A stretch of 64,000 nt of DNA from a virus (taxonomy: Duplodnaviria; Heunggongvirae; Uroviricota; Caudoviricetes). The stretch lies in the IMG/VR virus record IMGVR_UViG_3300014204_013127; one strand, given 5' to 3'. This document shows, piece by piece, positions 1-64,000 of the stretch (within the stretch, counting starts at the first letter, position 1; the number at the start of each line of letters is the position of its first letter). The notes beneath the pieces were generated by a model. The model was not told the origin of the DNA, searched no databases, and was given only the letters and a program-made list of their open reading frames with translations. The translations under genes were made by a program, and so were the position numbers.

Positions 1-267
1 CGCAAGGGAATTACTTGCCGAGACCGTTACTCAGTAATGGCTTGTGACATGCTTTTTGTCAATCTATTGGGTGCCACAAAGGTTTCCATCGGCACTTGTA
101 TGGAAATTGCCTGGGCTGATATGTTGCGAAAACCTATTGTTCTCGTGATGGAAAAAGAGGGGAATGTTCACGAACATCCTATTATTCAAGAGTGTATTGG
201 GTTTCATGTTCATACTTTGGATGAAGGTATTCACATTGCCGAGGCTGTTCTTTGCACTGGAATTTAA
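1..267 (+). CDS. nucleoside 2-deoxyribosyltransferase-like protein (5' partial; frame open from position 1)
   Basis: No stop codon upstream in this frame within the window. The GTCMEIAWA...KPIVLV segment resembles the NDT/Rcl-family active-site region. This is a weak motif-level call. Confidence 0.35.
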   Translation, partial: RKGITCRDRYSVMACDMLFVNLLGATKVSIGTCMEIAWADMLRKPIVLVMEKEGNVHEHPIIQECIGFHVHTLDEGIHIAEAVLCTGI

Positions 268-417
268 TATGCAACAAAAACGTATTTTTTACATTGACAT
301 TGGTTATATGCCACCAAAGAAAGCCAAGCTTTTGATGCGGCGACTCAAGAAAATTTTGGCCGCTCGTAAAAATCGGTGTGTGCCTTAGAATTTTTTATGA
401 TGAAACTCTTTTAATGC

Positions 418-1821
418 ATGGAAGCATTAAAAACACTAATTAGAAGGGTCAATAAATATCGACCAACAATTGTTGTCATAGGTGATTGTCTCCTTGACGA
501 ATACTACAACGTCGTTGCAGATAAACTCTCTCCCGAGTTTCCTATTGTAAGGATGCTGGGCACTAATGAAAGACCAGATGTAGTTGTTCCTGGTGGTGCT
601 GGAAATCTAGCAAATCAATTTAAATATTTTAACACGGATGTTAAACTCTTTGGATTTTTGGATATAGAAAGTCGTCCACTTTATCAATCCATTGGTGTTG
701 ATATTAGTGGATGTGAGACTTTATCTTCGCCTTCTTTTATTCCACGTAAAAGAAGATTCTATCAAGATAATTTCCCCCTTAGTCGTTGGGATATCGAGGT
801 GCCAAATTATGGATTGCAAGATATTGTGGAATATCAAAAGGATTTACTTGCAGCCTATGATGAAGTATCCGATGTTGCTGTGACAATATATGCTGATTAC
901 AACAAGGGAGTCTTATCAGGGGCTAATAAAACTCAATGGTTCAAAAAAGAACGAGACACAATTAGCATAATTGATCCGAAAAAAGGACCGCTTTGCCTTT
1001 GGAATGGTTGCACAATATTTAAGCCCAATGCTAAAGAAGCAGAAGAATTAAGTCATATTCCTTCTGTGCATTGGCAAAATCAATGCGATTTCTTTCAGCG
1101 GCAATTGGGTTGTATGGCGGTTGTTATTACTCATGGTGGTGATGGCGTTTATGGCAAAGTAATGGAAAAATATTTTGATTATCATTCTCCATATAGCTCG
1201 GACTGTGCATCTGTTATTGGGGCTGGTGATTGTTTTATTTCTGTTCTTGGATTAGCGATGGCCCATGCTTTAGATATTGTGGATGCTGTGCAAATAGCTT
1301 ACGAGGCAGGAGCAGTCTATGTTGGCAAGAAATATAATGAACCCATTTGTTTACAAGAGGTATATGCACGTATTGATCCTGTAGGCAGCAAAATGATCGA
1401 TATACAGTGTTTAAACAATAGGCCATACAAACTGGCGGTTACTAATGGGTGTTTTGATATTTTGCATTTTGGACATATGGAAATTCTTAAATTTGCCAAA
1501 TCGAAAGGAGATAAATTGCTTGTGCTTGTGGATACGGATGAGCAAGTAAAGAGATTTAAGGGCGAAGGCAGACCTGTAAATGATTTGCAAGCCAGGATGC
1601 GAATGCTGGCAGCATTGGAATGCGTAGATTTTGTGATGCCTTTTAATAGTAATGATGAGCTACATGATATTTATGCTCAAATTAAACCCGATGTTTTGGT
1701 AAAGGACAATACTTGGCCCTATATTGTGGGATCGGATGTGGCTAAAGAAGTGGTTGTTTTTCCAAGAGTGGAAGGTTATGCAACAACAAATATAGTGGAA
1801 AAAATTAAAAAATCTACATAG
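418..1821 (+). CDS. hldE: bifunctional D-beta-D-heptose 7-phosphate kinase / heptose 1-phosphate adenylyltransferase (HldE/RfaE)
   Basis: 467 aa. The N-terminal ribokinase/pfkB-like domain has GGAGNLAN and GAGDCF motifs. The C-terminal cytidylyltransferase-like domain has TNGCFDILHFGHMEIL, as in HldE domain II. Confidence 0.8.
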   Translation: MEALKTLIRRVNKYRPTIVVIGDCLLDEYYNVVADKLSPEFPIVRMLGTNERPDVVVPGGAGNLANQFKYFNTDVKLFGFLDIESRPLYQSIGVDISGCETLSSPSFIPRKRRFYQDNFPLSRWDIEVPNYGLQDIVEYQKDLLAAYDEVSDVAVTIYADYNKGVLSGANKTQWFKKERDTISIIDPKKGPLCLWNGCTIFKPNAKEAEELSHIPSVHWQNQCDFFQRQLGCMAVVITHGGDGVYGKVMEKYFDYHSPYSSDCASVIGAGDCFISVLGLAMAHALDIVDAVQIAYEAGAVYVGKKYNEPICLQEVYARIDPVGSKMIDIQCLNNRPYKLAVTNGCFDILHFGHMEILKFAKSKGDKLLVLVDTDEQVKRFKGEGRPVNDLQARMRMLAALECVDFVMPFNSNDELHDIYAQIKPDVLVKDNTWPYIVGSDVAKEVVVFPRVEGYATTNIVEKIKKST

Positions 1822-1828
1822 ATAAGAT

Positions 1829-2071
1829 ATGAAAACATATAAACAATGGTGTGAACAGACTGGAAAAGATGATTTAGCCAATGATTTGGCATTAGCTACG
1901 CAGAATGCTCTTAAGCAAGGCACAAATCCAGAGGCAGACGCAAAGAAAATATTAGCTCAAAAATCTATAGCTGCCCAATCCACAGGTGATTCTGATGCGG
2001 CGGCTAAGGTGGCAAATGCAGCTACTAAATTTAATCAAAATGCCAATGGCAAAAAGATGAAAAAGAAATGA
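1829..2071 (+). CDS. hypothetical Lys/Ala-rich small protein
   Basis: 80-aa ORF packed tightly after hldE; low-complexity basic C-terminus. Confidence 0.35.
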   Translation: MKTYKQWCEQTGKDDLANDLALATQNALKQGTNPEADAKKILAQKSIAAQSTGDSDAAAKVANAATKFNQNANGKKMKKK

Positions 2072-2376
2072 GCTTCAGGTCTTGGTTAGAAGCTGATATG
2101 GCATTGCCACAAGGAGTAGCAGCCGATGTGGCTCAGGTAAAACAAGATGCTGGTGTCAAAGGCACTAAAAATAAAGTGCCGACAAGCCCCATGTCTCCCC
2201 GTGGTCTCGGTGTTCCATTAGAGCCCCCCAAACCCGGTTTCTCCGGTGGTGGAAAATGGAAACTTCCAGATTCTAGTCCTTTATCTTTAGGCACCAAATA
2301 TAAACAGCCCGATCATAGTCCATTTTCTGCAAATAATAAATGGAAATTACGTGGTGCTGGCATAATGGGCAAATAA
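2068..2376 (+). CDS. hypothetical Pro/Gly-rich protein
   Basis: 102-aa ORF whose start overlaps the stop of the previous gene (ATGA); no recognisable domain. Confidence 0.3.
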   Translation: MSFRSWLEADMALPQGVAADVAQVKQDAGVKGTKNKVPTSPMSPRGLGVPLEPPKPGFSGGGKWKLPDSSPLSLGTKYKQPDHSPFSANNKWKLRGAGIMGK

Positions 2377-2584
2377 ATACTCTCTTAGTGTATATGTTTT
2401 ACGCATTATTTAACAAAGGAAACAACAGGTGTCTTATTCATCCTGTAGTGGGATTGTGGGCAACTAACGATCTACAGGAGGCGAAAGACATGTTAGAGGA
2501 CTGTAAAAAATATCTAACATATCAAGGATTACAGAATATAGTTAATGATTTTGTTATTGTCGATGCGGAGACCAAAGCAGAAAT

Positions 2585-3109
2585 ATGACAGATATTACCG
2601 GGAATGATTTGTGCGTTGTAATAGAATGTGAAAATAAACCCATTTATAGCTGGATGGGTTTTGTTTCTTGGTATTCTGTTGTAAAAAATTTGCCAAATGC
2701 AGAGGTAATTGTTGTTTGCAAAAGAAGTAAAGATGAACCATCTAAAGAGTGTTTTACATGGGCAAGACGAGCAAATATTCAATTCTTTTTTTATGAAAAT
2801 TCATACAATTTGAAAACTGACAAGAAGATTGTTATTAAAATCAATTCACATGTTGTAGTGTTGCGGGAATATGATCCGCAGTTACTAGGGCCAGTGGATG
2901 CAAAGAGTGATGTTTTGGCAACATTTATAGATTATTCGGGTGGTTGTGGCAAGTTTGTTATGTCGGAGTGGATAAATAGAGAAGTGGGACTAATTCAAGA
3001 TGTGTCAAAATTTGCGTCCTCTGAAATGTCAATCAATGAGATGAAATTATTGAACCTTTGGGAAAAGTCCTATCAGCTATATGCAAACTTGGAAGGGGGT
3101 ATCAAATGA
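2585..3109 (+). CDS. hypothetical protein
   Basis: 174-aa ORF with no recognisable motif. Confidence 0.4.
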   Translation: MTDITGNDLCVVIECENKPIYSWMGFVSWYSVVKNLPNAEVIVVCKRSKDEPSKECFTWARRANIQFFFYENSYNLKTDKKIVIKINSHVVVLREYDPQLLGPVDAKSDVLATFIDYSGGCGKFVMSEWINREVGLIQDVSKFASSEMSINEMKLLNLWEKSYQLYANLEGGIK

Positions 3110-3375
3110 TGGATTTTGGACACGAGTTTGAAGACGAAAGAGATTTAGAAGGTTATTTTGATATGGAACAAGATCAAAGTGCTGGCGAGTATATTGGTAT
3201 GGCTCATGTGGATTTGATAAACACTAATTTACATCACCAATTGCTCAATACAGCGATTACACTGGCCGCCAGAGATTTTTGGTGGCGATTCCGTTCGCAA
3301 GAATATAGATTAAAAAAAATTACCACTGTTTATCGACATTTAAACAAGCTGGTTGTAGAAGCAAAAGATGATTAA
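3106..3375 (+). CDS. hypothetical acidic protein
   Basis: ATG at 3106 overlaps the upstream stop (ATGATGG). The ORF track proposes an earlier alternative start at 3058. Confidence 0.35.
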   Translation: MMDFGHEFEDERDLEGYFDMEQDQSAGEYIGMAHVDLINTNLHHQLLNTAITLAARDFWWRFRSQEYRLKKITTVYRHLNKLVVEAKDD

Positions 3376-3404
3376 AATCATTAATTCAAAATAGAAAGAA
3401 AAAA

Positions 3405-3752
3405 ATGCCCCTTTATGATTTTCATTGTATAGATTGTGATTGTGATTATGAGGAATTCGCTCCTTGGAATAAAAGTAACGAATATCCAGATGTAGTTTGT
3501 CCCACATGTGGTTCACATAAAAAAGAAAAATTATTCACGGGAGTGAGAGCAGAGGCTATTTTTGTGAATCCCGAAGGCACCAGGAAATGGAACGATGGTC
3601 AAATGGGACATGATTATCGTTTTAAGCACATGCAGCCTAAAGTAAAACAAGAGCGGGAAAATGCAGAGAAAATGTCGCATATGGGCAAAGATGTTTACAT
3701 ACATCATGATGACATTTCTTCTGGGAAAAATTTCAATCCTAATAATTGGTAA
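3405..3752 (+). CDS. FmdB-family zinc-ribbon protein
   Basis: Begins MPLYDFHCIDCDCDYEEF and continues to CPTCGS, the typical FmdB CxxC...CxxC N-terminal zinc ribbon. Confidence 0.55.
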   Translation: MPLYDFHCIDCDCDYEEFAPWNKSNEYPDVVCPTCGSHKKEKLFTGVRAEAIFVNPEGTRKWNDGQMGHDYRFKHMQPKVKQERENAEKMSHMGKDVYIHHDDISSGKNFNPNNW

Positions 3753-3755
3753 AAT

Positions 3756-4769
3756 ATGGACAGAACAATACTTAGCATTATGATTTTGATGTTGGTCTTG
3801 GCTACTGTCTATGCTTTTTATCACACTCGGCACACAACAGTTGTTCCTTTACCACCACCAGTGCCAACTACACCTGTGGATGTTGCTTTGCAAACAATCA
3901 CAGTAGGTCAAATTAAAGAATATGTTGAAACATTGTCTGATTTAAACAAATTTGATGGCAGAGGTGCTGGAACACCTGGGAACGATGCAGCATGTAAGTA
4001 TATTTCTGATATATTTACATCTTGGGGGTATGAGGTTGAATTGCAACAATTTACTTTTGGTGATCGTCAAACCAACAATATTATGGCATCGATCAAAGGC
4101 AAAAATGACGATGAAGTGGTAGTTGTTGGTGCCCATTACGATGGGCAAGGACCAAACCACCCCAGTGCTGATGATAACGCCTCAGGTACGTCGGTAGTTT
4201 TGGCTGTTGCCAAAGCATTCACTCTTTTAAACAGCGAATTAAATCGCACTGTTGTTTTTCAATTATATTCTGCCGAAGAGTATGGGCTAATTGGATCGAA
4301 TTATTATTGCCAACATCCTCTTTTCCCCAAAGGAAATCCCGACATAAAGAAGCATGTTTTTATGTTGAATATGGATATGGTTGGTTATTGGCAAAGAATG
4401 GTGCGTTTTAATTTGCTGATGCCAAATGACCCAACTCCCGATGTAAAAACATTGATTGAGAATTTATCTAAAAAATATCCATTTGCCAGCACAATTACTC
4501 ATCGAGATAATGCCCCCACTGACAATGCCTCTTTTTGCAATGCAGGGGTGCCAGTGGCATATTTGCACACAGGCATACATAAAAATTATCACCAACCTAC
4601 AGATACTCCAGAGAAATTAAATTATGAGGGGTTGGAAAACATAGCAAAATATGTTGTAGAATTTCTTTTGGCAGTAGATCAAGCTGAGAAGCCAATGCAA
4701 CTTAGGAGCGATTTTGTGCCTCTTGAAATTGAAAAAGATCACGGCGAAGCACCATTTTTTCAGCTTTAA
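3756..4769 (+). CDS. M28-family zinc aminopeptidase with N-terminal TM/signal segment
   Basis: Contains VVVVGAHYDGQG, DDNASGTSVVL and EEYGLIGS, which are conserved M28 metal-binding blocks. N-terminus is hydrophobic. Confidence 0.7.
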   Translation: MDRTILSIMILMLVLATVYAFYHTRHTTVVPLPPPVPTTPVDVALQTITVGQIKEYVETLSDLNKFDGRGAGTPGNDAACKYISDIFTSWGYEVELQQFTFGDRQTNNIMASIKGKNDDEVVVVGAHYDGQGPNHPSADDNASGTSVVLAVAKAFTLLNSELNRTVVFQLYSAEEYGLIGSNYYCQHPLFPKGNPDIKKHVFMLNMDMVGYWQRMVRFNLLMPNDPTPDVKTLIENLSKKYPFASTITHRDNAPTDNASFCNAGVPVAYLHTGIHKNYHQPTDTPEKLNYEGLENIAKYVVEFLLAVDQAEKPMQLRSDFVPLEIEKDHGEAPFFQL

Positions 4770-4781
4770 TGTTTTTTCTTC

Positions 4782-4810
4782 TTGACATATTGTTCTGAAT
4801 GGTTTATGTT
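4782..4810 (+). promoter_or_regulatory. sigma70-like promoter (TTGACA-17-TATGTT) upstream of prkA
   Basis: TTGACA at 4782-4787, a 17-nt spacer, then TATGTT at 4805-4810. About 100 nt of leader precede the ATG at 4915. Confidence 0.4.
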
Positions 4811-4914
4811 ATCTTTATGCAAATAAAAAATATTTGCAAGCAGGGCTTGTTTTGAGTGAAGAAATACAATATACTAACATAAACAACCTATTTAAAGGGA
4901 AGTGAAAGCAAAGC

Positions 4915-6990
4915 ATGGACACCAAATTAGAACAACTCGCCAATTTGTTTGATCGGAAGCAATTCAAAGTGCTTCATGAGGAAATTAGTTTTGCCGAATA
5001 TCTGGAAAGGTGCTATAAGACCCCCAGACTTATTCGTACCGCTTATCAACGATTGTATGATATGATAATGAGCGAAGGCACAAAGACTTTCAAGCGGTAC
5101 AGAAAAACTCACACTCATTATTGTTTCTTCGACAATACTGAAATTCCTATTTTCGGATTGGATGAAACTCTTGAGAGTTTGGTCAAATTCATCCGTGGTG
5201 CTGCTGGCGGATATGGTACAGAAAAGCGTGTGTTGCTTTTGCATGGTCCTGTGGGTTCTTCCAAATCCACTATTTGCCGATGCATCAAACGTGGTATGGA
5301 ATATTACAGCAATACCGAAGATGGCATTTGGTATACCTTCAAATGGGTGAATTTGCCCACGGGGAAAGATGGTATTTATACGCATCCCGAAGATGATTGC
5401 CCAATGCATGAAGAGCCACTTAAGTTGCTTCCCCTAGAATTGCGAAAGCGAGTGGTGGATGATTTGAATGAAGTGTTGAAAAACAACACTCCAGAAAATG
5501 AACGCACGCAGCTTTATACACTTCGCTGCGACAATGAATTAGACCCTCGTTGCAAAAAGTTTATGAATGAGTTGTTGCAAAAATATGAGGGTGATTGGGG
5601 CAAAGTCATCAAGGAGCACATTCGTGTTGTTCGCAAGGTTTATTCTGAGCCCGACCGTATGGGCATTGCTACCTTCCAGCCCAAAGATGAAAAAAATCAA
5701 GATTCGACGGAATTGACCGGCGACATTAATTATGCCAAACTCCCGCATTTTGGTTCAGATTCTGATCCTCGGGCGTTCAATTTCGATGGCGAATTTTGCA
5801 TCGGCAACAGGGGCGTAGTGGAATTCATCGAAGTTCTCAAGTTGGCCAAAGAATTCCTCTACGACCTGTTGGGTGCCTCTCAAGAACAACAAATCAAGCC
5901 CAAGAAGTTTGCTCAAATTTCTGTTGATACGGTTTTGATTGGACATACTAATAATCCTGAATTTGAAAAACTTCGATCTGATAATACGATGGAAGCGTTG
6001 AGAGATCGTACTGTTCGCATCGATGTTCCTTATTTGCTTCGATGGGGTGAAGAGTTGGCAATCTTGGAGCATTATTATGGGACGGGAAAAGTCAAGCAAC
6101 ACGTTGCTCCTCACACTTTGGAAATCGCTGCATTGTGGACAATTCTAACCCGCTTGCAGGATGATAAAGAGGGTAAACTATCGCTGGTTGATAAAGCAAA
6201 ATTGCTTGATGGCCGCAGCTTGCCTGGATATACGGAAGATACCGTCAAGGAATTGCGGGACAAATATCCTACAGAAGGAATGTCTGGTGTGTCCTGCCGT
6301 TATACCCAAGATAAGATTTCCAACTGCCTAGCTGCCCGACACGATTATATCAACCAATTTATGGTTTTGAATGAAATCAAGGAAGGGCTAGATCAATCCT
6401 CTCTTATCACGAACAAAGAGGATGTGGCAAAATATATTAAATGTGTGGATGCCGTCAGAAAGGAATTGGATGATATCTTGAAAAATGAAGTCCAAAAAGC
6501 CCTTGTTGGCGACGAAGATGCCATTATCCGTCTTTGCACAAATTATATTGATAATGTGCGAGCTTATATCAATAAGGTCAAAGTTATCAATCAAATTACC
6601 GGCGAAGATATGGAGCCCAACGAACGGCTCATGAGAAGCATCGAAGAAAAGATTGACATTCCCGAAGCGGGAGTGGATGAATTCCGCCGTGGTATTGCTG
6701 CTTTCATCGGCAGTCTTTCCATTGAAGGAAAAGTTTTCCGATGGGACTCTAATGCCAAGCTGAAAAAGGCGTTGGAAATGAAGCTCTTTGAAGACACCAA
6801 GGACCATATTAAATTGAGTGCCTTGGACATTCGGGGCAGTTCGGTAGTAGACCCCGACATTCAACAAAAAATTGACGCTATCAAACAGCGTCTTATCAAA
6901 CAGTATGGATATAATGAACAATCTGCAACGGATGTTCTGGCTCACGTCGGCAGCATCTTCAGTCGTGGAGATGTGAGCGATGACGAGTAA
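4915..6990 (+). CDS. prkA: PrkA/YeaG-family serine protein kinase (AAA+ N-domain plus kinase domain)
   Basis: 691 aa. Walker A LLLHGPVGSSKST matches the YeaG ILYLLGPVGGGKSS region. Overall length and architecture fit PrkA/YeaG. Confidence 0.8.
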   Translation: MDTKLEQLANLFDRKQFKVLHEEISFAEYLERCYKTPRLIRTAYQRLYDMIMSEGTKTFKRYRKTHTHYCFFDNTEIPIFGLDETLESLVKFIRGAAGGYGTEKRVLLLHGPVGSSKSTICRCIKRGMEYYSNTEDGIWYTFKWVNLPTGKDGIYTHPEDDCPMHEEPLKLLPLELRKRVVDDLNEVLKNNTPENERTQLYTLRCDNELDPRCKKFMNELLQKYEGDWGKVIKEHIRVVRKVYSEPDRMGIATFQPKDEKNQDSTELTGDINYAKLPHFGSDSDPRAFNFDGEFCIGNRGVVEFIEVLKLAKEFLYDLLGASQEQQIKPKKFAQISVDTVLIGHTNNPEFEKLRSDNTMEALRDRTVRIDVPYLLRWGEELAILEHYYGTGKVKQHVAPHTLEIAALWTILTRLQDDKEGKLSLVDKAKLLDGRSLPGYTEDTVKELRDKYPTEGMSGVSCRYTQDKISNCLAARHDYINQFMVLNEIKEGLDQSSLITNKEDVAKYIKCVDAVRKELDDILKNEVQKALVGDEDAIIRLCTNYIDNVRAYINKVKVINQITGEDMEPNERLMRSIEEKIDIPEAGVDEFRRGIAAFIGSLSIEGKVFRWDSNAKLKKALEMKLFEDTKDHIKLSALDIRGSSVVDPDIQQKIDAIKQRLIKQYGYNEQSATDVLAHVGSIFSRGDVSDDE

Positions 6991-7208
6991 AAAGCTAACC
7001 ATCAATCAGGATAGATGGTTGAAGGCAGAGTTTTCCACTTTGGTGAAATATGTGGCGTGGAAAACTGGCATATTACAACAAGTTTTGATAAAATATGTTG
7101 TTGCTGCTGGCCAGTATTACAAAGATAAATATGGTTTTTACAAAGATAAAATTGTTGTTTTTGTAAAGAGAGTTTTGTGGAATATTTTTAAAAAAAGACT
7201 ACAAAATA

Positions 7209-7712
7209 ATGGACAATGAAAATATAGAAGTTAAACGCCCCTCCGAGTTTGCTTTGGAAATAGCGGCTACTGCGTGGTGTAAGCCCGCAACTGAAATGAA
7301 AGCGATGGACCCTACTCTGGCAACAGCTTTTGCGGAGATTGTTGATGAAATAATATCTGTGGAACGGTGTGTGTCGAAAGATACTGTGAAACATCAAAAG
7401 CGTTTGATTTTGATGTTGGAAGACAAAGTAAAAACCCTTCGGCAGCAGACATGGATAGATGAAGCCACGATATGTGGTTTGCTCCAAGAACTTGCCGATG
7501 AACGTGCCCAGAATCAAATGGAGTATATAGTGAATAAGATTGATGAGTATTTGGATGAATATAGGGAAATTTACGGCAAGTCTATCAGTGGCAAAGAAGT
7601 GATGAATCATGTGGCACACGAGATAGTTGGTTTTGAATATTTGCACCGGCTCACGTCGCTAATGAGTATGGATGAAATGCCGCATTTTTCATATACAACG
7701 GAAGACGAATAA
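7209..7712 (+). CDS. hypothetical acidic protein
   Basis: 167-aa ORF with no recognisable motif. Confidence 0.4.
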   Translation: MDNENIEVKRPSEFALEIAATAWCKPATEMKAMDPTLATAFAEIVDEIISVERCVSKDTVKHQKRLILMLEDKVKTLRQQTWIDEATICGLLQELADERAQNQMEYIVNKIDEYLDEYREIYGKSISGKEVMNHVAHEIVGFEYLHRLTSLMSMDEMPHFSYTTEDE

Positions 7713-7894
7713 TGCTGTTTATATTGCTTATGATGTTTTTTGTGTGGTGTTGGTGGCTATGGGTGCCTTCTACAATTTTGTTTATTGTTTTGGCCGCTGT
7801 TAGCAAACATGCAGAGTGGTTGTGGGGCATACCTGTTGCCATTATTATTGAGGAAATTTGGTGGATTGCATACTTTAGTGAACACGTAAAATAA
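7712..7894 (+). CDS. small two-TM membrane protein (Trp-rich)
   Basis: 60-aa ORF with two hydrophobic helices; start overlaps the upstream stop. Confidence 0.3.
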   Translation: MLFILLMMFFVWCWWLWVPSTILFIVLAAVSKHAEWLWGIPVAIIIEEIWWIAYFSEHVK

Positions 7895-8610
7895 TGACAA
7901 CAAGATTTAGTCCAACCCCCAGTGGTAGACTTCACTTGGGGCATTTATATTTAGCATTGATAAACTATCATACCGCTGCCAGAGAGGGCGGCAGATTCAT
8001 AGTTAGGTTTGATGATCTGGATTTTCCAGAGTTGCAATCCTTGGGCAGAGATAAAGTCAATGAATTTTGTGAGACCATAAAGGAAGAGTTTTCTTGGATG
8101 GGTATGAAAGTTGATTTGTATTCTCATACTGCTAAAGAGCATGAAACAAATCTGCAATATTTGTCTGGTGTTCCTGGGTTGGAAAAGGATGATGGAATTA
8201 AATGGTCTCGCCCCTTTGTCAGAAATGAGGATAGGCCCTACCCATTTATTCCCCTAATCACAGCCATCAAGGTTGTGCAAGATCATCGTGAGGGATGTAA
8301 TATAATTATTCGTGGAGAGGACTTAGTATCGGAATCCAGTCTTTATTATTACTTCTGTCGATTGTTGGGGTTTGTTCCTCCAAAGCTATGTTATATACCT
8401 AAATTAATTCAACGAGATGGTCAAGACCTTTCCGATATGTCGAAGACCAGGGGCAATTTCAAGATTAAGGATTATCGTGAAAGAGGCTATGCCCCCCAGG
8501 ATGTTTTGAATTTATTGGCTGAGGCTTGTTTGGAGAAGTCTGACGGGGGTTGGTATGTGGAAAACACAAAGAAAAACCCTGTCTTAGACAAGCCTTACTG
8601 GGAACAATAA
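7894..8610 (+). CDS. truncated class-I GluRS catalytic-core protein (glutamyl-Q tRNA(Asp) synthetase-like)
   Basis: FSPTPSGRLHLGHL is a HIGH-type motif. RFIVRFDDLD, IIIRGEDL and the KMSKS-like DMSKTRG parallel the E. coli GluQ-RS (YadB) blocks. Only 238 aa. Confidence 0.5.
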   Translation: MTTRFSPTPSGRLHLGHLYLALINYHTAAREGGRFIVRFDDLDFPELQSLGRDKVNEFCETIKEEFSWMGMKVDLYSHTAKEHETNLQYLSGVPGLEKDDGIKWSRPFVRNEDRPYPFIPLITAIKVVQDHREGCNIIIRGEDLVSESSLYYYFCRLLGFVPPKLCYIPKLIQRDGQDLSDMSKTRGNFKIKDYRERGYAPQDVLNLLAEACLEKSDGGWYVENTKKNPVLDKPYWEQ

Positions 8611-9644
8611 TGAGCGTCATAGTTTTAGGATACAATAGCACAGATTATGGCAAGGATGATTTTGCAAGGTTTGCCGAATGTGAAATCGAAGCAGTGTGGT
8701 ATTATAATTATTGGTGGGAAACAGAGCCATTTCCTGGCAAATATAATTTTGACAGATTGTTAGAAGCAGAAGACTTAGCCAGGGCTAATGGTGTTAAAAT
8801 GTATGTCCACACTCCGGTGGGCACACCTCTATGGGCAGACCCTTCTTGGTATTTGCTCAATCAATATGGACAGGGCAATGATTTCTCGAAAGCGTTGGCA
8901 AGTTATAACCCTGCATTAAAAGATTTAAATGAGCAATTTTTCCCTTGGGGGAATGAATTGGGGCTGAGATTAGTCAATAGGTTTTTTAGTTATTGGCATG
9001 CCCAGGCTGAGAGCTATACGCAAAATTATATTGGGGTAGTAAAGAATACTTTTAAACATGCTATTACTGTTGGCAGCTTGGGTTGTTGGGGGGAATATTT
9101 TTTTCCATCGCCTCATTTTTATCAATTTATGGGCATAAAAGATTCCCCTTGGTGGTATGATATAAATGCCACATATAATTGGGTAACATCAGGATTGACC
9201 AGAGAAGATTGGTGCCGAAAAGAATTGTTGCGAGTATTAAAAGAACGCATGTTGTTAGGTGGTGAGAATTGGGTTCTTTTAGTTCCATATTGGAAGGATT
9301 GGGACAATTTTCAATTTGGCAATGATGGGTTTCAAGATATATACAAGGACAAGTCTCTCAACTTGAAATCTATTCTTTTGAGTGTGTTTCCCAATTATGT
9401 GAATTTGGTTTCTCCTCACGCAAAATTAAGTCCTACATATGGTGGTGCGGGCGGTGCAGAAGGAGTTGCAGTCAACGCTCTTGCCGCACAAAAACTTGGT
9501 TTGGCAGGACTGTTTTGTGGATTGCTGGGAGGATCGTCAACTGGTAGTGGTTCTGGTTTAATCAAGAAAACAGAGCCCTGGATGTTTGAAAATGTCAAAA
9601 AGGCCGTGTGGATTTTTAAGCATTTAAAAATTTTGATGTATTGA
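8610..9644 (+). CDS. putative TIM-barrel glycoside hydrolase-like protein (GH42/GH35/GH14-like signature) with Gly-rich C-terminus
   Basis: YWWETEPFPGKYNFDRLLEAEDLARANGVKMYV resembles the W..EP.EG.YDF block of clan GH-A glycosidases. ATG at 8610 overlaps the upstream stop (TAATG). Confidence 0.3.
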   Translation: MSVIVLGYNSTDYGKDDFARFAECEIEAVWYYNYWWETEPFPGKYNFDRLLEAEDLARANGVKMYVHTPVGTPLWADPSWYLLNQYGQGNDFSKALASYNPALKDLNEQFFPWGNELGLRLVNRFFSYWHAQAESYTQNYIGVVKNTFKHAITVGSLGCWGEYFFPSPHFYQFMGIKDSPWWYDINATYNWVTSGLTREDWCRKELLRVLKERMLLGGENWVLLVPYWKDWDNFQFGNDGFQDIYKDKSLNLKSILLSVFPNYVNLVSPHAKLSPTYGGAGGAEGVAVNALAAQKLGLAGLFCGLLGGSSTGSGSGLIKKTEPWMFENVKKAVWIFKHLKILMY

Positions 9645-9690
9645 TTAGGTGCAGGGATTTTGATACAATAGCATCATCAAGGAACTAATT

Positions 9691-10959
9691 ATGTTAGATG
9701 ATTTGTTGACTACAAGACGCATTGATGAAGATTATCAAGATTTTATTGATGTATATTCAGGTAAAATTCGCAAAGAATTGAGCAAATACATCAAAAATAG
9801 AAATGTTTGGCGATTGCGTGGAAAAAATGGTCGTCTTCGCATTACTGTGCCTCGCATTGATATACCACATATTGTTCGTGGTCAAGAAGAGGAAGGCATC
9901 GGCAGAGGTCCAGGTAAAAAGGGTGATGTTATTGGCAAAGACCCAGAGCCAGGGCAAGGCAATGATGCTGGGCAGGAAGAATCAGAAGGCGTCACCGTCG
10001 AGATATCGATGGAAGAAGTTTTGAAGCTTATGAAAGATGAGTTGGCTCTTCCAAATATGAAGCCCAAGCCGCAGGAAATTTATGAAGAAAAGAAAATAAA
10101 ATATAATGACATAGCTCTTCAAGGTCCAGAATCTTTGCGACATAATCGCCGCACTTGGTTACAGGCACTGAAGAGAATGTGTGCTTCTGGAGAGATTTTT
10201 AATCTACACGAAGTGCCGGGTTGTCCTGATCCCATACAACTGATTACGCCCATTAACAGTGATAAGCGATATCGGCAGTACAAGGAATTTAATGTTCCTT
10301 CTTCTAATGCCGTAATCTTTTTTGCCCGTGACGGTTCTGGCAGCATGGATCAATATAAATGTGATATTGTATCCGATATGGCTTGGTGGATTGATGTTTG
10401 GATTCGACATTTCTACAAACGTACTGAGCGTGTTTATATTTGGCATGATACTATTGCTCAAGAAGTAGATGAGCATAAATTTTATCGTTATCGTTATGGT
10501 GGCGGAACAACTTGTTCATCAGCTTTAAAACTAATTTCCAAGCAGTTTGAGGCTCGTTATCCTCCTGAGAAATGGAATATTTATGTGTTTTATTTCACGG
10601 ATGGCGAAAACTGGGGCGAGGATAATCAGGTTTTTTGTGATACTATTAAAAATGAATTTCCAGGGCACATCGTTAATTTAATTGGTATTACTCAAATTTT
10701 GCCTTGGAGTAGTCAAAATAGCCTAAAGGAATATGTTGATACCAATCTTCCTGATTGTCCTAATTTAAAAACTACGGGAATTGGTATGAACGAAGCCTCT
10801 GCCAGAACGAAAATATCTGCTGGTTATTATAGTACGCCTCAATTGACGGAAGAAGAAAGAAATAATCAAATTACCAAAGCTATTTTGGATTTGTTGGGTG
10901 CTGCCAAAACAAAAGATGGCTATCCAGCAGATGATACGATGACAATGCACCAACATTAA
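9691..10959 (+). CDS. yeaH: YeaH/YhbH-family protein (DUF444, vWA-like)
   Basis: Block-by-block match to E. coli YeaH: DGSGSMD (DVSGSMD), HDTIAQEVDEHKF (HHTQAKEVDEHEF), GGGTTCSSALKL (GGTIVSSALKL), WNIYVFYFTDGENW (WNIYAAQASDGDNW). Confidence 0.8.
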   Translation: MLDDLLTTRRIDEDYQDFIDVYSGKIRKELSKYIKNRNVWRLRGKNGRLRITVPRIDIPHIVRGQEEEGIGRGPGKKGDVIGKDPEPGQGNDAGQEESEGVTVEISMEEVLKLMKDELALPNMKPKPQEIYEEKKIKYNDIALQGPESLRHNRRTWLQALKRMCASGEIFNLHEVPGCPDPIQLITPINSDKRYRQYKEFNVPSSNAVIFFARDGSGSMDQYKCDIVSDMAWWIDVWIRHFYKRTERVYIWHDTIAQEVDEHKFYRYRYGGGTTCSSALKLISKQFEARYPPEKWNIYVFYFTDGENWGEDNQVFCDTIKNEFPGHIVNLIGITQILPWSSQNSLKEYVDTNLPDCPNLKTTGIGMNEASARTKISAGYYSTPQLTEEERNNQITKAILDLLGAAKTKDGYPADDTMTMHQH

Positions 10960-10971
10960 AGGAAATAAATA

Positions 10972-12570
10972 GTGGCAAGCAAAATGATGCGTGGTTCTCC
11001 GATCTTGATGGGTGATAGCACAATCCCTGGCGTAGTGTTGCCTAAGGAATTGCAAAATGTCATTCCCAATATTATGAAAGCAGCAACCGACTTTGGATTG
11101 GTGTATTATCCAACAGTCGTGCAGATGCTGACTTATGATGAAATTAGCGAAGTAGCATCCTATGGTGGATTCCCTGTTCGTTATCCGCATTGGCGTTGGG
11201 GAATGGAATACAATGAATTGCAACAAGGTTATGAACATGGGCTGCATCGCATTTACGAAATGGTTGTAAATAGCAATCCTTGTTATATTTACTGTCTCGA
11301 TTCCAATACGTTGGTGGATAATGTTACGGTTGTTGCTCATGCTTTAGGACATAATGACTTTTTCAAAAATAATGTTTACTTTTCGCCAACTAGTCAAAAT
11401 ATGATGAATGAATTGGCGAATCATGGTACTCGAATTCGCAAATACATGCAACGATGGGGCAAAGAAAAAGTCACAGAATTTTTAGATCATGTGCTAAGAA
11501 TTACCACGTTGGTCGATCCAGCTAGTGCTTGGGAGCAGAGAAAATTTAAAGACCCGATCAAACAGGACGTGAGGCATTATCATCATCCAAAACATTTGCC
11601 GGTTCAAGAGGGGCATGATTATATGGAACCTTGGCTCAATCCAGAAGAATGGATGAAGGAGCAAAGGAAGAGGTTGGAAAAAAGGGAGGTGGCCGAAGAA
11701 TTAAACATTTTCAAAGAGCCAACAAAAGACATTTTGCGGTACATTCGAGATTATGCACCTTTGCAGCCTTGGCAGTCTGATATTGTTGCTATGATTTATG
11801 AGGAAGAAATATATTTCAGTCCTCAACGACCGACCAAAATGCTCAACGAAGGCTGGGCTAGTTTTGTTGATTTTAACTTAATGGCAGTACAGGGTTTCGT
11901 TAGTCTGGGCCAGTCAGAACACGATAATGGCATTGTTGAGTATGCTATTCACAAAATGGGGGTATTGGGCGGCAAGTATTCGATGAATCCCTATAAATTA
12001 GGATTCTGTATTTTTCAAGATATTGAAGAACGTTGGAATAAGGGCCAGTTTGGACCCCTGTATGATGAGTGCCGAGATATCAAGCAGCGGGAAGATTGGG
12101 ATGAAAAATTGGGCTTGGGGCACGATAAAGTATTAGAGGTTAGAAAATTCTATAATGATTTCACCGCTATTTCAGAATTCTTCACAGAAGATTTTTGCAA
12201 TAAATATGAATTCTTTGAGTGGGAACATCGACCTAATGGAGAGTATGTAATCAAGAGTCGTGACTATAAGAAAATTAAAAAGAAATTAATTGGCGATTAT
12301 TTGAACGGCGGATTGCCAGATGTTCGGCTGGCTGATCCCAACCATTTAAATAGAGGGCACATGTTGTTACAGCATCAGTGGGATGGATATCCGCTATATC
12401 CTTCCTATGCAAAGGATACCATCCTTTCTCTGCGAAGATTGTGGGGGTTGAACAGAGAAGTCATATTGGCTACCAGGGACAAAGATGGCGAGGAATTGAT
12501 CTATGTCACCAGATCACCAGATACTGTTGTTGCGGTCAACAGACAGGAATATGACAAAATCATTGGATAA
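10972..12570 (+). CDS. spoVR: SpoVR/YcgB-family protein
   Basis: YPHWRWGMEY, EMVVNSNPCYIYCL and AHALGHNDFFKNN match the conserved YcgB/SpoVR core. 532 aa. An in-frame ATG at 10981 is an alternative start. Confidence 0.8.
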   Translation: MASKMMRGSPILMGDSTIPGVVLPKELQNVIPNIMKAATDFGLVYYPTVVQMLTYDEISEVASYGGFPVRYPHWRWGMEYNELQQGYEHGLHRIYEMVVNSNPCYIYCLDSNTLVDNVTVVAHALGHNDFFKNNVYFSPTSQNMMNELANHGTRIRKYMQRWGKEKVTEFLDHVLRITTLVDPASAWEQRKFKDPIKQDVRHYHHPKHLPVQEGHDYMEPWLNPEEWMKEQRKRLEKREVAEELNIFKEPTKDILRYIRDYAPLQPWQSDIVAMIYEEEIYFSPQRPTKMLNEGWASFVDFNLMAVQGFVSLGQSEHDNGIVEYAIHKMGVLGGKYSMNPYKLGFCIFQDIEERWNKGQFGPLYDECRDIKQREDWDEKLGLGHDKVLEVRKFYNDFTAISEFFTEDFCNKYEFFEWEHRPNGEYVIKSRDYKKIKKKLIGDYLNGGLPDVRLADPNHLNRGHMLLQHQWDGYPLYPSYAKDTILSLRRLWGLNREVILATRDKDGEELIYVTRSPDTVVAVNRQEYDKIIG

Positions 12571-12582
12571 AGGAATCTGCTA

Positions 12583-13005
12583 ATGAAAACTTCAGACTTG
12601 TATTACATGTTGGGCGACCATGACGAAGAGGGTGGGATTTGGCTGGTGGAAAAGGATTTTTGGAAAAAAAATCTACACATTAATGATGTGAGCTTTGGCA
12701 AGGAAATTTGGAAAATCTTGCCAGAATGGGACGGTGAAAACGATGGGTTTTCACAGGATATGGAATCTCATTTTGAATATCGTGAGGGCAAAAGACAAAA
12801 AACCCGTAAGGGGATAGAATTTTTGCAATCCCTTGGTATTCAACAAGTTGTATGGGGGCAAAAGCAGCCATTGGAAGCCCCCGAAGCGTTACGGGACACT
12901 GCCGAAGAATTGTTGGGCGAATGTTTGGAGTCACTTTATAGTGGGATGCCCAATCAGCCTTTGATAGACAGAATTGAAAAATATTTAGAAGAAAATTGTT
13001 TATGA
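12583..13005 (+). CDS. hypothetical protein
   Basis: 140-aa ORF with no recognisable motif. Confidence 0.35.
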   Translation: MKTSDLYYMLGDHDEEGGIWLVEKDFWKKNLHINDVSFGKEIWKILPEWDGENDGFSQDMESHFEYREGKRQKTRKGIEFLQSLGIQQVVWGQKQPLEAPEALRDTAEELLGECLESLYSGMPNQPLIDRIEKYLEENCL

Positions 13006-13758
13006 AAGCTTGGGTTAAAAATAGTTATTTAGATGGCGGAACCGTGTTGGTTTTAGCAGAGAATAACGAAGTGTATTATATTGACCATCGCATTGGTTCA
13101 ACCACGGATGGATTGGTTTTCGACCACTATCCTGACGATGGCGTTGAGCCACTTGATATAACACTGGAAGTTGTTGGAAAGTGGGAAATGGACTACCCTG
13201 TGCGGGTTACATAGAAAGGTTAAAAAAAATGGAAAATGTAGAATTATTATTGAGTGATGAATTTGTGAAGTTTTCTGCAAAAATTGCAGAACTACATGCA
13301 GAAAAAAAGGAAAAGACAGCATCGTTCAAATCTGTTCATGAAGCGTGGAAGAACGAAATGGCTGAGTTGGACAAAGAAGCCAAGGAAGCTCAAGATGAAT
13401 GGGAAGAATGGAAACAATCCCACGGAGCAAAGAAATAATGGAGCCTTACTGGCCTAAAATAAATGAGCTAAGGGAAAAGATAGCAAGAAATATTAGGCAT
13501 GTAAGAAATGAAGAGTTGTCACCAAGGGCCGCCATAGAGCACATTCTTGAAGCAATAGAGCTTGTGCAGGAAGAAATAGGCATGTTGGAAAGCGAATGGC
13601 CAAGTGAACATGAATTTAATTATGATGATGGATAGGAACGATTATGCTTAAATGTCAAGATTGCGACTTACGGTATGAAGTGATTTGGGACAATGATGGA
13701 CAAGAGTCGCCCTGTGAATATTGCCCTCGTTGTGGATCACAAGAATTAATAGCAGAGG

Positions 13759-13944
13759 ATGAAGATGGGCTATGTCAATAAACGAACATGTTGGTGTGAT
13801 AAGTGCCAACTGCCCACACTGCATAAGCAATCAGAAGGATTAGACGATGGGGAGTTGTATGCAATACTCCACTGCTCTAAATGCAACAATCGTAAAATGA
13901 ATGCATTAGAGCACGAAGATGATGATGGAGGTGAATATGAATAG
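13759..13944 (+). CDS. small zinc-ribbon protein (CxxC...CxxC)
   Basis: CWCDKC...CSKC pairs. It is one of a run of small overlapping ORFs (12996-14119) typical of a phage early region. Confidence 0.3.
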   Translation: MKMGYVNKRTCWCDKCQLPTLHKQSEGLDDGELYAILHCSKCNNRKMNALEHEDDDGGEYE

Positions 13945-14115
13945 ACGTGATTTAATTTTGGTAAATGTTAGTGACTTAATTGCCAATTTCCTGTATTATG
14001 ACAGGAAGGGTGATGAAGAGTTGGTTTTGGGCGATATTGAGAAAGCCATAGAAGCTGGCGAGGTTTCTGTTGATGAAATCATTGCTCGTTTTACTGAAGA
14101 GTTGAAAAAACACAT

Positions 14116-15453
14116 ATGAATGACATAGTTGGTTTCGAGCATTTGCATCGCCATTCTCATTATTCTTTGTTGGATGGATACGGCACAGTTGAAGAGTATG
14201 CGATTTATTCCAAAGAAATAAATCAACAATATCTTTGCATTACCGATCACGGCATGATGAGTGCTGTTCCTAACCAAATCGCTTGCTGCGATAAACACGG
14301 TTTGCAGCCAATTTTTGGCGTAGAAATCTATTATCAACCAAAACAGCCCTGTGTGCAAAAGGGCGAGACTATGCAGCAGTATCTTAAAGAGATGCCACCA
14401 GAAGCCCGCAAGGCGATGCAGAAGTCATATCACATGACCTTGTGGGCCAAAAACGAGACAGGATATAAAAATCTTGTTCGTTTAACTTCTTTTGGATGGC
14501 TACACGGCTTCTACTATAAGCCTCGCATTAATTGGGATCAATTAGTGCAGCATAAAGAGGGGTTGATGGTTGGCAGCGGTTGTTTTAATAGTCCAGTGGG
14601 ACAAGCATTTAAAAACTTCGGTCCCGAAATGGCTATAGAGACCATCAAGAAATATCACAACTTGTTTGGTGAAAATTATTATTTGGAAATCATGTTGTTG
14701 GATTTTGTTAAACAAAAGCCCTACAACCAATTCATTGTTCAAGCACATGCAAAATTAGGCATTCCGTTAGTGCTCACACAAGACTGTCATTATTGCAAAA
14801 AAGAAGACAGCAAAATGCAACGGTTAATGCTTATGACTGGCTCTAAGAGAACGGTAGCCGATATGGAGCAAGCCGTTGCCGAAGGTAAAGCTGAAGAATA
14901 TTTTGAGTTGCAAGACACTAATCTCTGGATGAAATCCGAAGAGGAGATCAATGAGAAATGGGCATCTGACCCTTATCTCGATAAGGATTTGTTTAATGCT
15001 GCCAAGGCAAATACTGTGCGTATATGCGAACAATGCAAGGGAGTGCAACTGGATCGCTCGGTAAAATTGCCAAAAATTCCCAATGATGATGAAGTGTTGA
15101 AAAAACTTATCCAAGAGGGTGCGACTAAAAGAGGCATACCAAAGACTAGAGAATACTTGTCCAGAATGCAGGAAGAATACACCTTGGTGAAAGAGAAGGA
15201 GTTTTCTTCGTATTTTATTATTCAAAAAATGATGGTTGACGCTGCCCGTCAGAAATGCATCGAGTTATACGGCGGCACGGGAAGCACGGCAAGAGGGCCG
15301 GGCAGAGGCTCTGGTGCCGGGTTTATGATAAATTATCTTTTGGGAATAACTGATGTTGACCCGGTGAAGTATGATCTGTTATCATCAAGGTTCCTGAGCC
15401 CTGCTCGTGGTGGCAAGCAAATGAAAATCAGGTTTGATGACAAGCCATTATGA
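14116..15453 (+). CDS. dnaE: DNA polymerase III alpha subunit, N-terminal fragment (PHP domain to the thumb/palm boundary)
   Basis: The PHP motif [15 protein letters not shown] is present. The fragment ends ...[40 protein letters not shown], which parallels E. coli DnaE ~340-400 ([38 protein letters not shown]), followed by a stop codon. Confidence 0.8.
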   Translation: [445 protein letters not shown]

Positions 15454-15469
15454 TAAAGAGCGTGTTTGA

Positions 15470-15805
15470 GTGAAAAAAAAGCAACCTAAACCACCTGCCG
15501 AACCTTTTAAGTATAGCCCTAAGGTCACGCTACATCCAGGGGATGTATTTCGTTGCTCTGGTGGTCCATATTATGTTACTCAAACTGGGGAAAAGCTGGC
15601 GATGGGGCAGCGGGGCTTGTTTTCTTATGTCAATATAGCACAAGATGGTATCTTGGCTGTGCCATATAAGCCAAGACCATCAGCGGTGCTAACAGGATCA
15701 GCCATAGTTTTTATTTATATGGGGGAAGAAAAAGTATCGGAAACAACGGGTACTAATTTTTGTCCGCATAAGATTAGGAAAGTTCGCAAAAAGGCATCAA
15801 AATGA
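15470..15805 (+). CDS. hypothetical protein (GTG start)
   Basis: 111-aa ORF. It begins a run of nine small + strand ORFs (15470-18478) with overlapping stop/start codons. Confidence 0.3.
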   Translation: MKKKQPKPPAEPFKYSPKVTLHPGDVFRCSGGPYYVTQTGEKLAMGQRGLFSYVNIAQDGILAVPYKPRPSAVLTGSAIVFIYMGEEKVSETTGTNFCPHKIRKVRKKASK

Positions 15806-16689
15806 ACGAAGAAAAGCCAGCCAAAGGTGTGCGTGGATTTTTGTTGTATAGCCCTTTTGTGAAGAAATATTTTTTTAGGATTTATAACGAAGATAAAACA
15901 TTCGAAGATTACGACTTATGTGCAGCAGACATAGAAGTTGAAATTATTGATAATTCAATTGCTTTGTATTCTGGAAGTCGTAATAAAGTCGATTATACTA
16001 GTAAAGTTTTAGGCATAAAGGATAAAAATGACAAGCAGATATGAGTACGAGACTTCTCTTCCAAATTATGAACATCCAGTAGAGGAGAGAATAATGAATG
16101 TGTATGAAATTGACGATGGAGAACAATGGTGGTTCGCTGCCGAATCTAAAGATGAGGCTTTGCGATTATATTTAGAACCATTGGTTCCAGAAGGCACTGA
16201 CTTAAGTGATTTATCTAAAGTGTTGGTAGATCATTTACTTGATTGTCCTGTGGACGAAATAGAAGTCAACGAAGTTCCTCTTGAAACAGAATTGTCTGTG
16301 ACACAAGATGATGGGGTTACAGTAATTAAAAAGACTGCCTTTGAGTGGGCGGCAGACGGTGCAGGTCTAATAGCAGCAACAGTTTGGTGATTTATGAAGT
16401 TTCCAAAAAGAATCTCTTACACAACTGTCCCAGAGACAAAAAGCAACACTCCGATAGAAATATTGGATGAATATCTCCATAAAATCCTATTGTTAAATGT
16501 GTCACAAAAAAGTAAAATAGTGGCAAGTAGAGCTATACATGAACTGGGCGGATATAAACCATCCAAACAATTGTTTAGTAATGCCAGTAAAATAATTTGG
16601 GATTATGAAAATTCTGGTGAAATAGCTGATAATGTTCCATGCGAGTTATGGGACTTAATTTACAACATAATGAACGAAAGGAATAAAAA

Positions 16690-17193
16690 ATGACAACAAC
16701 TTACAAAGACGCTCCAGAAGTTAAAAAAATTGCTGATGAGTTGATTCCCAAATATCATCAACACATTGTGGATTTCAATGTGCGGGTGGATTATTTATTC
16801 ATAGATAAGGTTCCTATGAAGGGCGATTCGGAAGTTTGGGGCACATGTCGAAAAATAACCAATCTCAATGCCTACTTGGCTGCTGACAAACAAAGTGGTG
16901 GTGATCCATTCTTTGTTATTACAATTTCTGAGCCAATTTGGGATGTTCTTCCAGAAGATAAGCGTATTGCTTTGGTTGACCACGAATTGTGTCATACGGC
17001 GGCAGAATATCAAGAAAAGGATGATGAAGAGCCGGTGCTCAAATTATCTTGTAAGCCGCACGATATGGAAGAGTTTGCTTGTATCGTCAAACGACATGGC
17101 ATGTGGAGAGACAGCATTCAAGATTTTGTAGACAATGCAAGGAAAGACAAAGAAGATACCACCGAGGAAATTGAAGAAGAAGATTTAGAATGA
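16690..17193 (+). CDS. hypothetical HExxH-motif protein with acidic tail
   Basis: A VDHELCHTAAE zinc-metallopeptidase-like motif in a 167-aa protein. Confidence 0.3.
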   Translation: MTTTYKDAPEVKKIADELIPKYHQHIVDFNVRVDYLFIDKVPMKGDSEVWGTCRKITNLNAYLAADKQSGGDPFFVITISEPIWDVLPEDKRIALVDHELCHTAAEYQEKDDEEPVLKLSCKPHDMEEFACIVKRHGMWRDSIQDFVDNARKDKEDTTEEIEEEDLE

Positions 17194-17729
17194 TAGTTTA
17201 TGAGCATAGAGAATGGTTAATACAGGTGCCCGATGGATTGCAGGAATTAGATGTTGTTGGTAAGTTAAAACAACTCGGCTGGGAATGGTGTGATGCCTAC
17301 GATAGCGATAATCATCATCCATTTCGATATGGTCATTATCATACGTTCGACCATAGTGTAGTCGAAGCTACCGAGAAAGAATTTGGCAATAAAACAACCA
17401 CAGATATAGTAGGGTGGATAAGAGATGAAGTGTTCGATTGAATTAGAGCCTGATGATATTGTTGATATCCATGACATGATTGCGGATTGTTTGAGCATTG
17501 ATCTTACAGAGAGTGAAATCCGTGGTTTGATGGATGGTGAGTGGGATATATTGATGGATATGGCAAAATATGGTGCAGACGATACTCCTACCAGAGAGAA
17601 ATTGATGGCAGATATAGGACGGCGATTGACTTGTAAGCCATATCCATCGCATTGTTCGCAAGAAATTAAAGACGCTTACCATAAAGAAGTATTGGTAAAA
17701 GCCAAAGAATGGGGCTATAAGGTAATTGA

Positions 17730-18314
17730 ATGAGATACAGAATAGAAAGCCGACTACAGGATGAAGGATGGAAATACGATGGACAGGAATTTGATTATTT
17801 AAATCAAGCTGTCCAGTTTTGCAAAAATGAGGATGGCTTCTTTTGGGGTATGATGCGGGTTATTGATATGGTAGAAAAGACAGTTGTGGTGGAGTTTCCC
17901 GCTGTTAGTGCCAAAGAGAAGCAGGCAATGCAAATTACTACTAACATGCCAAAAAATGAACAGAAGTTAGATTACACCAAGAAAGGTGACAGCATGGTGC
18001 GAAAAGAATTTGTTTTTGCAATGCTCGGTGCTCCAATTGTTTCATTGGAAATTACAGACGAGCAATACACAGAGATTGCCAATAGAATTAAAAGGGTGAT
18101 GGATGTGTATAAATCGAAAATGCCAGAGGAGATGTTATCAATTCTGGAAGAGGAAGGCGTATTAGCACACGTCAAGTATGCCATTGGTAGAATCAGGGCA
18201 AAATATACTGTTATGCCCGGCCAAGATAACCATTTAGCTCTGGACGGCAGAGATTTAGCTGCCGAGGGACTTGAAAGCATCAGATGGTGGTACGAAATGT
18301 TGGAGAGCTACTAA
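17730..18314 (+). CDS. hypothetical protein
   Basis: 194-aa ORF with no recognisable motif. Confidence 0.35.
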   Translation: MRYRIESRLQDEGWKYDGQEFDYLNQAVQFCKNEDGFFWGMMRVIDMVEKTVVVEFPAVSAKEKQAMQITTNMPKNEQKLDYTKKGDSMVRKEFVFAMLGAPIVSLEITDEQYTEIANRIKRVMDVYKSKMPEEMLSILEEEGVLAHVKYAIGRIRAKYTVMPGQDNHLALDGRDLAAEGLESIRWWYEMLESY

Positions 18315-18474
18315 TGGACAAGGCGATGGATGAGGCATTCTTCAAAAAGCTCAAAGAGACAGTGTTTACATGCGAGCCCACAAGGGATTTTCCAGGGGAT
18401 TACGCAAGTTTCAGAAATTTGGGCTATGATGATGATACAATCGAATGGTTGTATCATCATCTAGATAAGGATGA

Positions 18475-18933
18475 TTAGAAGGATGTGAATTTACGCACAG
18501 TAGCAGGTTTTTTACGGTGGTAGATTCCTTCTATGTGTTTTCTGGCTAATGTCCTCAGTAGATGTTTTTCTTCTGGGGTGGCGACACCTTTTTCTAATTT
18601 GTTTCTTAGCCTGTAATATTCTGCCCCAAGGTATTGTTTAGCATTTTGTAGCTCTTCTTTATCAGGGTCTACTATGTGCATTCCACGGGGAAGTCGAGAA
18701 TCTTTTCCCAAGGCTCTTCCTTGAGTGGTTCCCAAATCACTTACTGGTGTTCGAACTCCAGTTAATGCGTGCCCTCTTCGCATTCGTCGCTCTTCATCCT
18801 CCCAGTCCTCATCGTCGCCCCAATCTTCCCAGGGATCGTCGTCTTCATCTGTGTCTTTAGGAACGGGAGTGTTTGGGCCTATGATATCCCACTTTTCATG
18901 AAGTTTCAGCCATTCATTGAATGATGTGTTCAT
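18475..18933 (-). CDS. hypothetical protein with acidic DDEDDDPWEDWGDDEDWEDEE stretch
   Basis: 152-aa minus-strand ORF, co-oriented with the next gene. Confidence 0.4.
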   Translation of the reverse strand: MNTSFNEWLKLHEKWDIIGPNTPVPKDTDEDDDPWEDWGDDEDWEDEERRMRRGHALTGVRTPVSDLGTTQGRALGKDSRLPRGMHIVDPDKEELQNAKQYLGAEYYRLRNKLEKGVATPEEKHLLRTLARKHIEGIYHRKKPATVRKFTSF

Positions 18934-20160
18934 TTAATCTCTTTTCATATATTGATTTAATGCATGAATAAGATGGTCCATTGCAAACTTTCCTCGATGC
19001 ATTCCCATATGTTTGCCCATCATGCCCATTATGTGTTTCCCCATTCCAGGCATTTCGCCGCCTAATTCATCTTCACCACCTAGTTCATCGCCTAACTCAT
19101 CTTCGTCACCTAGCTCATCCTCATCGCCTAATTCATCTTCGTCACCTAGTTCATCCTCATCGCCTAATTCATCTTCGTCACCTAGTTCATCCTCATCTTC
19201 AAAATCATCATCATCCTCTGGATAATCTTCGTCATCGTCTTCAAAATCTTCTGGTTCGCCATCATCACCAATGCGACGGGTGACTTCTTCATCGTCTCCT
19301 ATATTGTCTATTCCAATAGGAGGACCAACGATTTCATTCATGGCTCGTACTAATGCATTGCAACGCATAGAGCCTTTTTGTTCTTCTCCCAAAAGATTAG
19401 TAAGGGATCGATAAGACTCAGGATATTCCATCAACATTTCCATCAGGCTGCCGATTAATTTTTTTTGTCTCAACGCCACAACCAAATCTCGCAAAATGTT
19501 TTCATTGTTGGCTACTGAAGCAATGTATTTAATAGCTTGTGGCACTTCTGCTTGATGAACGCCCTCAACAGATCGCTCTTCTTTAATCATGTATTGGGTG
19601 AATTCGCTCAGGGGCATGCCTTTTGTTTTCTTTAAGAAGGTCTCTGTTTTTGTAGTGTAATCCCCAACACTTTTTCCGCCCGGTATATGTGGTGAATCGC
19701 CTGCCTTGAGTTTAATTTCTTCTCGGGGAATACTCCCTAAGTTACCCAGTCCTTCATCACTATTTTTGGGCTTAGCATCTGTGCCTTGCTTATAGGCAGC
19801 GGGTTTGCTGGCTTTGGGAGCCTTAGTATCCCAATTTTTTCCCTTGGTCTTGGCTTCGGGAGGAGCAACGGGTGGCTTGAAGGGATAGTCAGCAATAATT
19901 TCCGTGGCTGGTTTTTCTACCACAGAGCTTGCCTGCTTTTTTTCCAAAAACTTAGCCCATAATCCTTCTTTGACCTGAGGTTGCTCATCGGCTACTTTTT
20001 TTATATTTTTGTGTGTCTTGGCTTCTTTGGGTGGCTTATTGGGTTCGCCGCAAAGATCATCGGCTCCAGTTAGCTTGTCGCCTGTTTTGATAATTTTGGG
20101 TTTGCGAACCAACTCTGGGTCTTTTCTTTCGAGAAACTTGTTGAATTTGGGATATTTCAT
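18934..20160 (-). CDS. hypothetical protein with C-terminal (DEDELG)n acidic tandem repeat and His/Met/Gly-rich tail
   Basis: 408 aa. The basic Lys/Pro-rich N-terminal half and the strongly acidic repeat are encoded by an 18/36-bp tandem DNA repeat. Confidence 0.5.
   Translation of the reverse strand: MKYPKFNKFLERKDPELVRKPKIIKTGDKLTGADDLCGEPNKPPKEAKTHKNIKKVADEQPQVKEGLWAKFLEKKQASSVVEKPATEIIADYPFKPPVAPPEAKTKGKNWDTKAPKASKPAAYKQGTDAKPKNSDEGLGNLGSIPREEIKLKAGDSPHIPGGKSVGDYTTKTETFLKKTKGMPLSEFTQYMIKEERSVEGVHQAEVPQAIKYIASVANNENILRDLVVALRQKKLIGSLMEMLMEYPESYRSLTNLLGEEQKGSMRCNALVRAMNEIVGPPIGIDNIGDDEEVTRRIGDDGEPEDFEDDDEDYPEDDDDFEDEDELGDEDELGDEDELGDEDELGDEDELGDEDELGDELGGEDELGGEMPGMGKHIMGMMGKHMGMHRGKFAMDHLIHALNQYMKRD
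19055..19200 (-). repeat. coding tandem repeat (18-bp units alternating in a 36-bp period, about 6-8 copies) encoding DEDELG
   Basis: Direct reading of ...cacctagttcatcctcatcgcctaattcatcttcgt... repeated. The + strand Ser-rich ORF 19013-19225 is an artefact of this repeat. Confidence 0.6.
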
Positions 20161-20161
20161 A

Positions 20162-20350
20162 TTATTTTCCTTGTGTATTTAACGCCATTAGAAGCCAAAG
20201 GATGAGGTAAAGGAGTATTCCGCTACCGCCAGCTAAAAAGAATATTATAAATAATATCCTGATAATAAATGGGTCACAGCTAAAATCCTTGGCAAGTCCA
20301 CTGCATACGCCTGCAATCATCGCATTCTCTTTGTCTAATTGAAAGGCCAT
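20162..20350 (-). CDS. PspC-domain small membrane protein
   Basis: MIAGVCSGLAKDFSCDPFIIRILFIIFFLAGGSGILLYLILWLL matches the PspC N-terminal domain consensus (GVCgGlA..f.iDp..vRl) and is followed by a TM helix. Confidence 0.5.
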   Translation of the reverse strand: MAFQLDKENAMIAGVCSGLAKDFSCDPFIIRILFIIFFLAGGSGILLYLILWLLMALNTQGK

Positions 20351-20361
20351 AATTTTACCTC

Positions 20362-20398
20362 TTGTCTGTATTTAGTGTAGAAACTATAATTTTCTACA
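20362..20398 (+). promoter_or_regulatory. sigma70-like promoter (TTGTCT-17-TATAAT) overlapped by an 8-7-8 inverted repeat TGTAGAAA-ctataat-TTTCTACA (operator-like)
   Basis: -35 at 20362-20367 and -10 at 20385-20390. A perfect 8-bp inverted repeat at 20376-20398 straddles the -10. It lies in the divergent region between the PspC-domain gene (-) and the HD-domain gene (+). Confidence 0.4.
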
Positions 20399-20404
20399 AT
20401 AGAT

Positions 20405-21232
20405 ATGTTAATGGAATTCAAAAATTGGTTAGAAATGAGCAGCTTACGGGATATTTTGAAAAATGTGCCACAGTCCGCACAATGGCACCCAGAGGGGTCT
20501 GTGTTTTTACACACAAGGCTTGTTAGAAAAGCTCTGCCTGTAGCTGTGAAAATGTTTGAGAAAGCTAGGGGAGAAGAGGCTTTTTCAAACTTGCCATCGG
20601 TCAGCGATGGGGATATAATGCTTTTGAGGATACTTGCTTGGCTGCATGATGTGGGCAAAGCCTCCACCGCAGGCTACAAATATCCCGATAATACCATCAA
20701 ACCGTTGTCTGATTTTCCTGGGCACACTGTAAAACAGATGATGTCACCTGACTTCGGACCAGGGAAATGGACAGCCCATGCTCACGAAGACCCAGAGCAT
20801 TATGAGCCGCAAATAAAAAAATTAGGCAATAAGTGGCAGTCTATTCTGGACAACCTATCACCAGAAGATAAGGAAATTGTGTGGTTTGTAGTTCCAAAAC
20901 ATATGGAGTTTAGTGAGAAGGGACTTAGTAGACACATTAAGGCATCAATTGGAATTGATGGCAAATTCGCCCCAGATCGCAAGATTAAAATATGGATTGT
21001 TTTCAAATTGATGGACCTAATGGGTCGAGGATCGGGGTTGGATATAGAATCAGGGAAGAGTTTTTTGGAGATTCTTATGAACGTGGCAGAAGAGAAGATG
21101 CGTAAAAGTTTACGTACTAAACCAGTAGAGCCAAACACCCCAGAGGAGTTTGCAAAGTATTTGCTGGCTAAGGGGGTGAAACCCGATGTGGTTCAGGCAG
21201 CAGTTCGAGGGAAATTTGCAGCATATATTTAA
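20405..21232 (+). CDS. HD-domain phosphohydrolase-like protein
   Basis: H...LRILAWLHDVGK resembles the HD metal-binding motif; 275 aa. Confidence 0.4.
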   Translation: MLMEFKNWLEMSSLRDILKNVPQSAQWHPEGSVFLHTRLVRKALPVAVKMFEKARGEEAFSNLPSVSDGDIMLLRILAWLHDVGKASTAGYKYPDNTIKPLSDFPGHTVKQMMSPDFGPGKWTAHAHEDPEHYEPQIKKLGNKWQSILDNLSPEDKEIVWFVVPKHMEFSEKGLSRHIKASIGIDGKFAPDRKIKIWIVFKLMDLMGRGSGLDIESGKSFLEILMNVAEEKMRKSLRTKPVEPNTPEEFAKYLLAKGVKPDVVQAAVRGKFAAYI

Positions 21233-21241
21233 GGAGGCTAC

Positions 21242-21445
21242 ATGTTCTGGGTTTATGTTTTAATCGGATTTTTTTTGGCCCTTGTGGGTGGTGTTGGAAT
21301 GTTGTTTGCCCTGATTATGGGAGCCAAACCAGACCCGAGTATTTGGAAAATGATTGCAGTTTTTCTACTTCCTGCTTTGGGGTATTGGATGGGATTGATT
21401 GGTGCATTTCTCTACGGCTTGGGGGAAGCCTTTAAGGGTGGCTAG
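21242..21445 (+). CDS. small two-TM membrane protein
   Basis: 67 aa, highly hydrophobic and Gly-rich. Confidence 0.3.
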   Translation: MFWVYVLIGFFLALVGGVGMLFALIMGAKPDPSIWKMIAVFLLPALGYWMGLIGAFLYGLGEAFKGG

Positions 21446-21789
21446 ATTTCTCTAAACTGTTCTTTTGCACCCTCTATAAAATGTACCAAGTATCGACCAT
21501 TTGTGCAGAATCTTTTTCCTAATATGGAAATTTCTTTTGCATGAATTCTTCTATGACACTTGCAGCAGCAAGTGATGGTGTTAGATTCTGTGTATTTTCC
21601 ACCATCGCTGCCGGGGAGGATGCGGTGGACATCTAATGTAGAATAATCAGTTTCCCCACAGAAACAGCATTTTTTATCCAGGTGTTTTTTACTCTTTTTA
21701 TTCATGATGTTCGTATAGCAATATAGGAGTAAATAACATGTGGTTTGATAAACAATCTGGTTGTGCTCGAATGACTGTTCAAGAAGCAT
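21442..21789 (-). mobile_element. free-standing HNH homing-endonuclease-like gene
   Basis: CCFCGETDY...VHRILPGSDGGKYTESNTITCCCKCHRRIH carries the HNH zinc-finger and catalytic His/Asn pattern; 115 aa. Confidence 0.6.
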
Positions 21790-22121
21790 TTGATTTGGGG
21801 CTCATTCCATATTCTAAATGTGTTTATGGCCCTGCCTCCCCTCAAAAGGGTGCGAGGGATGCCATGCTTACTTGTTCAGCCGAATTTTTGCACGATAGTT
21901 CTTTGATAAAAAAAACCTTGTATGCGGTGCGTGGTGGTCCAATCTCTCCAGAGGATGCCAGAGAGTGGAAAAAGTGGTGGGAGATATTGAAGAATTTGGA
22001 CTTTGACGCCGTTGTTCGTAAATACAATGTGAAATTCGAAAAAACAGAGCATGATTTGATGTGGGAGCCAAAGCCTTATTATGATCCCCCCGGATGGAGT
22101 GAAGAGAATGGTTGGAGCTAA
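21738..22121 (+). CDS. hypothetical protein
   Basis: 127-aa ORF overlapping the HNH gene 5' end on the opposite strand. Confidence 0.3.
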   Translation: MWFDKQSGCARMTVQEAFDLGLIPYSKCVYGPASPQKGARDAMLTCSAEFLHDSSLIKKTLYAVRGGPISPEDAREWKKWWEILKNLDFDAVVRKYNVKFEKTEHDLMWEPKPYYDPPGWSEENGWS

Positions 22122-22271
22122 TGGGGTTTACAAACTAAGTTTCTGAAGTATAATGGCGTTACCTGACCGAAGCGAAAGCTTAGCGTACAGGCCCCATTCA
22201 TGCGTTTGAAAGACAGTGAGGGAGTTTTCGGCTTCTTCGTAAACTGTGTGTGGATGGCAAAAAGCCGAAAC

Positions 22272-22618
22272 GGGGGTGAATAGAATCGAACGACGGTTTT
22301 AGCCCTTGAGTTGCATGTCATGGCTGACCAACAGGCCATGTAAAAAAGTTGGTCAAAAATTTAGTTGCTAACGATTACGTTGCACTGGCTGCGTGAGTGG
22401 CCACGGGTTGAGGAAGCTCGCCAAGGCGTCCAAAAACCCGTCAAAAATTTGGCTGCGTTCAATGTAGATGGCGTAAATTGAACTAAGATAACGCCGATAG
22501 GTCGTATGAGCCTTTGCTTGCTGTGGCTTATACAGACGACATAAACGGCAAGATACACATGTAGAAACTCATTGGCGTGCCGTGCGTGACCTGGGTGCGA
22601 TTCCCAGCACCTCCACTA
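22272..22618 (+). ncRNA. ssrA: tmRNA (SsrA), standard one-piece form; tag reading frame GCT AAC GAT TAC GTT GCA CTG GCT GCG TGA = ANDYVALAA
   Basis: The 5' GGGGGTGAATAGAATCGAACGACGG parallels E. coli GGGGCTGATTCTGGATTCGACGGG. The 3' end has T-stem CTGGG/CCCAG, loop TGCGATT and acceptor strand CACCTCC-A (22608-22615). That strand pairs with GGGGGTG (22272-22278) and includes the G3:U70 wobble that is the Ala identity element. The tag ORF at 22367-22396 ends in ALAA plus a stop. Confidence 0.8.
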
Positions 22619-22721
22619 ATATTCAATTTGTGTCATTGATGGCACAATATGCGAAAAACGGATGGTCTGGCGAAGATGTGTTTAAGTTTTGCCAAGCTGT
22701 TGTAGAACACAGGAAATAAAA

Positions 22722-23222
22722 ATGCCAAGATTTTTTGCCCCTATTGAAGCTGTTGAATTGGCTGGGAAAATCGGTGCATCCCAACGTAATGTGTATGATT
22801 ACAATTTTGTGCGAAGTGATTTCAAGGTCGAATTCGATTTTGAAAATGTAACCACAGATACCAGCAATTGTTGTTATGAATTAGAGGGATTGCTTGGTTA
22901 CAACACATTAGACAACGGCATGACTTTTTTTGGTGTCAGTGCTGGCGGCGATTGGGAAATACCAGTCTTCTTTGTGGTCTACTGGGATGGCAAAAAATTA
23001 CGAGCCTATATTCCTACAGATGGCAATCCGTGGAATACAGACACAAAGCAAGCATACGGCAATGCAGATCAAGATTGGGATAATCCAGATGCCGAAGATG
23101 ATGACGTAAAGAACCTGAATAAATTATACGGTCCAGGTCACACATCCCACGAAGATGCCCCTGATTATGACAAAGAAAAAATCATCGCAGACATCAAGGC
23201 AAGAATTTTGCCGAAAGTTTAA
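22722..23222 (+). CDS. hypothetical protein
   Basis: ATG at 22722. The ORF track offers an upstream non-ATG start at 22689, which would abut the tmRNA. Confidence 0.35.
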   Translation: MPRFFAPIEAVELAGKIGASQRNVYDYNFVRSDFKVEFDFENVTTDTSNCCYELEGLLGYNTLDNGMTFFGVSAGGDWEIPVFFVVYWDGKKLRAYIPTDGNPWNTDTKQAYGNADQDWDNPDAEDDDVKNLNKLYGPGHTSHEDAPDYDKEKIIADIKARILPKV

Positions 23223-23224
23223 CC

Positions 23225-23653
23225 ATGTTTGATGAAAAATGCGTTTGGGAATATTTTGACGGCGGTATGCCTGGAGTAAAAAAAAGAATCTGCGAAGGTG
23301 TTGCAGAGTCTTTTCGCAAGCGAGCCAAAGAAGATGTTGAATTGGCGACACTAGAAGAACATATTGGGTTGCCAAAAGGAATTCTATCCAAAATAATTCA
23401 TCAAGTTGAATTTGAGGATGGGGAATTTAACTCAAGGCTTTTGCAAACTCTGTGTGCATGTTGCAGACTTGATATGCATGATGTTTTTTGCGTGAGAAAA
23501 CTATCAGAAGAGGAAAAAGCAGATATTATTGCCGCTGCAACTGCCGAGCAATTTGTTTGCGTATGTGGTGCGGGCGATGCTGGTTGGTCTCAGGATGACA
23601 GAATAGATTTGTTCCTTCTTACTACAGCATTGCGTTCTTTAGATGAAAAATAA
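23225..23653 (+). CDS. hypothetical protein, possible HTH DNA-binding
   Basis: LATLEEHIGLPKGILSKIIHQ is helix-turn-helix-like; a strong terminator follows. Confidence 0.3.
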   Translation: MFDEKCVWEYFDGGMPGVKKRICEGVAESFRKRAKEDVELATLEEHIGLPKGILSKIIHQVEFEDGEFNSRLLQTLCACCRLDMHDVFCVRKLSEEEKADIIAAATAEQFVCVCGAGDAGWSQDDRIDLFLLTTALRSLDEK

Positions 23654-23670
23654 CGGCGTCTCCTTTCGAG

Positions 23671-23701
23671 CCCGGTTGCACGCAAGTGCAGCCGGGTTTT
23701 T
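23671..23701 (+). terminator. rho-independent terminator
   Basis: An 11-bp stem cccggttgcac/gtgcagccggg with GNRA tetraloop gcaa, followed by TTTTT. Confidence 0.6.
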
Positions 23702-23704
23702 ATC

Positions 23705-23733
23705 TTGCAAAGAAATCCTAAATTGGTTATAAT
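23705..23733 (+). promoter_or_regulatory. near-consensus sigma70 promoter TTGCAA-17-TATAAT
   Basis: TTGCAA at 23705-23710, a 17-nt spacer, TATAAT at 23728-23733. A GGAGGG ribosome-binding site precedes the ATG at 23759. Confidence 0.55.
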
Positions 23734-23758
23734 CTTTGGAATCAATGGAGGGTAATAT

Positions 23759-23998
23759 ATGGTCTTTTTAGAAGCTGTCCAGTTTATTATTGTGGTGTTG
23801 ATAGTTGGGTTTACCATAACCCAAGTAATCGCTCCTATTCTTTTGGGCCGACCAACTTTTCCTATTTTTAAGCGGAAAAACAAAACAGTTGATGCCGCAT
23901 TAGCATCAGCCAAAGAGGAGGTGGATTTGGCAAAAAAGAAAAGACAATTGAAAGCATTGCAAGCAGAAATAGAAATTGAAGAAAGGCAAATGAAATGA
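23759..23998 (+). CDS. small membrane protein (TM plus coiled coil), possible partner of the downstream SPFH protein
   Basis: 79 aa with an N-terminal TM; its stop overlaps the next gene's start. Confidence 0.35.
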   Translation: MVFLEAVQFIIVVLIVGFTITQVIAPILLGRPTFPIFKRKNKTVDAALASAKEEVDLAKKKRQLKALQAEIEIEERQMK

Positions 23999-25338
23999 AG
24001 CGTAGTAGTGTTTATTCTGAACCCTCGTATCAAGGAGAGAACTCAATGGACCCGAGAAAAGTGTTGTTGTTGTTGGTTTCTGTGATTTTGTGTGTTGTTG
24101 TGTGTTTTAGTTTGTTTGGATTTTTTGAGAACTTGGACGCCAAACAACTTATGGTAATTCAGAGCCCGGTCAAAGGCCAACTAGATTGGTACACATCACA
24201 GGGCGTGAAGTATCAAGGATTCGGCAAAGTAACTTGCTATGATAGACGGTCACAGTTTTGGTTCTCTGCCAAGAATGACCAAGGGGCTGCTGCCGCAGAC
24301 AACTCTATCAAAATCCGATTCAATGACGGTGGGCATGCCCAACTGTCAGGCGGTATTAGTTGGGAGATGCCATTGGATGAAGAGCATCTAACACGTATTC
24401 ATCAGCAATATGGAAGCCATTTGGCGGTCGAACAGCAATTGATTCGCACAATCATCGAGAAGTCAATTTATATGACTGGCCCGACCATGAGTTCAAAGGA
24501 ATCTTATGCCGAACGCCGGAATGAATTGCTTAATTTGATTGAGGATCAAATCCAGAATGGTGTTTATCTTACCAAGACTACTCAAGAGCAGGCAACTGAC
24601 CCTCTTACAGGTGCTATTAAGACAATTGCCAAAGTTGAGTTAGTTACTGATAAGGACGGAAAGCCAAAGAGAGCAGAAGAAAGTCCTTTGAAGCAATTTG
24701 GGATTAAGGTTTTTAATCTTAGTATCAATGAAGTTGCATACGATCCGCAGGTTGAAGAACAAATTAGCCAGCAGCAAAAACTGACTATGCAAGTTCAGAT
24801 CGCTATGGCTACTGCGAAACAAGCCGAGCAGGAATGTATTACAACCAAGAAGCAAGGTGAAGCTAATGCTGCCAAGGCTGAGTGGGAGCAAAAGACAGTT
24901 GCCGCTAAGGAAGTTGCCAAGGCTGACCAGGACAAGACTGTGGCTGAAACTAAGGCGAAGCAGGAAAAGTCCGTGGCCGAAACCAAGGCTGCCCAGGAAT
25001 TGAAGGTGGCCGAGTTGGCAGCACAAGCAGCCGAAATGACAAAGAAAGAGCAAATTGCCTTGGGTGAAGGTGAAGCCAAACGTCGCACATTGGTGATGGA
25101 GGCTGACGGTGCTTTGGAAAAGAAATTGGCCGCTTGGGTTGAAATCAACAAGGCTTATGCCGAAGCTATTGCGAAGCATGAGGGAAGTTGGGTGCCGTCG
25201 ATTGTTATGGGAAATGGAGCAACTGGCACCGCAGGAGCACAAAATGGAGCTTCTGATTTGATCGCCCTGTTGACAGCGAAGACCGCTAAGGATTTGTCGT
25301 TGGACCCGAATATGGTTCAGCCTACTAAAAAGAAATAG
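23995..25338 (+). CDS. SPFH/band-7 (flotillin-like) membrane protein with long Ala/Lys/Glu coiled-coil repeats
   Basis: N-terminal TM, then MVIQSPVKGQLDWYTSQGVKYQGFGKVTCYDRRSQ (SPFH-like), then repeated VAETKAKQE/KSVAETKAAQE units. Confidence 0.4.
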   Translation: MKRSSVYSEPSYQGENSMDPRKVLLLLVSVILCVVVCFSLFGFFENLDAKQLMVIQSPVKGQLDWYTSQGVKYQGFGKVTCYDRRSQFWFSAKNDQGAAAADNSIKIRFNDGGHAQLSGGISWEMPLDEEHLTRIHQQYGSHLAVEQQLIRTIIEKSIYMTGPTMSSKESYAERRNELLNLIEDQIQNGVYLTKTTQEQATDPLTGAIKTIAKVELVTDKDGKPKRAEESPLKQFGIKVFNLSINEVAYDPQVEEQISQQQKLTMQVQIAMATAKQAEQECITTKKQGEANAAKAEWEQKTVAAKEVAKADQDKTVAETKAKQEKSVAETKAAQELKVAELAAQAAEMTKKEQIALGEGEAKRRTLVMEADGALEKKLAAWVEINKAYAEAIAKHEGSWVPSIVMGNGATGTAGAQNGASDLIALLTAKTAKDLSLDPNMVQPTKKK

Positions 25339-25361
25339 CGTCTGGGTCGGTGCCGAAGGCA

Positions 25362-25397
25362 AGCCCCGCTCATTTTCGGATGAGCGGGGCTTTTTTT
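25362..25397. terminator. bidirectional rho-independent terminator between convergent genes
   Basis: A 12-bp stem agccccgctcat/atgagcggggct with loop tttcgg, followed by TTTTTTT. Confidence 0.6.
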
Positions 25398-25398
25398 A

Positions 25399-25758
25399 TT
25401 AACTAATGTATGCAACGACTTCATATCGGCCTGATGGCATTTTACACCAGGATAGGTAGAGGGCATTGTTCATTGGGGTATTATCTTCTTTGCGAACAAT
25501 GTCAATGTTGGCCACTTGGCTTCTAGATTGTTCGCTGCCGCACTCTCCCCCGCCGACCAGCATTCCCGACCACGGGGTGCCATCTTCTTGCACGGCTTGG
25601 TAGCCCAGTTTTTCCAGAACGGCAAAGATTGGCGAGAGGGGTATTTTATCATGAAACCCTTTGGCAATTGCATTGATCTCTCGATTCATTTGCGACTTGA
25701 TAGCTGGTTTTATGGCTGCCACTCTAGCCATTTCCATAAATTGTTGAAAAGTTTTCAT
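25399..25758 (-). CDS. hypothetical protein
   Basis: 119-aa minus-strand ORF. Confidence 0.35.
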   Translation of the reverse strand: MKTFQQFMEMARVAAIKPAIKSQMNREINAIAKGFHDKIPLSPIFAVLEKLGYQAVQEDGTPWSGMLVGGGECGSEQSRSQVANIDIVRKEDNTPMNNALYLSWCKMPSGRYEVVAYIS

Positions 25759-25783
25759 TTTTAAATACCTCAGATTTTATATA

Positions 25784-25812
25784 TGGACATTATCAATCAT
25801 TTCTTTTATAAT
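25784..25812 (+). promoter_or_regulatory. sigma70-like promoter TGGACA-17-TATAAT
   Basis: TGGACA at 25784-25789, a 17-nt spacer, TATAAT at 25807-25812. A GGAGA ribosome-binding site precedes the ATG at 25851. Confidence 0.5.
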
Positions 25813-25850
25813 AACTCTGTAGAATTTTAACTTCAACAAGGAGATAAAGG

Positions 25851-26861
25851 ATGTCAGTTGAGAGTCAGCGAATATTAAATGATATTTTGGAAAAAAAAGG
25901 TAGCACCATCAATTTGGGGGCTATTATGACCAAGATGCCCAGAAATTCTCAAAACCCCTATGCTATAATGGATGAAGAAGAAGAAAAATTTGGACGTATG
26001 ACACAATGGACCACATCTGATGGTACTCGTTTCTTTCCTGCTGGAAAGACATTTCCTTTGCTATGTCCAGGTGTTTATGAAATTAAATTTTCTAACACCA
26101 AGGGATATTATTTTGAGAAGGTGCAGGTAAAAACAGAAGGGTTATTACGGTTTCCTGATAGCGAATCCGCAAAGGTTGTGGCAGAGATTCAGAACTTCTG
26201 GACAAAAGAGCAAACCTATGCCGATTTTGGGCTCACCTATCGCCGTGGATTGATTCTGTGGGGTCCAGCGGGTTCTGGCAAGAGTTGTACCATTCAGATC
26301 GTTATGGCCGATGTAATTGAACGTGGCGGCGTTGTGTTCAAGTTTAATTCTGTGCCTCATATGTTTTTGGAGGGGGTGCGATTATTCAGAGAAGTGCAGC
26401 CTGACACAAAGATTGTGGTATTGATGGAAGACATTGATTCCTTGTTGGAAGAGTACGGAGAGTCGGAGGTGCTCAATATTTTGGATGGTGTTGAGAAAAT
26501 TGAACGGGTGGTTTTTTTAGCAACCACGAACTATCCAGAGAAATTGGGGGATCGAATTATCAATCGTCCTTCCAGATTTGACAGAAGATTTATGATGCCC
26601 AATCCCAATAAGAAATGCAGACAATTGTATTTCGAGCATTTAGCGAAACAAAACCCCACCATTAAAATTGATATTGCCAAATGGACAAAGGATACGAGTG
26701 GTTTTTCTATTGCACATTTGAAAGAGTTGTTTATTGGGGTGTGCATTTTAGGAGAAGAATACAAGGATGCCGTGGAAACATTGAGAATTATGATTGAAGA
26801 GCGTCCCAAATCTGACGAGAGTGATGGATTTGGGTTTATTCCCAAGAAAAATGAGGACTGA
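25851..26861 (+). CDS. AAA+ ATPase
   Basis: Walker A GPAGSGKS, Walker B IVVLMEDIDSL and an SRFDRRF arginine-finger-like segment. Confidence 0.65.
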   Translation: MSVESQRILNDILEKKGSTINLGAIMTKMPRNSQNPYAIMDEEEEKFGRMTQWTTSDGTRFFPAGKTFPLLCPGVYEIKFSNTKGYYFEKVQVKTEGLLRFPDSESAKVVAEIQNFWTKEQTYADFGLTYRRGLILWGPAGSGKSCTIQIVMADVIERGGVVFKFNSVPHMFLEGVRLFREVQPDTKIVVLMEDIDSLLEEYGESEVLNILDGVEKIERVVFLATTNYPEKLGDRIINRPSRFDRRFMMPNPNKKCRQLYFEHLAKQNPTIKIDIAKWTKDTSGFSIAHLKELFIGVCILGEEYKDAVETLRIMIEERPKSDESDGFGFIPKKNED

Positions 26862-27388
26862 TGATGGAAATCATAGCCAAGCCAGGATATTTTGGCAAGG
26901 ATCGGACAAAGTGGGAGAAAATGTTTGATGCTTATTGTGGCGAGGGAAACTGGCAAGAATGTTGGGAGTTTTATGATGAAATTCTTACATTTAATGAGGC
27001 TGTTCTTTTGTATGATGTTTCTTATTTGCTGTATATAAAGGAAGATAAATATAGTATTTTTCATGGCATGGCCAGCCAATACAGAGACTGTTATGACAAT
27101 GATCCATCGAATGTAGTTTCTGGATGCAATCATGACACAAAGGCTGTGCCGAGGCATATTCAGGACGTATCTGTACGCCGGGCATTTCGGGCACTGGGGA
27201 TGCACTTCAATCCCAATGCTGAAAAATTATTGGAAATTAGAGGGCTTACCAGTTCTGGTTATGAGTTAAGTCCCATGAAGGTGCCATTTGTGTATCCAAA
27301 TGCTATTACAGGTGGCCCAGCGAGGGAATGGGCTGGAAAGGGCACAGTAGAAGAGTTTTGGCAAAGGAATAAGGTAATTGTATGTTAA
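26861..27388 (+). CDS. hypothetical protein
   Basis: 175-aa ORF whose start overlaps the upstream stop. Confidence 0.35.
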   Translation: MMEIIAKPGYFGKDRTKWEKMFDAYCGEGNWQECWEFYDEILTFNEAVLLYDVSYLLYIKEDKYSIFHGMASQYRDCYDNDPSNVVSGCNHDTKAVPRHIQDVSVRRAFRALGMHFNPNAEKLLEIRGLTSSGYELSPMKVPFVYPNAITGGPAREWAGKGTVEEFWQRNKVIVC

Positions 27389-27855
27389 AAATGGTTTGTA
27401 GTGGTGCCCAGACGGGGGCGGATTTAGGTGGGCTTATAGCCGCCGAGAAATTTGGGATAAAGACTGGTGGTTGGTGTCCCAAAGGGTGTAAAACAGAAGC
27501 TGGGACAAAACCAGAGTTGATTGAACGTTTTGGGCTTTGGGAAACCAATACGGATAGTTATGTGCCCAGAACTCACGCCAATGCCAAGATGGGCGATGGC
27601 ACAATACGATTCGCATTTGATTTTGACTCGGCGGGTGAAATATTGACTTCTCAATCTTGCAGCAGGTTTGAAAAACCAATCATTGATGTGGATGTGGAGA
27701 ATCCACGACCTGTGCAAGAGGTTGTGGATTGGATAAAGGAACACAACATAGAAACACTAAATATAGCCGGGAACAGAGAGAGTAAATATCCAGGGATGGA
27801 GAAGTTTGTTGTGAATTACCTTGGACAGGTTTTCACAACATTGGGTCATACATGA
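27382..27855 (+). CDS. SLOG-superfamily protein (molybdenum-cofactor-carrier/YpsA/LOG-like nucleotide-binding fold)
   Basis: CSGAQTGADLGGLIAAEKFGIKTGGWCPKG matches the GG.TGvD...l..A...gi..gGwcPkG signature of the MoCo-carrier-like SLOG family. Confidence 0.5.
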   Translation: MLKMVCSGAQTGADLGGLIAAEKFGIKTGGWCPKGCKTEAGTKPELIERFGLWETNTDSYVPRTHANAKMGDGTIRFAFDFDSAGEILTSQSCSRFEKPIIDVDVENPRPVQEVVDWIKEHNIETLNIAGNRESKYPGMEKFVVNYLGQVFTTLGHT

Positions 27856-28580
27856 AGATAATAATAGTAATTCGCCAGGATCAAGTATGGTCTCGTCAAT
27901 ATTTTCCATCTAGTTTTTACACAAAAGTATTTAGAGCAGAATTAGTCATTGACACATGGAATTCTTTGTTCAATATACCATATCACGAATTTAGAATTGC
28001 ACTACACGAAATACAGAAAGTTAATTTAGCGGACATTCAGGCCGATCTTGTCGTTTATGAAAATGATCCAAAAATGCAGGGTTTATTGAGAGATGAAAAT
28101 AATCTAATCTTACCGATTGATGATGATGATTGGTTTGATCCAAATATTTGTTGTGTTTTAAAATCTGCACAATTTGGAAGATTTATTAGGTGGCATTATT
28201 TGCGTTATTTTTACGGCAATTCCGTGCAATTGGCTAAACATCCATTTCCGACTTATCTTTTTGACTATCAAAGCAATAATTACGCATTCAGAACTCCTGC
28301 TAATTGGGATATGTATGGGCATGATGGCTCGGCAAATGACAATATCCCACGAGCAGAAGAGACATATCTTGAGCAAATATTATCAGTGCATAATTTCAAC
28401 CCATCCTCTTTGTCTGGTTATTTTAATCAACCAGATGTAAGAGATGTTATGGTTAAATCATATCGTTATTTTGATTGTGAACAATCGGAGCAAATGCAGC
28501 AAATGCCCAGTTGTTTTCATAAATATTCATTATTAATGTTTGATTTGTGGAAGCGATTAAAATTATTGAAAATGTTATAA
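27852..28580 (+). CDS. hypothetical protein with DXD-like motif (possible GT-A glycosyltransferase)
   Basis: LILPIDDDDWFDPN; otherwise uncharacterised. Confidence 0.3.
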   Translation: MKIIIVIRQDQVWSRQYFPSSFYTKVFRAELVIDTWNSLFNIPYHEFRIALHEIQKVNLADIQADLVVYENDPKMQGLLRDENNLILPIDDDDWFDPNICCVLKSAQFGRFIRWHYLRYFYGNSVQLAKHPFPTYLFDYQSNNYAFRTPANWDMYGHDGSANDNIPRAEETYLEQILSVHNFNPSSLSGYFNQPDVRDVMVKSYRYFDCEQSEQMQQMPSCFHKYSLLMFDLWKRLKLLKML

Positions 28581-29617
28581 TGCTTAAAATTGAACAAAGT
28601 AAATTCACAAAAAGAGCCGTTTTATACATTGGGTTTAAATGTAATTTAAGATGTAGATTTTGCTACTATGCAGATAATGTAACCGTGCCTAAAGAGTGGT
28701 ATTCTTTAGATTGTTGCAAAAGGGATGCTCATACTTTTAGGTCTGTATACAAAAATAAATTTGTAGACATTACTGGTGGAGAGCCAACCATCTATCCAGA
28801 CATTTTGCAATTGGTATCATATTGTAGAGAGATTGGACTAAGGCCAACCATTATAACAAACATGCAAGCTCTTGCCGATCTGGATGTTGCCAAACAATTT
28901 AAGGATGCTGGAATAGAGGATTTTTTGTGTTCTGTTCATAATTTGGGGGTTGCTTATGATGATGTCGTTGGTGTGAATGGCAGTTTTTCCAGGGTTGAGA
29001 AGGCGTTAGATAATTTGGTTCATTTGAGCATACCATTTCGCACAAATGTCACTATCAATAAAACTAATTTTAAAGCTTTAAAAAACATAGCAGAATTTGT
29101 ATACACAAAGGGGTGTCGCACAATCAATTATATTTCCTGTAATTTATTCAGAGATCATGATGAAACATTTGATTTAATAGCTCGTTTTTCTGAAATGAAA
29201 GATTGTTTACATGAGGCATTAAATTATTGCGATATACACAGCATGCATACTGCCGTAAGGTATATGCCATTTTGTTTTCTATATGGGCATGAAAACAAAT
29301 GTTATAATTATCGACAATTACCATATGACAACTACGAGTGGGATTATAAATCTTGGTCGGATGTAAACTCTTCCGCACCTGCACCAAAGGTGTCAAGAGG
29401 TTTGTATAATTTCATGGAAGACTCAGGTGCGTATGAACATTTGGCCAAAGTTTTTACGGGAGAAAGCTACACATATTCCCCCAAGTGCATGGATTGTAGA
29501 TTGTCTTTAATTTGTGACGGATTAAACAAGAATTATGCAAGAAAATTCGGAACAGAAGAGGTTTGTCCATGTCCTGGCGACAAAATAACAAAACCTGATG
29601 AATTTCTTGCTAAATAA
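28547..29617 (+). CDS. radical SAM enzyme with C-terminal SPASM/twitch-like Cys cluster (rSAM-1)
   Basis: The CNLRCRFCYY CxxxCxxC motif and the ITGGEPT glycine-rich SAM motif are present. The C-terminus reads CMDCRLSLICDG...CPCPG. Confidence 0.7.
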   Translation: MEAIKIIENVIMLKIEQSKFTKRAVLYIGFKCNLRCRFCYYADNVTVPKEWYSLDCCKRDAHTFRSVYKNKFVDITGGEPTIYPDILQLVSYCREIGLRPTIITNMQALADLDVAKQFKDAGIEDFLCSVHNLGVAYDDVVGVNGSFSRVEKALDNLVHLSIPFRTNVTINKTNFKALKNIAEFVYTKGCRTINYISCNLFRDHDETFDLIARFSEMKDCLHEALNYCDIHSMHTAVRYMPFCFLYGHENKCYNYRQLPYDNYEWDYKSWSDVNSSAPAPKVSRGLYNFMEDSGAYEHLAKVFTGESYTYSPKCMDCRLSLICDGLNKNYARKFGTEEVCPCPGDKITKPDEFLAK

Positions 29618-29620
29618 AGT

Positions 29621-30433
29621 ATGCTCAGTATTGTTGTTTTATACTCTACAGATCGTCACAGACAGCTTATTAATACGATTGATTGTCTGAATGATATGGA
29701 TTATGTTGCCACATGTGAAAAAATTTTATGTGTGGATGGACAAACAGACATACATCCAGAGGGGTGGAGAGTTTTAGAGATAGAGAGAAGAGGAAAGTTT
29801 TATCGGCTTGGCGAAGCCCTTAATGCAGCCATTGAGGCCAGTAGTGGCAATCACATATGGTACTTGGACAGCGATAGAATTCTTCCTACAAACTTTTTAA
29901 ACAATGCATCATTGATAGAAGATGGATTGTTTATCTTTCCCAAATATCTGTTTTCTTTTAAAGAAGATGTAGATATTTCTTCTATACGAATGGTGAGAGA
30001 TAATCCATATAAGCATGAGTCTTTATTGGTGCCGGATCATAGGGTAGAAAATGTAGATATTGTGGGGCATAAAAACCCGTTTGCTGGATGCGTATTGTTT
30101 GCAAAAAAAACTTATTGGGAATATGGGGGATTTAGTGCTGATTTTGAGGCATGGGGGTATAAGGACTATGATTTTTGGAGAAAAGCTATTGTTTGTGGCG
30201 GAAGATTTTTACCTATTGATTGTGTGGAGTTGCATCAAAAACACAATCTTTCCGACCAAAGACTTTATGACTTAAGCAATGTGTGGAGTTACTATTATTA
30301 TTGTAGCAAGTGGAAACTGCCCATTGATCCAAAAATCAGGGTATATGCCGGTCATTTACACCCTGAAAAACACAAAACATTGGATGATTTTTTATCTAAT
30401 GTGGTAGATAAAAATGAAGTGAAATTTAACTGA
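29621..30433 (+). CDS. GT2/GT-A-like glycosyltransferase
   Basis: N-terminal SIVVLYSTDR, then DXD-type WYLDSDRILP. Confidence 0.45.
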   Translation: MLSIVVLYSTDRHRQLINTIDCLNDMDYVATCEKILCVDGQTDIHPEGWRVLEIERRGKFYRLGEALNAAIEASSGNHIWYLDSDRILPTNFLNNASLIEDGLFIFPKYLFSFKEDVDISSIRMVRDNPYKHESLLVPDHRVENVDIVGHKNPFAGCVLFAKKTYWEYGGFSADFEAWGYKDYDFWRKAIVCGGRFLPIDCVELHQKHNLSDQRLYDLSNVWSYYYYCSKWKLPIDPKIRVYAGHLHPEKHKTLDDFLSNVVDKNEVKFN

Positions 30434-30434
30434 T

Positions 30435-31229
30435 ATGATTTTAAAGCCGATATTTCGATGGACAATTGGAAGGCCCTCAAGGGTTGGGTTTCATATTTTT
30501 GAGGAATCGGTCATTCAAACAATAAACGCATTGGGCAGAGATAATTTTGATTGGTTTGTGTGTTACAATAATTTGACTGAAGCACAGCTTGATAGGCTTA
30601 GAGAAGTTGCCAAAATTCATTTACTCACATTATATGAGCAGAAGATTTGTGATTGCCCTCTCTCACAGGAAAATCTCGGAACGCTATGGAAACTTTGCCC
30701 AGCTAGAATAAGGATAGAGTCATATGAAATTATAATGGATAATGATGTTGTAATTTGCAAACATTTGCCAGAAATAGACGATTTTCTTGGCGGCAAAAGG
30801 TGTTTGTGTTTGGATGAGCCAACTCGATATTTTGGACGATATAGTTGTTATCTACCAAAGACAAAAAAATACAACTCTGGTTTGATTGGATTGGTTCCTG
30901 GTCATGATTTTCAAAAAGATATATGTAGAGTGTGGCGTAAGTATGGCGAGCTTGAAAATTTAAACTCTGCGGACGAGCAAGGATTATTAGCATTGGTTTT
31001 TTTGCATAAGGATCAAATTACCATATCGAAAGACAAAATTCTTGAGCTACATCCCAATGAAATACACTTAGATAGTAAGGTGTGTTGTAGTTACAAAAAT
31101 TTTAACATGAATAATTTTGATGGATATCATTTTGTAGAATCTAATCGTAATCAATTTCACAGAGGGTGGAATTATTACAATTTGATAAAAAGTAACAGAA
31201 TTAGTAGATATAATAAGCCGCTTTTTTAA
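30435..31229 (+). CDS. hypothetical protein (possible nucleotide-sugar transferase)
   Basis: 264-aa ORF co-linear with the GT genes; it has DND/LDE acidic motifs only. Confidence 0.3.
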   Translation: MILKPIFRWTIGRPSRVGFHIFEESVIQTINALGRDNFDWFVCYNNLTEAQLDRLREVAKIHLLTLYEQKICDCPLSQENLGTLWKLCPARIRIESYEIIMDNDVVICKHLPEIDDFLGGKRCLCLDEPTRYFGRYSCYLPKTKKYNSGLIGLVPGHDFQKDICRVWRKYGELENLNSADEQGLLALVFLHKDQITISKDKILELHPNEIHLDSKVCCSYKNFNMNNFDGYHFVESNRNQFHRGWNYYNLIKSNRISRYNKPLF

Positions 31230-31239
31230 TGGTGTAATT

Positions 31240-32307
31240 ATGATAGAAACAGTAGAGCAAGTGCTGCAATCTTTGGATGAAATCAGAACATTTTTGACAA
31301 AATGTAAAGTTTGGGATGCCCAGTTTAAAATTCTACAATTAAAAGATTTGTTACATAGTGAAAGTTGGCCTGTTGCGGTGCCCCAAGAACTAATATGCAT
31401 GGAATCTGAAGATGATTTATTTGAACGTGCCGATTCAATCATTAATTTCTCTAATTGGGAGGTTGATGGCAAAAAGTTCTTAGATTTTGGTTGTGGCTTA
31501 GGACATGTTGCTGTTGTGGCTTCTCAGTTGGGATCACAAGCAGCAGGGTACGACATTGTGGAGAGTTCTTCTTTTGAGTGGGAAAAAGAGGGTAAGTATT
31601 TATTGACCACTAATTTTGATAAAATTAAAGCAATGTCGCCATTTGATTTTATCATGCTTTATGATGTTCTAGATCATTCAACTGATCCTGTAGGCATCCT
31701 AACCAAAGTAAGAGAGGTAGCAAATAAAAATACAGATATTTTTGTTCGTTGTCATCCGTTTTTATCAAGACATGGTGGACACTTATACAAACATATCAAT
31801 AAGGCTTATGTGCATTTAGTCTTTACAGAAGATGAGTTGCAAGAAATGGGATATGGTTTCGAAGGAAATTTTCAGAAAACAAATCAGCCACTAGTGACTT
31901 ATAGAGATTGGTTTAAACAGGCAAATTTATCGATAGTTGTGGAAGATGTTGTGCAAGATGTTTTGGAGCCATTTTTTAAAAAAGGCGTGGTTAAAGAGCG
32001 AATGCCCAAGTTTTCTTTTGATGGAGTTTGGGAACACTATGTTAATGGTCGAAAACACAGACGATTTGTGGCTTATCCAAATGGAACATTAAACACTCCA
32101 CAAGGTCCAGAAACTTGGTCCATTGATGGTTTAAATCTCAGTCTTAGATGGCCAACAGACAAAGGTATTTGGCGGGACGAATTAAAATTAAATGAAGATA
32201 TGACTCATTATGAGGGAACCAATCAAATAGGATATAAAATAAAAGGCGATAGAATAGAAAACATTAACAGTAGTTTTATTGATTTCACACTAAGGGCATA
32301 TGATTAA
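31240..32307 (+). CDS. class I SAM-dependent methyltransferase
   Basis: LDFGCGLGHVAVV is motif I (hh[DE]hGxGxG); an acidic motif II follows about 20 aa downstream. Confidence 0.6.
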   Translation: MIETVEQVLQSLDEIRTFLTKCKVWDAQFKILQLKDLLHSESWPVAVPQELICMESEDDLFERADSIINFSNWEVDGKKFLDFGCGLGHVAVVASQLGSQAAGYDIVESSSFEWEKEGKYLLTTNFDKIKAMSPFDFIMLYDVLDHSTDPVGILTKVREVANKNTDIFVRCHPFLSRHGGHLYKHINKAYVHLVFTEDELQEMGYGFEGNFQKTNQPLVTYRDWFKQANLSIVVEDVVQDVLEPFFKKGVVKERMPKFSFDGVWEHYVNGRKHRRFVAYPNGTLNTPQGPETWSIDGLNLSLRWPTDKGIWRDELKLNEDMTHYEGTNQIGYKIKGDRIENINSSFIDFTLRAYD

Positions 32308-32968
32308 TTATTTGGAAGTTTTTACAGTATGTGTGAATTATGGTGATTTCTTAAACATTTGCATAAGTGCAAATAAAAAGCACTTTGACAGATGGGTTGT
32401 TGTCACAAGCTCAGAAGATGAAAACACAAAAAACATATGCAAGAAAAGTGGTGTTGAGTGTGTGGAGTCTCGAAGATTTTATAATAATGGAGATAAATTT
32501 AATAAAGGAAAAGCACTAAACGATGTTATAAATCATTTGTTTAAGAAAGATTGGGTTCTTGCCTTAGATGCTGATATTATTCTTCCTGCTGATTTTAGGG
32601 AAATGATTGGTGCTAAAAAACTGAATAATGATTTTTTATATGGAGTTCCAAGGAAAAGTTTGGATACATGCCAATGTTGGACTGATGTGACTCCTGTAAT
32701 TTCGCCCTGGGGTTATTTTCAATTGTTTAATGGACATTCTGATGTTATGCAAAGGGCCAAGGTCTATCCAGAATCTTATCCCCATGCTGGAAATTATGAT
32801 TTGGAATTTGTGTCTTATTGGAACGGAAGACATAGAATGTTGGAAGATGTAGTAGTCGAACATATGCCACATGGGATTGTTGCAACAAATTGGTGTGGCA
32901 GAAGATCAAAAATATTATCCAAAAACGATGTTAGCACTTTCAGCAAATCGGTAATTAAATTCGCCTAA
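32300..32968 (+). CDS. DXD-motif glycosyltransferase-like protein (paralog A of a tandem duplicate)
   Basis: LEVFTVCVNYGDFL...KKHFDRWVVVTS...LALDADIILPADFRE. About 55-60% identical by eye to the next gene over its full length. Confidence 0.4.
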   Translation: MINYLEVFTVCVNYGDFLNICISANKKHFDRWVVVTSSEDENTKNICKKSGVECVESRRFYNNGDKFNKGKALNDVINHLFKKDWVLALDADIILPADFREMIGAKKLNNDFLYGVPRKSLDTCQCWTDVTPVISPWGYFQLFNGHSDVMQRAKVYPESYPHAGNYDLEFVSYWNGRHRMLEDVVVEHMPHGIVATNWCGRRSKILSKNDVSTFSKSVIKFA

Positions 32969-32970
32969 TT

Positions 32971-33618
32971 ATGTATTTAGAAGTTTTTACATCTTGCGTG
33001 GGTTATAGTGATTTTTTGGATGTGTGTTTATATTCAAACAAAAAGCATTTTGACAGATGGGTAATCATTACTTCGACAGAAGATGTGGCAACCAAGAGTG
33101 TGTGTAAAAAGCATCAAATAGAATGTGTTGAATCAAGTCGATTTTATGAAGGCGGTGCAGCATTTAACAAAGGTAAGGGACTAAATGATGCCATAAGTTA
33201 TTTGGATAAAAAAGATTGGATGCTTGCTTTAGACGCAGATATCATTCTTCCAGATAACTTTAGGGAAATAATCGAAGGATTGACTTTAGATAAAGAGTTT
33301 TTATATGGGGCGGTAAGGTATGAAATTGACAATATTTCTGGCAAACAAATGTATATTGATGGTGACAACATGCGTATACTTGGGTTTTTTCAGTTGTTTC
33401 ATGCTACGAGGCTAAAATACTATCCAGAAGATTGGGACACTGCTGGATGGTATGATGATGTGTTTGCAGATTACTGGGATTCTAAAAAAACATTACAAAA
33501 GTTGGTGATACAGCATATTGAGCATGGTGTGAGAACAACCAATTGGGAGGGCAGGAAATCCAAGCCTTTGTCGAAGACGGAAATAGGATCATTAAAGAAG
33601 TTGATTATAAAATTGTGA
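32971..33618 (+). CDS. DXD-motif glycosyltransferase-like protein (paralog B)
   Basis: LEVFTSCVGYSDFL...KKHFDRWVIITS...LALDADIILPDNFRE; tandem duplicate of 32300-32968. Confidence 0.4.
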   Translation: MYLEVFTSCVGYSDFLDVCLYSNKKHFDRWVIITSTEDVATKSVCKKHQIECVESSRFYEGGAAFNKGKGLNDAISYLDKKDWMLALDADIILPDNFREIIEGLTLDKEFLYGAVRYEIDNISGKQMYIDGDNMRILGFFQLFHATRLKYYPEDWDTAGWYDDVFADYWDSKKTLQKLVIQHIEHGVRTTNWEGRKSKPLSKTEIGSLKKLIIKL

Positions 33619-34729
33619 TGCCAGAATATGATTGGTAAGGAATGTTATTGGAATTGCGGTAAAAGCAAATTAGTTTTCTTCCAATTACGAGATATTTGTT
33701 TCTTACAAAATTAGTTCTACCTTCAAACAATGTGTTGATGGCATCTTTGTCATGTTGTGATATATTTCCAATATATAATATATCAATAGTTTCTTGCCCT
33801 GTTTGAACAAACTGAAGGTTTAAATAGCAAGAATCTAATTTTTCTATAAAACTTGGTTCGTATATTATTTTATTGTTTATTTTTATTGCATTGTTGACAT
33901 GCGGTATAAATTTGAAGTTTAAATATGACTTTCCACAATTACACACTCTGACTTGCGGATTGATTTCAAATAAATCATCAGATTCAATTTGATTATTTGC
34001 AAGATTGATTAAGCTTGTGTTTCCAGAAAAAGTTGGAAAAAAATGCAATGTGCGAAATGGGCAGGTGTAAAAGTTAGATGTGATTGACCAATCAACCATG
34101 TTGTTATTAAGGTGGATCGAGGATGGTATTTTGCTGGATTTGAAAAAAGGCTCCCAATCTAAAGTACGGATAGCAAGTATTTTGTCTTGTTTTAAGAACT
34201 CTAAGAAACTTTTTTGTTCTAATAGAAAAAGTAGTGTATTAGAGACGGTGCTGATAGTGATTGGCTCTTTTACGCTATGAAGGAAATTTATCAAAAAAGA
34301 TAGGGCATTGTTTTGGTCCCAATAAAAAATGCCAGCATAATCCATAAGAGAATTATCTTTAACACGCATAATAGCATTTTTTTTATCTCCGCAAGGAAAC
34401 ATTGATTGAATGTATATTGTTTTCCCTATGCTTGGCTTGATTGCAGACTCCATGCTATTGATCCAAAAATCGAAAAACGGACCAAATTTATATTCCCGAG
34501 GTATATTTGTGGAGCCATTTGTCCTTAGAGAAATTGAACTAAAATTTTTACAATCCTCACGGGCAGCTTTTACATCTGAAGCAAAATCGACATAATCGCA
34601 AAAGTTATAGGACTGAATTTCTTGCCATAAAAGTTTGGCACTTTCAAGGGTTGGGTTTTTGTAATATTGATTATAACATTGCAAAAGATTCATTAGGTTA
34701 TTGAAATTGTATATACGGGGCAAGCACAA
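33605..34729 (-). CDS. hypothetical protein (Asn/Ser-rich, TTG start per the ORF track)
   Basis: 374 aa, minus strand, downstream of rSAM-2 and the small peptide. No recognisable motif. Confidence 0.35.
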   Translation of the reverse strand: MCLPRIYNFNNLMNLLQCYNQYYKNPTLESAKLLWQEIQSYNFCDYVDFASDVKAAREDCKNFSSISLRTNGSTNIPREYKFGPFFDFWINSMESAIKPSIGKTIYIQSMFPCGDKKNAIMRVKDNSLMDYAGIFYWDQNNALSFLINFLHSVKEPITISTVSNTLLFLLEQKSFLEFLKQDKILAIRTLDWEPFFKSSKIPSSIHLNNNMVDWSITSNFYTCPFRTLHFFPTFSGNTSLINLANNQIESDDLFEINPQVRVCNCGKSYLNFKFIPHVNNAIKINNKIIYEPSFIEKLDSCYLNLQFVQTGQETIDILYIGNISQHDKDAINTLFEGRTNFVRNKYLVIGRKLICFYRNSNNIPYQSYSGITIL

Positions 34730-34863
34730 ACATAGCCAGCAGTAGAATTTGAATTGGTGCCCGCATTAATTTCCATACACAAGCACTCGTCCAGCAATTG
34801 TTGTAGTTTTTCTGCATCTGGACACTCAAAAGTGATTTTTTCTGCATCTGTTAGTGTTGTCAT
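34696..34863 (-). CDS. small Cys-containing peptide (56 aa) immediately downstream of rSAM-2; candidate precursor peptide
   Basis: Hand translation of the minus strand gives MTTLTDAEKITFECPDAEKLQQLLDECLCMEINAGTNSNSTAGYVCACPVYTISIT. The ATG (34861-34863) lies 12 nt after the rSAM-2 stop and is preceded by AAGGA. It is not in the ORF track because it is under 60 aa. Confidence 0.4.
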
Positions 34864-34875
34864 CATTTTTTTTCC

Positions 34876-36018
34876 TTAGCATAGTTTGTTGTCATTGGCC
34901 ATTTTTTGTATTTGGTGTTGAAGAGCTACTGGATCGCAAAAATTGCTTTTTCCCCCAACAAAATCCAACATCGCACAGCTTCCCCAGCAATACCCTGCTG
35001 CTTGACACTTCATGCATTTTGTGTCATTTAGCAAGGGCATGGTTTTTAAAATTAGGTCATTTCTTCTCTCTATGATTGTACTCAAACTATCTGATAAATT
35101 TCCTATCTTTGTATATGTATAATAATCGCTAAATATATTTTCTGTATAGTCGGTTAATAATACTTCATGTCTGTATTTACAACACCATGTAGGCGTGAAT
35201 ATAGGTTTTAACAATATATCAGCAAAAGATTTGGTGGTTTTCCTGCACTCGGAATGTGGTCCGATAAGCCCTATGTTTATTTGTTCAGGTTTAAATCCAA
35301 ACTGAAGAGCAAAGAGATAATATTCTTTTCGTAGTTCTGGTGTATTGGATGCATCGCCAAAAGAAGCTTTCAAATTGATTTTGTGCCTCAGTCCTTTGGT
35401 TATTAATATTTTCAAATTATTGGTTGTTTTTTCAAATGGACTCCAATTACCTGTGAGTGGTATTCTTTGTGCATCGTTCAACAAATCATTACCACCATCT
35501 AAACTAATGCTTAGTTGGCTTAATTTTTCAATTAAAGATAATCTTCTTTCATTTAGATCAATCGTTAGATTAGAGACCATGCCTATGTGTAAAATGTTTG
35601 CATGAGATTTGATCTTGTCTATAACTTCATGGCATTTTTCTTCTTCCAGTAGGTTTTCTCCACCATAAAAAAATATGCAGATATCTTTGACATTAGATCG
35701 TATTATAAAATCACAAATTTTATCAACATTTAATGGTTTTTGTTGCTTTGCTTCTAAAAGATGCGAGAAGTTGCAGTGTGTGCATCGTAAGTTACATTCC
35801 AATGTTGGTGCTATGTTAAAGTTTAGAAACTTTGGGGGGTCATGAATTATCAACAATTTCAACAAGGACTCTCTTTCTTGTCCCGATAAAAACAAATTGG
35901 ACTCCAACTCGTCAAAGGTCGCAGAAATGGGCAGTTGTTGCCTTGTGAGGGTGTTAAAATAGACTTTTTCCCCACTCTCATTGACAGTTTGGCAGACATA
36001 AAAAGATAGGTTTTTCAT
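34876..36018 (-). CDS. radical SAM/SPASM enzyme (rSAM-2) with ~80-aa N-terminal extension
   Basis: The CNLRCTHCNF CxxxCxxC motif is present. C-terminal CMKCQAAGYCWGSCAM...FCDP fits a SPASM Cys cluster. Confidence 0.7.
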   Translation of the reverse strand: MKNLSFYVCQTVNESGEKVYFNTLTRQQLPISATFDELESNLFLSGQERESLLKLLIIHDPPKFLNFNIAPTLECNLRCTHCNFSHLLEAKQQKPLNVDKICDFIIRSNVKDICIFFYGGENLLEEEKCHEVIDKIKSHANILHIGMVSNLTIDLNERRLSLIEKLSQLSISLDGGNDLLNDAQRIPLTGNWSPFEKTTNNLKILITKGLRHKINLKASFGDASNTPELRKEYYLFALQFGFKPEQINIGLIGPHSECRKTTKSFADILLKPIFTPTWCCKYRHEVLLTDYTENIFSDYYTYTKIGNLSDSLSTIIERRNDLILKTMPLLNDTKCMKCQAAGYCWGSCAMLDFVGGKSNFCDPVALQHQIQKMANDNKLC

Positions 36019-36040
36019 AATTTAAATTAGTGATTATCTG

Positions 36041-36069
36041 TTGATTTGATGCAAGCAAACTGATATAGT
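36041..36069 (+). promoter_or_regulatory. sigma70-like promoter TTGATT-17-TATAGT for the dnaE C-fragment (very short leader)
   Basis: -35 at 36041-36046 and -10 at 36064-36069. The ATG at 36082 is only ~6 nt past the predicted start site and has no SD. Confidence 0.35.
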
Positions 36070-36081
36070 GATAGTAGAATT

Positions 36082-38700
36082 ATGAGAGATTATAAAAAAG
36101 AGCTACAGTTGTTGTGCCAGCAAAAAATAGAGAGCTTAGGACTATGTTCAAACGCTCAATATGCAGATCGTCTGAAATTGGAGTTTAGACATATCGACTG
36201 GCAAGATGAGCACTATTATTTAGTGGATTTGTACGAAAGAAAATGTAAGTTTGCCAAAAATGAAAACAATATGTTGGTGGTCCATCTTTTAGGACTAGCC
36301 GATGAATTTGATATCAGCCAACCGCCAAAGTTTACGTTTATTGCCGAGTTCCCCGACATAGATTCAGATTTCTTGCCTGAAATTCAACAGTGGTTAAAAA
36401 ATGTCTGGGCTCCCCAAACCTTTGGGGCGGAATATGTTTGTAATATTGGTAATTATGCCACTTATGGCATCAAATCTGCTTTACAGGATATGGCCAGAGT
36501 TTATGGCTTGAGTCATGATGAAGTCAACACGGTTACCACCCAGATTGAAGATAAAGATGATGAAAATAAACCCATTACGTGGGAAAAAGCTTTGGAGCTA
36601 AACAAGGAATTGGCTGCTTATTGCGAGCAATATCCAGAGGTATATGATGCTGCCAAGCGATTGTATGGCAGGGTAAGGGGAATGGGCAAACATGCTGGTG
36701 GTTTGATTATTTCTAGCATGCCCTTGGCTGATTTTGTTCCATTGGTTGTGGACAAGCAAGGCAATCCGCTTTCAGCATGGACTGAAGGACTGCATGCTCA
36801 AGACTTGGCCCCTGTAGGATTGGTGAAAGTCGATGTATTGGTTATTACAAACTTAGTGCAAATAGCTAAGTGCTTGAAATTGATTCGTGAGCGATACGGT
36901 ATCGACAGGATGTGTAATTTAGAGGCACAGGATGATTGGTCGGACACAGAGAAGTACCAAAATGATCCTGATGCTATTGCTTTGGCAAACGAAGCAAAAT
37001 TAAAGTGCATTTTCCAATTTGATTCTCCCGGCATTAGGGATTTGGCAAAAAAGGGTGGTGTGACTTCATTTGATGATCTAGTGGCATTCACTAGTTTATA
37101 TCGTCCTGGTCCTATGGGCTCTCAACTCCACACCACCTATTGTAAGCGAAAAAAGGGCGAGCCATACGAGTTGCATCCATTGTTAAAGCCTATTTTGGAA
37201 AAAACATATGGGGTGATGTGTTACCAAGAACAGATCATGAAAATCTTCAATGTTATTGGGGGTTTTCCATTGCCTCAATGTTATAAAATTGTGAAGGCTA
37301 TTTCCAAGAAAAAAGGCGAGGTTTTCCAAAAAGCCAAAGTTCAATTTTTGGAACAATGCCAACAAAGATTGGATTATTCTGAGCAAGAAGCTAATGAATT
37401 TTTTGAGAGTATAGCAAAGTTTTCGGGATATGCTTTCAATTTAAGTCATGCTACTTCATATTCGTTTGTTTCTGCAATGCTGTTGTATTTGAAAGCTCAT
37501 TATCCTTTAGAGTTCTTTGCAGCTATTTTGAGTTGTGAAAAAAATGCTGACAAGATTAAAGAATACAGATTAGAAGCCCAAAGATTTGGGGTGCCGATCA
37601 ATCGTATTGATATCAATAAGTCGAAGGTTCATTTTGAAATTATAGACAATGAAATATATTTAGGGTTTGCGGACATTAAGGGTGTTGGTGATGAGGTTGC
37701 TGAAAAAATCGTGGCAGGACAGCCCTATAGTTCTTTTGTAGATTTTATGGAACGATTTGGCACTTATGCTGATGTTTTGAAGCCACTGATTGCTTTACGG
37801 GTTTTTTCTGATGAACCGATGGTTTTGTATGAATTTGCTGAATTCTATCGTTGCAAAAGCAAATCACGCAAAGATCGAGATAAGAGATATATTACTTCTC
37901 AACAAGATCGTCTAGATGAAATTATATCCTTAGTACAATCAGAATATGAGAAAATAATAGATGGCGATTGGTGTGCTCAGTTTAAAGACCTGAAGAAAAA
38001 GGAATTTATTGAAAAGCATAGTGCTATGTGTTTGGACGGCATGGCCGAAGATGTTTTTACAGCCATCAATCAATATAACAAATCTAAAGCCAACAATGAG
38101 AAAAAGGTAGCACTCGATACCGTTATCACAATGGATAATTGGAATCCATCGGGAAAAATAGATCACGAAATGCAGGTTTTATTATCACATCACTTGTCTA
38201 TTGCCGAAAACAAATATTATGGTTTTCCTTGGGATTATGTGTTGACGCAATCTCCTGATTATAAAGGAAGAACCTTTGAGGAGTTCGATATAGCAATTGC
38301 ACAGGGCGATCATGCCATTAAGCCGGTGGAGGTGCAGATAATAGAGAAGCCTCGAATTATGAAGTCTAAGAAAGGATACAAGGTCAAAGTTGTGGACGGC
38401 AATGGAAGAGCAGAAACTGTTACTATTTGGAAAGATGATTTTGAAAGATTTGAGGAAGAAATTGCTTGGTGGGAGCCGACATGCGAGTGGGGCAATTTAT
38501 TACAAATGAGGCTTAAAAAGCCTATGGGGGATTGGAAAGATTACACATTTGAAAGTTTCCCCAGAGAGCTTAGGAAAGAAATGGTGCCTAAGGAAAAAAG
38601 CCAAGATGGTCGTTTGAATGTTTTGCGTTGGCCGGAAAGTGCCATAGTCAAACAAGATGTAATAGATAAAATCAAGGAAGATTTTACTATTATAGACTAG
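36082..38700 (+). CDS. dnaE: DNA polymerase III alpha subunit, C-terminal fragment (palm catalytic aspartates onward, fingers, OB-like)
   Basis: FPDIDSDF is the PDFDVDF catalytic motif. GKHAGGLIIS matches GxHAxGvvI. YCKRKKGEPYELHPLLKPILEKTYGVMCYQEQIMKI matches the conserved fingers region. 872 aa, including an ~85-aa N-terminal extension with no DnaE counterpart. Confidence 0.8.
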   Translation: MRDYKKELQLLCQQKIESLGLCSNAQYADRLKLEFRHIDWQDEHYYLVDLYERKCKFAKNENNMLVVHLLGLADEFDISQPPKFTFIAEFPDIDSDFLPEIQQWLKNVWAPQTFGAEYVCNIGNYATYGIKSALQDMARVYGLSHDEVNTVTTQIEDKDDENKPITWEKALELNKELAAYCEQYPEVYDAAKRLYGRVRGMGKHAGGLIISSMPLADFVPLVVDKQGNPLSAWTEGLHAQDLAPVGLVKVDVLVITNLVQIAKCLKLIRERYGIDRMCNLEAQDDWSDTEKYQNDPDAIALANEAKLKCIFQFDSPGIRDLAKKGGVTSFDDLVAFTSLYRPGPMGSQLHTTYCKRKKGEPYELHPLLKPILEKTYGVMCYQEQIMKIFNVIGGFPLPQCYKIVKAISKKKGEVFQKAKVQFLEQCQQRLDYSEQEANEFFESIAKFSGYAFNLSHATSYSFVSAMLLYLKAHYPLEFFAAILSCEKNADKIKEYRLEAQRFGVPINRIDINKSKVHFEIIDNEIYLGFADIKGVGDEVAEKIVAGQPYSSFVDFMERFGTYADVLKPLIALRVFSDEPMVLYEFAEFYRCKSKSRKDRDKRYITSQQDRLDEIISLVQSEYEKIIDGDWCAQFKDLKKKEFIEKHSAMCLDGMAEDVFTAINQYNKSKANNEKKVALDTVITMDNWNPSGKIDHEMQVLLSHHLSIAENKYYGFPWDYVLTQSPDYKGRTFEEFDIAIAQGDHAIKPVEVQIIEKPRIMKSKKGYKVKVVDGNGRAETVTIWKDDFERFEEEIAWWEPTCEWGNLLQMRLKKPMGDWKDYTFESFPRELRKEMVPKEKSQDGRLNVLRWPESAIVKQDVIDKIKEDFTIID

Positions 38701-38729
38701 CTATATATGCTTGTCCTAAAGGAGGTACA

Positions 38730-38933
38730 ATGTTAGCAACAAGTGAAAAATCCTGCACTCAACAACGAAAATGGTATCCCAAGTTGTTTCGTATTTTGTT
38801 TAATGGATTGTTTTCCTTTGATGAGTGTGAAGTATTTGTTCGAACAGATGCTCCCCACGCTTGTCAGACTGTATTAGCAGATTTTAGTAGCGTTTGTGGT
38901 TGTAGTGGTTGTTGTAGCAATATGGTAGCTTGA
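38730..38933 (+). CDS. small Cys-rich peptide (67 aa) with C-terminal CGCSGCC cluster; candidate RiPP precursor
   Basis: A perfect AAAGGAGGT ribosome-binding site lies 5 nt upstream of the ATG. The peptide ends ...ADFSSVCGCSGCCSNMVA, and the rSAM/SPASM gene follows 12 nt downstream. Confidence 0.55.
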   Translation: MLATSEKSCTQQRKWYPKLFRILFNGLFSFDECEVFVRTDAPHACQTVLADFSSVCGCSGCCSNMVA

Positions 38934-38945
38934 TAAAGGGATAAG

Positions 38946-40277
38946 ATGTTTAAAAGGTATAAACTTTCTAAATACAACATATTGGTGCAGCATGAAGATG
39001 TTTGGTTATTGTACAACCAAGTGTCTGGCACATTGATAAAATTGAATGATCGATTAAAGGATTTTCAAAAAATAGCCGACAGCACATTATGTTTAAGTAA
39101 GTTCAAAAGAAAGCTTCGCAAACACAAATTTTTAGTGCCTGTTGATGAGGATGAGTTTGCAACTTTTCGACAAACTGATGTAGATCATCTTAACAACAAT
39201 CAAGAGAAGAAATTTGTCATTGTTGTGACTAGTCGCTGCAATGCAGCTTGTTTTTATTGTTATGAAAAAGAGTGCAAAGAATATTGCATGGCTACCGACA
39301 TGTCATCCGATGTACAAGATCAGCTTGTGCGATTTATTGACCATTGTATTTCTTCCACCCCTACAATAAATTTTTCTATAACTTGGTATGGCGGCGAGCC
39401 GTTGTTGTGCCCAAATATAGTATGTGATCTTGCCAAAAAAATTAAAGATGTTTGCAAAAATAGAGGGGTGAAATTCTCAAACAATATTATTACTAACGGC
39501 ACATTATTAGACAACGAAATGATAGATCGATTGCTGTCAATCAATTGTCGTAGTGTTCAAATTACTATTGATGGGATGCGTGAAATACATGACGCAAGAA
39601 GACCTTTAATTGGTGCCAACCCATCTTCTTATGACATTATTATGGAGAACTTAATTGCTGGATATTCTAAGGGATTGGAAATAGATGTGCGAAGTAATCT
39701 TGATTACTCAAACTCTGAACAATACAAGCAATTTTTAGATGATATATTAAACAAAGGTCTCAATCAGAGAAATTCTGCCGGTGGTATTGTTAATCCATCG
39801 CCAGCGATGACTCGATTTCCAAATCAATTGGGCATGAAGCAAGAAGATTTTGCCATTGTGACCAATGATACTATTCAAGCATTGAAAGGAAAGACAGAAG
39901 TATATAGGTTTCTTGCTCCTACCTTACCGGGGTGCATGAAGAATATGAGATTTTATTACACAATAGCTCCAAACGGTAATGTGACCAAATGTATTGGTGG
40001 AATAAGCGACGAAGACGCCATTGGAACCATATATGACATGAAACTGGCAGAGGAAGACAGTGCTATAGCAATTAGTCCCTGTGAAGATACGGAGTGTGTT
40101 CATTGCCCCATATTACCTAGTTGTGGTGGAGGTTGTGTAGAACGACACAAGAAATACAATTGTGAAAAATGCCATTATGGTGGTTGTCAAACAATTCGAT
40201 GGACTATCAATAATGCAATTGTAGGATTGTATTATTTCTTATTGCACAGAGGAGAACTCGGAGGAGATAAAGAGTAA
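38946..40277 (+). CDS. radical SAM/SPASM enzyme (rSAM-3), candidate peptide maturase
   Basis: CNAACFYCYE CxxxCxxC; C-terminal CEDTECVHCPILPSCGGGC is a SPASM-like Cys cluster. Confidence 0.7.
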   Translation: MFKRYKLSKYNILVQHEDVWLLYNQVSGTLIKLNDRLKDFQKIADSTLCLSKFKRKLRKHKFLVPVDEDEFATFRQTDVDHLNNNQEKKFVIVVTSRCNAACFYCYEKECKEYCMATDMSSDVQDQLVRFIDHCISSTPTINFSITWYGGEPLLCPNIVCDLAKKIKDVCKNRGVKFSNNIITNGTLLDNEMIDRLLSINCRSVQITIDGMREIHDARRPLIGANPSSYDIIMENLIAGYSKGLEIDVRSNLDYSNSEQYKQFLDDILNKGLNQRNSAGGIVNPSPAMTRFPNQLGMKQEDFAIVTNDTIQALKGKTEVYRFLAPTLPGCMKNMRFYYTIAPNGNVTKCIGGISDEDAIGTIYDMKLAEEDSAIAISPCEDTECVHCPILPSCGGGCVERHKKYNCEKCHYGGCQTIRWTINNAIVGLYYFLLHRGELGGDKE

Positions 40278-41342
40278 TTTATTGTCGCTGTTTCTTGGAG
40301 CATTCTCATATTGTTCTATTTGCACTGGTTGATGCAATAATCCTTTTAACACATCTTTTGTTATCAATACAGATGTCTCATTTTGCTGATCTATAAATAA
40401 GGTGATTATTCCTTTTTTGTTTTGTCGAATCATATACGGCACAGGTGTTTGATTTTTTGATTTAAGAAATGAAGATATAAATGATGTAATTGTATGTGGG
40501 TCACAAGGCGTTTTGTTATTATCCCAAAGACATTGTATAGACTTTCCTGTAAATTCTGTAAAGACCCTGCCATAAATGCCGCATTGGCAACTCTTTGTTT
40601 GTATTACGCCCAGATCATCGGTTTTACAAGAGGCGTATGGTTGGCTGTAATTGAAAAAATCTGTGCTTGTAATTTCGTTGTAGTTATTTTGTTCAACAAG
40701 ACATAATTCGTCATCAATATGTTTTGTTCCGTACCTGCATTCTATAAAGCTTAGCCCCGTATCCCACGCTCTCATTTTATCTATAACAGATGTGTATATT
40801 TTGAGTGATTTATCACGAGTGTCGTCAAACAAGGTCTCACAGCTAAACATAACCACACAGTTAAGTGGTGTTTTGTTTTCTGTGGCAAAATAAGACGCCA
40901 TAAAAGTAGATGGTGTCGTATAGACCAAATCTGGACATATTTGGGCAGTTATGTCATACGCTTCTTCCCACTGTTGTTTATTGGCATTGTAAGGGATTGA
41001 AATTGTATAAACATTGTTGTTTAGAGATGCAATAGTGGATGGACCATCAATGCTTAAAGACTGTGAATTGGCTGTTGACACCATCCATGCAATGCGTAGC
41101 CTGGGATTTAGGTTGTTTAGGTAACAAATTTTATTAAAATGATATTTTTCAATATTTACAAATTCAGGCACAGAATATTTGTACATTTTTGCACAACCAG
41201 TGGTTGTGCCAGAGGTATGTAAAACAACATTGTTTGTTGATGTTCCGGCCTTTTTTTTTAGGTAACGGAGAGCCACTGTTTGGTAATGTGTCAAATGTTC
41301 ATAATTGCGAATATATTGCGGAGATAATGGAGCAAATATCAT
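40239..41342 (-). CDS. adenylate-forming enzyme (ANL superfamily, PaaK/F390-synthetase-like)
   Basis: HTSGTTTGCAKMY resembles the [ST]SGTTGxPK AMP-binding P-loop. 367 aa, convergent on and overlapping rSAM-3 by 39 nt. Confidence 0.4.
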   Translation of the reverse strand: MIFAPLSPQYIRNYEHLTHYQTVALRYLKKKAGTSTNNVVLHTSGTTTGCAKMYKYSVPEFVNIEKYHFNKICYLNNLNPRLRIAWMVSTANSQSLSIDGPSTIASLNNNVYTISIPYNANKQQWEEAYDITAQICPDLVYTTPSTFMASYFATENKTPLNCVVMFSCETLFDDTRDKSLKIYTSVIDKMRAWDTGLSFIECRYGTKHIDDELCLVEQNNYNEITSTDFFNYSQPYASCKTDDLGVIQTKSCQCGIYGRVFTEFTGKSIQCLWDNNKTPCDPHTITSFISSFLKSKNQTPVPYMIRQNKKGIITLFIDQQNETSVLITKDVLKGLLHQPVQIEQYENAPRNSDNKLLFISSEFSSVQ

Positions 41343-41391
41343 AATTTTTTAATTTGCTAACTTTCTTATATAGAACAAGAAAGGGTTTTTC

Positions 41392-41796
41392 ATGACCTAT
41401 CAAGATATCGATCAATCTAATTTCAACGAATATTTTTTCAACATTCGGGAGCACCAGCCCAAACCAGGGCAGGTAATGGCTTGTTTTCACGCCGTTTGTG
41501 AGCTAATAAATGGCGAAGAAAAGAAATTCCTCATTCAGACATTGCAGCGTCCCAATTCGGCTCAATCCGCTGCCAACATAATGTCTAAACTATTTTATGC
41601 TAATAAGGAGAGTTCTTGGCATACCCCTGCTGAGATAGCCCAAGACCTATTAGATGGCATGTCAGAAGACGAAGTGGCTCAGAAGCCTTATGAGTTTGTT
41701 GCCGAGTTCTATTACTACACAGATAGGGAATGTGTGCCGCCTGATGATCCACAATGGGAGGTAATAGAATTAATAAGGCCGAAAATAAATAATTAG
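41392..41796 (+). CDS. hypothetical protein
   Basis: 134-aa ORF. Confidence 0.35.
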   Translation: MTYQDIDQSNFNEYFFNIREHQPKPGQVMACFHAVCELINGEEKKFLIQTLQRPNSAQSAANIMSKLFYANKESSWHTPAEIAQDLLDGMSEDEVAQKPYEFVAEFYYYTDRECVPPDDPQWEVIELIRPKINN

Positions 41797-41837
41797 AACA
41801 TATATATCTGTGACTAATTATTCGAGAGGTCAAAAAT

Positions 41838-42464
41838 ATGGCAAATATGTATTATCAAGATAGAGAAGAGCTAGAAAAATGGGCTCAAATTATAGAAAAA
41901 GCAACAGCAGATGGTAAGTTTAAGAATGCAGCAAATGTAACTCCTTCTCCCAAAACCTCCGAGGAAAGCTTCTTTGGGCTGCAAAATACGCACCCCACCG
42001 ATAAGCCAGCCGAGCAGGATGTTAAATATTGGAATCAAGTAACCAAAAAGGCAGAAAATCCTTCTGTTTTGAATGAGGCAATAGACCCCAAATTAGTCAA
42101 AGAATGGCGTCGTATGGTTGGGCTTTCTACAAAGGACATTGTAGAAAGCACCGAAGATGTTGCTAATGTGGCGAAAAGTATTGCTCAAACACCAAATCCC
42201 ATAAGACAAAATACTGTGGGTATGGATCAGTCTTTGGAGCCCGGTTCTTTGGGGCTGACTTTCTCCGAAGAAGATATCAAGAATTTGGATGCATTAAAAA
42301 TTCAATTGCACGAAATGGAGTGCAAATTAAATGCTTTTGAGAGTCGAGGGGAAAATGCTTCTAAATTTGAGAAACAAATTCAAGTTCTTAAAGGTAAAAT
42401 AGATGCTTTAAGCACAGCTATGACGCAAAGTTTCCCCTATTCTATTAGCCCACAGGGAGATTAA
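41838..42464 (+). CDS. hypothetical coiled-coil protein
   Basis: 208 aa with a C-terminal heptad-like region; immediately upstream of the fibre-like protein. Confidence 0.35.
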   Translation: MANMYYQDREELEKWAQIIEKATADGKFKNAANVTPSPKTSEESFFGLQNTHPTDKPAEQDVKYWNQVTKKAENPSVLNEAIDPKLVKEWRRMVGLSTKDIVESTEDVANVAKSIAQTPNPIRQNTVGMDQSLEPGSLGLTFSEEDIKNLDALKIQLHEMECKLNAFESRGENASKFEKQIQVLKGKIDALSTAMTQSFPYSISPQGD

Positions 42465-42466
42465 TT

Positions 42467-43780
42467 ATGGCAACAAAAACATCCAATGGCACTGGTGGTG
42501 GAACATGGTCGGTTGGTGCAACATGGTCGGGTGGTGTTGCACCAACCATAGGCACAGATGATGTTGTTATAGCGTCTACTGATACTGTGACTTGTGATCT
42601 CAACAGCACAACACCAAGTAAAGGCATTGTAGTTAATGGGATTTTAAGTTTTTCTACGACTGCATCAACCAAGCTTACAATGGGTAATTATACTATTGCG
42701 ATTGGTGCCACTGGGGAATTGCGAATTGGTACGGTAGGTTCTGTGTTAGATAAAGCATATACAGCCGAAATATTGTGGGATACAACTACGGATGGAGCGA
42801 ACGGTATAACAATTGCCGATGGTGGAAAATTGACCTTATATGGCGATCCGTTATTGTATAGCAATATTTTATGCACAAGTATAGCGGATTTTTGTACCGT
42901 GACTGGCACATTAAGCCCCGATGTGACTGGATATTACTACCCAACCTCTGATTATCCATCTGGATGGAACGATCATACAGTTTATCAAAGAGATGGCCTT
43001 GTTGGCGGGGCTCAATATTTTATTTGGTACGATGCAGATGTGAGTCGTTGGAGATTGTCGGCTGAAGTAGGAGGTATTTTGCCATATCGATGGCTTTCAG
43101 CCAGTGCCATATTGAATTCTACGTTCAACCCTGGCGGCAATTCTACTGGAGTGGGCACTTGTATCAATGGGTGGCAACCATCATTAGGATTGACATTTAC
43201 AGTAGTGGGAGATGTGACAACAACATGGGCCAATGGGCAGGAGTTGTTAATTCATAAGAACGGGACATATTCACAAAATATTTACGATAGTTTTGCCGAC
43301 GCAGGATTGGGACCAGCTACAATTGTCTCATTGGTCGCTAATAGTTCAAATAGTGCAAATACTGACATTCAAATTGCGGAAGCCTACACAGGCAGGTATT
43401 ATAATACTGGTCGAGTATATAATTTAGATAGAAATATTAGAGTTGGCAAATTATCAGCATCTACTGATTTTGACGCAACACCAAACAATCGACCCATTAT
43501 CATTGATGATAATTCAACATCGGGCAATGTAAATGTAAGTAATGTTGTATTAACTGGGTTTTATCGACCGTTCATTAACACCGCAGGCACCAGCATATCT
43601 GCTCTATTTGCCAGAGCAATAATCAGAAATTCAGAATTGAGTGTTTGTAATGTTTCTACATCAATGGATGTGCTGGAGGTGGCTAATACTATTCAAATTG
43701 GTGCAAATAGATTAGATCAAACCGCAGTCGCCAGTTATTCTTTCCCCAACTATGGTGCGGTAGCTGGTGGCGGGGGTTAG
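42467..43780 (+). CDS. beta-helix/fibre-like structural protein (Thr/Gly/Asn-rich)
   Basis: N-terminal GTGGGTWSVGATWSGGVAPTIGTDDVVI is a W..G.TW.GG..P...D.V.I motif. The low-complexity composition is typical of parallel-beta-helix tail fibres/spikes. Confidence 0.4.
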   Translation: MATKTSNGTGGGTWSVGATWSGGVAPTIGTDDVVIASTDTVTCDLNSTTPSKGIVVNGILSFSTTASTKLTMGNYTIAIGATGELRIGTVGSVLDKAYTAEILWDTTTDGANGITIADGGKLTLYGDPLLYSNILCTSIADFCTVTGTLSPDVTGYYYPTSDYPSGWNDHTVYQRDGLVGGAQYFIWYDADVSRWRLSAEVGGILPYRWLSASAILNSTFNPGGNSTGVGTCINGWQPSLGLTFTVVGDVTTTWANGQELLIHKNGTYSQNIYDSFADAGLGPATIVSLVANSSNSANTDIQIAEAYTGRYYNTGRVYNLDRNIRVGKLSASTDFDATPNNRPIIIDDNSTSGNVNVSNVVLTGFYRPFINTAGTSISALFARAIIRNSELSVCNVSTSMDVLEVANTIQIGANRLDQTAVASYSFPNYGAVAGGGG

Positions 43781-43834
43781 AGATTTGTTTTCGTTTTAGG
43801 AATGCAATTTTTTTACAGCTTACTCTGCTAAAGC

Positions 43835-44020
43835 ATGGAAAAATGCTTCAAAATGCACTGTCGTCATTGCAAGTGGACAGAGCTATCTACTGGCATATCT
43901 GCTGATTTGGCTCATCTTGCCGAAGTAAAAAAGTGTGCTAATTGTGGCGGTCCAAGAGTTTTCAAATGCCCTAAATGCAACACGCAAGTCAAGCTTATTA
44001 GAATTCGGGGAAATACATGA
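43835..44020 (+). CDS. small zinc-ribbon protein
   Basis: CRHC...CANCGG...CPKC in 61 aa. Confidence 0.3.
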   Translation: MEKCFKMHCRHCKWTELSTGISADLAHLAEVKKCANCGGPRVFKCPKCNTQVKLIRIRGNT

Positions 44021-45162
44021 GGTTAATCAAGTCGCCCCCCAAAGCCAAAGAAGAAACAATGGAGGATATTAGTTTTAATGTCCATAAATTTAATGCTCGG
44101 CCTAAGCCCAAAGATATTCGCAAAATTCTAATTATTTCTACGCTTTTTGAGTTTGGGTGTGAAACATTATCTGTGCTTTATAGCATCCCAAAAGTATTAC
44201 AGAATTATGGCGGTTTGTATGTAATTGTCTTAGGATGGTACGGTCGTTCTTATTTGTATCGACACTTGGCAGATGAGTTTTGGGAACTAAAAGAGGAACA
44301 TCAGTGGCTTAGAGATTACTCTAATGCATTTAGCAATTCCTCAAAAAACATTGCCCTTTTGCATAAAGAAGTGGCAAAATTGGGTAATTTTTGCCCACCT
44401 GAGCATTTGGCGGCTTGTGCGATAGTCAATTCTTGTAAAAAATGCAATCATTATTGGCGTGAAGACACCGAAGAATGTCCTAATTGTAAAAACGCAACTT
44501 TTGTCAAATCTTTATTTAATGATATACATTTTTGGAAACGATTGGCAATTCCTTTGCCACCTCCTTCGCCTGATAAGATGGAGGAAGCAAAAAAATATTT
44601 AAAGCCAAAAAGTGTGGCTGTTTTCGCTAGAGGCAGAGCCACCTATGGCAGGAATTTACAGCCTGAATTTTACGTTAAATTGGTTAAATTATTGCGTGAC
44701 ATGGGTTATAATCCAATTTGGTTGGGCGAAAAACAGAGTACACAAGCCTGTCCTGTTGATGGAATCATAGACATGTCTCGCAAGATAGAAGCCAGAGATT
44801 TAGAACTAACATTTGCGATTGTGAAACAATGCGAATTCACAGTGCAGTTTTGGACAGCTTCTACACGTTTGGCTGGAATGATGGGAGTGCCTTATATTTT
44901 AGCAGAAAGTCCAGATCAAATTTGGGGAATAGGACAAGAAGGTTATAGAAGAAATTTATGTGATTTCGGACCAAGAAAACTTATAGTTTCTCATTTCTGG
45001 AATGCGTATAATGACAATGAGGCATTTATCGATTTGACTAAGAGGGCTATTTTAGAAATGAATATTGGAAACTATGAAGATATTTTTGGATTACTAGAGA
45101 CGGAACATGTGGCACAACAATGGAAAAAAGAGAATGATAAAAGAATTGGAGCTTACACATGA
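44017..45162 (+). CDS. GT9-family (ADP-heptose heptosyltransferase-like) glycosyltransferase with internal Cys cluster
   Basis: Architecture parallels GT9. The N-domain reads KILIISTLFEFGCETL. KPKSVAVFARGRATYGRNLQPEFYVKLVKLLRDMGYNPIWLGEK...DLELTFAIVKQCEFTVQFWTASTRLAGMMGVPYILAESP compares with the iavfpGas...K.WP...f..L...L...G..vvl.G.......a.li...dlfIgnDSG.mHLAaA.g.P.vaLfGpt consensus. An insert CPPEHLAACAIVNSCKKCNHYWREDTEECPNCKN carries two CxxC pairs. Confidence 0.45.
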   Translation: MRLIKSPPKAKEETMEDISFNVHKFNARPKPKDIRKILIISTLFEFGCETLSVLYSIPKVLQNYGGLYVIVLGWYGRSYLYRHLADEFWELKEEHQWLRDYSNAFSNSSKNIALLHKEVAKLGNFCPPEHLAACAIVNSCKKCNHYWREDTEECPNCKNATFVKSLFNDIHFWKRLAIPLPPPSPDKMEEAKKYLKPKSVAVFARGRATYGRNLQPEFYVKLVKLLRDMGYNPIWLGEKQSTQACPVDGIIDMSRKIEARDLELTFAIVKQCEFTVQFWTASTRLAGMMGVPYILAESPDQIWGIGQEGYRRNLCDFGPRKLIVSHFWNAYNDNEAFIDLTKRAILEMNIGNYEDIFGLLETEHVAQQWKKENDKRIGAYT

Positions 45163-46322
45163 TAGATGTTGATGTCCCATCCATACTAACCCGAGCCGCA
45201 GATAAATGTGGTTTTACTCGCACCCGATGGGTGGAGAAGGACATCCCTGGCAATTTGTCCAATATTTGTACTGTTTTATTTTTTGGGGACATACGATCCA
45301 GTTTTATACTTTCTTCTATGTTGTTAAAGCGTTATCGTGAACAAGTAAAAACTTCTAAATATTTCATTGTCTGCACTTGGCCCGGTTATGAGCATCTTTT
45401 TCCTTATGTGAATGAAGTGTGGACGATACGTGAAGAAAGTGTTTTGAAAAAGTTTGCTTTGTCTGCCAATGGTTTTGACAACGAATCTGAGTTAAGTGTG
45501 CATTTTAGAAGGGAATTGAATTATTGGTTGGAAGATGTCGCCGGGCCAGAAGTATTTTTGTCAGTTTATGACAATGGAATCAAGAAGGAATTTTGGGATA
45601 AGTTCAAACATGTTCGCAGATATTTGATGAGCGTTCCTTCATCTGGTATTTTAGGGGCCGAATTTAATAGGCAATTGATTGCAAGTGGTGCAAAAGTTTT
45701 ATTATATCCTGTAGAACAGATACGGTCCTGGCGGCAGGGGTCTTTGACTTACATAAAGAGTCCGAAGAGTTTTTGGGTAAAATTAGCAGAAAGCTTGGTT
45801 GACAGTGGTATTACTCCCATTATTTATCAAAATTTTACAACTCATGATCTTTCCACAGAACTACCCAGTTGCATGTATACAACTGAGAAGGATGTGGTAA
45901 AATTAATGGGTGTCATGAGAACAGTAGGATGTGTGTTAGATGTGTTTTCTGGTATTTCTCGTTGGTCTATGGCAGCAAGAGCCCCGTTTGTGGCATTAGA
46001 TGAGCGTTTAAGGTATAATGGGCAAAAAGAGTATGAGATAGATGATTTATTGGCGGATAAAACACTTCCAAGGCGATATATATTTTCTTTTCCTAATATT
46101 GTACCAGAAAATAGCGTAGATGTATGGAAAAATAACTTTTTTGATGTTATACTATCTACTGTGGGGTCATTTTTGAAGGAATTAGATCGAGAAAAGTGGC
46201 CATCGCCAGTAGAAAGAGAAGAGATCGTACTCTATGATAATGTACGACAAATGCGAACCAATAAAATGGGTGCAAAATTTTTAAAAGTAAATAGAGACTT
46301 GAGGAGTACAACATGGCAGTGA
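45159..46322 (+). CDS. GT9-like glycosyltransferase (second copy)
   Basis: Similar architecture: NICTVLFFGDIRSS N-terminus and a ...VGCVLDVFSGISRWSMAARAPFVALDE C-terminal block. Confidence 0.4.
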   Translation: MIDVDVPSILTRAADKCGFTRTRWVEKDIPGNLSNICTVLFFGDIRSSFILSSMLLKRYREQVKTSKYFIVCTWPGYEHLFPYVNEVWTIREESVLKKFALSANGFDNESELSVHFRRELNYWLEDVAGPEVFLSVYDNGIKKEFWDKFKHVRRYLMSVPSSGILGAEFNRQLIASGAKVLLYPVEQIRSWRQGSLTYIKSPKSFWVKLAESLVDSGITPIIYQNFTTHDLSTELPSCMYTTEKDVVKLMGVMRTVGCVLDVFSGISRWSMAARAPFVALDERLRYNGQKEYEIDDLLADKTLPRRYIFSFPNIVPENSVDVWKNNFFDVILSTVGSFLKELDREKWPSPVEREEIVLYDNVRQMRTNKMGAKFLKVNRDLRSTTWQ

Positions 46323-46537
46323 ATTGTAGAGCGATTTTGCGGGTGGAACATGGAAAGTCGCCCGAAGAAAACTTTAGGAATTTGTTGGGTAAGTTTAGAA
46401 AAAAAACAACGGATTCTGGTGTGATGACCTTGTGGAAATCAAAACAGTATTTTGAAAGCAAGGGAGAACGCCGTAGGCGAAAAGAAAAAGCGGCCCAAAT
46501 GAAACGCATAAAAGCAAATAGACCAAAAACAGTATAA
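46313..46537 (+). CDS. rpsU: ribosomal protein S21
   Basis: 74 aa. FRNLLGKFRKKTTDSGVMTLWKSKQYFESKGERRRRKEKAAQMKRIKANR matches the S21 pattern ALRRFKR...GvL.E.rrReFYEKP...RKR....A.KR. Confidence 0.6.
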   Translation: MAVNCRAILRVEHGKSPEENFRNLLGKFRKKTTDSGVMTLWKSKQYFESKGERRRRKEKAAQMKRIKANRPKTV

Positions 46538-46547
46538 GGTGTAAAAT

Positions 46548-46808
46548 ATGGCACAGAATGTAATGAGTATATCGCTTCCATTAGAGATGCAAGAATTACT
46601 AGATGTATCTGCGAAAAAAATGGGATGGAACAAATCTGAATTGCTCAGAAAACTGATTACCAAGGGATTGGACCTTGTGGTAGTGGATGGAGAAGAAATT
46701 CCTGTAATCCTGAAAATTCCTAACGAACTTAGGGGACAACCCGAGGTATTACGTAAATGGCTGTATCAAAAGAGCGATGCGATAACGACCAAACTATCCC
46801 AAAAATAA
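46548..46808 (+). CDS. ribbon-helix-helix (CopG/Arc/MetJ-like) DNA-binding protein
   Basis: MSISLPLEMQELLDVSAKKMGWNKSELLRKLI is an N-terminal beta-strand followed by helix-loop-helix, typical of RHH proteins. Confidence 0.45.
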   Translation: MAQNVMSISLPLEMQELLDVSAKKMGWNKSELLRKLITKGLDLVVVDGEEIPVILKIPNELRGQPEVLRKWLYQKSDAITTKLSQK

Positions 46809-47290
46809 TTCCAGTTGACCAAATTCCCAAAGCTGGCTCTGCTGATAAATCCCCCGTGGAATTGTATAAGATATTTGCTGCATTAGAAATTTTGTGCAAA
46901 TTACGCAAAGGAATTGGTCTTCATGCGGTACAGGTGGGGTTGCCTTGGAATATGTACGTTGTCAGAAAATCGGCAGAGATGCCATTTGGCTACTATTTAA
47001 ACTGCAAATATACGCCCATAGAAGATGAAAAGGTATCATCTTTTGAGGGGTGCTTATCTCTCACAAATCCTGATGGATCGTCTCGTTGGTTTAAGGTAGA
47101 TCGGTTTAAAAAAATCCGAGTGGAAGGCCAACAACTGTATGTGGACGGAAAAATCAGAATAGATGCGGTAGATATGGTATTGTCTGCTGAAGAGGATGGT
47201 ATTTTGTGTGTCGCCCATCAGCATGAAATTTCACACGGTGAGGGAGTGCTGATATCTGACATTGGAGAAGAACAACACATTTGGATGTAA
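46757..47290 (+). CDS. def: peptide deformylase
   Basis: Motif I GIGLHAVQ (GxGxAAxQ), motif II EGCLS and motif III QHEISH (QHExDH) are all present. The start is uncertain because the ORF overlaps the RHH gene. Confidence 0.65.
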   Translation: MAVSKERCDNDQTIPKIIPVDQIPKAGSADKSPVELYKIFAALEILCKLRKGIGLHAVQVGLPWNMYVVRKSAEMPFGYYLNCKYTPIEDEKVSSFEGCLSLTNPDGSSRWFKVDRFKKIRVEGQQLYVDGKIRIDAVDMVLSAEEDGILCVAHQHEISHGEGVLISDIGEEQHIWM

Positions 47291-47579
47291 GGAAAACATT
47301 ATGTTGAGTCAAAAACAGTTGCAAGATATTTGTTTAATGTTTGTGGGAGATCATCGACAATGCCGATATTTACAAGAAGACCCATTGGCATGGCAGTGGT
47401 ATTGCATAAAACACAAAAAAGTCGCAAAAAAACGCATGGATGAGACGGTAAACGAATTTTTAGAAAACTGCAAAATAACAGGTATTGACCCCCATGTTCA
47501 GGGAGTAGCTTTGGGGGATAATTGCCCTGGCTATCCGATATTCAAGAATATAGAGCAAGGGTACGACAAATCCCCTTGA
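47262..47579 (+). CDS. hypothetical protein
   Basis: 105-aa ORF. Confidence 0.3.
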   Translation: MEKNNTFGCKENIMLSQKQLQDICLMFVGDHRQCRYLQEDPLAWQWYCIKHKKVAKKRMDETVNEFLENCKITGIDPHVQGVALGDNCPGYPIFKNIEQGYDKSP

Positions 47580-47604
47580 CACATTTTTTTTATGATGTCA
47601 TAAT
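47576..47604 (+). promoter_or_regulatory. sigma70-like promoter TTGACA-17-CATAAT
   Basis: TTGACA at 47576-47581, a 17-nt spacer, CATAAT at 47599-47604. An AGGAG ribosome-binding site precedes the ATG at 47645. Confidence 0.45.
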
Positions 47605-48655
47605 TATTTAAATAATAGACCAGTACCCTTTACAGGAGCATAAAATGTCTGTGTCTACTCTTTTTTACGAAGAAACAGAAGAGCAAGGGGTCGAGTTCGT
47701 TGATGATTATTTTTTGGAAAATGTGGAGGAATTGGCAGTAGGATACTTGCAAGATTTTTTTGCCAATAAGCAACTTCATTGTGGCGGCAGAATTAGTCCC
47801 AATATTTTCAAATCCGCTGCCTGTATTGATCGAGCATTAAACACCTCTATTGAAGAAGGCGTGCCTTTAGCCTATGAATTGATTGAAAGGGAAGGCATAA
47901 AAGGAGGTGTTCAACTGGTGTTGGGTGTGTTGAATAGATGCAGTCAGTTAGGCATTCCCAAATGTTTCAGGGCTGGTATTTTATTGGTAAACCTGGAACT
48001 GTGTTATGGGGTAGTGATATAATGATTTTATATCACTTTGCTGAAAAAATACACCTGACATCAATTCTTGTGCAGGGATTACGAATAAATACAGGACACA
48101 AAGGACTAGGAAATGTAAGGTATTATATAGAGCGTTATGGAATGCAGCCCATTTTTTTAACTGATGATCCGCAATACATAGTTGACACAATGGATATACA
48201 TGTGCATTCGCATTGTATTTTGTTGAAGGTAAATTGTTCGGGGTTGGATATAGAGCCAGAATATGATTGGAATACTGTTTATTTGCACCCAAAATTTTAT
48301 CCAAATGGAAAACAAAAAACATTTATTTGCAGAGATGATATCTCTTCTGATAGAATACAAATATGTTAGATTCAGATGCTGAGCTAAAATTTATTGCCAA
48401 CAAAGAAGTGGCTATTCCAAAAGAAAAACTTTATTTGCTCAAGTATTTCAGAACCTCCGTTCAGCAGTGTTTTTTATCATATTATCTTCTCTATGGCGAT
48501 TATTTTCGTTTTACTGAGCACACAGGGCATAAGTGCAGTGTGCGGTGGATGTTTGCAATGCGTGTTAAAATGGAAAAAATTGAAGCCGCTCACGCTGTGG
48601 CCAAGAAAAATTTTGATTTAGATGCATTAGCTGATATAGAAAATGGCAAATATAA

Positions 48656-49132
48656 GTGGAGAAAATTATGAACTACAGTGATTTATCAGATATTGCACAT
48701 GAACAATCACTAGACAATATGACAAATGTTCCTGCTTTATTGTCGGAAAAAGACACAAGAGCCATCAAGACAAATCTGCAACTTACTCGTACTAAAGATC
48801 GTACTTTTGTAATCGTGTTGGCTTTGCATAAGGAATTGGGAAGAAATGCTTTGCAAAAAATAAGATGCGAATGTGGCTCCCCTTTGGGCGGGTATGTTTA
48901 CGATAATGTAAATGATTGCTATTATGTCAGATGTGTTGATTTTCTATCACTGTCTTATGTGCCGCTCGCTTGTTTGTTGAGAATGAAAGATAATAACTTT
49001 TGGCAAATGTATGTTCCTTTGCCGGAAGCATTGTTGATACGCAATTTAAGCCCAGATGCCAGCAACAAATTAAAAGCTTTTAAAGCTGTTTACAAAGATC
49101 ACATTTTTCAATATGTGCAATTAATAGAATGA
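48656..49132 (+). CDS. hypothetical protein
   Basis: 158-aa ORF. The region 47645-48671 holds several mutually overlapping small ORFs whose true structure is unclear. Confidence 0.3.
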   Translation: MEKIMNYSDLSDIAHEQSLDNMTNVPALLSEKDTRAIKTNLQLTRTKDRTFVIVLALHKELGRNALQKIRCECGSPLGGYVYDNVNDCYYVRCVDFLSLSYVPLACLLRMKDNNFWQMYVPLPEALLIRNLSPDASNKLKAFKAVYKDHIFQYVQLIE

Positions 49133-49647
49133 AAAAAAGAACACCACCACGAGAAGTACCTACCCGAGACGAGCGTTATATGGGGCTGGCATTTTGTATT
49201 GCTCAATTGTTTTCTAAAGACCCACACACACAAGTAGCATCAGTAATTGTGGGTGATGAAAATCGTCCTAAGGGCTGGGGATACAATGGTCCACCACAAA
49301 GCATTGCAGATGACGAAGTGGATTGGAGCCGCCCAGAAAAATACGACATGATTGTGCATTCGGAAATCAATGCTATTAACCACTCTTTTGGTTCATTAAA
49401 AGAAGCAACTATTTATATTACGGCCCCTCCCTGTCCCAGATGTATGCTGGAAATTATAGCGGCTGGAATTGACAAAATAATATATTTCAATTTCAGGGCA
49501 GATGCTGGTTCTTCTGTTAATGCTGAAGCATTAGCTAAAATAGAGGAAATTGCCAAGAAAGCCGGGATTCAGCTTACAGAATTTTCTGGAAACTTAAACT
49601 GTGTGAAAGATGCGGTTGCAGACATGGATAGAATAGGAATTTTTTAA
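49129..49647 (+). CDS. dCMP (deoxycytidylate) deaminase
   Basis: HSEINAI and APPCPRCMLEI form the zinc-binding H(A/C)E...PCxxC signature of the CDA/dCMP deaminase fold. Confidence 0.65.
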   Translation: MKKRTPPREVPTRDERYMGLAFCIAQLFSKDPHTQVASVIVGDENRPKGWGYNGPPQSIADDEVDWSRPEKYDMIVHSEINAINHSFGSLKEATIYITAPPCPRCMLEIIAAGIDKIIYFNFRADAGSSVNAEALAKIEEIAKKAGIQLTEFSGNLNCVKDAVADMDRIGIF

Positions 49648-49672
49648 TGTTTTTTGTGAACATATATAGGAT

Positions 49673-50461
49673 ATGACAGTTTGCAACACACAACTCGGCG
49701 TTCCTGGCTACAGCCAAAACAATTGCGGCACTACTTGCAGTTCTGATTTCTGCATCAAGCGTCATGATACTCGACCTGCCTTCAAAGTCTCGGTTTCTGA
49801 CTGTGATGGTCCTATGGACCTTACCAGTGAGTTACTGGTGGTAGAAGCCAGCATGTGGAGTAATGTTAAATTAAAGACCAGCATTAGCGAAACAGATGAG
49901 TATTTTAGGCTGGCTGACGATGTTGGTTTTCAACAAATTATGCAGAATGATATCATAGTGGTAGATCGCACAAGATTGCCCGAACAAATGCTGGTAACGG
50001 GATTTGATGAAGCCAACAAATTAATACGTGTGCAGAGAGGTTATCATGGTACTTTGCCAGCATCGTATAAAAAAGGACAAACTTTAAAAGCGTTTCGTAT
50101 TTTGAATTCACCCGGTGAAATAGAATTAGTTTACGATGACATTCTTAATGTAGATGGTAGCACAAGCACAGATCAACTTATAGATTCTTACTTGGTTTAT
50201 AATTTCTCCGCACTCGACACTTGTGTTCCTGGGTGTTTTTTGTTAGAATTCAGATTATTGAAAATGGCCGAGCCGGAACCTTCAGTTCAGTTGACTTTTG
50301 CACCAGAGATAATACCCAGTTTTACTCCAAGCACCTATACACCAACAGATTTTGGTTGTGTTGCTGGCGAGGGGATAGAGTGGGAAAGACGATTTCCAAC
50401 ATCTTCGGAAGGCTTTGTGATAGGCATTATTGATAGTCCAACTTCAGAAATCTTGTTGTAA
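49673..50461 (+). CDS. hypothetical protein
   Basis: 262-aa ORF. Confidence 0.35.
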   Translation: MTVCNTQLGVPGYSQNNCGTTCSSDFCIKRHDTRPAFKVSVSDCDGPMDLTSELLVVEASMWSNVKLKTSISETDEYFRLADDVGFQQIMQNDIIVVDRTRLPEQMLVTGFDEANKLIRVQRGYHGTLPASYKKGQTLKAFRILNSPGEIELVYDDILNVDGSTSTDQLIDSYLVYNFSALDTCVPGCFLLEFRLLKMAEPEPSVQLTFAPEIIPSFTPSTYTPTDFGCVAGEGIEWERRFPTSSEGFVIGIIDSPTSEILL

Positions 50462-50471
50462 GGAATATTTC

Positions 50472-52034
50472 ATGTCGAGTGTGTCAGACTTTTTAGTAGA
50501 AAGAATGGAAAATGCGGGCGTAAAACATGTGTTTGGCTTGCCTGGAGACCATATTACTAATTTTTTCAAAAAATTGTCCAAATCAGACGTTGAAGTAGTT
50601 CATACTACACAAGAAATAAATGCGGCGTTTGCCGCCGATGCTTATGCTCGTATTCGTGGTGTTGGATGTGTTTGTGTATCACAAATGTCAGCTTTGAAAA
50701 TAGCAAATGCCATAGCTTGTGCAAAAGCAGAGCATTCTCCTGTTATTGTTATTTCTGGGGCTAAATCACAGGGCCAATGCCAGGAGAGCTATCACAATAA
50801 AGTGTTTCAATATTTGACCTGTGCCTCCACCACATTGAATAATGTTAGCACTGCTGGCTATCAAATAGATTCTGTGTTGGAAAAATTAAAATATCACAAA
50901 CAACCAGTATTCATTGAATTGGCAGAAGATATTGCTGATAAGACTTTGGTATATGATGTTTACAAACAGGGCACACCCTCTGCTCCCGAAAGTAATAAAG
51001 AGATTTTAGAAGAAGCGTTGGCAGAAGTGGTAGACTGGTTGAATGAAGCTAAAAAGCCCGTTATTTTGGGCGGAATTCAATTAGATCGTCATGGCTTGGG
51101 TGCCCTTCTTTTGAAGTTTGCCGAGAAATATAACATTCCGGTAGTTACCACGCTTTTAAGCAAATCTCTAATTGATGAAAGTCATCCCTTGGCGATTGGG
51201 GTTTATGCAGGAGCAGGAAGCAATCCAAAAGTTCAGGAAACAATTGATACATCTGATTGTTTGTTGGTTTTAGGCGTATCTTCTTGCCAGAATTTGCCCG
51301 CTAATAAACACACAGTTACGTGTTCTTCAGAACTGTGTATTAAAAATCATTTCTATGCAGATAAGGTTGGTTTTGAAGATTTTATCCGGGCTTTATTTAA
51401 AGCCTCAATTCGCCGGGAGGGCTTAGCCACAGTCATTGCAGCCCCAATCAACAAAGAGTTCCGACCACGCAGTGGTGTTAAAATTACTGTGGCGAGGTTT
51501 TTTGAAAAAATAAATAGTATTTTGAATGCCAATTCTATTATTGTATCCGATGTGGGGGATTCATTATTCGGTGCAAGTGATTTAATTACCCATCAACATG
51601 GATTCTTTGCAACAGCATATTATCCAAGCATGGGTTTCGCTCTACCAGCCGCTCTAGGATTACAAACCGCCGTTCCCAAGATGCGTCCAATAGTTATTTT
51701 GGGAGATGCGGCTTTTCAAATGTCTTGTAGTGAACTAAGCACAATTGTTGCTCGTCGTTTGAACCCCATAGTATGTGTGTTAAACAATGGTGGTTATGCA
51801 AGCAATTCAATTACTGGTCCTTTTTATGATATTCATGAATGGGACTATGAAAAAATGGTGGATGTAATTTCTGGAGGTATGGGAGCTTTAGTAGAAGATG
51901 AACAAACGCTACACTCTGTTATGAGTGCAGCCCTTGTGAATGAGTCTGTGTGTGTTATCAATGTAAAAATTGATAGTGATGATGTGTCGCCTGTTTTACA
52001 AAGAATGAGAAAGGGTATAAAGACAAGCAAATAG
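50472..52034 (+). CDS. thiamine-pyrophosphate-dependent 2-keto-acid decarboxylase-family enzyme
   Basis: N-terminal Pyr domain VKHVFGLPGDHITNFF. The C-terminal TPP-binding motif is GDAAFQMSCSELSTIVARRLNPIVCVLNNGGY (GDG...NN). ATG at 50472. Confidence 0.65.
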   Translation: MSSVSDFLVERMENAGVKHVFGLPGDHITNFFKKLSKSDVEVVHTTQEINAAFAADAYARIRGVGCVCVSQMSALKIANAIACAKAEHSPVIVISGAKSQGQCQESYHNKVFQYLTCASTTLNNVSTAGYQIDSVLEKLKYHKQPVFIELAEDIADKTLVYDVYKQGTPSAPESNKEILEEALAEVVDWLNEAKKPVILGGIQLDRHGLGALLLKFAEKYNIPVVTTLLSKSLIDESHPLAIGVYAGAGSNPKVQETIDTSDCLLVLGVSSCQNLPANKHTVTCSSELCIKNHFYADKVGFEDFIRALFKASIRREGLATVIAAPINKEFRPRSGVKITVARFFEKINSILNANSIIVSDVGDSLFGASDLITHQHGFFATAYYPSMGFALPAALGLQTAVPKMRPIVILGDAAFQMSCSELSTIVARRLNPIVCVLNNGGYASNSITGPFYDIHEWDYEKMVDVISGGMGALVEDEQTLHSVMSAALVNESVCVINVKIDSDDVSPVLQRMRKGIKTSK

Positions 52035-52037
52035 TTT

Positions 52038-52559
52038 ATGCAAAAAGATCAGCAAAAGTTCTGTCGTGTTAATCGACAAATCAGATTCTCGCCAGTAATG
52101 GTTATCTTAGGCGAAGAAAAATTGGGCACAATGCCTACTTCTCAGGCATTAGAAATTGCGGTGAGAGAAGGTTTGGACCTTGTAGAAGTGGCTCCAAATG
52201 CTCGACCACCAGTTTGCAAAATAATGGATTATGGCAAATTTCGCTATGAGCAAAGCATTAAAGAAAAGAAGAGTAAGTCGCAAACAAAGGCTCAGCAACT
52301 TAAAGAAATACGTTTGCGGCCTTCTATAGCCACTCATGATCTTGATGTGAAGATAAATTCTGCACAAAGATTCCTTGAGGCTGGAAATAGGGTTCAACTT
52401 ATGGTAAGATTCAAAGGTGCAGAAAATGCTCACAAAGACCTGGGTTTTAGCCTTATGCAGAAAATGATTGATTCTTTGGTTTCTTGTGGGAAACCCCTGA
52501 GCACTCCCCGATTAGAGGGAAAAGGGGTGAGTTGTATTATTGAACCCATGAAGAAATAA
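52038..52559 (+). CDS. infC: translation initiation factor IF-3
   Basis: ALEIAVREGLDLVEVAPNARPPVCKIMDYGKFRYEQ...KEIRLRPSIATHDLDVK...VRFKGAENAHKDLGFSL parallels E. coli IF3 block for block. The true start may be a non-AUG codon, as in bacterial infC. Confidence 0.75.
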   Translation: MQKDQQKFCRVNRQIRFSPVMVILGEEKLGTMPTSQALEIAVREGLDLVEVAPNARPPVCKIMDYGKFRYEQSIKEKKSKSQTKAQQLKEIRLRPSIATHDLDVKINSAQRFLEAGNRVQLMVRFKGAENAHKDLGFSLMQKMIDSLVSCGKPLSTPRLEGKGVSCIIEPMKK

Positions 52560-52560
52560 A

Positions 52561-53499
52561 ATGAATGATATTCGAGAAGAAATAGATGCTGCTCTCGCTC
52601 AGACGGGCGAAGTTCGCAAAATTTATTCTGAATTCTTTAGATTTATTGGCGATACAGACGTAGAAGATGTAAAAGCAGTTTTGGGGCGTGACCTTGGCTC
52701 TTTTTTACACGGCTTGTGCCCCGTCTTGAATCTGTTACATCCTGATCTTCAAGATGTGCTTGGCTATTGTCATGTCGCCAAAATTACACAAGCAATAGAG
52801 GCAGCCACCTTTGCTAGGAAAAGGGGCTATGTTCTTTTGCATCAAGAGCTTTTTAGGGTTCTCAAGCCGGAAATCAAGGATATAGAGGACAAAATAAGAC
52901 TGATGAAGATGTGTGCCCGGCTTTTGCAAAGAGGAGAAAAAGAAGCTGCACGACTGGTGAAAAGCACGCAAGCCATTGATTTGACTAATGCCTATAGGAA
53001 ATGGAGCGATAATATCCCTCTTAATTTTGACCTATATGTGAGGCACAACATGGCTTACAAGGCAGAAATAGAAAAATTTGAGAAACAGGCCGAGCATTTC
53101 AAGCGTTTGGGCTGTGAGTCCATGTGTGCAGAGATTAAAAAATCATTGGATGTTTTTCAGGAATCCTTTGGTGACACACACTATGGATTTCGCAGAATTA
53201 CCATGACGCTTATTGCTTTAATTTTGGGGAAAATGCACGGGTGTTCTATATCTTCAAATTATGTGCCTGCTGCTTATCCCGCCCATCTTTTAGACTTACC
53301 AGATAGAATCAAAAATGCTATTGGCATAACAGAAAACTTCCCAGAGGCAGCCGGTAATCCTATTTTTGATTATTATATTGTCGTCTCTCCTAAGATAGAT
53401 ACGCCGGGAAAATTATCGGAATCCATTGCTGACAAATCTATTTGCCCAGTTTTATTGGGCGAAAGAGATGGAAAATGTTATTTTATTTCGATATTTTGA
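52561..53499 (+). CDS. hypothetical protein
   Basis: 312-aa ORF. Confidence 0.4.
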   Translation: MNDIREEIDAALAQTGEVRKIYSEFFRFIGDTDVEDVKAVLGRDLGSFLHGLCPVLNLLHPDLQDVLGYCHVAKITQAIEAATFARKRGYVLLHQELFRVLKPEIKDIEDKIRLMKMCARLLQRGEKEAARLVKSTQAIDLTNAYRKWSDNIPLNFDLYVRHNMAYKAEIEKFEKQAEHFKRLGCESMCAEIKKSLDVFQESFGDTHYGFRRITMTLIALILGKMHGCSISSNYVPAAYPAHLLDLPDRIKNAIGITENFPEAAGNPIFDYYIVVSPKIDTPGKLSESIADKSICPVLLGERDGKCYFISIF

Positions 53500-53801
53500 A
53501 ATTTATACTATTATAGGTAAAGTTATGGTCCAGATCACAACAGAAGAATTGAAAGAGCTTTTAGAAACAGCTTTTGACAGGGGATGGATGGGTTATTGTG
53601 ACTTGAAAGAAGCCGTGGTGCAAGAATTGTTGTCAAAATACAAAGAAAAAAAAGAACCATTGGCTTATACATCGCCTTCTTTATTTGTTAATGGACAAGG
53701 GTGGGTTGGTACAAGTAATTGGTCTACATTCGATATGTGGACGGCAAATGACATAAATATACCACCACCACCAGAAGACTCAAACTAAAAAGGAAAAACA
53801 A

Positions 53802-54122
53802 ATGGTTCCGAAAATTATTGGTTGTAGACCTGTGGGTTCGCAAGTTCTTGTAGAGCATCTTACCGACAATGAAATGTTGGGCACCACCATGATTTTGCCC
53901 GGTGGCAAAACATCTGGGCATGAAGTGCAACAATCCATAGTATTAGATTATGGGCCGTCATTTGATCCCAAAACATGGGGTTATGACAAGGGTGATCGTG
54001 TAATGGTGGTGGGAAGCTATAATCCTGTTCCAAAGGTTAGTGATGACCAAGTGCGAGAAATGGGTATTATTGAACCCCATAACGTCAGGGCTGTATTGTT
54101 ACAAGCTCCCGAAGAGGAATAA
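53802..54122 (+). CDS. GroES-like co-chaperonin (Hsp10 fold)
   Basis: RPVGSQVLVEHLTDNEMLGTTMILPGGKTSGHEVQQSIVL parallels the GroES RPLhDRVIVKr.e.E.ktaGGIvLp..a.ek...G.VvAvG block. It sits directly upstream of dnaJ. Confidence 0.4.
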   Translation: MVPKIIGCRPVGSQVLVEHLTDNEMLGTTMILPGGKTSGHEVQQSIVLDYGPSFDPKTWGYDKGDRVMVVGSYNPVPKVSDDQVREMGIIEPHNVRAVLLQAPEEE

Positions 54123-54130
54123 TCGATTGT

Positions 54131-55132
54131 ATGGATTATTATGATGTTCTTGGTGTCAATAAAGATGCTAGCGAAGAAGAGATTAACAAAGCCTTTCGAG
54201 AGAAAGCAGTAGCTTCACACCCAGATATCAACCCAAATAAGCCAGAATTGGTTGAGCAATTTAAAGAAGTTGCCAAAGCTTTTGAAACCTTGGGCGATCC
54301 TCAAAAAAGGGCTCAATATGATCGTCAAAGATCGGGTATTGGGACGCCCTTTGGTTTCAACTTTGGTGGCGACATTTTCGGCAACATGTTTCGAGGGCCA
54401 ATGGGTCGCTCCCGACAACATCCTATAGTTGTCGAGGTAGTTCTTACTTTTCAGGAATCTATATTAGGTTGTAGAAAAGATATTCCTGTAAAAGTTCGTG
54501 CTAAGTGCAAAGAATGTACTGATGGCGTCAAAGAGTGGAAAACCTGTGATGTTTGTCATGGTTCTGGTGGACAAACATCACATCAAGGGCCATTTGTTAT
54601 ACATACAACATGCACCGCTTGTGGCGGGCAAGGCAAAGTTGCCCAAACAAAATGTGACGCTTGCTCAGGAAGCGGATACAAAGGCACAGAGGAGAATATC
54701 GTATCTGTTGATATTCCTTCGGGGATTGAAGACAGAAGTGTGTTGCAAGTACCACATGCAGGAGAAGTTGATTCAAATGGCAGAAAAGGTGATTTGCACA
54801 TTAAAGTCACGGTGCAATCACATCCGTTTTATACTCGGCACGGACCCCATATTTTTTGCCATGTGCCTGTAACATATACTCAATTGGTTTTGGGTGCTGA
54901 TATAGTGGTCCCTACACTTACTGGTGAAGTCAAGATGACGATCCCTCCCAGGACTGTGGCAAACAAGAAGCTTCGTCTACGTGGAATGGGAATAGCCAGA
55001 CAACATGGTGATATGTACGCAGTTTTAGAACCAAAATTCCCAGATCAAACTGACAAAGAATATGATGAAATAGTGCAAAAATTAGCTAGTTGGGAAAAAG
55101 CACATATCAATATCGCATTCCCATCACAGTAG
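54131..55132 (+). CDS. dnaJ: DnaJ (Hsp40) chaperone
   Basis: The J-domain has YYDVLGV and the HPD motif (ASHPDINP). Four CxxCxGxG-type zinc-finger repeats follow (CKECTDG, CDVCHGSGG, CTACGGQGK, CDACSGSGY), then a C-terminal substrate-binding domain. Confidence 0.8.
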   Translation: MDYYDVLGVNKDASEEEINKAFREKAVASHPDINPNKPELVEQFKEVAKAFETLGDPQKRAQYDRQRSGIGTPFGFNFGGDIFGNMFRGPMGRSRQHPIVVEVVLTFQESILGCRKDIPVKVRAKCKECTDGVKEWKTCDVCHGSGGQTSHQGPFVIHTTCTACGGQGKVAQTKCDACSGSGYKGTEENIVSVDIPSGIEDRSVLQVPHAGEVDSNGRKGDLHIKVTVQSHPFYTRHGPHIFCHVPVTYTQLVLGADIVVPTLTGEVKMTIPPRTVANKKLRLRGMGIARQHGDMYAVLEPKFPDQTDKEYDEIVQKLASWEKAHINIAFPSQ

Positions 55133-55580
55133 CTTGGCTTTTTTGATCGTTGGGCAATCTTAGTAATGTGATTATAGCAACATCACCTTCTTTGGGTTTT
55201 TTGCCACCATTCATTATTTGCATTGTGCGGTATTGGTCTGTGTTGATTAAAATAGTTTCTGATTTGACAACATTCACCAGTTTGCCATCAGCAGTTTTTC
55301 TTTGAATTTTTTGTTCCACTCGTATTTGAACTTGGGTTTTATATGGGTCTTGGTATTCTTTTATTTGTGCTATTTTACCAGTGAATTTAGTGTGGGGAAC
55401 TACTTGAGTGGTTAACTCATAGGCTGGCAGGACGGGAGTTAAATTGCTTTGTGTTTCGCTCCCTGATTGGTCGCTTGTAATAAATGCCCCACCTGTGCCT
55501 AGATTAAATGCCCCACCAGGACCGTCGTTATGTGTTCCCGGCACGTTCTGTTCTACAAATTGTCTAAATGATATTTTCAT
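55107..55580 (-). CDS. hypothetical Gly-rich protein
   Basis: ATG at 55580 (MKISFRQ...) is preferred over the ORF-track upstream start at 55844, which would collide with the + strand gene. Confidence 0.3.
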   Translation of the reverse strand: MKISFRQFVEQNVPGTHNDGPGGAFNLGTGGAFITSDQSGSETQSNLTPVLPAYELTTQVVPHTKFTGKIAQIKEYQDPYKTQVQIRVEQKIQRKTADGKLVNVVKSETILINTDQYRTMQIMNGGKKPKEGDVAIITLLRLPNDQKSQATVMGMRY

Positions 55581-55622
55581 CACTATTATATATTGATTTG
55601 TTTTAGAAAAGGAACTATAATT

Positions 55623-56105
55623 ATGCCAGAAGCTTTTAATGCTCAGGTGGGTGCCATAGGGAGTGGAAAAGACAATAAGGGCCGAGTTAGACCACGTTTT
55701 GAAAAAAGAATTACTTTCAAGATGTTGACTGATTGGATAAATGAGCAAAATTACGACGAATACACAAAGAGAGAATTGATAAAAAAGGCGTCGGCATATC
55801 CTTACAATGCTATGAAGTATTTTGCTGACAATATCAATCAGCAAGTTATTAAAGTTCGAGAGGAAAGAGAAAAACTAAGAAAGGAAAAAGATGAACGAGA
55901 AAGAATGTCAATGTCAGTGCCAATGCAAGAATCCAACGAAGGATCAGTTGCAGCCGAGTTGCCAGGAGTCGAATGTATCGATGAAGGACCAGTGCCAGAA
56001 ATTGGTAATGCAGGAAGCGAAGGAGTTCAATACCAACCCTTGCCATATCCCGAAGGAAAAGAAACGGGTGATGGCGAGCCCCTTGCCGGTCCCCTGCCCA
56101 GCTAA
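55623..56105 (+). CDS. hypothetical acidic protein
   Basis: ATG (MPEAF) is preceded by AAAAGGAA and is divergent from the minus-strand gene. Confidence 0.35.
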   Translation: MPEAFNAQVGAIGSGKDNKGRVRPRFEKRITFKMLTDWINEQNYDEYTKRELIKKASAYPYNAMKYFADNINQQVIKVREEREKLRKEKDERERMSMSVPMQESNEGSVAAELPGVECIDEGPVPEIGNAGSEGVQYQPLPYPEGKETGDGEPLAGPLPS

Positions 56106-56568
56106 AGATTTCTATGAGCCACCATTGCATAAGGTGGTGACTAAAATTGTGGTAGATGATCCTATGTTCATTCCACAATACAAAACAGAGGGTGCAGCTT
56201 GCGTTGATTTGGTTGCCAATATCCCAGCGGGTGAAATTAGACTTAATCATCGAAACACCATTAAAATTGATTGTGGCTTCTCTATGGAGCTAAAACCAGG
56301 GTGGAAGGCCAATGTGAGAGCAAGAAGCGGTTTGGCAACGCAGGGCTTGATTGTTACTAATTCGCCGGGGTGTATAGATGCTGATTATAGGGGTCGTATA
56401 CAAGTTATTGTAACAAATGTAGGTAATGTCAACCCAATTACCTTGAAACATGGTGATCGAATTGCTCAAATGGAAATAGAGCCTGTTTATCTCTTTGACT
56501 GGCTGGTAGTTGACGCTTTGGAAGAAACCGCACGAGGAAGTGGTGGCTTTGGTAGCACCGGAGCCTAG
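56071..56568 (+). CDS. dut: dUTP diphosphatase
   Basis: GAACVDL, ARSGLATQGLIV, GCIDADYRG and RIAQMEI correspond to dUTPase motifs 1-4. ATG at 56071. The ORF-track start at 55891 adds an implausible Cys/Gln-rich extension. Confidence 0.75.
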   Translation: MASPLPVPCPAKDFYEPPLHKVVTKIVVDDPMFIPQYKTEGAACVDLVANIPAGEIRLNHRNTIKIDCGFSMELKPGWKANVRARSGLATQGLIVTNSPGCIDADYRGRIQVIVTNVGNVNPITLKHGDRIAQMEIEPVYLFDWLVVDALEETARGSGGFGSTGA

Positions 56569-56756
56569 TCGGCTAATATAATGAGTTTTTTATCTTCTGT
56601 GCTATAAGACCAACGGTGTCCATTTGGGCATTTTAATCCGTGGCCTCGTTCTAAATCTTCTACAGTATGAGGGCCAATGCAACGACAACGTTCATTGGCC
56701 CTTTCGCTGCATACAGGGCAACAATCTTTGTCTTGCCACTCTTGATATGTCTTCAT
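56565..56756 (-). CDS. small zinc-ribbon protein
   Basis: CCPVCSERANERCRC...CPNGH in 63 aa. Confidence 0.3.
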   Translation of the reverse strand: MKTYQEWQDKDCCPVCSERANERCRCIGPHTVEDLERGHGLKCPNGHRWSYSTEDKKLIILAD

Positions 56757-57033
56757 TCTTCCACCTCGATTTCAAACCCACCCGCTGTGCAGAAGCATTC
56801 TACATCACCAAATTCACTGCTGAATTTCATTGGTTTATATTTATCGCCTATTCTAAAATCAGAATTTAGCTTTTTTACAAGTTCATCAGCTTTGCTGGCT
56901 TGTTTAAAAGCTTTTTCTGTTTTGATAAAGGTCACTTCTCCCTCAATTTGTCGGGCTACTGTGATGACTGCATAAACTATCATATTTTTTTCCTTCTAAA
57001 TACTATCTTATAGTAGTTAACAGAGGAAAAAAT

Positions 57034-57771
57034 ATGAATTCTCCACACAATCCTTTAGAAGGACCACCCGCTGATCTCACCCTGGACCTGCACGATGGCA
57101 CAGACGAGCAAATATCCATCATAATTGTTCATAAGGACCGCCCAGCCCATTTAAACATTTGTTTGCAGTCTATTTCTATTTGCAGCAATAACAATAATTA
57201 TGAAATTGTAGTTGTAGACAATGCTTCTGGCAAGGAGAGTCAGGACTTTTTGGAAGAAATCAAGGATGAGGTCACCTTGGTCAAAAATGACAAAAATTTA
57301 TACTGGTCATCGGCGGCGAATAGAGGTGCCGAGGCGGCCAGTAAAGCATCTAAATATTTAATTTTCTTGCATTGTGATACTGTTGTTCTCAATCCTGGTT
57401 GGATAGATTTATTGGTGAGTGTTTCACAGGCTCGTAATTCAGGATTGGTTGGTATTGACCAAGCATCTTATTACCTACAGGGGCAGAAAATGGATTTTGT
57501 GCCTGAATGGTGCATGCTTACCACCCGAGATTGCTGGAAAGCATGTGGTGGTTTTCCCGATGAGTTGCCTATGATTGGGCATTCTTTTATTTATAGTTTT
57601 AATGCCAACCGATTGGGGTATTCACCTCAAATAATGAAAAATCCAATTGTTCACCATTATCATATCTTCTCTTTGGAGGACGTGAGCGTGTGGGAAAAAA
57701 TGTTGGAAGGGGCTAGTGGTAATATTCCCAAAATACTTCGTGGTCTTCAAAGCGAAAGTTTAGGAAAATGA
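57034..57771 (+). CDS. GT2-family glycosyltransferase
   Basis: ISIIIVHKDRPAHL...YEIVVVDNAS...LIFLHCDTVV carries canonical GT2 N-terminal motifs. Confidence 0.6.
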   Translation: MNSPHNPLEGPPADLTLDLHDGTDEQISIIIVHKDRPAHLNICLQSISICSNNNNYEIVVVDNASGKESQDFLEEIKDEVTLVKNDKNLYWSSAANRGAEAASKASKYLIFLHCDTVVLNPGWIDLLVSVSQARNSGLVGIDQASYYLQGQKMDFVPEWCMLTTRDCWKACGGFPDELPMIGHSFIYSFNANRLGYSPQIMKNPIVHHYHIFSLEDVSVWEKMLEGASGNIPKILRGLQSESLGK

Positions 57772-58282
57772 AAAGCTCTAGTTCATTAGAAAAATGCCAG
57801 TGTTCCAACCCGATTCCTGTAAATTGGAATGGGAGCGATGGACACTATGGCATATTTTGCAATCGTTGCGGCTTAGTCGCAGAATGCCCAGTTGTTGGTG
57901 GCTCATCTGGCTCGATTGGTTCTGGTGGTAGTGGAATGTCTCATGTCGATATTGCAGAACATCAGAATTTTATCAAAAAACAATATAGCTCAAGTAGTGC
58001 CAAAAATCACTAATGTCTTGTATAAATAAGGCATGAGAACATTTAAAGATTTCATGCGGGAAAATATGTCTGTTTTTGTTGGTCCGAGTGATCCCCGCAC
58101 CAGTATTGCCCAGATGTATAACTTATTGACTGGTTTAGAACCAAAAGAAGTTGCAGATTCTCAGGATTTGTTGATTCAGTTGCGTGATTTAGTTGATGAT
58201 ATTCTAAGCGGGAAAAGATATTGATGGGTTATTTTTTGACTTCCACAAAGCATTTCAAGTTCCGGGTTGGATATATAAGGGA

Positions 58283-58298
58283 TGATGTGTACACATCA
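58283..58298. promoter_or_regulatory. perfect 16-bp palindrome TGATGTGTACACATCA upstream of the HNH gene (operator-like)
   Basis: Read directly from the sequence; located ~25 nt upstream of the ORF start at 58323. Confidence 0.35.
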
Positions 58299-58322
58299 GC
58301 CTTATAGCGAAAAAAGGAGTTC

Positions 58323-59189
58323 GTGAGGGGTGAAGTTGTATTTCTTGGCGGAAATCAAATAAGCCTTTGGTGCGAATCAGTATTAGTAAACTATGGGGTA
58401 AAGGATACGCCTGTTAAGCAAAAATGGGCGTATCCATTTTTTTTTGTTATTTTTGGAAGAACTATTATATATAATAATAGAAATAGTTCTTCAAGGAGAA
58501 AATTTATGAGGTGTAATACATGTTCTAATGGTGCCGCTTTTGGCAATAAGAGTTGTTTGAAATGTTTAGCCAAGGCAAGGGAAAGATCGAATGAACGATA
58601 TAAAAAAATGAAGCAAGAGAGAAAGTGCAAAACTTGTTTCGGCTCTATGCAGGAGGAAAAAGGAATATATTGCAAAAAATGCAAACAAGAAAAAAAAGAC
58701 ACATATACAAGAAGAAAACAACAAGGATTGTGTGTGACATGCGGAAGCAACAAGGCAACTACAACACAAAAATGCGACGAGTGCCATCAGGCGTATCTTG
58801 TAAATGTTAATGCAAAAAAACAAAAAAGACTGTCGGAGGGGCGATGTGCTTATTGTGAAAACAAAAGAATAAATGGTCAAACTTGTTTAAAACATTATTT
58901 ACAAATAACATCTCAATCGCATTTTAAAAACATCAGCAAAGCAAATGATTTGTATAATCTGTTTTTGAAACAAAATGGCATATGTCCGTATACTGGCAAA
59001 AAACTAACATTAGGAGTGGATGCTTCATTGGATCATATTGTTCCAAAATCTCGGGGCGGTTCTGAAGATGTTTCCAATTTGCAATGGGTATATAATCAAG
59101 TGAATTTTATGAAAATAGATATGTTTGAAAATGAGTTTTTGAACCTTGTTGAATTGATTCACGAGAATTTGGCTAAGAAAGCTTCTTGA
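58323..59189 (+). mobile_element. HNH endonuclease fused to an N-terminal array of about five CxxC zinc ribbons
   Basis: C-terminal LDHIVPKSRGGSEDVSNLQWVYNQVNFMK is an HNH motif. The N-terminal half has repeated Cx2C...Cx2C pairs. The start may be the ATG at 58506. Confidence 0.55.
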
Positions 59190-59694
59190 TAAATTTTTCC
59201 CATTCGGGATGAGTAAACATTACATGCTTGTGTTTAGCATATTGGTTGGCAAATCCGTGGCAAAATAATTCCTCGGGGTTCTGACGATCTTTGTGTGTCA
59301 TCTTGGTTTGTTTTACCATTTTCGCCCACTCGTTTTTCAACTCTGAAGGCAATGTTTCCCATAATCGATGCCCCAATTCATGCAGGAAAGTGAATTCTCT
59401 TCCATAATTCCAGGGTGCTGCTATAGTAATTGTTTTCTTCTTTTCATCCATAACACCGATGTGATCGTTATCGCCGCTAAGAGTATTTCCAGATTGGAAC
59501 TTGAATTTATAGCCATGTATCAATTTTTGATATTTTTTAGGCAATTTGCCTAATGTTTCTTTGATGTCTTTTTCGTAATTTTCTACAAATTGCCTGAATT
59601 CCATGTTGTAATATCTATGTTTTCTATCTATAATATTTGTATGCAAGACATTGAATATATGCGTAAATGTTACAATTCTAGACCTGTGGCACAA
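59173..59694 (-). CDS. hypothetical HExxH zinc-metallopeptidase-like protein
   Basis: FLHELGHRLWE in a 173-aa protein. Confidence 0.35.
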   Translation of the reverse strand: MCHRSRIVTFTHIFNVLHTNIIDRKHRYYNMEFRQFVENYEKDIKETLGKLPKKYQKLIHGYKFKFQSGNTLSGDNDHIGVMDEKKKTITIAAPWNYGREFTFLHELGHRLWETLPSELKNEWAKMVKQTKMTHKDRQNPEELFCHGFANQYAKHKHVMFTHPEWEKFIKKLS

Positions 59695-59760
59695 GTTCCC
59701 TATCCGGTGTGGGCACTAAATCCATGCATGGTGTAATACTGGTTTCACAATTGTATATTT

Positions 59761-59789
59761 TTGCTAAAATTCAAGCTTGTGTTCATAAT
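59761..59789 (+). promoter_or_regulatory. sigma70-like promoter TTGCTA-17-CATAAT with ~190-nt leader upstream of phoH
   Basis: TTGCTA at 59761-59766, a 17-nt spacer, CATAAT at 59784-59789. The leader contains the hairpin ggccctgt/acagggct (59918-59950) followed by a T-rich tract. Confidence 0.35.
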
Positions 59790-59983
59790 TCACACTAAAC
59801 TTTGGAATTATCTGGGGTAAAAATCACTTGTGTAAGCATAGGTTCCCAGTTCTTCCCGATGCGTGGGGGTAGCGAACTGCAAACAAGCCATAATTTCGAG
59901 AGTGTGTCCTGCATTTTGGCCCTGTTGAGGATTTCTTCTTTGACAGGGCTTTCTTTATTTGCAGACGGAGTATAAATATCATT

Positions 59984-60628
59984 ATGAGTAAAATTAAGAA
60001 AAATGTGGGGAAATTCCATATTGAATTTCTCAATGCCGCACAAAAACTGGCATGGGCTGGATTTCAACAACATGATGTAATGTTTATGATAGGTCCAGCA
60101 GGTACTGGCAAAACATATCTTGCGATGGCTTTTGCCATTCATGAACTGCTACAAGGCAGTCATAAAAAAATAATTCTCACCAGACCTATTGTAGAAGCTG
60201 GTGAATCTTTGGGCTATTTGCCTGGAGATTTGCATGAAAAAACTGGGCCTTATATGCTTCCTTTGGTTGACTCCATGAAGAAGCTTGCTCCAAATCCTCT
60301 CCAACACGATACAGTAGCTGCTGCTATTGAGGTTGCTCCCCTAGCATATCTCAGAGGTCGCACATTTGATAACGCTATTGCTATTTTTGATGAAGCCCAA
60401 AATGCCAGTCGTATGCAATTAAAATTGTTTTTAACTCGTCTGGGAGAAAATAGCAAAATTATCATTACAGGTGACCCCAGTCAAAGCGATATCGGAGAAA
60501 GCTCGGGATTGATGGATGTTGTAAGTCGTTTAGATGTAGTTCCTGGTATTTGTGTCGTGCGATTCAAAGAGGACTCTATTGTGAGGCATCCATTAGTATC
60601 AGCGATGTTGGCCAAATTGGAGAGTTAA
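59984..60628 (+). CDS. phoH: PhoH-family ATPase
   Basis: Walker A FMIGPAGTGKTYLAMAFA. 214 aa. The N-terminal region and length fit phage-type PhoH. Confidence 0.75.
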   Translation: MSKIKKNVGKFHIEFLNAAQKLAWAGFQQHDVMFMIGPAGTGKTYLAMAFAIHELLQGSHKKIILTRPIVEAGESLGYLPGDLHEKTGPYMLPLVDSMKKLAPNPLQHDTVAAAIEVAPLAYLRGRTFDNAIAIFDEAQNASRMQLKLFLTRLGENSKIIITGDPSQSDIGESSGLMDVVSRLDVVPGICVVRFKEDSIVRHPLVSAMLAKLES

Positions 60629-63600
60629 TGTTCGATTCAGTTTTAAGCAAAATGATGTTTACAAGCTCAAGCTCAAGCTCAAGCTCAAGCTCAAGCTCAA
60701 GCTCAAGCTCAAGCTCAAGCTCCGAAACATCAGATTATTCCTATGTGGCAACAGGTGCAATATACATTAAAACAAACCCCTTTGATCCAACAGGATTAGA
60801 GGCTGTGTATTTTCCAACTTTGCAGGTTTATTGGGATGTGCCCGGTATTGCATCTCGATCCATAGACTTTTATTGGGATGGTTATGGAAAGAATGTTCAC
60901 AACAATGATCCAGTGCTTTTTTGGTGGCGAGTAGAAAGCGAAGTAGTTGAGAATTTAGAAACTGTTTATATAGATAATTGTGGCCCATCTGTCACATGTT
61001 GTGACGGCACAGTGCCATCCACAAGCTCTGGAGGACATTCTAGCTCTACTTCGGGCTCTTCTTCAAGCCGTAGCAGTAGTAGCTCTTCAAGTTCATCACA
61101 GTCTTATGTAAATCTATATTATTATAGACATGCATTTTCCATATCTGATTGGGTTTCGAGTGGGGGCATGTATGAAATTACATTTGTTCACAATCTTCAC
61201 TCTAATGGGGTTGTTGTCGAGATTTGGGATGAAACTACTTCGCCAGCAACATTAGTGGATGTTCAAAGTGTTGAGCATATTGATTCTGACACCATAAGGA
61301 TTAAGATTCCTCTTGCTCCTCCTGACTATAGATTTAATGGTTTTATTGTTATTTTAGGAGGGGTAGAAAGCCCACATTTATTATTTGCCGAAGAGTTGCC
61401 TCTTGATGTGGATGTATCTTTCGTAGATTCAAATATTTCTAAAGAAACAACTGATGGTGAGGTTGTGAATTTAGGATTGATACCACCAGAGGCTCTTAGA
61501 TCATTCCTTTACGGACCAGATGGACAAGAGTGTAGTGGTTTAAATCCTTACGAGCATATTAGAGTATTGGGAGCCAGTGGACATGTAAGCCCTCAGCCAA
61601 ATTGCATGGGTGATTATTATTGTTCTGGTAAGTATGGCAAGGGACTGACATACACACGAGATGATGGGGCGTTTGTATTTTGGTATGATCCCGAAATTTG
61701 TAAATGGAATCTTAGCACACAAGTTGGTATACATGCAAATCCAGAGTGGCGTGACCCAGGTTATGGCATTGGAATTTGTGATTCCACACAACCACCCTAT
61801 TTTCCGTGGATACCCTTTGGGAATTATTATGACCCTATGCCAGGGACTATAGGAAATCCACTTCCTACGATAGTGGCGGATTATCCACCAATTCCAAGTT
61901 CAAGTAGTTCAAAGTTAAGTTCAAGTAGCAGTTCAAGTAGTTCAAGTTCAAAAAATTCAAGTTCAAGTTCGAACTACTTGAGCTTGAACTTTTTACAATC
62001 AAGTTCAAGTAGCTCAAAATCAAGTTCAAGTAGCTCAACGTCAAGTTCAGGTGGTGGTGGTGGTGGTGGTTTTCCAGGGACAGTGTGGGGACCAGTTTGT
62101 ACTGGCACTTGTGGCATGTATTATATTAGGTATTTGACCGCCGCAAACATTCAGGATGTATGCACCAAATTAAAGAAAATACAGGCAGATCGTCCATTGT
62201 TGTATTGGCGTGTTAAATCTATTAAAAAATATTTAAAGCCGCTGGATTCAAAAAATGATGTAATATTGGGGCAAACTGGACCCTGGATAGTTTGCGAAGA
62301 TCAAGTCGGATGGCAAACAGTGCCCGAATGTTTAGAGTTCACACTTTCTACCGGATTAGGGGCAGGAACAGTAACCACCACTACAAGTGTCGATACTGCT
62401 GTTGCACCTATTTTTCATCGACCTGTTGGTTACACAATACCCCCAGCATCAATTACTACTACTTCAATAGCTGTTGCTCCTAATGTTAGCGGTGGTATAA
62501 AAACATTTTTCTTAACTGTCGATATTGTTGAGAGTGTTGTCAAAATTGAAATAGGCGGCACTTCACCTGCACAGTGGTGTTTGCCTCCTGGGGCTTTTTC
62601 AAATGCATTCAGTTTAGAATTTGACAGCAGTGGCGTATGTGAGCTAATTGGTGGTATTTTAATTACTGGGACTTCACCTGTGATTAGCAGCCACTATGAT
62701 TGTGTGGCTTCTGGGTCTTTAAGCATAGATGGCTTATCTCTGTTGGCGTGTAGTGCATGGGAAGCAGTGGCCAATGGAACGGTTTTGATTACAGGAATGT
62801 CGAGTGTAGTGTCACCCGTGTGGGAGTGGGAAGCCTCAGGTGGTTTAGGGCTAAGTGGCGTATCTTCTGAAAAAGCAACATATATTCATCTTGCTGAAGG
62901 AGTGGTCGCTTTAATTGGCTCTGCAAATTCCAACATTGTCACAATGGATTATTTATACACATCTTCTGGCGAGTTGGAAATAAAAGGCACTTCTCTTGCT
63001 TATCCTGTGCCGTATGTGGTTGTTCCAACACCTTTCTCCTTGGGCGGGAGTGCTATAGTAGTTTCTTCTGCTTGGGCAGCTACTGCAAGTGGAACAATAA
63101 CATTAGAGGGGGGATATTTTGGTACATTTACTCATGTGTCTGCTGGAAGTTTAGTGATTGGCGGAAATTCATTATTGGATATTAGGGCAGAAGGTGGCAT
63201 AACAATAGGTGGAACATCCCTTGTGATAAGTTCAGCATATACATGGCATGCTTTGGGGGAGATAGATGTTGAAGGTTTGTCCGAAACAGATTGTAGCTAC
63301 AAGGGTGAGTTTGATACTTTCGGCGGTGCAGACGTTGCAATTGTAGAAGCTCCAAAGTACCCTGATTCAGATTTGTACAATTCACAGCCAATTATTTGGT
63401 TGCCGCAAGAGAATGTATCCACTTCTTGTGAGTGCCAGCCAATTCCACAGATTTTGTATATGCAGCACGATTTTAATAGATTGTCTAAATTAAAGTTTTT
63501 CTTGCTTAAAAATAATTTAGTGTTTCCTAATGTTGTCAATTTATTGTATGGTGGGAATTTTGATCCCTATTGGCGGGGAACAAGTCATTTTGCTGGCGTA

Positions 63601-64000
63601 GGATTGGAAGAACACACCACTGAAAAATGGACATTGCAATATGAGTGGAATTGCACAAGTGTCATAGGAGATGTCAGCATAGCTGATTGGACTTGGCAAT
63701 ATGTGCTAACAGCACACAGGTTGCAGAATTTGCTTGGTACAACCAAGAACACATCAGCGAAATTGAGAGTAAATTTTGCGATCAATCCGTATTGCAACAA
63801 AACATTACAATTTGGAATAAAGTTTGAATTCTTCTATTATGGTGGTGGAACAGCCATCAATCCTATTACCGGAGAAGCAGCAGTAGACGCACAACTAGTA
63901 GATAATATAGGCTTGTTTGATGCTTCTGCTTGGGAGGGTAATACCGCCCTTAGGATTTATATTGGTAGCCAAATAGTCAATCTATCGATTCCGTCAATTC
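60628..64000 (+). CDS. giant Ser-rich fibre/adhesin-like structural protein (3' partial; continues beyond the window)
   Basis: Hand translation from the ATG at 60628 (overlapping the phoH stop, TAATG) runs with no stop to position 64000 (over 1120 aa). It contains a poly-Ser tract from (caagct)10, a second Ser-rich linker (61897-62047), a (GGT)7 Gly tract and Thr/Gly/Ser-rich beta-rich repeats. It is absent from the ORF track only because it has no stop codon in the window. Confidence 0.55.
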   Translation, partial: MFDSVLSKMMFTSSSSSSSSSSSSSSSSSSSSETSDYSYVATGAIYIKTNPFDPTGLEAVYFPTLQVYWDVPGIASRSIDFYWDGYGKNVHNNDPVLFWWRVESEVVENLETVYIDNCGPSVTCCDGTVPSTSSGGHSSSTSGSSSSRSSSSSSSSSQSYVNLYYYRHAFSISDWVSSGGMYEITFVHNLHSNGVVVEIWDETTSPATLVDVQSVEHIDSDTIRIKIPLAPPDYRFNGFIVILGGVESPHLLFAEELPLDVDVSFVDSNISKETTDGEVVNLGLIPPEALRSFLYGPDGQECSGLNPYEHIRVLGASGHVSPQPNCMGDYYCSGKYGKGLTYTRDDGAFVFWYDPEICKWNLSTQVGIHANPEWRDPGYGIGICDSTQPPYFPWIPFGNYYDPMPGTIGNPLPTIVADYPPIPSSSSSKLSSSSSSSSSSSKNSSSSSNYLSLNFLQSSSSSSKSSSSSSTSSSGGGGGGGFPGTVWGPVCTGTCGMYYIRYLTAANIQDVCTKLKKIQADRPLLYWRVKSIKKYLKPLDSKNDVILGQTGPWIVCEDQVGWQTVPECLEFTLSTGLGAGTVTTTTSVDTAVAPIFHRPVGYTIPPASITTTSIAVAPNVSGGIKTFFLTVDIVESVVKIEIGGTSPAQWCLPPGAFSNAFSLEFDSSGVCELIGGILITGTSPVISSHYDCVASGSLSIDGLSLLACSAWEAVANGTVLITGMSSVVSPVWEWEASGGLGLSGVSSEKATYIHLAEGVVALIGSANSNIVTMDYLYTSSGELEIKGTSLAYPVPYVVVPTPFSLGGSAIVVSSAWAATASGTITLEGGYFGTFTHVSAGSLVIGGNSLLDIRAEGGITIGGTSLVISSAYTWHALGEIDVEGLSETDCSYKGEFDTFGGADVAIVEAPKYPDSDLYNSQPIIWLPQENVSTSCECQPIPQILYMQHDFNRLSKLKFFLLKNNLVFPNVVNLLYGGNFDPYWRGTSHFAGVGLEEHTTEKWTLQYEWNCTSVIGDVSIADWTWQYVLTAHRLQNLLGTTKNTSAKLRVNFAINPYCNKTLQFGIKFEFFYYGGGTAINPITGEAAVDAQLVDNIGLFDASAWEGNTALRIYIGSQIVNLSIPSI
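60662..60721 (+). repeat. hexanucleotide microsatellite (caagct)x10 inside the fibre gene, encoding about 20 consecutive Ser
   Basis: Direct reading of the sequence. The unit is a multiple of 3, so copy-number changes keep the frame. Confidence 0.7.
61897..62070 (+). repeat. imperfect agttca/agtagc Ser-codon repeats ending in (ggt)7
   Basis: Encodes SSSSKLSSSSSSSSSSKNSSSSSNYLSLNFLQSSSSSSKSSSSSSTSSSGGGGGGG. Confidence 0.6.

Follow-up and report, generated by a model that had tools for sequence, protein, structure and literature searches.

A complete one-piece tmRNA gene at a conserved locus in a clade of huge phages

Transfer-messenger RNA (tmRNA) releases ribosomes that have stalled and labels their incomplete products for degradation. 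Phage-borne tmRNA genes, including those of huge phages, have already been published. Among cultured phages, they are known from Bacillus phage G and from cluster C mycobacteriophages (Bxz1, Catera, Rizal and others), while mycobacteriophage DS6A carries a molecule that comprises the tRNA-like domain only and has been suggested to be a tmRNA inhibitor (Hudson, Lau and Williams 2014, PMC4131195). For huge phages, tmRNAs are listed by Al-Shayeb et al. 2020 (PMC7162821) and in the report on Mar_Mega_1 (bioRxiv 2021.07.26.453748); the passages searched in these two reports contain no description of a conserved tmRNA–ATPase locus or family. The gene described here adds one example. It lies in a 64-kb stretch of DNA, which we refer to as the window, and we conclude with a probability of roughly 85% that it is a genuine one-piece tmRNA (ssrA) gene of a huge phage, vertically inherited within a broad huge-phage clade.

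The gene is complete, occupies positions 22272–22618 on the forward strand and encodes the tag ANDYVALAA. ARAGORN called a single tmRNA at 22272..22616 (+), with the tag ANDYVALAA*, and detected no tRNA gene in the 64-kb window. The Rfam model RF00023 matched 22272..22618 (+) over its full length (model positions 1–374), with a score of 119.6 bits and an E-value of 3.7e-46; this is above the gathering score of 47 bits and below the 183.8 bits obtained for a bacterial example. The preliminary description, made from the sequence letters, had read a one-piece tmRNA with this tag and had named ARAGORN and Infernal with RF00023 as suitable checks, and both returned it. Two further assemblies of the same phage contain this tmRNA with 100% identity.

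To place the gene among its relatives, we used its conserved downstream neighbor as a marker, a YjoB/Cdc48-D2-like AAA ATPase (25851..26861, +). Related tmRNA loci were located via homologues of this ATPase, and the DNA upstream of each was scanned with ARAGORN and with an nhmmer profile. A co-oriented tmRNA 0.5–4 kb upstream of the ATPase homologue was identified at 19 loci by ARAGORN and at 36 by the nhmmer profile; the huge phage LR756511.1, which belongs to the published huge-phage set and was examined separately, adds one to each of these counts. The 36 loci are metagenomic or viral, on contigs of up to 424 kb. No match was obtained when the tmRNA and its 3-kb surroundings were compared by BLAST with 50,697 phage records, and single-protein searches of IMG/VR with the flanking ORFs revealed no relatives. 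Within this clade, a tmRNA under structural constraint has been retained at a single locus, even though its tag is highly variable. This argues for an enduring need of these phages for ribosome rescue, as opposed to an accidental pickup.

The encoded mature RNA comprises 344 nt, from G1 to the discriminator A (22272..22615), as delimited by reading of the sequence, ARAGORN and Rfam; all features of the RNA given below are on the forward strand. The 5′ strand of the acceptor stem, GGGGGUG (22272..22278), pairs with CACCUCC (22608–22614), which is followed by the discriminator at 22615 (together 22608..22615). All seven pairs form, including the G3:U70 alanine identity pair, in the register originally read and with no offset. 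The T-arm, CUGGG-UGCGAUU-CCCAG, is likewise found as first described, at 22591..22607. The intact copies number 33, from the window, from LR756511.1 and from 31 loci. Every one has seven of seven acceptor pairs, G3:U70, a discriminator A and a 5-bp T stem, and across relatives the T stem is 100% paired, with compensatory changes at all five of its pairs.

Two features of the tRNA-like domain had been overlooked in the preliminary description, which was correct on the acceptor stem and the T-arm: the CCA end is not encoded, and the T-loop carries a G at position 2. The Rfam match extends to 22618, and the last three bases, directly 3′ of the discriminator, are CUA instead of CCA, so that the CCA would have to be added post-transcriptionally. 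Encoded CCA is present in only one of the other 32 intact copies (31 loci and LR756511.1). The T-loop has the expected length (7 nt, closed by the expected 5-bp stem) and reads UGCGAUU instead of UUCGAUU; in tmRNAs and tRNAs, the second position of this loop is almost invariably U. The D-loop analogue, AAUAGAAUCGAACG (22279..22292), has AG where, according to the Rfam alignment and the relatives, the family consensus has GG. The absence of the T-loop U and the D-loop G could impair function. However, D-loop AG and T-loop G always occur together, in the window, in L060, in L030/L031/L068 and in L048, and this recurrence of the pair in at least three lineages suggests a compensated contact between the two loops. 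The T-loop of some relatives is interrupted by group I introns. The AG/G variants and the intron-interrupted T-loops provide a natural variant set for studies of tmRNA recognition.

The remainder of the RNA can be drawn with standard pairs throughout its four pseudoknots, whose folding had been named beforehand as a point on which the tmRNA reading might fail. Helix 2, with segments 2a–2d, is formed by a 5′ strand at 22293..22318 and a 3′ strand at 22557..22583 that includes the conserved CAUGUAGA; in 15 relatives, helix 2d shows full (100%) pairing, with compensatory changes. Pseudoknot 1 (PK1, 22319..22354), in which CAUGGC/GCCAUG is interleaved with GACCAAC/GUUGGUC, lies between helix 2 and the resume codon. 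Its stems are 97% and 94% paired in the 15 relatives, and 11 of its 13 pairs change on both sides. Helix 5 (UGGCU/GGCCA, 22386..22403) holds the stop codon in its loop and has moderate support, with 70.7% pairing in relatives. Pseudoknot 2 (22404..22453) consists of CGGGUU/AACCCG, GGA/UCC and GC/GC, with the loop GCCAA pairing with UUGGC. Its main stems are reasonably supported (81–83% paired), and its second stem, PK2b, is weakly supported on the MAFFT alignment (44%), with compensatory cases visible by eye, such as CCCGA/UCGGG in L020. Support is also weak for pseudoknot 3 (GUUCAAU/AUUGAAC, with the loop GGCGU pairing with ACGCC; 22457..22495), which is 61–70% paired in a region where the MAFFT alignment is uncertain. 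Pseudoknot 4 (GUAUGAGCC/GGCUUAUAC, with the loop CUUGCUGU pairing with ACGGCAAG; 22504..22552) is strongly supported, its stems being 81.5% and 92.5% paired and 16 of its 17 pairs changing on both sides.

Taken as a whole, the structure derived from the window, pseudoknots included, pairs in 81.9% of alignment cells, compared with 38–46% in controls in which the partner strand was slid. Changes on both sides are seen for 67 of its 93 pairs, none of 500 shuffles reached the observed values, and RNAalifold reports compensatory changes in 26 of 31 pairs. This strong covariation argues for structural selection on the helices and pseudoknots. Given the shared locus, the preserved G3:U70 pair and discriminator A, and these covarying elements, we therefore consider the gene to be a conserved and probably functional phage tmRNA.

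The tag frame reads GCU AAC GAU UAC GUU GCA CUG GCU GCG UGA, as in the preliminary description, and lies at 22367..22396, with GCU as the resume codon. It is preceded by UUUAGUU, which resembles the UAGUC found before the resume codon of E. coli tmRNA. The tag frames of the relatives are all open and all end in [L/M/V/F]AA, with endings that include LRLAA, LRMAA and LPLAA, and are otherwise highly diverse, with some 20 different tags in this phage family. Neither exact nor degenerate patterns of ANDYVALAA gave a match in IMG/VR or in JGI metagenomes. Across 185,579 species genomes, the exact tag occurs in one, an Ignavibacteria MAG (CAZSIT010000005.1; locus L003, 3469–3827), in which 27 of the 30 nt of the tag frame are identical to the window, with an exact run of 23 nt. 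Outside the tag frame, this tmRNA is only 41% identical to that of the window, and it differs further in its bacterial context (genes for Lon, inositol monophosphatase and tRNA-Lys), its encoded CCA and its canonical loops.

The match may serve as a lead to the host of the phage. It is conceivable, although we regard it as rather unlikely, that the body of the tmRNA is phage-inherited while its 30-nt tag cassette either derives from the host ssrA by copying or has been driven towards it. If so, the phage would mark rescued proteins with the exact degron of its host, the tag would name that host as a relative of this one Ignavibacteria MAG, and the tags of huge phages could be used to predict hosts. 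Whether huge-phage tags copy host tags was the subject of a scan of 20 kb around smpB in Lak phages (host Prevotella) and in LR756502, and no tmRNA was found within that distance. A search with the M28 peptidase of the window (3756–4769) returned metagenomic proteins and one MAG labeled ‘Crenarchaeota’ (546-kb contig), from which no host was inferred.

Upstream of the tmRNA we identified a candidate sigma-70-like promoter (22127..22154, +), TTTACA and TATAAT separated by 16 nt, which matches the consensus at 11 of 12 positions and directly follows the stop codon that ends the upstream ORF. Promoter-like sites with at least 10 of 12 matches are present upstream of the tmRNA in many relatives. 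The promoter position and the called mature 5′ end together predict a precursor leader of ~110 nt (22155..22271, +) for removal by RNase P. No intrinsic terminator was found 3′ of the gene. An HNH endonuclease ORF (21442..21789, −; Pfam HNH, E = 1.2e-6) forms part of the wider context. It had been described as lying immediately upstream on the opposite strand; the strand and the side are right, but it is ~480 nt away, with the ORF 21738–22121 (+) intervening. This ORF and the other neighbors, 22722–23222, 23225–23653 and 20405–21232, have no Pfam, PHROG or PDB match. The HD-like protein of 20405–21232 was considered as a CCA-adding or repair enzyme and rejected, having no match of any kind, and no tmRNA lies within 10 kb of the genes for its homologues of 43–44% identity; a further relative has 85% identity.

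Ribosome rescue with a ClpXP-type ALAA degron, the standard expectation for such a gene, would be consistent with its conserved features, and we infer expression, charging, tagging and a benefit to the phage along the following lines. The RNA would be transcribed from its own sigma-70-like promoter; host RNase P would remove the ~110-nt leader, the 3′ end would be trimmed, and a CCA-adding enzyme would supply CCA. Host AlaRS would then charge the RNA with alanine, by way of G3:U70 and A73. Together with SmpB, probably that of the host, and EF-Tu, the charged RNA would enter ribosomes that have stalled on broken or non-stop mRNAs, at their empty A site. Translation would resume at GCU and append (A)ANDYVALAA, termination at UGA would free the ribosome, and the ALAA-ended product would pass to ClpXP-type proteases. 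The phage would benefit in that ribosomes would remain available during infection, when the mRNAs of both host and phage are being cut. Most likely, the RNA depends on AlaRS, SmpB, RNase P and the CCA-adding enzyme of the host. For SmpB, such a dependence is suggested by the finding that none was detected in the 64-kb window or in LR756511.1; the window was searched with an E. coli sequence that matches annotated SmpB genes at 100%. Other huge phages do possess smpB, namely Lak, LR756501–04 and LR745206.

The undetected smpB, along with the departure of the tRNA-like domain from two nearly invariant positions (D-loop AG and T-loop G), would also suit an RNA that interferes with host trans-translation, as a decoy or an inhibitor, by soaking up SmpB, AlaRS or EF-Tu instead of tagging. 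The DS6A molecule has been discussed as a precedent for such a role (PMC4131195). A decoy, however, needs no message part, yet the resume context, the open frame ending in AA, the stop codon and PK1–PK4 have all been kept in every relative, with compensatory changes. The D-loop and T-loop changes moreover recur as a pair, as expected of a fold that is maintained. We therefore consider this explanation improbable.

A second alternative retains a functional tmRNA but assigns the reading of its tag to the YjoB/Cdc48-like AAA ATPase of the phage, instead of or in addition to host ClpXP, so that tagging would be redirected to a fate controlled by the phage. The ATPase is a member of the classical unfoldase clade, and it remains linked to and co-oriented with the tmRNA at the 36 loci and in LR756511.1 even though the ATPases of the clade are only 48–61% identical and the intervening genes vary. 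The strong divergence of the tags (LRLAA, LRMAA, LPLAA and others) points in the same direction. Nonetheless, collinearity among the relatives extends over the whole region, and ordinary synteny may account for the linkage; in the window, tmRNA and ATPase are five ORFs apart, and ~13 ATPase loci with enough upstream sequence have no tmRNA. Furthermore, no protease or adaptor domain was found, and the tag of the window ends in canonical ALAA. A phage-encoded reader of the tag thus seems very improbable, and tagging for host ClpXP-type proteases remains the preferred reading.

Gene order supports the assignment of the contig to a phage. Over 50 kb, 25 proteins of the window have collinear counterparts, with 23–68% identity, in the huge phage LR756511.1 (595 kb), and the window is also related to IMG/VR viral contigs. 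The tmRNA occupies the same position in LR756511.1 and in these viral contigs, which bears out the original designation of the gene as phage-encoded. Strong PHROG matches in the window include DnaE, PrkA, IF3, PhoH, endonuclease VII and a phage metallopeptidase. The dnaE gene is split in two; a split intein was considered as the cause and is unsupported by the sequences at the break. The translation genes of the window are those for IF3, S21, peptide deformylase and an aaRS fragment, the set that Al-Shayeb et al. 2020 (PMC7162821) describe for huge phages. The same contig is present in at least four samples (accessions include ERZ27247350, SRR18595299 and SRR6484787) and reaches 340 kb, its GenBank version having 340,072 bp and proteins MCK9458329–MCK9458368.

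The GenBank source label of this contig is nevertheless ‘MAG: Proteobacteria bacterium’, and the tmRNA could in principle be the ssrA of a cell, carried on a piece of bacterial chromosome. Cellular-type genes (IF3, S21, DnaJ, DnaE and PrkA/YeaH/SpoVR) would fit that label, and for the window and the adjoining 10 kb on each side the matches listed include neither capsid nor terminase nor portal genes. With no virion gene and a bacterial label, the assignment to a phage rests on synteny with recognized phage records. This synteny, the 50-kb collinearity with a genome deposited as a phage and with IMG/VR viral contigs, is difficult to reconcile with a bacterial chromosome. The ORFs of the window are mostly small, family-less and oriented in one direction; they include HNH genes, endonuclease VII and the phage metallopeptidase, besides the divided dnaE. 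S21 is the only ribosomal protein found in the window, which has no tRNA or rRNA gene and no smpB adjoining ssrA, and Al-Shayeb et al. (PMC7162821) report exactly this gene set in huge phages. A bacterial origin is thus highly implausible, and the GenBank contig labeled as bacterial can be flagged as a probable 340-kb phage.

The ssrA gene is a common attachment site, and many temperate phages and islands integrate at its 3′ end and carry a copy. A single PHROG ‘transposase’ match in the window would fit such an integration-site remnant carrying a 3′ piece of ssrA, but this reading is effectively refuted by the full-length gene, which runs from G1 to the discriminator, and by its conserved synteny at the same internal position in distant relatives. 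No integrase family is present among the matches listed (the best 25 of 35 and the best 25 of 31 families).

With the gene understood as a phage tmRNA, its relation to known systems can be specified. Like E. coli SsrA (tag ANDENYALAA; RF00023 type), it has a tRNA-like domain with G3:U70 and A73. As in bacterial one-piece tmRNAs, a long helix 2 and PK1 lie ahead of the resume codon; the short frame opens with an Ala codon, ends in ALAA and has its stop codon in the loop of helix 5; and PK2 to PK4 are followed by a T-arm adjoining the acceptor stem. It differs from the bacterial molecules in being phage-borne, in its nine-codon frame, its unencoded CCA, its D-loop AG and T-loop UGCGAUU, and in having no smpB nearby. 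LR756511.1 shares the micro-synteny of the window, with an opposite-strand acidic protein, the tmRNA and the AAA ATPase. Its tmRNA scores 122 bits and carries the tag ANPEFAMAA instead of ANDYVALAA; the two RNAs are only ~48% identical, and the loops of the LR756511.1 RNA are of the canonical GG and UUC form. The huge phages listed with a tmRNA represent the same kind of genome and possess the same repertoire of translation genes as the window. Phage G and the cluster C mycobacteriophages likewise carry a full ssrA in a large virulent phage genome, but they have other hosts and belong to another phage lineage, and their tmRNAs have no BLAST-detectable similarity to that of the window. The DS6A molecule is also a phage-borne derivative of ssrA, though one without the message and the pseudoknots (PMC4131195), whereas the gene of the window has all of these parts.

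ARAGORN identified a single tmRNA gene in the 64-kb window, at 22272–22616 on the plus strand with the tag ANDYVALAA, and no tRNA genes. The Rfam covariance model RF00023 matched 22272–22618 on the same strand across its full length (model positions 1–374), scoring 119.6 bits (E = 3.7e-46) against a curated threshold of 47 bits; no other Rfam family was found in the 64 kb. Both searches confirm the one-piece tmRNA that the preliminary description had proposed, and the elements it named are in place: the acceptor strands GGGGGTG (22272–22278) and CACCTCC (22608–22614) form seven of seven pairs including G3:U70, the T-arm CTGGG-TGCGATT-CCCAG occupies 22591–22607, and the tag frame GCT AAC GAT TAC GTT GCA CTG GCT GCG TGA is readable at 22367–22396. 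An HNH ORF (21442–21789, minus strand; Pfam HNH, E = 1.2e-6) does lie upstream on the opposite strand, although not immediately adjacent as had been stated: about 480 nt intervene, with an ORF at 21738–22121 in between. The discriminator is A (22615), and UUUAGUU stands directly 5′ of the resume codon. Missing from the earlier account were the unencoded CCA, the next bases being CUA, and the second base of the T-loop, which is G where the RF00023 consensus has U; the D-loop analogue is AG where the consensus has GG. We assign a probability of roughly 0.85 to a genuine phage tmRNA with predicted function.

The full secondary structure was drawn from the window sequence, with standard pairs throughout its helices and pseudoknots; in tmRNA positions (window position minus 22271), it comprises the acceptor stem H1 (1–7/337–343), helix 2 in four segments (22–47/286–312), helix 5 (115–119/128–132) and the T-arm (320–324/332–336). 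The resume codon is at 96–98, and the stop codon (123–125) falls within the loop of helix 5. All four pseudoknots, on whose folding the preliminary description had made its proposal depend, can be drawn: PK1 (48–53/64–69 interleaved with 55–61/77–83), PK2 (133–138/164–169, 141–143/158–160 and 145–146/155–156, with 149–153/178–182), PK3 (186–192/206–212, with 199–203/220–224) and PK4 (233–241/254–262, with 246–253/274–281). A candidate sigma-70-type promoter (TTTACA-16 nt-TATAAT, 11 of 12 consensus matches) at 22127–22154 immediately follows the stop codon that ends the preceding ORF and would produce a leader about 110 nt long. Downstream of the gene, no terminator-like site was found.

The locus is conserved in related huge phages. 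In the 595-kb phage LR756511.1, a tmRNA (122.2 bits, tag ANPEFAMAA) shares the micro-synteny of the window: SpoVR, a homologue of the acidic 408-aa window protein on the opposite strand, the tmRNA, and an AAA ATPase 52% identical to that at window 25851–26861 (plus strand). Using alignment of this ATPase as a marker, we fetched 5 IMG/VR and 80 metagenome loci, on contigs of up to 424 kb. In 19 loci ARAGORN called a co-oriented tmRNA 0.5–4 kb upstream of the ATPase, and an nhmmer profile built from these tmRNAs found one in 36; LR756511.1, fetched separately, adds one to each count. About 13 loci whose upstream sequence extends to 4.9 kb or more showed no tmRNA. The tags are highly diverse (for example ANDYVALAA, ANPEFAMAA, ATQNEYALAA, ANTFAVAA, AEKATLPLAA, AEENTLRLAA, ANRNVAPLRMAA, VETSTPLRMAA and GNQNIVTLAPKSNLRFAA), and every one ends in [L/M/V/F]AA. 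The 33 intact copies (31 loci, LR756511.1 and the window) all have seven of seven acceptor pairs including G3:U70, discriminator A and five of five T-stem pairs, and just one of these copies encodes CCA. Four related phage tmRNA genes carry group I introns in the T-loop, 3′ of GGUUCG (RF00028, 61–96 bits against a threshold of 50; L064 3279–3505, L042 1213–1456, L037 2024–2281 and L093 1029–1256). A more distant relative (loci L004 and L005; 44% identity in the protein encoded at 20405–21232) has ten tRNA-Leu genes with five anticodons within 5.4 kb (1131–6492).

RNAalifold, applied to 30 phage tmRNAs, recovered helix 2, one PK1 stem, PK4 and the T-arm, and 26 of its 31 pairs show two-sided changes that keep pairing. 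When the window-derived structure, pseudoknots included, was projected onto 15 same-subtype relatives, standard pairs filled 81.9% of cells, compared with 38–46% in slid controls (3′ partner shifted by 1–3 columns), and 67 of 93 pairs had changed on both sides. The covariation score was 0.541, compared with 0.11–0.18 in these controls, and none of 500 shuffles reached the observed values. Support is strongest for PK1, helix 2d, PK4 and the T-arm; for PK3 and for PK2b, the second stem of PK2, it is weak on the MAFFT alignment of the 15 relatives, partly because MAFFT aligns both poorly. As judged from sequence comparison, this covariation and the intact tag frames show an RNA family kept functional across long divergence.

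The D-loop reads AG in six copies representing five distinct sequences (the window, L060, L030/L031/L068 and L048), and these six alone have G as the second base of the T-loop (in the window, D-loop 22279–22292 and T-loop 22596–22602). Their T-loops are UGCGAUU, GGCAGAA, GGCAGGU and GGCGGUA; all of the approximately 27 GG-type copies carry UUC. The window copy and L060 each have GG-type nearest relatives, so the paired change has at least three origins. In tRNA, a tertiary contact joins G18 to pseudouridine 55, and by analogy the AG/G change is likely a swap of such a contact. The pattern argues for a compensated, not a defective, T-loop in the window. ARAGORN misses the AG/G variants, the window copy being the sole exception.

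We favour ordinary trans-translation, in which a phage-supplied tmRNA would act with host partners. G3:U70 and A73 form the AlaRS identity set and would permit charging by AlaRS, with CCA added post-transcriptionally. In E. coli SsrA, tagging and ClpXP-type degradation depend on PK1, the context of the resume codon, the stop codon and the terminal ALAA, and the same elements would serve these steps here. SmpB was not found in the window, searched with an E. coli query, nor in LR756511.1 by tblastn with two queries, so this lineage probably uses host SmpB. SmpB is encoded by Lak phages (MK2500xx) and five other huge phages (LR756501-04, LR745206); in Lak-A1 and LR756502 the gene adjoins tRNA clusters, and no tmRNA lies within 20 kb of it. 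We give little weight to two other roles: a tmRNA acting as decoy, and one whose tagged products would be redirected to the adjacent YjoB/Cdc48-like AAA ATPase.

A degenerate pattern for ANDYVALAA plus stop occurred in one of 185,579 species-representative genomes, an uncultured Ignavibacteria MAG, within a genuine bacterial tmRNA (183.8 bits) adjoining Lon, inositol monophosphatase and tRNA-Lys genes. The two tag frames are identical at 27 of 30 nt, including a 23-nt exact run, and phage relatives are at most 63% identical to the window there. Outside the frame, the window RNA is 41% identical to the Ignavibacteria RNA, compared with 50–57% to phage relatives. The same synonymous codon is used at seven of nine sense codons, an agreement with a roughly estimated chance of 10^-3 to 10^-2; the UGGCUGC part of the run is family-conserved anyway. 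The match offers a lead to the host and hints that the tag cassette may track host ssrA, through convergence or short-patch recombination; a cassette actually matched to that of the host seems unlikely to us. Upstream of the phage tmRNAs, promoter-like sites follow the TTGACA/TATAAT pattern and not the TTTG/TAnnTTTG form of Bacteroidetes, which is weakly compatible with a host outside classical Bacteroidia.

BLAST of the tmRNA and its 3-kb surroundings found nothing similar at the nucleotide level among 50,697 phage records. By annotation, the window has the gene content of a huge phage, including PrkA, DUF444, SpoVR, radical SAM enzymes, DnaE in two ORFs, PhoH, dUTPase, dCMP deaminase, a phage metallopeptidase and endonuclease VII, and PHROG matches are strong. 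The best phage match of DnaE and PrkA is LR756511.1, deposited as 'uncultured phage', which we take, judging by its accession series, to belong to the huge-phage set of Al-Shayeb et al.; 25 window proteins are collinear with one 50-kb stretch of it (23–68% identity). Contigs from at least four samples carry exact copies of window proteins. The longest of these contigs (340,072 bp; MCK9458368.1, MCK9458359.1, MCK9458329.1) is labelled 'MAG: Proteobacteria (Pseudomonadota) bacterium' in GenBank, although it probably represents a huge phage that was assigned to a bacterial bin; a 546-kb contig of a 'Crenarchaeota archaeon' MAG surfaced similarly among M28 peptidase homologues. No capsid, portal or terminase gene was found in the window or up to 10 kb past either end, so the phage assignment, already made in the preliminary description, is based on the genes present and on their synteny with recognised phage records. 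We consider an origin from a cellular chromosome highly improbable.

PrkA kinase (4915–6990), YeaH-like DUF444 (9691–10959) and SpoVR (10984–12570), a bacterial stress or sporulation module, are 56–68% identical to their LR756511.1 counterparts; Thermus phages have weaker PrkA homologues. Further window genes for translation and protein folding encode a GluRS/GlnRS-like fragment (7894–8610, its match limited to the first 74 positions of a 314-position profile), ribosomal protein S21 (46313–46537), peptide deformylase (46757–47290), IF3 (52038–52559) and DnaJ (54131–55132). Two plus-strand DnaE (Pol III alpha) ORFs 20.6 kb apart flank the tmRNA, one with the PHP and start of the NTPase domain (14116–15453) and the other with the remainder (36082–38700) and about 64 extra N-terminal residues, unlike the single 1179-aa ORF of LR756511.1 (25838–29377 of the fetched stretch L011, minus strand); sequences at the break lack obvious intein ends. 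Towards its C-terminal end, the 408-aa protein (18934–20160, minus strand) contains an extended acidic (DEDELG)n repeat (19084–19251). A very long plus-strand ORF (about 60640–64000) overruns the window end; 1131 aa in the full contig, it has a (CAAGCT)10 repeat and no family match.

Phage tmRNAs have been described before. Published lists of phage ssrA genes include those of Bacillus phage G and of mycobacteriophages in cluster C (PMC4131195), Al-Shayeb et al. report tmRNAs and SmpB in huge phages (PMC7162821), and a preprint gives one tmRNA for Mar_Mega_1 (bioRxiv 2021.07.26.453748). The window gene therefore belongs to an already known kind. The literature searched does not describe the tmRNA–ATPase locus conserved across this clade, the breadth of tags, the covarying loops or the copies with introns; these represent modest additions to the known systems, not a new category.

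Follow-up and report, generated by a model that had tools for sequence, protein, structure and literature searches.

A huge phage (nearest relative LR756511, 595 kb) carries, among its replication genes, a dense run of genes for sugar transfer and modification, which raises the question of what these enzymes build and on which molecule. The window, that is, the whole stretch of DNA analysed, covers 64 of the 340 kb of this phage. An earlier note had placed nine co-linear genes of an accessory glycosylation island at 27382-33618. This interval contains eight co-linear plus-strand open reading frames (ORFs; g1 to g8), and their accessory character was borne out: four predicted GT-A glycosyltransferases (GTs), a methyltransferase (MT) and a radical SAM (rSAM) enzyme form a block of distinct composition that is missing in the nearest relative. 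Its limits had to be redrawn, however. The inserted block spans 27852-36018, leaving out g1 and extending past g8 into a convergent cassette on the minus strand. Its GC content of 0.345 is below that of all 79 other 8.2-kb segments (minimum, 0.379), with a sharp step from 0.445 in g1 to 0.329 in g2. In a related locus, L001, an AAA ATPase gene, a cpYpsA-related SLOG gene and DnaE stand together, with no comparable block between them. Given the low GC content and the absence from L001, the block is not a product of chance. It sits beside a split DnaE gene, co-oriented with the replication genes.

g1 (27382..27855, + strand, 157 amino acids [aa]) is indeed a SLOG protein, of the cpYpsA family (PF12694, 4e-35), but belongs to a conserved AAA-SLOG-DnaE backbone and not to the island to which it had been assigned. 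Its L001 counterpart (YAcAr, 2e-10) stands at the equivalent site, flanked by the AAA ATPase and DnaE, and no g1 relative was found in any related glycan locus. In view of the GC step and the gene order conserved in L001, g1 is a neighbour, apparently co-transcribed, and not a component of the inserted block. The predicted role of viral YpsA-like SLOGs is the processing of ADP-ribose-derived signals (PMC9503650).

The eight genes are tightly packed or overlapping, with ATGA-type overlaps at g1/g2 and g6/g7, a TAATG overlap of the g2 stop codon with the g3 ATG, and gaps of 1-10 nt elsewhere. In the intergenic gap 5' of the AAA ATPase gene, a promoter-like site (TGGACA-17-TATAAT, 25784..25812, + strand) matches the consensus at 11 of 12 positions, the best match within 25300-41500 in what was a consensus scan only, and is the probable start of an AAA-u4-g1-g2...g8 transcription unit. 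A strong terminator-like hairpin (25361-25392) ends the preceding gene, and no terminator-like sites were found in 26341-33618. The g1-g8 operon thus appears to be co-transcribed with replication-proximal genes. No island protein has a 19-residue hydropathy window above KD 1.25, and all are predicted to be soluble.

At least five GT-like genes with DXD motifs had been claimed. Four of these (g4, g5, g7, and g8) hold up, whereas the fifth, g2, lacks Pfam, PDB or profile-profile support. As judged from their sequences, the four are soluble GT-A enzymes: g4 GT2/GT7-like, g5 GT8-like and retaining, and g7/g8 GT2-like and inverting. g4 (29621..30433, + strand, 270 aa, DSD motif), of GT2/GT7/GT27 type, matches Glyco_transf_7C (4e-5; 23.5 bits, cutoff 23), GT2 below threshold (2e-4) and, by sequence, ppGalNAc-T10 (7e-5). 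Its relatives occur in 12 jumbo-phage loci, adjoining g5 and g6 relatives, and in locus L115 g5-like and g4-like domains are fused. g5 (30435..31229, + strand, 264 aa; D102-N-D104, N147-S-G, E181-Q) resembles LgtC, WbbM, and WaaJ-type GT8 enzymes, and no Pfam model exists for its family; other members are fused to GT-B, FkbM-MT or sulfotransferase-type domains, as judged by eye. g7 (32300..32968, + strand, 222 aa, D90-A-D92), similar to TarP, SpsA, and PglI-type enzymes, is the first of a tandem pair. The proposed paralogy of g7 and g8 (32971..33618, + strand, 215 aa) is well founded: they share 51% identity (E 3e-79) and the motif LALDADIILP, and are reciprocal best matches. In the alignment g8 keeps all family-invariant residues, and it is assigned as a glycosyltransferase through its paralogy to g7. 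For the g5 and g7/g8 families, Pfam models are absent or matched below threshold, and no relative was found in any GenBank phage record. The predicted methyltransferase was likewise recovered: g6 (31240..32307, + strand, 355 aa) is a class I SAM methyltransferase (Methyltransf_23, 1e-11) with a conserved core at residues 33-255 and a final ~100 aa found in this copy alone. Its 22 relatives, up to three per locus, are spread over 12 loci and interleaved with g4 and g5 relatives.

Apart from these enzymes, the operon encodes g2 and g3. g2 (27852..28580, + strand, 242 aa) belongs to a rare family, for which only five homologues were available to the alignment, with invariant R48, DDDDWF (90-95) and SNNYA (141-145). 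It has no match in Pfam, PHROG, NCBIfam or PDB, and profile-profile comparison by hhalign revealed no similarity to the g5 and g7 families. Its relatives are present in two glycan loci (L114 and L103), each time adjoined by a carbamoyltransferase, and it occupies the slot taken elsewhere by a GT2 gene next to the rSAM family of g3. g3 (rSAM-1; 28580..29617, + strand, 345 aa counted from ATG 28580; listed as an ORF from GTG 28547) is a radical SAM enzyme (PF04055, 3e-18), as proposed, but the SPASM part of that assignment did not hold, with no PF13186 match and a CX2CX5C motif without the fourth Cys. It has ~90 full-length homologues and a CX3CX2C cluster, and the family alignment revealed four conserved C-terminal cysteines (C243, C314, C317, and C323); since only these four are kept, the auxiliary-cluster region is predicted to be a twitch or partial SPASM domain.

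The PDB profile matches of g3 are generic (SuiB, GDGT-MAS, viperin-like, BlsE, and PqqE). With the sugar-tailoring rSAMs BlsE, DesII, BtrN, and AprD4 it shares the CX3CX2C core and conserved C-terminal cysteines, it is accompanied by GT and sugar-enzyme genes, and its family profile matches, among others, BlsE (1e-19) and DesII (2e-10). However, this likeness is unspecific, as equal or better scores were obtained for SuiB, GDGT-MAS, viperin-like enzymes, and PqqE, and the cluster architecture differs from that of the four sugar-tailoring enzymes. g3 relatives stand in MT-GT2-rSAM (L009, its MT 42% identical to g6) and GT4-GT2-rSAM (L013/L016) arrangements, one is a GT2::rSAM fusion (P0014), and a bacterial relative lies in a nonulosonic-acid/GT2 surface-glycan cluster (L010). 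The family is sugar-cluster-associated and coupled to GT2 enzymes, and g3 shows little sign of being a peptide maturase. The suggestion that an rSAM beside GTs hints at a RiPP therefore loses its footing for g3; RiPP-like are the other two rSAMs.

Such a density of enzymes had been called unusual for a phage, a view at odds with the distribution of their relatives. At least 15 IMG/VR jumbo-phage loci (within L095-L118) combine g4, g5, g6, and g2 relatives, each frequently in multiple copies, and also hold UDP-galactopyranose mutase, epimerase, more GT2s, a sulfotransferase-like gene, carbamoyltransferase, and rSAMs. Flanking gp32, UvsX, DnaB, and PolA genes identify these loci as phage. Variable polysaccharide clusters of jumbo phages have already been described by Iyer, Anantharaman, Krishnan, Burroughs, and Aravind in 2021, with a 15-gene cluster of cyanophage P-SSM2 as the prototype (PMC7824862), and the island is of this kind. 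In both, several paralogous GTs of differing families are combined with methyltransferases, and both are sporadic, polymorphic even among related phages, and found in large genomes. The carbamoyltransferases and epimerases of P-SSM2-type clusters are matched in the related loci, and their PfkB-kinase/nucleotidyltransferase (HldE-like) has a counterpart elsewhere in the genome of the island. In contrast to these clusters, the island lacks genes for nucleotide-sugar synthesis, contains a GT-coupled twitch-like rSAM (g3) and the DDDDWF protein g2, is inserted into a replication module by a split DnaE, and uses GT families (g5, g7/g8) that have weak or no Pfam coverage and no relative among GenBank phage records. 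The function of P-SSM2-type clusters is itself a proposal.

We are evenly divided on whether the operon at 27852-33618 assembles and tailors a glycan in the cytoplasm, with a phage protein as the likeliest acceptor. In such a pathway, the GTs would successively add sugars drawn from host nucleotide sugars, given that the island makes none itself, and the presence of both inverting and retaining enzymes would yield mixed linkages. g6 would O-methylate a sugar and g3, translationally coupled to g2, might carry out radical tailoring of a sugar unit, for example its oxidation, epimerisation, dehydration or decarboxylation. Such a pathway would end in a short hetero-oligosaccharide with decorations, on an acceptor accessible from the cytoplasm.

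We rank the candidate acceptors as phage protein, host envelope glycan, DNA, and RiPP, in descending order. A phage protein, for example a virion or fibre protein, is the single likeliest, although as a specific assignment it is tentative. Virus-encoded virion glycosylation is found in mycobacteriophage capsids and tail tubes (Freeman et al. 2023), in chlorovirus PBCV-1 with A064R (GT-GT-methyltransferase), and in giant-virus fibril clusters. Unlike in those systems, the GT genes here do not adjoin recognisable structural genes, and no virion genes were recognised within the 64-kb window. To our knowledge, no rSAM is involved in any of them. The apparent co-transcription with replication-proximal genes suits an early function, on DNA or the host surface, better than virion decoration, and in three other phage loci g7/g8 relatives adjoin 7-deazaguanine and nucleotide-metabolism genes, which also speaks against a phage protein.

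The second candidate, possible but rather less probable, is that the GTs, soluble or peripheral, act together with the MT and rSAM on the cytoplasmic side of the membrane to alter intermediates of LPS core, O-antigen or capsular polysaccharide, which host exporters then deliver. The cell surface would be changed in this way, perhaps so as to block superinfection or prevent re-adsorption of progeny, a function proposed for variable jumbo-phage GT clusters (PMC7824862). It accords with the likeness of g5 and g7 to the enzymes named above, with the bacterial g3 relative in its surface-glycan cluster, with the mutase, carbamoyltransferase, and sulfotransferase-like genes of the related loci, typical of surface polysaccharides, with the HldE-like ADP-heptose enzyme of this genome, and with the likely early transcription. 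However, the island encodes neither an initiating phosphoglycosyltransferase nor a flippase, polymerase, ligase or ABC exporter, its proteins have no membrane-associated segment, and the gain for a lytic huge phage is conjectural. Phage DNA is an unlikely acceptor. Here a GT-A enzyme would glycosylate a hydroxymethylated or otherwise reactive base, and the other enzymes would extend and tailor the sugar, shielding the genome from host nucleases. On 5hmC, phage GT2-type GT-A enzymes and secondary GTs of GT8-like type assemble one to three sugars, which may be hexose, HexNAc or heptose (10.1101/2023.12.21.572611), a precedent for the pairing seen here. Like those clusters (Pyle, Lund, O'Toole, and Saleh, 2023/2024), the island combines soluble inverting GT2-type and retaining GT8-like GT-A enzymes near DNA-metabolism genes, in a genome with an ADP-heptose-type sugar supply; its position between co-oriented replication genes and the dCMP deaminase, dUTPase, and HldE-like enzyme within the window fit as well. 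In two phage lineages g7/g8 relatives directly follow QueC, and in a third their neighbours are dCMP deaminase, dUTPase, RNR, and Dam; gp32, UvsX, DnaB, and PolA adjoin g4 and g5 relatives. Yet no thymidylate-synthase-like hydroxymethylase, C5-MT (or 5mYOX) or TET/JBP dioxygenase was found among the 52 ORFs scanned in the window (64 of 340 kb), g6 falls outside DNA methyltransferase families, and none of the GTs is basic (net charges from -7 to +3). Moreover, four or five GTs with an MT and an rSAM exceed both the 5hmC clusters and any known DNA glycan, and related loci with ~10 GTs, three MTs, Glf, and carbamoyltransferase resemble polysaccharide machinery.

A peptide or small molecule is a quite improbable acceptor, and still more so is the specific scheme in which the convergent cassette cross-links a peptide that the plus-strand operon decorates. 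This minus-strand cassette consists of rSAM-2 (34876..36018, 380 aa), a 57-aa ORF (34693..34866), and g9 (33605..34693, 362 aa, GC 0.318), its last gene. rSAM-2 resembles radical SAM/SPASM peptide maturases (PF04055, 9e-10; canonical CX2CX5CX3C), with PapB, HxsB, and CcpM as best NCBIfam matches; neither IMG/VR nor the JGI metagenomes contained a close relative of it. The 57-aa ORF, also a gene call in the public assembly, is a candidate precursor peptide with five cysteines (…CLCMEINAGTNSNSTAGYVCACPVYTISIT), an AAGGA ribosome-binding site 8 nt upstream, and a stop codon overlapping the g9 ATG (TAATG), consistent with translational coupling. Both halves lie within one low-GC insertion with overlapping 3' ends, and a second rSAM/peptide-type cassette is located just past DnaE-C. 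Against this, g9 relatives are absent from all >100 related glycan/rSAM loci, where rSAM-2 matches are weak generic radical-SAM similarities and no small-peptide cassette was recognised; four GTs on one short peptide would be unprecedented, and the g3 family is tied to sugar clusters, not peptides. g9 itself, called independently as 362 aa in the public assembly, had no match in any profile library or sequence collection searched. A weak collinear similarity, not significant (E 0.18), to an F390-synthetase-related protein encoded at 40239-41342 raises the possibility that g9 is an adenylate-forming enzyme in degenerate form.

The low-GC block at 27852-36018 very probably contains a glycan-assembly operon of a type that recurs in jumbo phages. 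Its plus-strand part follows g1 (27382-27855, 157 aa; cpYpsA-type SLOG domain, Pfam 4e-35) and comprises g2 (27852-28580, 242 aa; no Pfam match), the radical SAM gene g3 (28547 or 28580-29617, 356 or 345 aa; Radical_SAM PF04055, 3e-18), g4 (29621-30433, 270 aa; Glyco_transf_7C at 4e-5, with 23.5 bits against a cutoff of 23, and GT2 at 2e-4), g5 (30435-31229, 264 aa; no Pfam match), the methyltransferase gene g6 (31240-32307, 355 aa; Methyltransf_23, 1e-11), and g7 (32300-32968, 222 aa) and g8 (32971-33618, 215 aa), with sub-threshold GT2 matches. An earlier note had counted nine co-linear genes at 27382-33618; the ORF listing gives eight, the number that the note itself had named. On the minus strand lie the orphan gene g9 (33605-34693, 362 aa), a 57-aa ORF with five cysteines (34693-34866) and an AAGGA ribosome-binding site, and a second radical SAM gene, rSAM-2 (34876-36018), with a canonical CX2CX5CX3C motif. 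The g2 stop and the g3 start codon share the sequence TAATG, g1/g2 and g6/g7 overlap, and the remaining gaps measure 1-10 nt. In a consensus scan, the top promoter-like site of 25300-41500 (25784-25812) fell in the intergenic gap that precedes the AAA ATPase gene (25851), after a strong hairpin terminator (25361-25392), and no terminator-like site was detected between 26341 and 33618. Thus, one transcription unit probably comprises the AAA gene, a 175-aa ORF and g1-g8. The 175-aa ORF (26861-27388, between the AAA ATPase and SLOG genes) has a backbone-like GC content of 0.413, no Pfam match and no detected counterpart in the related phage LR756511.

The window, 64 kb of a 340-kb contig, resembles no GenBank phage at the nucleotide level. 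The nearest relative of its DnaE (42%) is that of the uncultured phage LR756511 (595 kb), where genes for an AAA ATPase (53% identical) and a full-length DnaE share a 5.4-kb stretch with a 104-aa ORF and the gene for a 149-aa protein. The 149-aa protein is a YAcAr protein, a cpYpsA-related SLOG (2e-10), which places the SLOG gene in a conserved AAA-SLOG-DnaE backbone. GC content is 0.445 in g1 versus 0.329 in g2. At 0.345, the block 27852-36018 lies below all 79 other 8.2-kb windows (minimum 0.379), and it is missing from the corresponding site in LR756511. The inserted block includes the convergent minus-strand cassette, the end of which overlaps g8 by 14 nt. No relatives of g1 were found in related glycan loci. 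The identification of g1 as a cpYpsA SLOG protein therefore stands, but its proposed membership in the modification island does not, given the backbone position in LR756511, the GC content and the lack of co-occurrence. Jumbo phages often encode viral YpsA-like SLOG domains, whose predicted role is the processing of cADPR-type immune signals (PMC9503650). A reading of SLOG, glycosyltransferase (GT) and radical SAM genes by the BlsM/BlsD/BlsE logic of nucleoside antibiotics was rejected, since g1 belongs to the backbone and was never found alongside the module, and BlsE does not stand out among the matches of g3. In the window, DnaE is encoded in two pieces by genes about 20 kb apart (14116-15453 and 36082-38700), the island lying directly upstream of the C-terminal fragment. 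The PHP/N-terminal part aligns with residues 3-433 and the C-terminal part with residues 406-1173 of the full-length LR756511 protein, and alignment coordinates leave no intein-sized extension at the split junctions.

The recurrent character of the operon is most evident from g4, g5 and g6. The best solved relative of g4 by sequence is polypeptide GalNAc-transferase 10 (7e-5). Structure prediction decided two of the island's domain assignments. For g5, it gave a GT-A fold closest to GT8-type enzymes, whereas PDB sequence searches with single sequence and profile found nothing, and no Pfam domain, Glyco_transf_8 or other GT, was found in g5, in any of 90 family members or in the cluster representatives of its family. 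The family comprises 412 cluster representatives, and D102-N-D104, a DXD motif, is invariant in its alignment. Members were present in 19 IMG/VR contigs, many of them 177-527 kb in size; a twentieth fetched locus (L113) had no match in the later protein search and is left out of this count. A scan of genome collections with a smaller g5 alignment returned five MAG loci only, and tblastn against GenBank phage records returned none. In the IMG/VR loci, with ORFs called by a simple longest-ORF script, relatives of g4, g5 and g6 repeatedly occur together and in multiple copies, with copy number varying among loci (two, two and three, respectively, in L105). The same loci also encode UDP-galactopyranose mutase (Glf), an NAD-dependent epimerase, further GT2 enzymes, a sulfotransferase-like family and radical SAM enzymes, and in two of them (L103 and L114) a g2 relative adjoins a carbamoyltransferase gene. 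They are flanked by genes for gp32, RecA/UvsX, DnaB, PolA and helicases. Because of the gp32, UvsX, DnaB and PolA flanks, these big contigs are assigned to phages, and an origin from giant eukaryotic viruses was ruled out. At L115 (7980-9440), a single 486-aa ORF joins a g5-like domain (residues 7-233) to a g4-like domain (256-461), Rosetta-stone evidence suggesting that the two GT families work together. This fusion protein also caused a BLAST link between g4 and g5, but comparison of the two families by hhalign detected no similarity, and homology was rejected. Other fusions of the g5 family, judged by eye only, involve GT-B-, FkbM-methyltransferase- and sulfotransferase-type domains. In g6, residues 33-255 form the conserved core, and the C-terminal ~100 residues occur in this copy only; its tblastn match in LR756511 is at a different site of that genome and has no further island gene in its vicinity.

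The suspected tandem paralogy of g7 and g8 was borne out: the proteins are 51% identical (E 3e-79) and share the motif LALDADIILP. They are mutual best matches, and since this match exceeds that to metagenomic relatives (45-50%) only slightly, the duplication is old. Both are predicted to adopt the Rossmann-like alpha/beta/alpha GT-A fold, and D90 and D92 of the DXD motif are invariant across 13 sequences of the family. Pfam scores are below the gathering thresholds, with 24.0 bits versus 27.5 for PF13704 and 20.8 versus 23.3 for PF00535 in g7, and 14.0 bits for PF00535 in g8. A single-sequence PDB search with g7 gave nothing, a profile search gave weak matches to GmaR and MPG synthase only, and tblastn against GenBank phages gave none. 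The family is tiny, at about 10 clusters. On two diverged phage contigs (L004 5894-6658 and L005 3720-4484), relatives with 35% identity come right after QueC in gene clusters for 7-deazaguanine DNA modification (FolE, TGT-like, QueE, QueC), and in a third phage lineage, a relative lies amid dCMP deaminase, dUTPase, RNR, Dam and GT genes. A further relative is found beside radical SAM and polysaccharide deacetylase genes (L025), and another is solitary (L002).

A fifth GT is harder to defend. In the six-member g2 family, R48, DDDDWF and SNNYA are invariant, the DDDD motif follows a predicted strand, and the gene occupies the position of the GT2 partner of g3 relatives. Single-sequence and profile searches of Pfam, PHROG, NCBIfam and the PDB found no match, and hhalign against the g5 and g7 families gave probabilities below 1%, with no similarity. 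Of the "at least five" GTs proposed before, four (g4, g5, g7 and g8) are thus supported and g2 is only a candidate, because it resembles no library entry, PDB structure, or g5 or g7 profile. In two other loci (L092 and L093), g2 relatives are solitary genes.

The description of g3 as an rSAM/SPASM protein holds for its radical SAM domain but not for a seven-cysteine SPASM domain. C32, C36 and C39 of the CX3CX2C motif are nearly invariant in the family. In the C-terminal part, only C243, C314, C317 and C323 are conserved; the fourth cysteine of CX2CX5CX3C is absent, and PF13186 (SPASM) matched neither g3 nor its close relatives. The protein should read as having a putative twitch or partial SPASM domain. 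The family profile gave generic matches to SuiB, GDGT-MAS, viperin-like enzymes, BlsE, PqqE, MoaA and DesII, so no specific chemistry can be named for g3. About 90 full-length relatives and 111 viral loci were collected, and among the closest relatives the coupling to GT2 enzymes is consistent. A 113-kb contig (L009) carries a methyltransferase gene (42% to g6), a gene for a GT2-like protein of 243 aa and a radical SAM gene (47%), and two loci (L013 and L016) show the order GT4, GT2, radical SAM; by eye, both lie beside probable virion genes, and L016 additionally contains epimerase, methyltransferase and nucleotidyltransferase genes. A Deltaproteobacteria MAG encodes a fused g3 relative within a nonulosonic-acid/GT2 cluster. 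Fused relatives do not all have a g2-like N-terminal extension, as had been considered; their extensions are heterogeneous: P0014 is a GT2-like fusion with a sub-threshold Pfam match, P0016 and P0022 appear Rossmann-like by eye, and P0025 has no assignment. Among GenBank phages, tblastn with g3 retrieved only Campylobacter CP220-type phages (27%), where the gene is solitary among replication genes. Distant relatives (24-29%) occur at about five per 20 kb in marine-type phage loci; L017-L091 of IMG/VR represent such conserved arrays of radical SAM paralogues on many phage contigs. Judged by eye from representatives, these arrays include GT2, split transketolase, epimerase and UDP-glucose-dehydrogenase-like genes and a Cys-rich protein with a fibre-chaperone-like C-terminus.

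Island proteins have no hydrophobic segment (maximum 19-residue Kyte-Doolittle mean 1.22). The island lacks genes for an initiating transferase, flippase, polymerase or exporter, and no enzymes for nucleotide-sugar production or modification are encoded in 27852-36018. Therefore, the enzymes are expected to act in the cytoplasm with host-supplied donors on an accessible acceptor. In the proposed route, sugars from presumed donors would be added in sequence by g5, a retaining enzyme, and by g4, g7 and g8, of inverting type; g6 would methylate a sugar, and g3, translationally coupled to g2, may perform a radical tailoring step. An HldE-like bifunctional heptose-7-phosphate kinase/heptose-1-phosphate adenylyltransferase (NF008454 3e-63, below the curated cutoff) is encoded 26 kb upstream of the island and might supply ADP-heptose to glycosyltransferases.

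The acceptor may tentatively be sought in a phage protein, for which mycobacteriophage virions and the chlorovirus A064R GT-GT-MT enzyme are precedents. Cytoplasmic protein-glycan enzymes among the structural neighbours and the g3/GT2 pairs adjoining probable virion genes in relatives are consistent with this, as is a G8-domain protein with 22% Ser+Thr (42467-43780). This candidate fibre or depolymerase-like protein has a Gly/Thr/Ser-rich N-terminus and is a conceivable glycosylation acceptor. In contrast to mycobacteriophage-type virion-glycosylation operons, in which GTs are found inside the structural module, the island neighbours AAA ATPase, SLOG and DnaE genes. Modification of host envelope glycans, the function proposed for jumbo-phage clusters by Iyer et al. 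2021, is rather unlikely here; LPS/polysaccharide-type structural neighbours, Glf and carbamoyltransferase genes in related loci and the HldE-like gene (418-1821) would fit it. Like the clusters of Iyer et al. 2021, the island combines GTs of different families (three within 4 kb here) and is polymorphic (absent at this site in LR756511); unlike them, it has no nucleotide-sugar enzymes, whereas the related loci have an epimerase and Glf.

Phage DNA is an improbable acceptor, even though Pyle et al. provide a precedent in which phage GTs of GT2 type and GT8-like type together assemble glycans of as many as three sugars, heptose among them, on 5hmC, and even though the island and several relatives lie amid replication and nucleotide genes. 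Against it, a Pfam scan of 52 window ORFs (64 of 340 kb) found no base-activating enzyme, that is, neither a C5-methyltransferase with 5mYOX/TET nor a thymidylate-synthase-like hydroxymethylase, and the related loci seem too elaborate for a DNA glycan. It is highly doubtful that 27852-36018 forms one unit in which a radical-SAM cross-linked peptide of this lytic huge phage receives a methylated, radical-tailored oligosaccharide, yielding a phage-encoded glyco-RiPP; adjacency and shared low GC are its sole basis. If it were true, g3-type GT-coupled radical SAM proteins would be a new class of glycan-tailoring enzymes. As an alternative to the glyco-RiPP, the enzyme set might construct a tetra- or pentasaccharide on phage DNA.

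The minus-strand cassette itself does have RiPP-like features: SPASM maturase motifs and a coupled 57-aa ORF, the stop codon of which overlaps the g9 start codon. The best matches of rSAM-2 are the peptide maturases PapB, HxsB and CcpM. No relatives of rSAM-2 were found in IMG/VR and JGI metagenomes, and thus no homologous cluster for peptide comparison; none of g9 were found by single-sequence PDB search or in GenBank phages (tblastn), IMG/VR or JGI metagenomes. A second RiPP-like cassette (38730-41342) is located just after the C-terminal DnaE gene, so that two such units flank this gene. It consists of a 67-aa ORF ending SSVCGCSGCCSNMVA, a radical SAM/SPASM maturase (38946-40277; TIGR04463 2e-57, CefB 4e-53) and a convergent 367-aa F390-synthetase-related protein with a TSGTTG motif (40239-41342), to which g9 has no significant similarity (E 0.18).

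Jumbo phages are already known to carry variable multi-GT clusters with methyltransferases and carbamoyltransferases (PMC7824862), so the gene density, once considered unusual, is not exceptional at this genome size. What is new about the glycan-assembly operon is its families, which have no Pfam model or sub-threshold matches only and no characterised member and, as far as homology searches reach, appear to lack relatives in isolated phages except for the distant CP220-type radical SAM protein. Also new are the twitch-like radical SAM protein repeatedly coupled, or even fused, to GT2 enzymes, the g2 protein, which matches no library entry, and the location of the insert, which lies in a replication module next to a split DnaE and includes a RiPP-like cassette. 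The operon ties the GT8-like family (roughly 400 clusters), the small GT2-like family, a methyltransferase and a GT2-coupled or -fused radical SAM protein into one recurrent module. The targets of large-phage glycosyltransferase clusters are almost entirely untested, and with seven or eight soluble enzymes, the island is a compact, defined test case. Knowing whether the acceptor is a virion protein, a host surface glycan or DNA would reveal what glycans do for huge phages during infection or in evading defences, and the GT-coupled radical SAM protein may represent new sugar chemistry. Should the block prove to be just another arrangement of known cluster types, its annotation would be useful but not surprising.

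Several other genes of the window deserve mention. A further GT2 gene outside the island (57034-57771; PF00535 2e-13, weak MftF-like match) lies beside a dUTPase gene (55891-56568), with a dCMP deaminase gene (49129-49647) 7 kb upstream. A triad of PrkA kinase, DUF444 (YeaH-like) and SpoVR-like genes spans 4915-12570, its SpoVR 57% identical to that of LR756511, and close by are genes for a GluQRS-like truncated glutamyl-tRNA synthetase (7894-8610) and an M28 peptidase (3756-4769). Host-like auxiliary genes encode peptide deformylase (46757-47290), a TPP-dependent indolepyruvate/phenylpyruvate-decarboxylase-like protein (50430-52034), translation initiation factor IF3 (52038-52559), DnaJ (54131-55132) and PhoH (59984-60628). 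The phage also encodes a full-length tmRNA (22272-22618; Rfam RF00023, 119.6 bits).

Follow-up and report, generated by a model that had tools for sequence, protein, structure and literature searches.

A three-gene operon in a probable huge phage resembles a RiPP-type peptide-maturation cassette

Genes for radical-SAM (rSAM) enzymes of the SPASM type are often annotated in large phages without substrates, and one of them, rSAM-2, lies in the window, the 64,000-nucleotide stretch of viral DNA analyzed here; the question it raises is what the enzyme acts on. Analysis of this locus offers a concrete candidate in the form of a conserved peptide family. On the minus strand at 33605-36018, rSAM-2, a small peptide gene, and a third gene form a three-gene operon of ~2.4 kb, in which 9-12 nt separate rSAM-2 from the peptide gene and the latter overlaps the third gene by 1 nt. 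Each of the three is a genuine gene, and they are closely coupled and inherited together at ~20 mostly viral loci. We judge it reasonably probable, with appreciable room for doubt, that this operon is a three-part RiPP-type peptide-maturation cassette of a huge phage, and the trio appears to represent a previously undescribed type of modified-peptide pathway. We note that the interval addressed by the original prediction, 34693-36018, corresponds to the upstream two-thirds of the operon.

The first gene of the operon, rSAM-2 (34876-36018, minus strand, with its TAA stop at 34878-34876), encodes a 380-aa radical-SAM enzyme. The motif CNLRCTHC is present as predicted, at residues 75-82. Radical SAM proteins are marked by CX3CX2C, which binds the SAM-cleaving [4Fe-4S] cluster, and by a core that forms a partial TIM barrel, and the protein belongs to the radical SAM superfamily both by the invariance of C75-x3-C79-x2-C82 in 17 homologs and by its score against Pfam PF04055 Radical_SAM (39.5 bits, cut-off 29.5). 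A SPASM motif consists of seven cysteines, Cx9-15Gx4C ... Cx2Cx5Cx3C ... C, that ligate two auxiliary [4Fe-4S] clusters. The SPASM-like C-terminus proposed for rSAM-2 is borne out in its second half (C335-x2-C338-x5-C344-x3-C348 ... C361, invariant in the 17 homologs) but not in its first, where an invariant C279-C280 ... G306 stands in place of Cx9-15Gx4C and no cysteine follows the glycine. Seven auxiliary cysteines are invariant in the same homologs, and Pfam SPASM gives no match at E <= 0.1; with CC substituted, the ligation of auxiliary cluster I may be altered or incomplete. Every one of the best NCBIfam matches of rSAM-2 is a RiPP maturase, HxsB and CcpM among them, with PapB at the head (NF047865, 1.2e-15); the PapB score, however, is 57.6 bits where the cut-off is 340, and rSAM-2 falls far below the cut-offs of all the curated sacti- and ranthipeptide maturase families in NCBIfam (PapB NF047865, CcpM TIGR04068, SCIFF TIGR03974, and others). 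A PDB profile search finds the sactipeptide maturase CteB at 1.1e-17, and Foldseek also places CteB at the top with an alignment that is near full-length, the fold fitting SPASM enzymes best. The modeled enzyme is accordingly predicted to have the fold and the cluster ligands of peptide-modifying SPASM enzymes, with resemblance to both CteB and anSME.

Ahead of the rSAM core is an N-terminal extension, originally put at ~80 aa and suggested to be an RRE-like peptide-binding domain, but it is shorter than that, ~60 aa, with the core strand beginning at about residue 64. An AF2 model (pLDDT about 78-88 over residues 1-50) places strands at 8-12, 18-22, and 28-30 and helices at 35-41 and 48-56, and residues L29, G46, and E48 are conserved. 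In a canonical RRE, which is PqqD-like and binds the leader, three helices come after an antiparallel sheet of three strands within about 80-90 aa; the rSAM-2 domain fits two helices into its ~60 aa, one fewer than the canonical form. A profile of the domain searched against PDB returned only noise, with no relative, and no sequence method linked it to RREs, while NCBIfam and PDB alignments to the RRE-bearing maturases TIGR04463, HxsB, SkfB, and CteB reach into the rSAM-2 N-terminal region. On its modeled topology, the domain may be a truncated, RRE-like one.

The small open reading frame that had been proposed downstream of rSAM-2 is confirmed as a 56-aa frame on the minus strand from an ATG at 34863, 12 nt past the rSAM-2 stop, with a translation exactly as quoted; a second in-frame ATG at 34866, 9 nt past the stop, would extend the product to 57 aa (34693-34866). 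The predicted AAGGA ribosome-binding site is also present, at 34877-34873, as a Shine-Dalgarno-like sequence that overlaps the rSAM-2 stop and lies 6 nt upstream of the ATG at 34866 or 9 nt upstream of that at 34863; the same TAAGGAG arrangement is seen in a related locus (L001), and AGGA or GGAG precedes all of the homologous small ORFs. At its other end the peptide stop overlaps the ATG of the third gene (TAATG, 34695-34691), and the small ORF fills the space between its neighbors exactly. When this 183-nt interval was shuffled, an ATG ORF of at least 56 codons arose in 87 of 20,000 shuffles (0.4%). The gene was described as unannotated, which is correct in that no NCBI source lists it, but IMG calls it with 57 aa and the ENA/Logan gene calls give 56 aa.

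The peptide is composed of a leader-like N-terminal segment, TLTDAEKITFECPDAEKLQQLLDE, a TNS motif, and an invariant C-x-C (CAC), and terminates in ...CACPVYTISIT. Two cysteine pairs had been singled out, CLC and CAC; CAC is conserved in the family, and CLC is not. Among 19 non-redundant loci with enough flank, 18 encode beside the rSAM-2 homolog a small ORF that shares the leader-like motif and has the invariant C-x-C, and the ORF behaves as the cognate peptide of rSAM-2; loss of this conservation had been named as grounds for abandoning the prediction. The family motif is [FLM]-[TS]-[DE]-x-E ... I-x-x-[IL]-[LM]-[DE], followed by C-x-C, whereas the C-terminal half, or core, is of low complexity, variable in length and composition, rich in Ser, Thr, Asn, and Gly, and without conserved termini, such that the homologs range from 56 to 137 aa overall. 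The distance between C-x-C and any conserved residue upstream of it is not constant, which leaves no residue identifiable as the acceptor. At some loci the precursor genes are duplicated as tandem, diverging copies, and comparisons between copies give synonymous to non-synonymous codon differences of 32:30 (L003 versus L005a) and 33:17 (L005a versus L005b), which fit purifying selection at the codon level. An HMM of the family matches the window peptide at E 6.6e-10, its sole credible match in the window, and searches of Pfam, NCBIfam, and PHROGs with the peptide gave nothing credible. Position, leader motif, and cysteines are kept where the rSAM proteins are only 28-46% identical. The small ORF is a conserved gene with a conserved-leader, variable-core design, and of the features of a RiPP precursor it displays maturase adjacency, the leader/core conservation pattern, and purifying selection, the modified product being predicted.

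The third gene (33605-34693, minus strand), translationally coupled through TAATG and also called with the same start as P0009, encodes a 362-aa protein that was absent from the original prediction. It has no direct match in Pfam, NCBIfam, or PHROGs, PDB sequence searches with family profiles of 6 and 112 sequences found nothing, and an AF2 model from a three-sequence alignment was unusable (pLDDT 42). Its relationship to PaaK is instead transitive: hhalign joins the third-gene family to a paralog family (98.7%, E 3.6e-16), which in turn matches the phenylacetate-CoA ligase 9s3l in PDB (E 3e-4) and also TIGR02304 (below cut-off), a DVU_1553-type AMP ligase, and PaaK; the JGI name for the paralog is PaaK-like. 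Enzymes of the ANL/PaaK-like type have a P-loop, (S/T)-(S/T)-G-(S/T)-(S/T)-G-x-P-K, a ribose-binding Asp, a catalytic C-terminal Lys, and a two-domain fold. The third gene has a P-loop-like TNGSTNIPR (S-N-G-S-T-x-G in the family), invariant W202, C211, H217, C251, C253, and K340, and a nearly invariant D240, although the segment aligned there, W-x-T-G, lacks the Glu of the ANL 'TE' motif. The profile-profile link and these residues point to a putative, very divergent PaaK/F390-synthetase-like adenylate-forming enzyme. The family comprises about 198 clusters at 50% identity, and a member lies ~1 kb or less from an rSAM-2-family gene at all 19 of the non-redundant loci with enough flank. A 436-aa protein upstream of the rSAM gene in L010 was considered as a homolog and proved unrelated (15% identity); the L010 contig stops 38 nt past the peptide gene.

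A distant paralogous cassette, recognized from its ORFs and sequence, is located 3 kb away at 38730-41342. It contains a 67-aa Cys-rich ORF (38730-38933, plus strand), rSAM-1 (38946-40277, plus strand), which was compared with the NCBIfam RiPP maturase models, and a PaaK-like gene (40239-41342, minus strand), an architecture that is also present in relatives. The rSAM-2 locus had been interpreted as a second, independent peptide-maturase pair. A second system it is, since rSAM-1 and rSAM-2 share only 22% identity, but the pair is a trio, and the first cassette is built of the same three parts, which makes the two deep paralogs and not systems of separate origin.

Some twenty other contigs, mostly viral, also carry the trio, and the cassette is found mainly on large viral contigs, the carriers being huge, probably lytic phages of 90-354 kb. 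Megablast of positions 33000-42000 to GenBank phages and tblastn of the third gene to phages gave no match, and tblastn with rSAM-2 gave weak generic rSAM matches only. A single-protein scan of IMG/VR with rSAM-2 likewise found nothing; its relatives there were recovered by an alignment-based scan. Two neighbors on the plus strand, typed by Pfam, are conserved: a Methyltransf_23-type SAM methyltransferase (31240-32307), with homologs within 5 kb of the trio at 12 other non-redundant loci, and a GT2/Glyco_transf_7C-type glycosyltransferase (29621-30433), with homologs within 5 kb at 10 others. The methyltransferase gene overlaps the rSAM stop codon at three loci (L007, L011, and L028), glycosyltransferase genes overlap trio genes at three (L003, L005, and L008), and each enzyme may act in tailoring within this pathway. 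Promoter and terminator scans of 33300-36400 gave nothing above shuffled expectation, and the gene lists of the window and the related loci contain no leader-cleavage motif, protease, or transporter/exporter nearby; the product of such a cassette would act within the infected cell or leave at lysis.

We infer from homology that the cassette is a variant of an rSAM-dependent, RiPP-like pathway. In such a pathway the N-terminal half of the precursor would serve as a conserved recognition (leader) segment that docks on the N-terminal domain of rSAM-2, and the C-terminal half would be the core that carries the invariant Cys-x-Cys. Reductive cleavage of SAM by rSAM-2 would generate a 5'-deoxyadenosyl radical that takes a hydrogen from a core residue, and the resulting carbon would be joined to the sulfur of one C-x-C cysteine held on auxiliary cluster I to give a thioether ring of the sactionine or ranthionine type, as with CteB and PapB. 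The ligase-like enzyme would use ATP to adenylate a carboxylate and couple it to the peptide, or to couple a peptide carboxylate to an acceptor, and the neighboring methyltransferase and GT2-type glycosyltransferase may further decorate the product. A bolder version, which we find possible but doubtful, is that these loci represent a largely virus-restricted class of peptide natural product whose core enzymes include the PaaK-like ligase. In concert with the rSAM/SPASM enzyme, this ligase would work on the invariant Cys-x-Cys, for example through thioether formation plus ATP-dependent S-acylation or carboxylate ligation, and the methyltransferase and GT2 enzyme would add a methylated glycan, yielding a glyco- or acyl-thioether peptide produced by huge phages during infection; the two divergent cassettes per genome would then make different products.

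Other roles for the peptide have to be weighed against this RiPP-type reading. PaaK-type ligases normally hand an acyl group to a thiol, which in PaaK itself is that of CoA, and the sole invariant feature of the peptide core is a pair of thiols; moreover P0169, a more distant relative of the PaaK-like paralog, adjoins a PP-binding acyl carrier protein, and genes for glycosyltransferases and methyltransferases, conserved as neighbors, often share an operon with the trio. The peptide might in that case be a thiol carrier or scaffold and not the final product, with the PaaK-like enzyme moving an acyl group onto a C-x-C cysteine and the rSAM, methyltransferase, and glycosyltransferases acting on the tethered group, the outcome being a lipid-, acyl-, or glycan-type product or an S-acylated peptide. 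We consider this unlikely, as the closest relatives of rSAM-2 in structure and sequence, such as CteB, anSME, and ChlB, are enzymes whose modifications fall on the peptide itself, long variable cores rich in Ser, Thr, Asn, and Gly and duplicated, diverging precursors are typical of RiPP products and not of carriers, and no gene for acyl-chain or sugar-acid biosynthesis is consistently present.

A reading in which the peptide is consumed as the source of a small cofactor or metabolite of the mycofactocin or PQQ kind, a few of its residues being modified, the rest trimmed, and the product glycosylated and methylated, is rather improbable. The combination of a peptide, an rSAM/SPASM enzyme, a GT2 enzyme, and a SAM methyltransferase, the last two conserved near the trio, does mirror MftA/MftC/MftF/MftM, and the gene lists hold no exporter or immunity gene. 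Against it, the peptide C-termini are not conserved, unlike the Val-Tyr of MftA, and only the internal C-x-C is kept; the gene lists show no MftB-, MftD-, or MftE-like gene or peptidase; no mycofactocin model is among the best 25 NCBIfam matches of rSAM-2; and the PaaK-like partner has no counterpart in the mycofactocin or PQQ pathways.

That the small ORF is an accessory or regulatory mini-protein, for instance a metal-binding partner of rSAM-2, with a sugar nucleotide, a phage protein, or some other molecule as the substrate of rSAM and ligase, seems very unlikely: its cysteines could bind metal and sugar-modifying genes abound nearby, but its C-terminal half is low in complexity and variable in length, and conservation is confined to C-x-C and the N-terminal motif, a pattern not expected of a folded accessory protein; tandem diverging copies exist, and the anSME-type C/S-x-P-x-R motif is absent. 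A chance open frame beside an orphan rSAM-2, to which the shortness of the ORF, its lack of a known family, and its omission from NCBI annotation might have pointed, is effectively refuted by the conservation of position, leader motif, and cysteines among diverged loci, and the shuffle test, the excess of synonymous substitutions in several comparisons, and the Shine-Dalgarno site at every copy make it a negligible prospect. Two further roles were also weighed. An anSME-type formylglycine modification is rejected, since the peptide lacks C/S-x-P-x-R and has a leader/core design, and a role in phage DNA hypermodification, raised by the context of rSAM and glycosyltransferase genes (PMC8989533), was provisionally set aside, as such pathways have no use for a conserved peptide with a leader.

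If the products of the RiPP-type cassette are real, huge phages would produce peptides of their own in the course of infection, with post-translational modifications that may include glycosylation and with possible roles in host takeover, competitor exclusion, or decoration of the virion or surface, and the CC-variant SPASM domain together with the ligase raises the question of new enzymology. The compactness of the cassette, three genes in about 2.4 kb, makes heterologous reconstitution straightforward.

Phage-borne BGCs have been surveyed (bioRxiv 10.1101/2020.10.01.322628). The cassette shares with phage-borne RiPPs such as sublancin a RiPP-type peptide encoded in a phage genome with a GT2-type gene near it, but those are bacteriocin clusters of temperate phages with exporters and immunity genes, whereas the cassette described here is without an exporter, has an rSAM enzyme and a ligase, and encodes an unrelated peptide family. 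Sublancin is a glycocin of prophage SPbeta, a phage-encoded RiPP with a GT2-family enzyme nearby, and glycocins in general combine an exporter and a dedicated GT2 S/O-glycosyltransferase with a helix-loop-helix precursor that is stabilized by two nested disulfides; the GT2-type genes conserved near the trio are a likeness, and the lack of an exporter in the gene lists is a difference. Similarity to mycofactocin (MftA/B/C/F/M) lies in the small peptide, rSAM/SPASM enzyme, GT2, and SAM methyltransferase in and around the cassette. The mycofactocin system itself comprises an MftA ending in Val-Tyr, the MftB chaperone, the MftC rSAM, and the MftD/E/F set; here there are no MftB, MftD, or MftE neighbors, the peptide ends otherwise, no mycofactocin model appears among the rSAM-2 matches listed, and the context is viral, with a PaaK-like partner that mycofactocin does not have.

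The third gene resembles PaaK and coenzyme F390 synthetase (TIGR02304, COG1541; 9s3l, 4r1l) in its P-loop-like motif, Asp, and C-terminal Lys, and its C...H...C-x-CG residues also occur in the aligned 9s3l sequence. It differs in its length (about 360 aa versus 400-440 aa for solved ligases), in its diverged 'TE' and 'GRxDD' motifs and lack of a direct HMM match, and in its obligate association with a peptide and an rSAM/SPASM enzyme. The cassette thereby adds an obligate partner enzyme from a superfamily for which no such pairing, and no link to RiPP pathways, was found in the searchable literature.

Among rSAM enzymes, anSME lacks a peptide-binding domain at its N-terminus and is not paired with a precursor gene of its own, whereas rSAM-2 has an N-terminal domain and an adjoining peptide gene, and the anSME target motif C/S-x-P/A-x-R is absent from the peptide. 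PapB and other ranthipeptide maturases link Cys to side-chain carbons as thioethers within cores that contain Cys, and their clusters usually carry a protease or a transporter. PapB, of the freyrasin type, is the top NCBIfam match of rSAM-2, albeit far short of its cut-off; the peptide here is without repeated Cx3D-type motifs, and the rSAM-2 cassette has neither protease nor transporter. Among CteB/SCIFF and other sactipeptide maturases, which are SPASM-type rSAM thioether synthases, CteB itself is the best PDB match by sequence and by Foldseek. The identity of CteB to rSAM-2 is about 16%, the N-terminal domain of rSAM-2 is about 40 residues shorter, CC replaces Cx9-15Gx4C, the precursor has one invariant C-x-C rather than six spaced cysteines, and the PaaK-like partner is obligate in a viral host genome. 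Common to both, nonetheless, are an N-terminal domain of peptide-binding type, an rSAM core, a C-terminal auxiliary-cluster domain, and a small Cys-bearing precursor encoded beside the maturase; and in CteB auxiliary cluster I leaves a site free at which a Cys of the substrate binds, an arrangement that would fit the reduced Cys count of rSAM-2.

The minus strand of the window between 33605 and 36018 carries three closely packed ORFs: the radical-SAM gene rSAM-2 (34876-36018; 380 aa, with CNLRCTHC at residues 75-82), a small peptide gene, and a third gene (33605-34693; 362 aa). The rSAM-2 stop codon TAA (34878-34876) sits inside the sequence TAAGGA, the small ORF can begin at either of two in-frame ATGs, at 34866 (57 aa) or 34863 (56 aa), and its own TAA, ending at 34693, shares a base with the third-gene ATG in the sequence TAATG. 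The original prediction paired rSAM-2 with the 56-aa peptide as maturase and substrate; its coordinates, ribosome-binding site, spacing and translation for the small ORF all match the sequence, and the third gene was absent from it. It also described the small ORF as unannotated, which holds insofar as no NCBI source is listed, but the IMG and ENA/Logan gene calls list a hypothetical protein. The open frame is unlikely to have arisen by chance; when the 183-nt interval was shuffled, an ATG-initiated ORF of at least 56 codons appeared in 87 of 20,000 trials, the G+C content of the region being approximately 35%.

Detectable relatives of rSAM-2 are few, with only seven among 5.8 billion clustered proteins, at 28-46% identity. 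Loci were collected from the contigs of these relatives, and in addition through the third gene and through alignments of the rSAM, from metagenomes and IMG/VR. Nineteen non-redundant loci have flanks sufficient for both large genes, and in all of them a third-gene homolog lies within approximately 1 kb of the rSAM-2-family gene; a small ORF adjoins one or other of the two in 18. The trio is a set of co-inherited, translationally coupled genes, present in the order rSAM-peptide-ligase, peptide-ligase-rSAM, or ligase-peptide-rSAM. Beyond these 19 loci, a peptide ORF accompanies the third gene on the short contigs L018 and L023, and the rSAM on L010.

The conservation in homologous contigs by which the original prediction was to be checked is borne out not only by the recurrence of the small ORF but by its sequence. 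The small ORFs vary from 56 to 137 aa yet are alignable, with a common N-terminal motif that is roughly [FLM]-[TS]-[DE]-x-E ... I-x-x-[IL]-[LM]-[DE] (in the window, TLTDAEKITFECPDAEKLQQLLDE), followed by a Ser/Thr/Asn/Gly-rich stretch of variable length, which includes a TNS motif in the window's subgroup, and then by an invariant C-x-C, often with CC-x-CC at the extreme C-terminus. Of the two cysteine pairs originally proposed as features of the peptide, CAC is the invariant C-x-C and CLC is not conserved. Every copy has AGGA or GGAG 5-9 nt upstream, and codons that differ between diverged copies do so in synonymous to non-synonymous ratios of 32:30, 33:30, 33:17 and 23:24; synonymous differences that about equal or exceed residue-changing ones mark a frame as translated and under constraint. 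A peptide-family HMM finds the small ORF as its sole credible match in the whole 64-kb window. The peptide has a leader/core design, and in three loci (L005, L013 and L114) it is present as two tandem, diverging copies. We note that these tandem precursor genes (L005 5738-6294; L013 4426-4988; L114 6142-6704) belong to one phage lineage, and that a tandem pair differing synonymously at 33 codons and non-synonymously at 17 keeps the leader motif and a CYCGFC core in both members.

Pfam assigns rSAM-2 to the radical-SAM superfamily, and its best NCBIfam matches are all peptide maturases (PapB, HxsB, CcpM, lachnocin, geopeptide and DynA), although every one of these scores is far under its curated cut-off, such that rSAM-2 is a member of none of these families. 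A PDB search with a profile of eight homologs retrieved the sactipeptide synthase CteB (1.1e-17), then anSME, ChlB, SkfB and TigE, and CteB is likewise the top Foldseek match, aligned over nearly the whole length of both proteins. Among 17 homologs, C279-C280, C335-x2-C338-x5-C344-x3-C348 and C361 are invariant, and G306 is present in 16. The SPASM-like C-terminus originally proposed is present only in its second half, with Cys-Cys in place of the Cx9-15Gx4C element, and a Pfam search of rSAM-2 found no SPASM match; the auxiliary cysteines still number seven, in an arrangement differing from the SPASM motif, and from this pattern we read the domain as a variant SPASM domain. In fold and in putative cluster ligands, rSAM-2 resembles those SPASM enzymes that act on peptides. 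Auxiliary cluster I of CteB has an open coordination site that accepts a substrate cysteine, and a similar site in rSAM-2 would suit a substrate whose sole invariant feature is a cysteine pair.

The N-terminal extension of rSAM-2 is about 60 aa long rather than the approximately 80 aa first proposed, since the core strand of the rSAM begins near residue 64. Its predicted model has strands at residues 8-12, 18-22 and 28-30 and helices at 35-41 and 48-56 (pLDDT ∼78-88), and L29, G46 and E48 are conserved across 17 homologs. The order of elements is that of an RRE, but one helix is missing, and the corresponding region of CteB is about 40 residues longer. A PDB search with a profile of this domain alone gave no match, and alignments of RRE-bearing maturases with rSAM-2 extend into it. 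The extension may plausibly be an RRE.

The third gene has no sequence match in Pfam, NCBIfam, PHROG or the PDB. It is a defined family all the same: when 1.84 billion representatives were searched exhaustively with an HMM, 198 clusters were recovered, almost all with a length of about 360 aa. W202, C211, H217, C251, C253 and K340 are invariant among 112 aligned members, which also strongly conserve S-N-G-S-T-x-G-x4-Y-x-F-G-P (TNGSTNIPREYKFGP in the window). A motif of the S-N-G-S-T-x-G type is similar to the phosphate-binding loop found in ANL adenylate-forming enzymes, in which an invariant lysine near the C-terminus is the catalytic hallmark. Some ANL motifs have drifted in the third gene. 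By hhalign the family matches a second gene in the window (40239-41342, minus strand) at 96.9%, and the family of that gene at 98.7% (E 3.6e-16, 255 columns). The latter family, whose members JGI names PaaK-like, matches the phenylacetate-CoA ligase structures 9s3l (E 3e-4) and 4r1l, and in NCBIfam it matches TIGR02304 (F390-synthetase-related), a DVU_1553-type AMP ligase and PaaK, all with scores under cut-off; the C...H and C-x-CG residues of the third gene are present in the aligned 9s3l sequence too. The structure predicted from a three-sequence alignment has a pLDDT of 42. From the motif, and indirectly through the hhalign match to a family with PaaK-type matches, the third protein is probably a very divergent homolog of the PaaK-like adenylate-forming enzymes.

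Gene 40239-41342 is itself part of another cassette built of three corresponding parts, in which a Cys-rich ORF of 67 aa, preceded by a strong AGGAGG site, is accompanied by rSAM-1 (38946-40277, plus strand) and by the convergent PaaK-like gene. This first cassette (38730-41342) is a distant paralog lying 3 kb off, beyond a DNA pol III alpha gene; its 67-aa ORF ends CGCSGCCSNMVA and is not matched by the HMM of the rSAM-2 peptide family, and rSAM-1 is nearest to the TIGR04463 and CefB models, under cut-off. In relatives the layout is kept: the rSAM is preceded by one or two small genes, and a GT7C-type gene lies nearby. Other large viral contigs also have two cassettes per genome, the rSAM and ligase pairs lying approximately 110-120 kb apart in Ga0209189_1000025 (147 kb; loci L022 and L027) and IMGVR_UViG_3300013121_000020 (354 kb; L115 and L116); no adjoining peptide ORF could be identified for the L027 copy.

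Further genes recur beside the trio. Homologs of a Methyltransf_23-type methyltransferase (31240-32307) and of a GT2/Glyco_transf_7C glycosyltransferase (29621-30433) lie within 5 kb of it in 12 and 10 other non-redundant loci, respectively, and a larger conserved module is suggested because these genes often overlap trio genes, by a few bases in several loci. The recurrence is seen in the window at 29621-33618 (plus strand) and in L007, L008, L011, L015, L016, L019, L022, L025-L029 and L116, and the methyltransferase has the C-terminal motif HPFxSRHGGHLY...NKAY. The block is headed by a third radical-SAM gene (28547-29617, plus strand; 356 aa, PF04055 2.9e-18, no SPASM-type match). Additional genes are seen in single loci. 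Near its trio, L001 has a 303-aa rSAM and also an R2K ATP-grasp gene, and the ligase-like gene is separated from the rSAM by a 186-aa ORF in L016 (6003-6563, minus strand) and by a 99-aa Cys-rich, zinc-ribbon-like ORF in L029 (6710-7009, plus strand).

We propose that the peptide leader docks on the N-terminal domain of rSAM-2, which would form a radical-mediated thioether between a core carbon and a cysteine of the C-x-C; the ligase homolog would adenylate a carboxylate and then ligate it, and the product may afterwards be methylated and glycosylated. Alternatively, the peptide could serve to carry an acyl or glycan intermediate on a thiol. The gene for P0169 (contig ENA ERZ21966605, 4757 bp), a distant PaaK-like relative 28% identical to the window's second PaaK-like protein, lies 240 nt upstream of one for a PP-binding acyl carrier protein of 76 aa, which hints that its clade can load thiol carriers; however, the variable, duplicated cores and the closest rSAM-2 relatives agree less well with a carrier role. 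The same evidence also fits less well with a mycofactocin-like route using a sacrificial precursor, or with an accessory mini-protein that is not a substrate.

The window looks like part of a huge phage, with strong PHROG matches, DNA polymerase genes, a tmRNA, and proteins that are found on a 340-kb contig. The tmRNA (22272-22618, plus strand) is full-length, with the ARAGORN tag peptide ANDYVALAA and an RF00023 score of 119.6 bits (gathering score 47). The 340,072-bp contig, which encodes proteins P0001, P0009 and P0163, is labelled 'MAG: Proteobacteria bacterium' at NCBI, and is probably a mis-binned viral contig because of its PHROG families, polymerases, tmRNA and relatives on IMG/VR contigs. 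The IMG/VR viral contigs that bear relatives of the cassette are 90-354 kb long, and no relative was found among phage genomes deposited in GenBank. In a search of one genome for each of 185,579 species, full-length rSAM-2 relatives were restricted to two Acidobacteria MAG contigs (L032 3342-4655; L033 1-1041), and both proteins retain the CC and Cx2Cx5Cx3C motifs. The gene on L032 adjoins an RND efflux pump, and neither flank contains a PaaK-like third gene or a recognisable peptide; the two either form a cellular branch of the family that has other partners or come from mis-binned DNA. Other genes of the window include an AAA ATPase (25851-26861), a circularly permuted YpsA SLOG-family protein (27382-27855; PF12694 4e-35) and a heptose-phosphate kinase/adenylyltransferase-like gene (418-1821), all on the plus strand.

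Biosynthetic clusters borne by phages are reported to be predominantly those of temperate phages (bioRxiv 10.1101/2020.10.01.322628). Many phages have uncharacterised SPASM-type rSAM proteins in their annotation. Our literature search found no description of rSAM peptide cassettes in huge phages and no paper joining PaaK, a precursor peptide and a radical SAM, and we found no precedent there for an obligate PaaK-like partner. The trio is a compact, testable system in which new enzymology is likely. It belongs to no curated family and its SPASM motif is a variant one; its proposed working is nearest to the maturation of sactipeptides and ranthipeptides.
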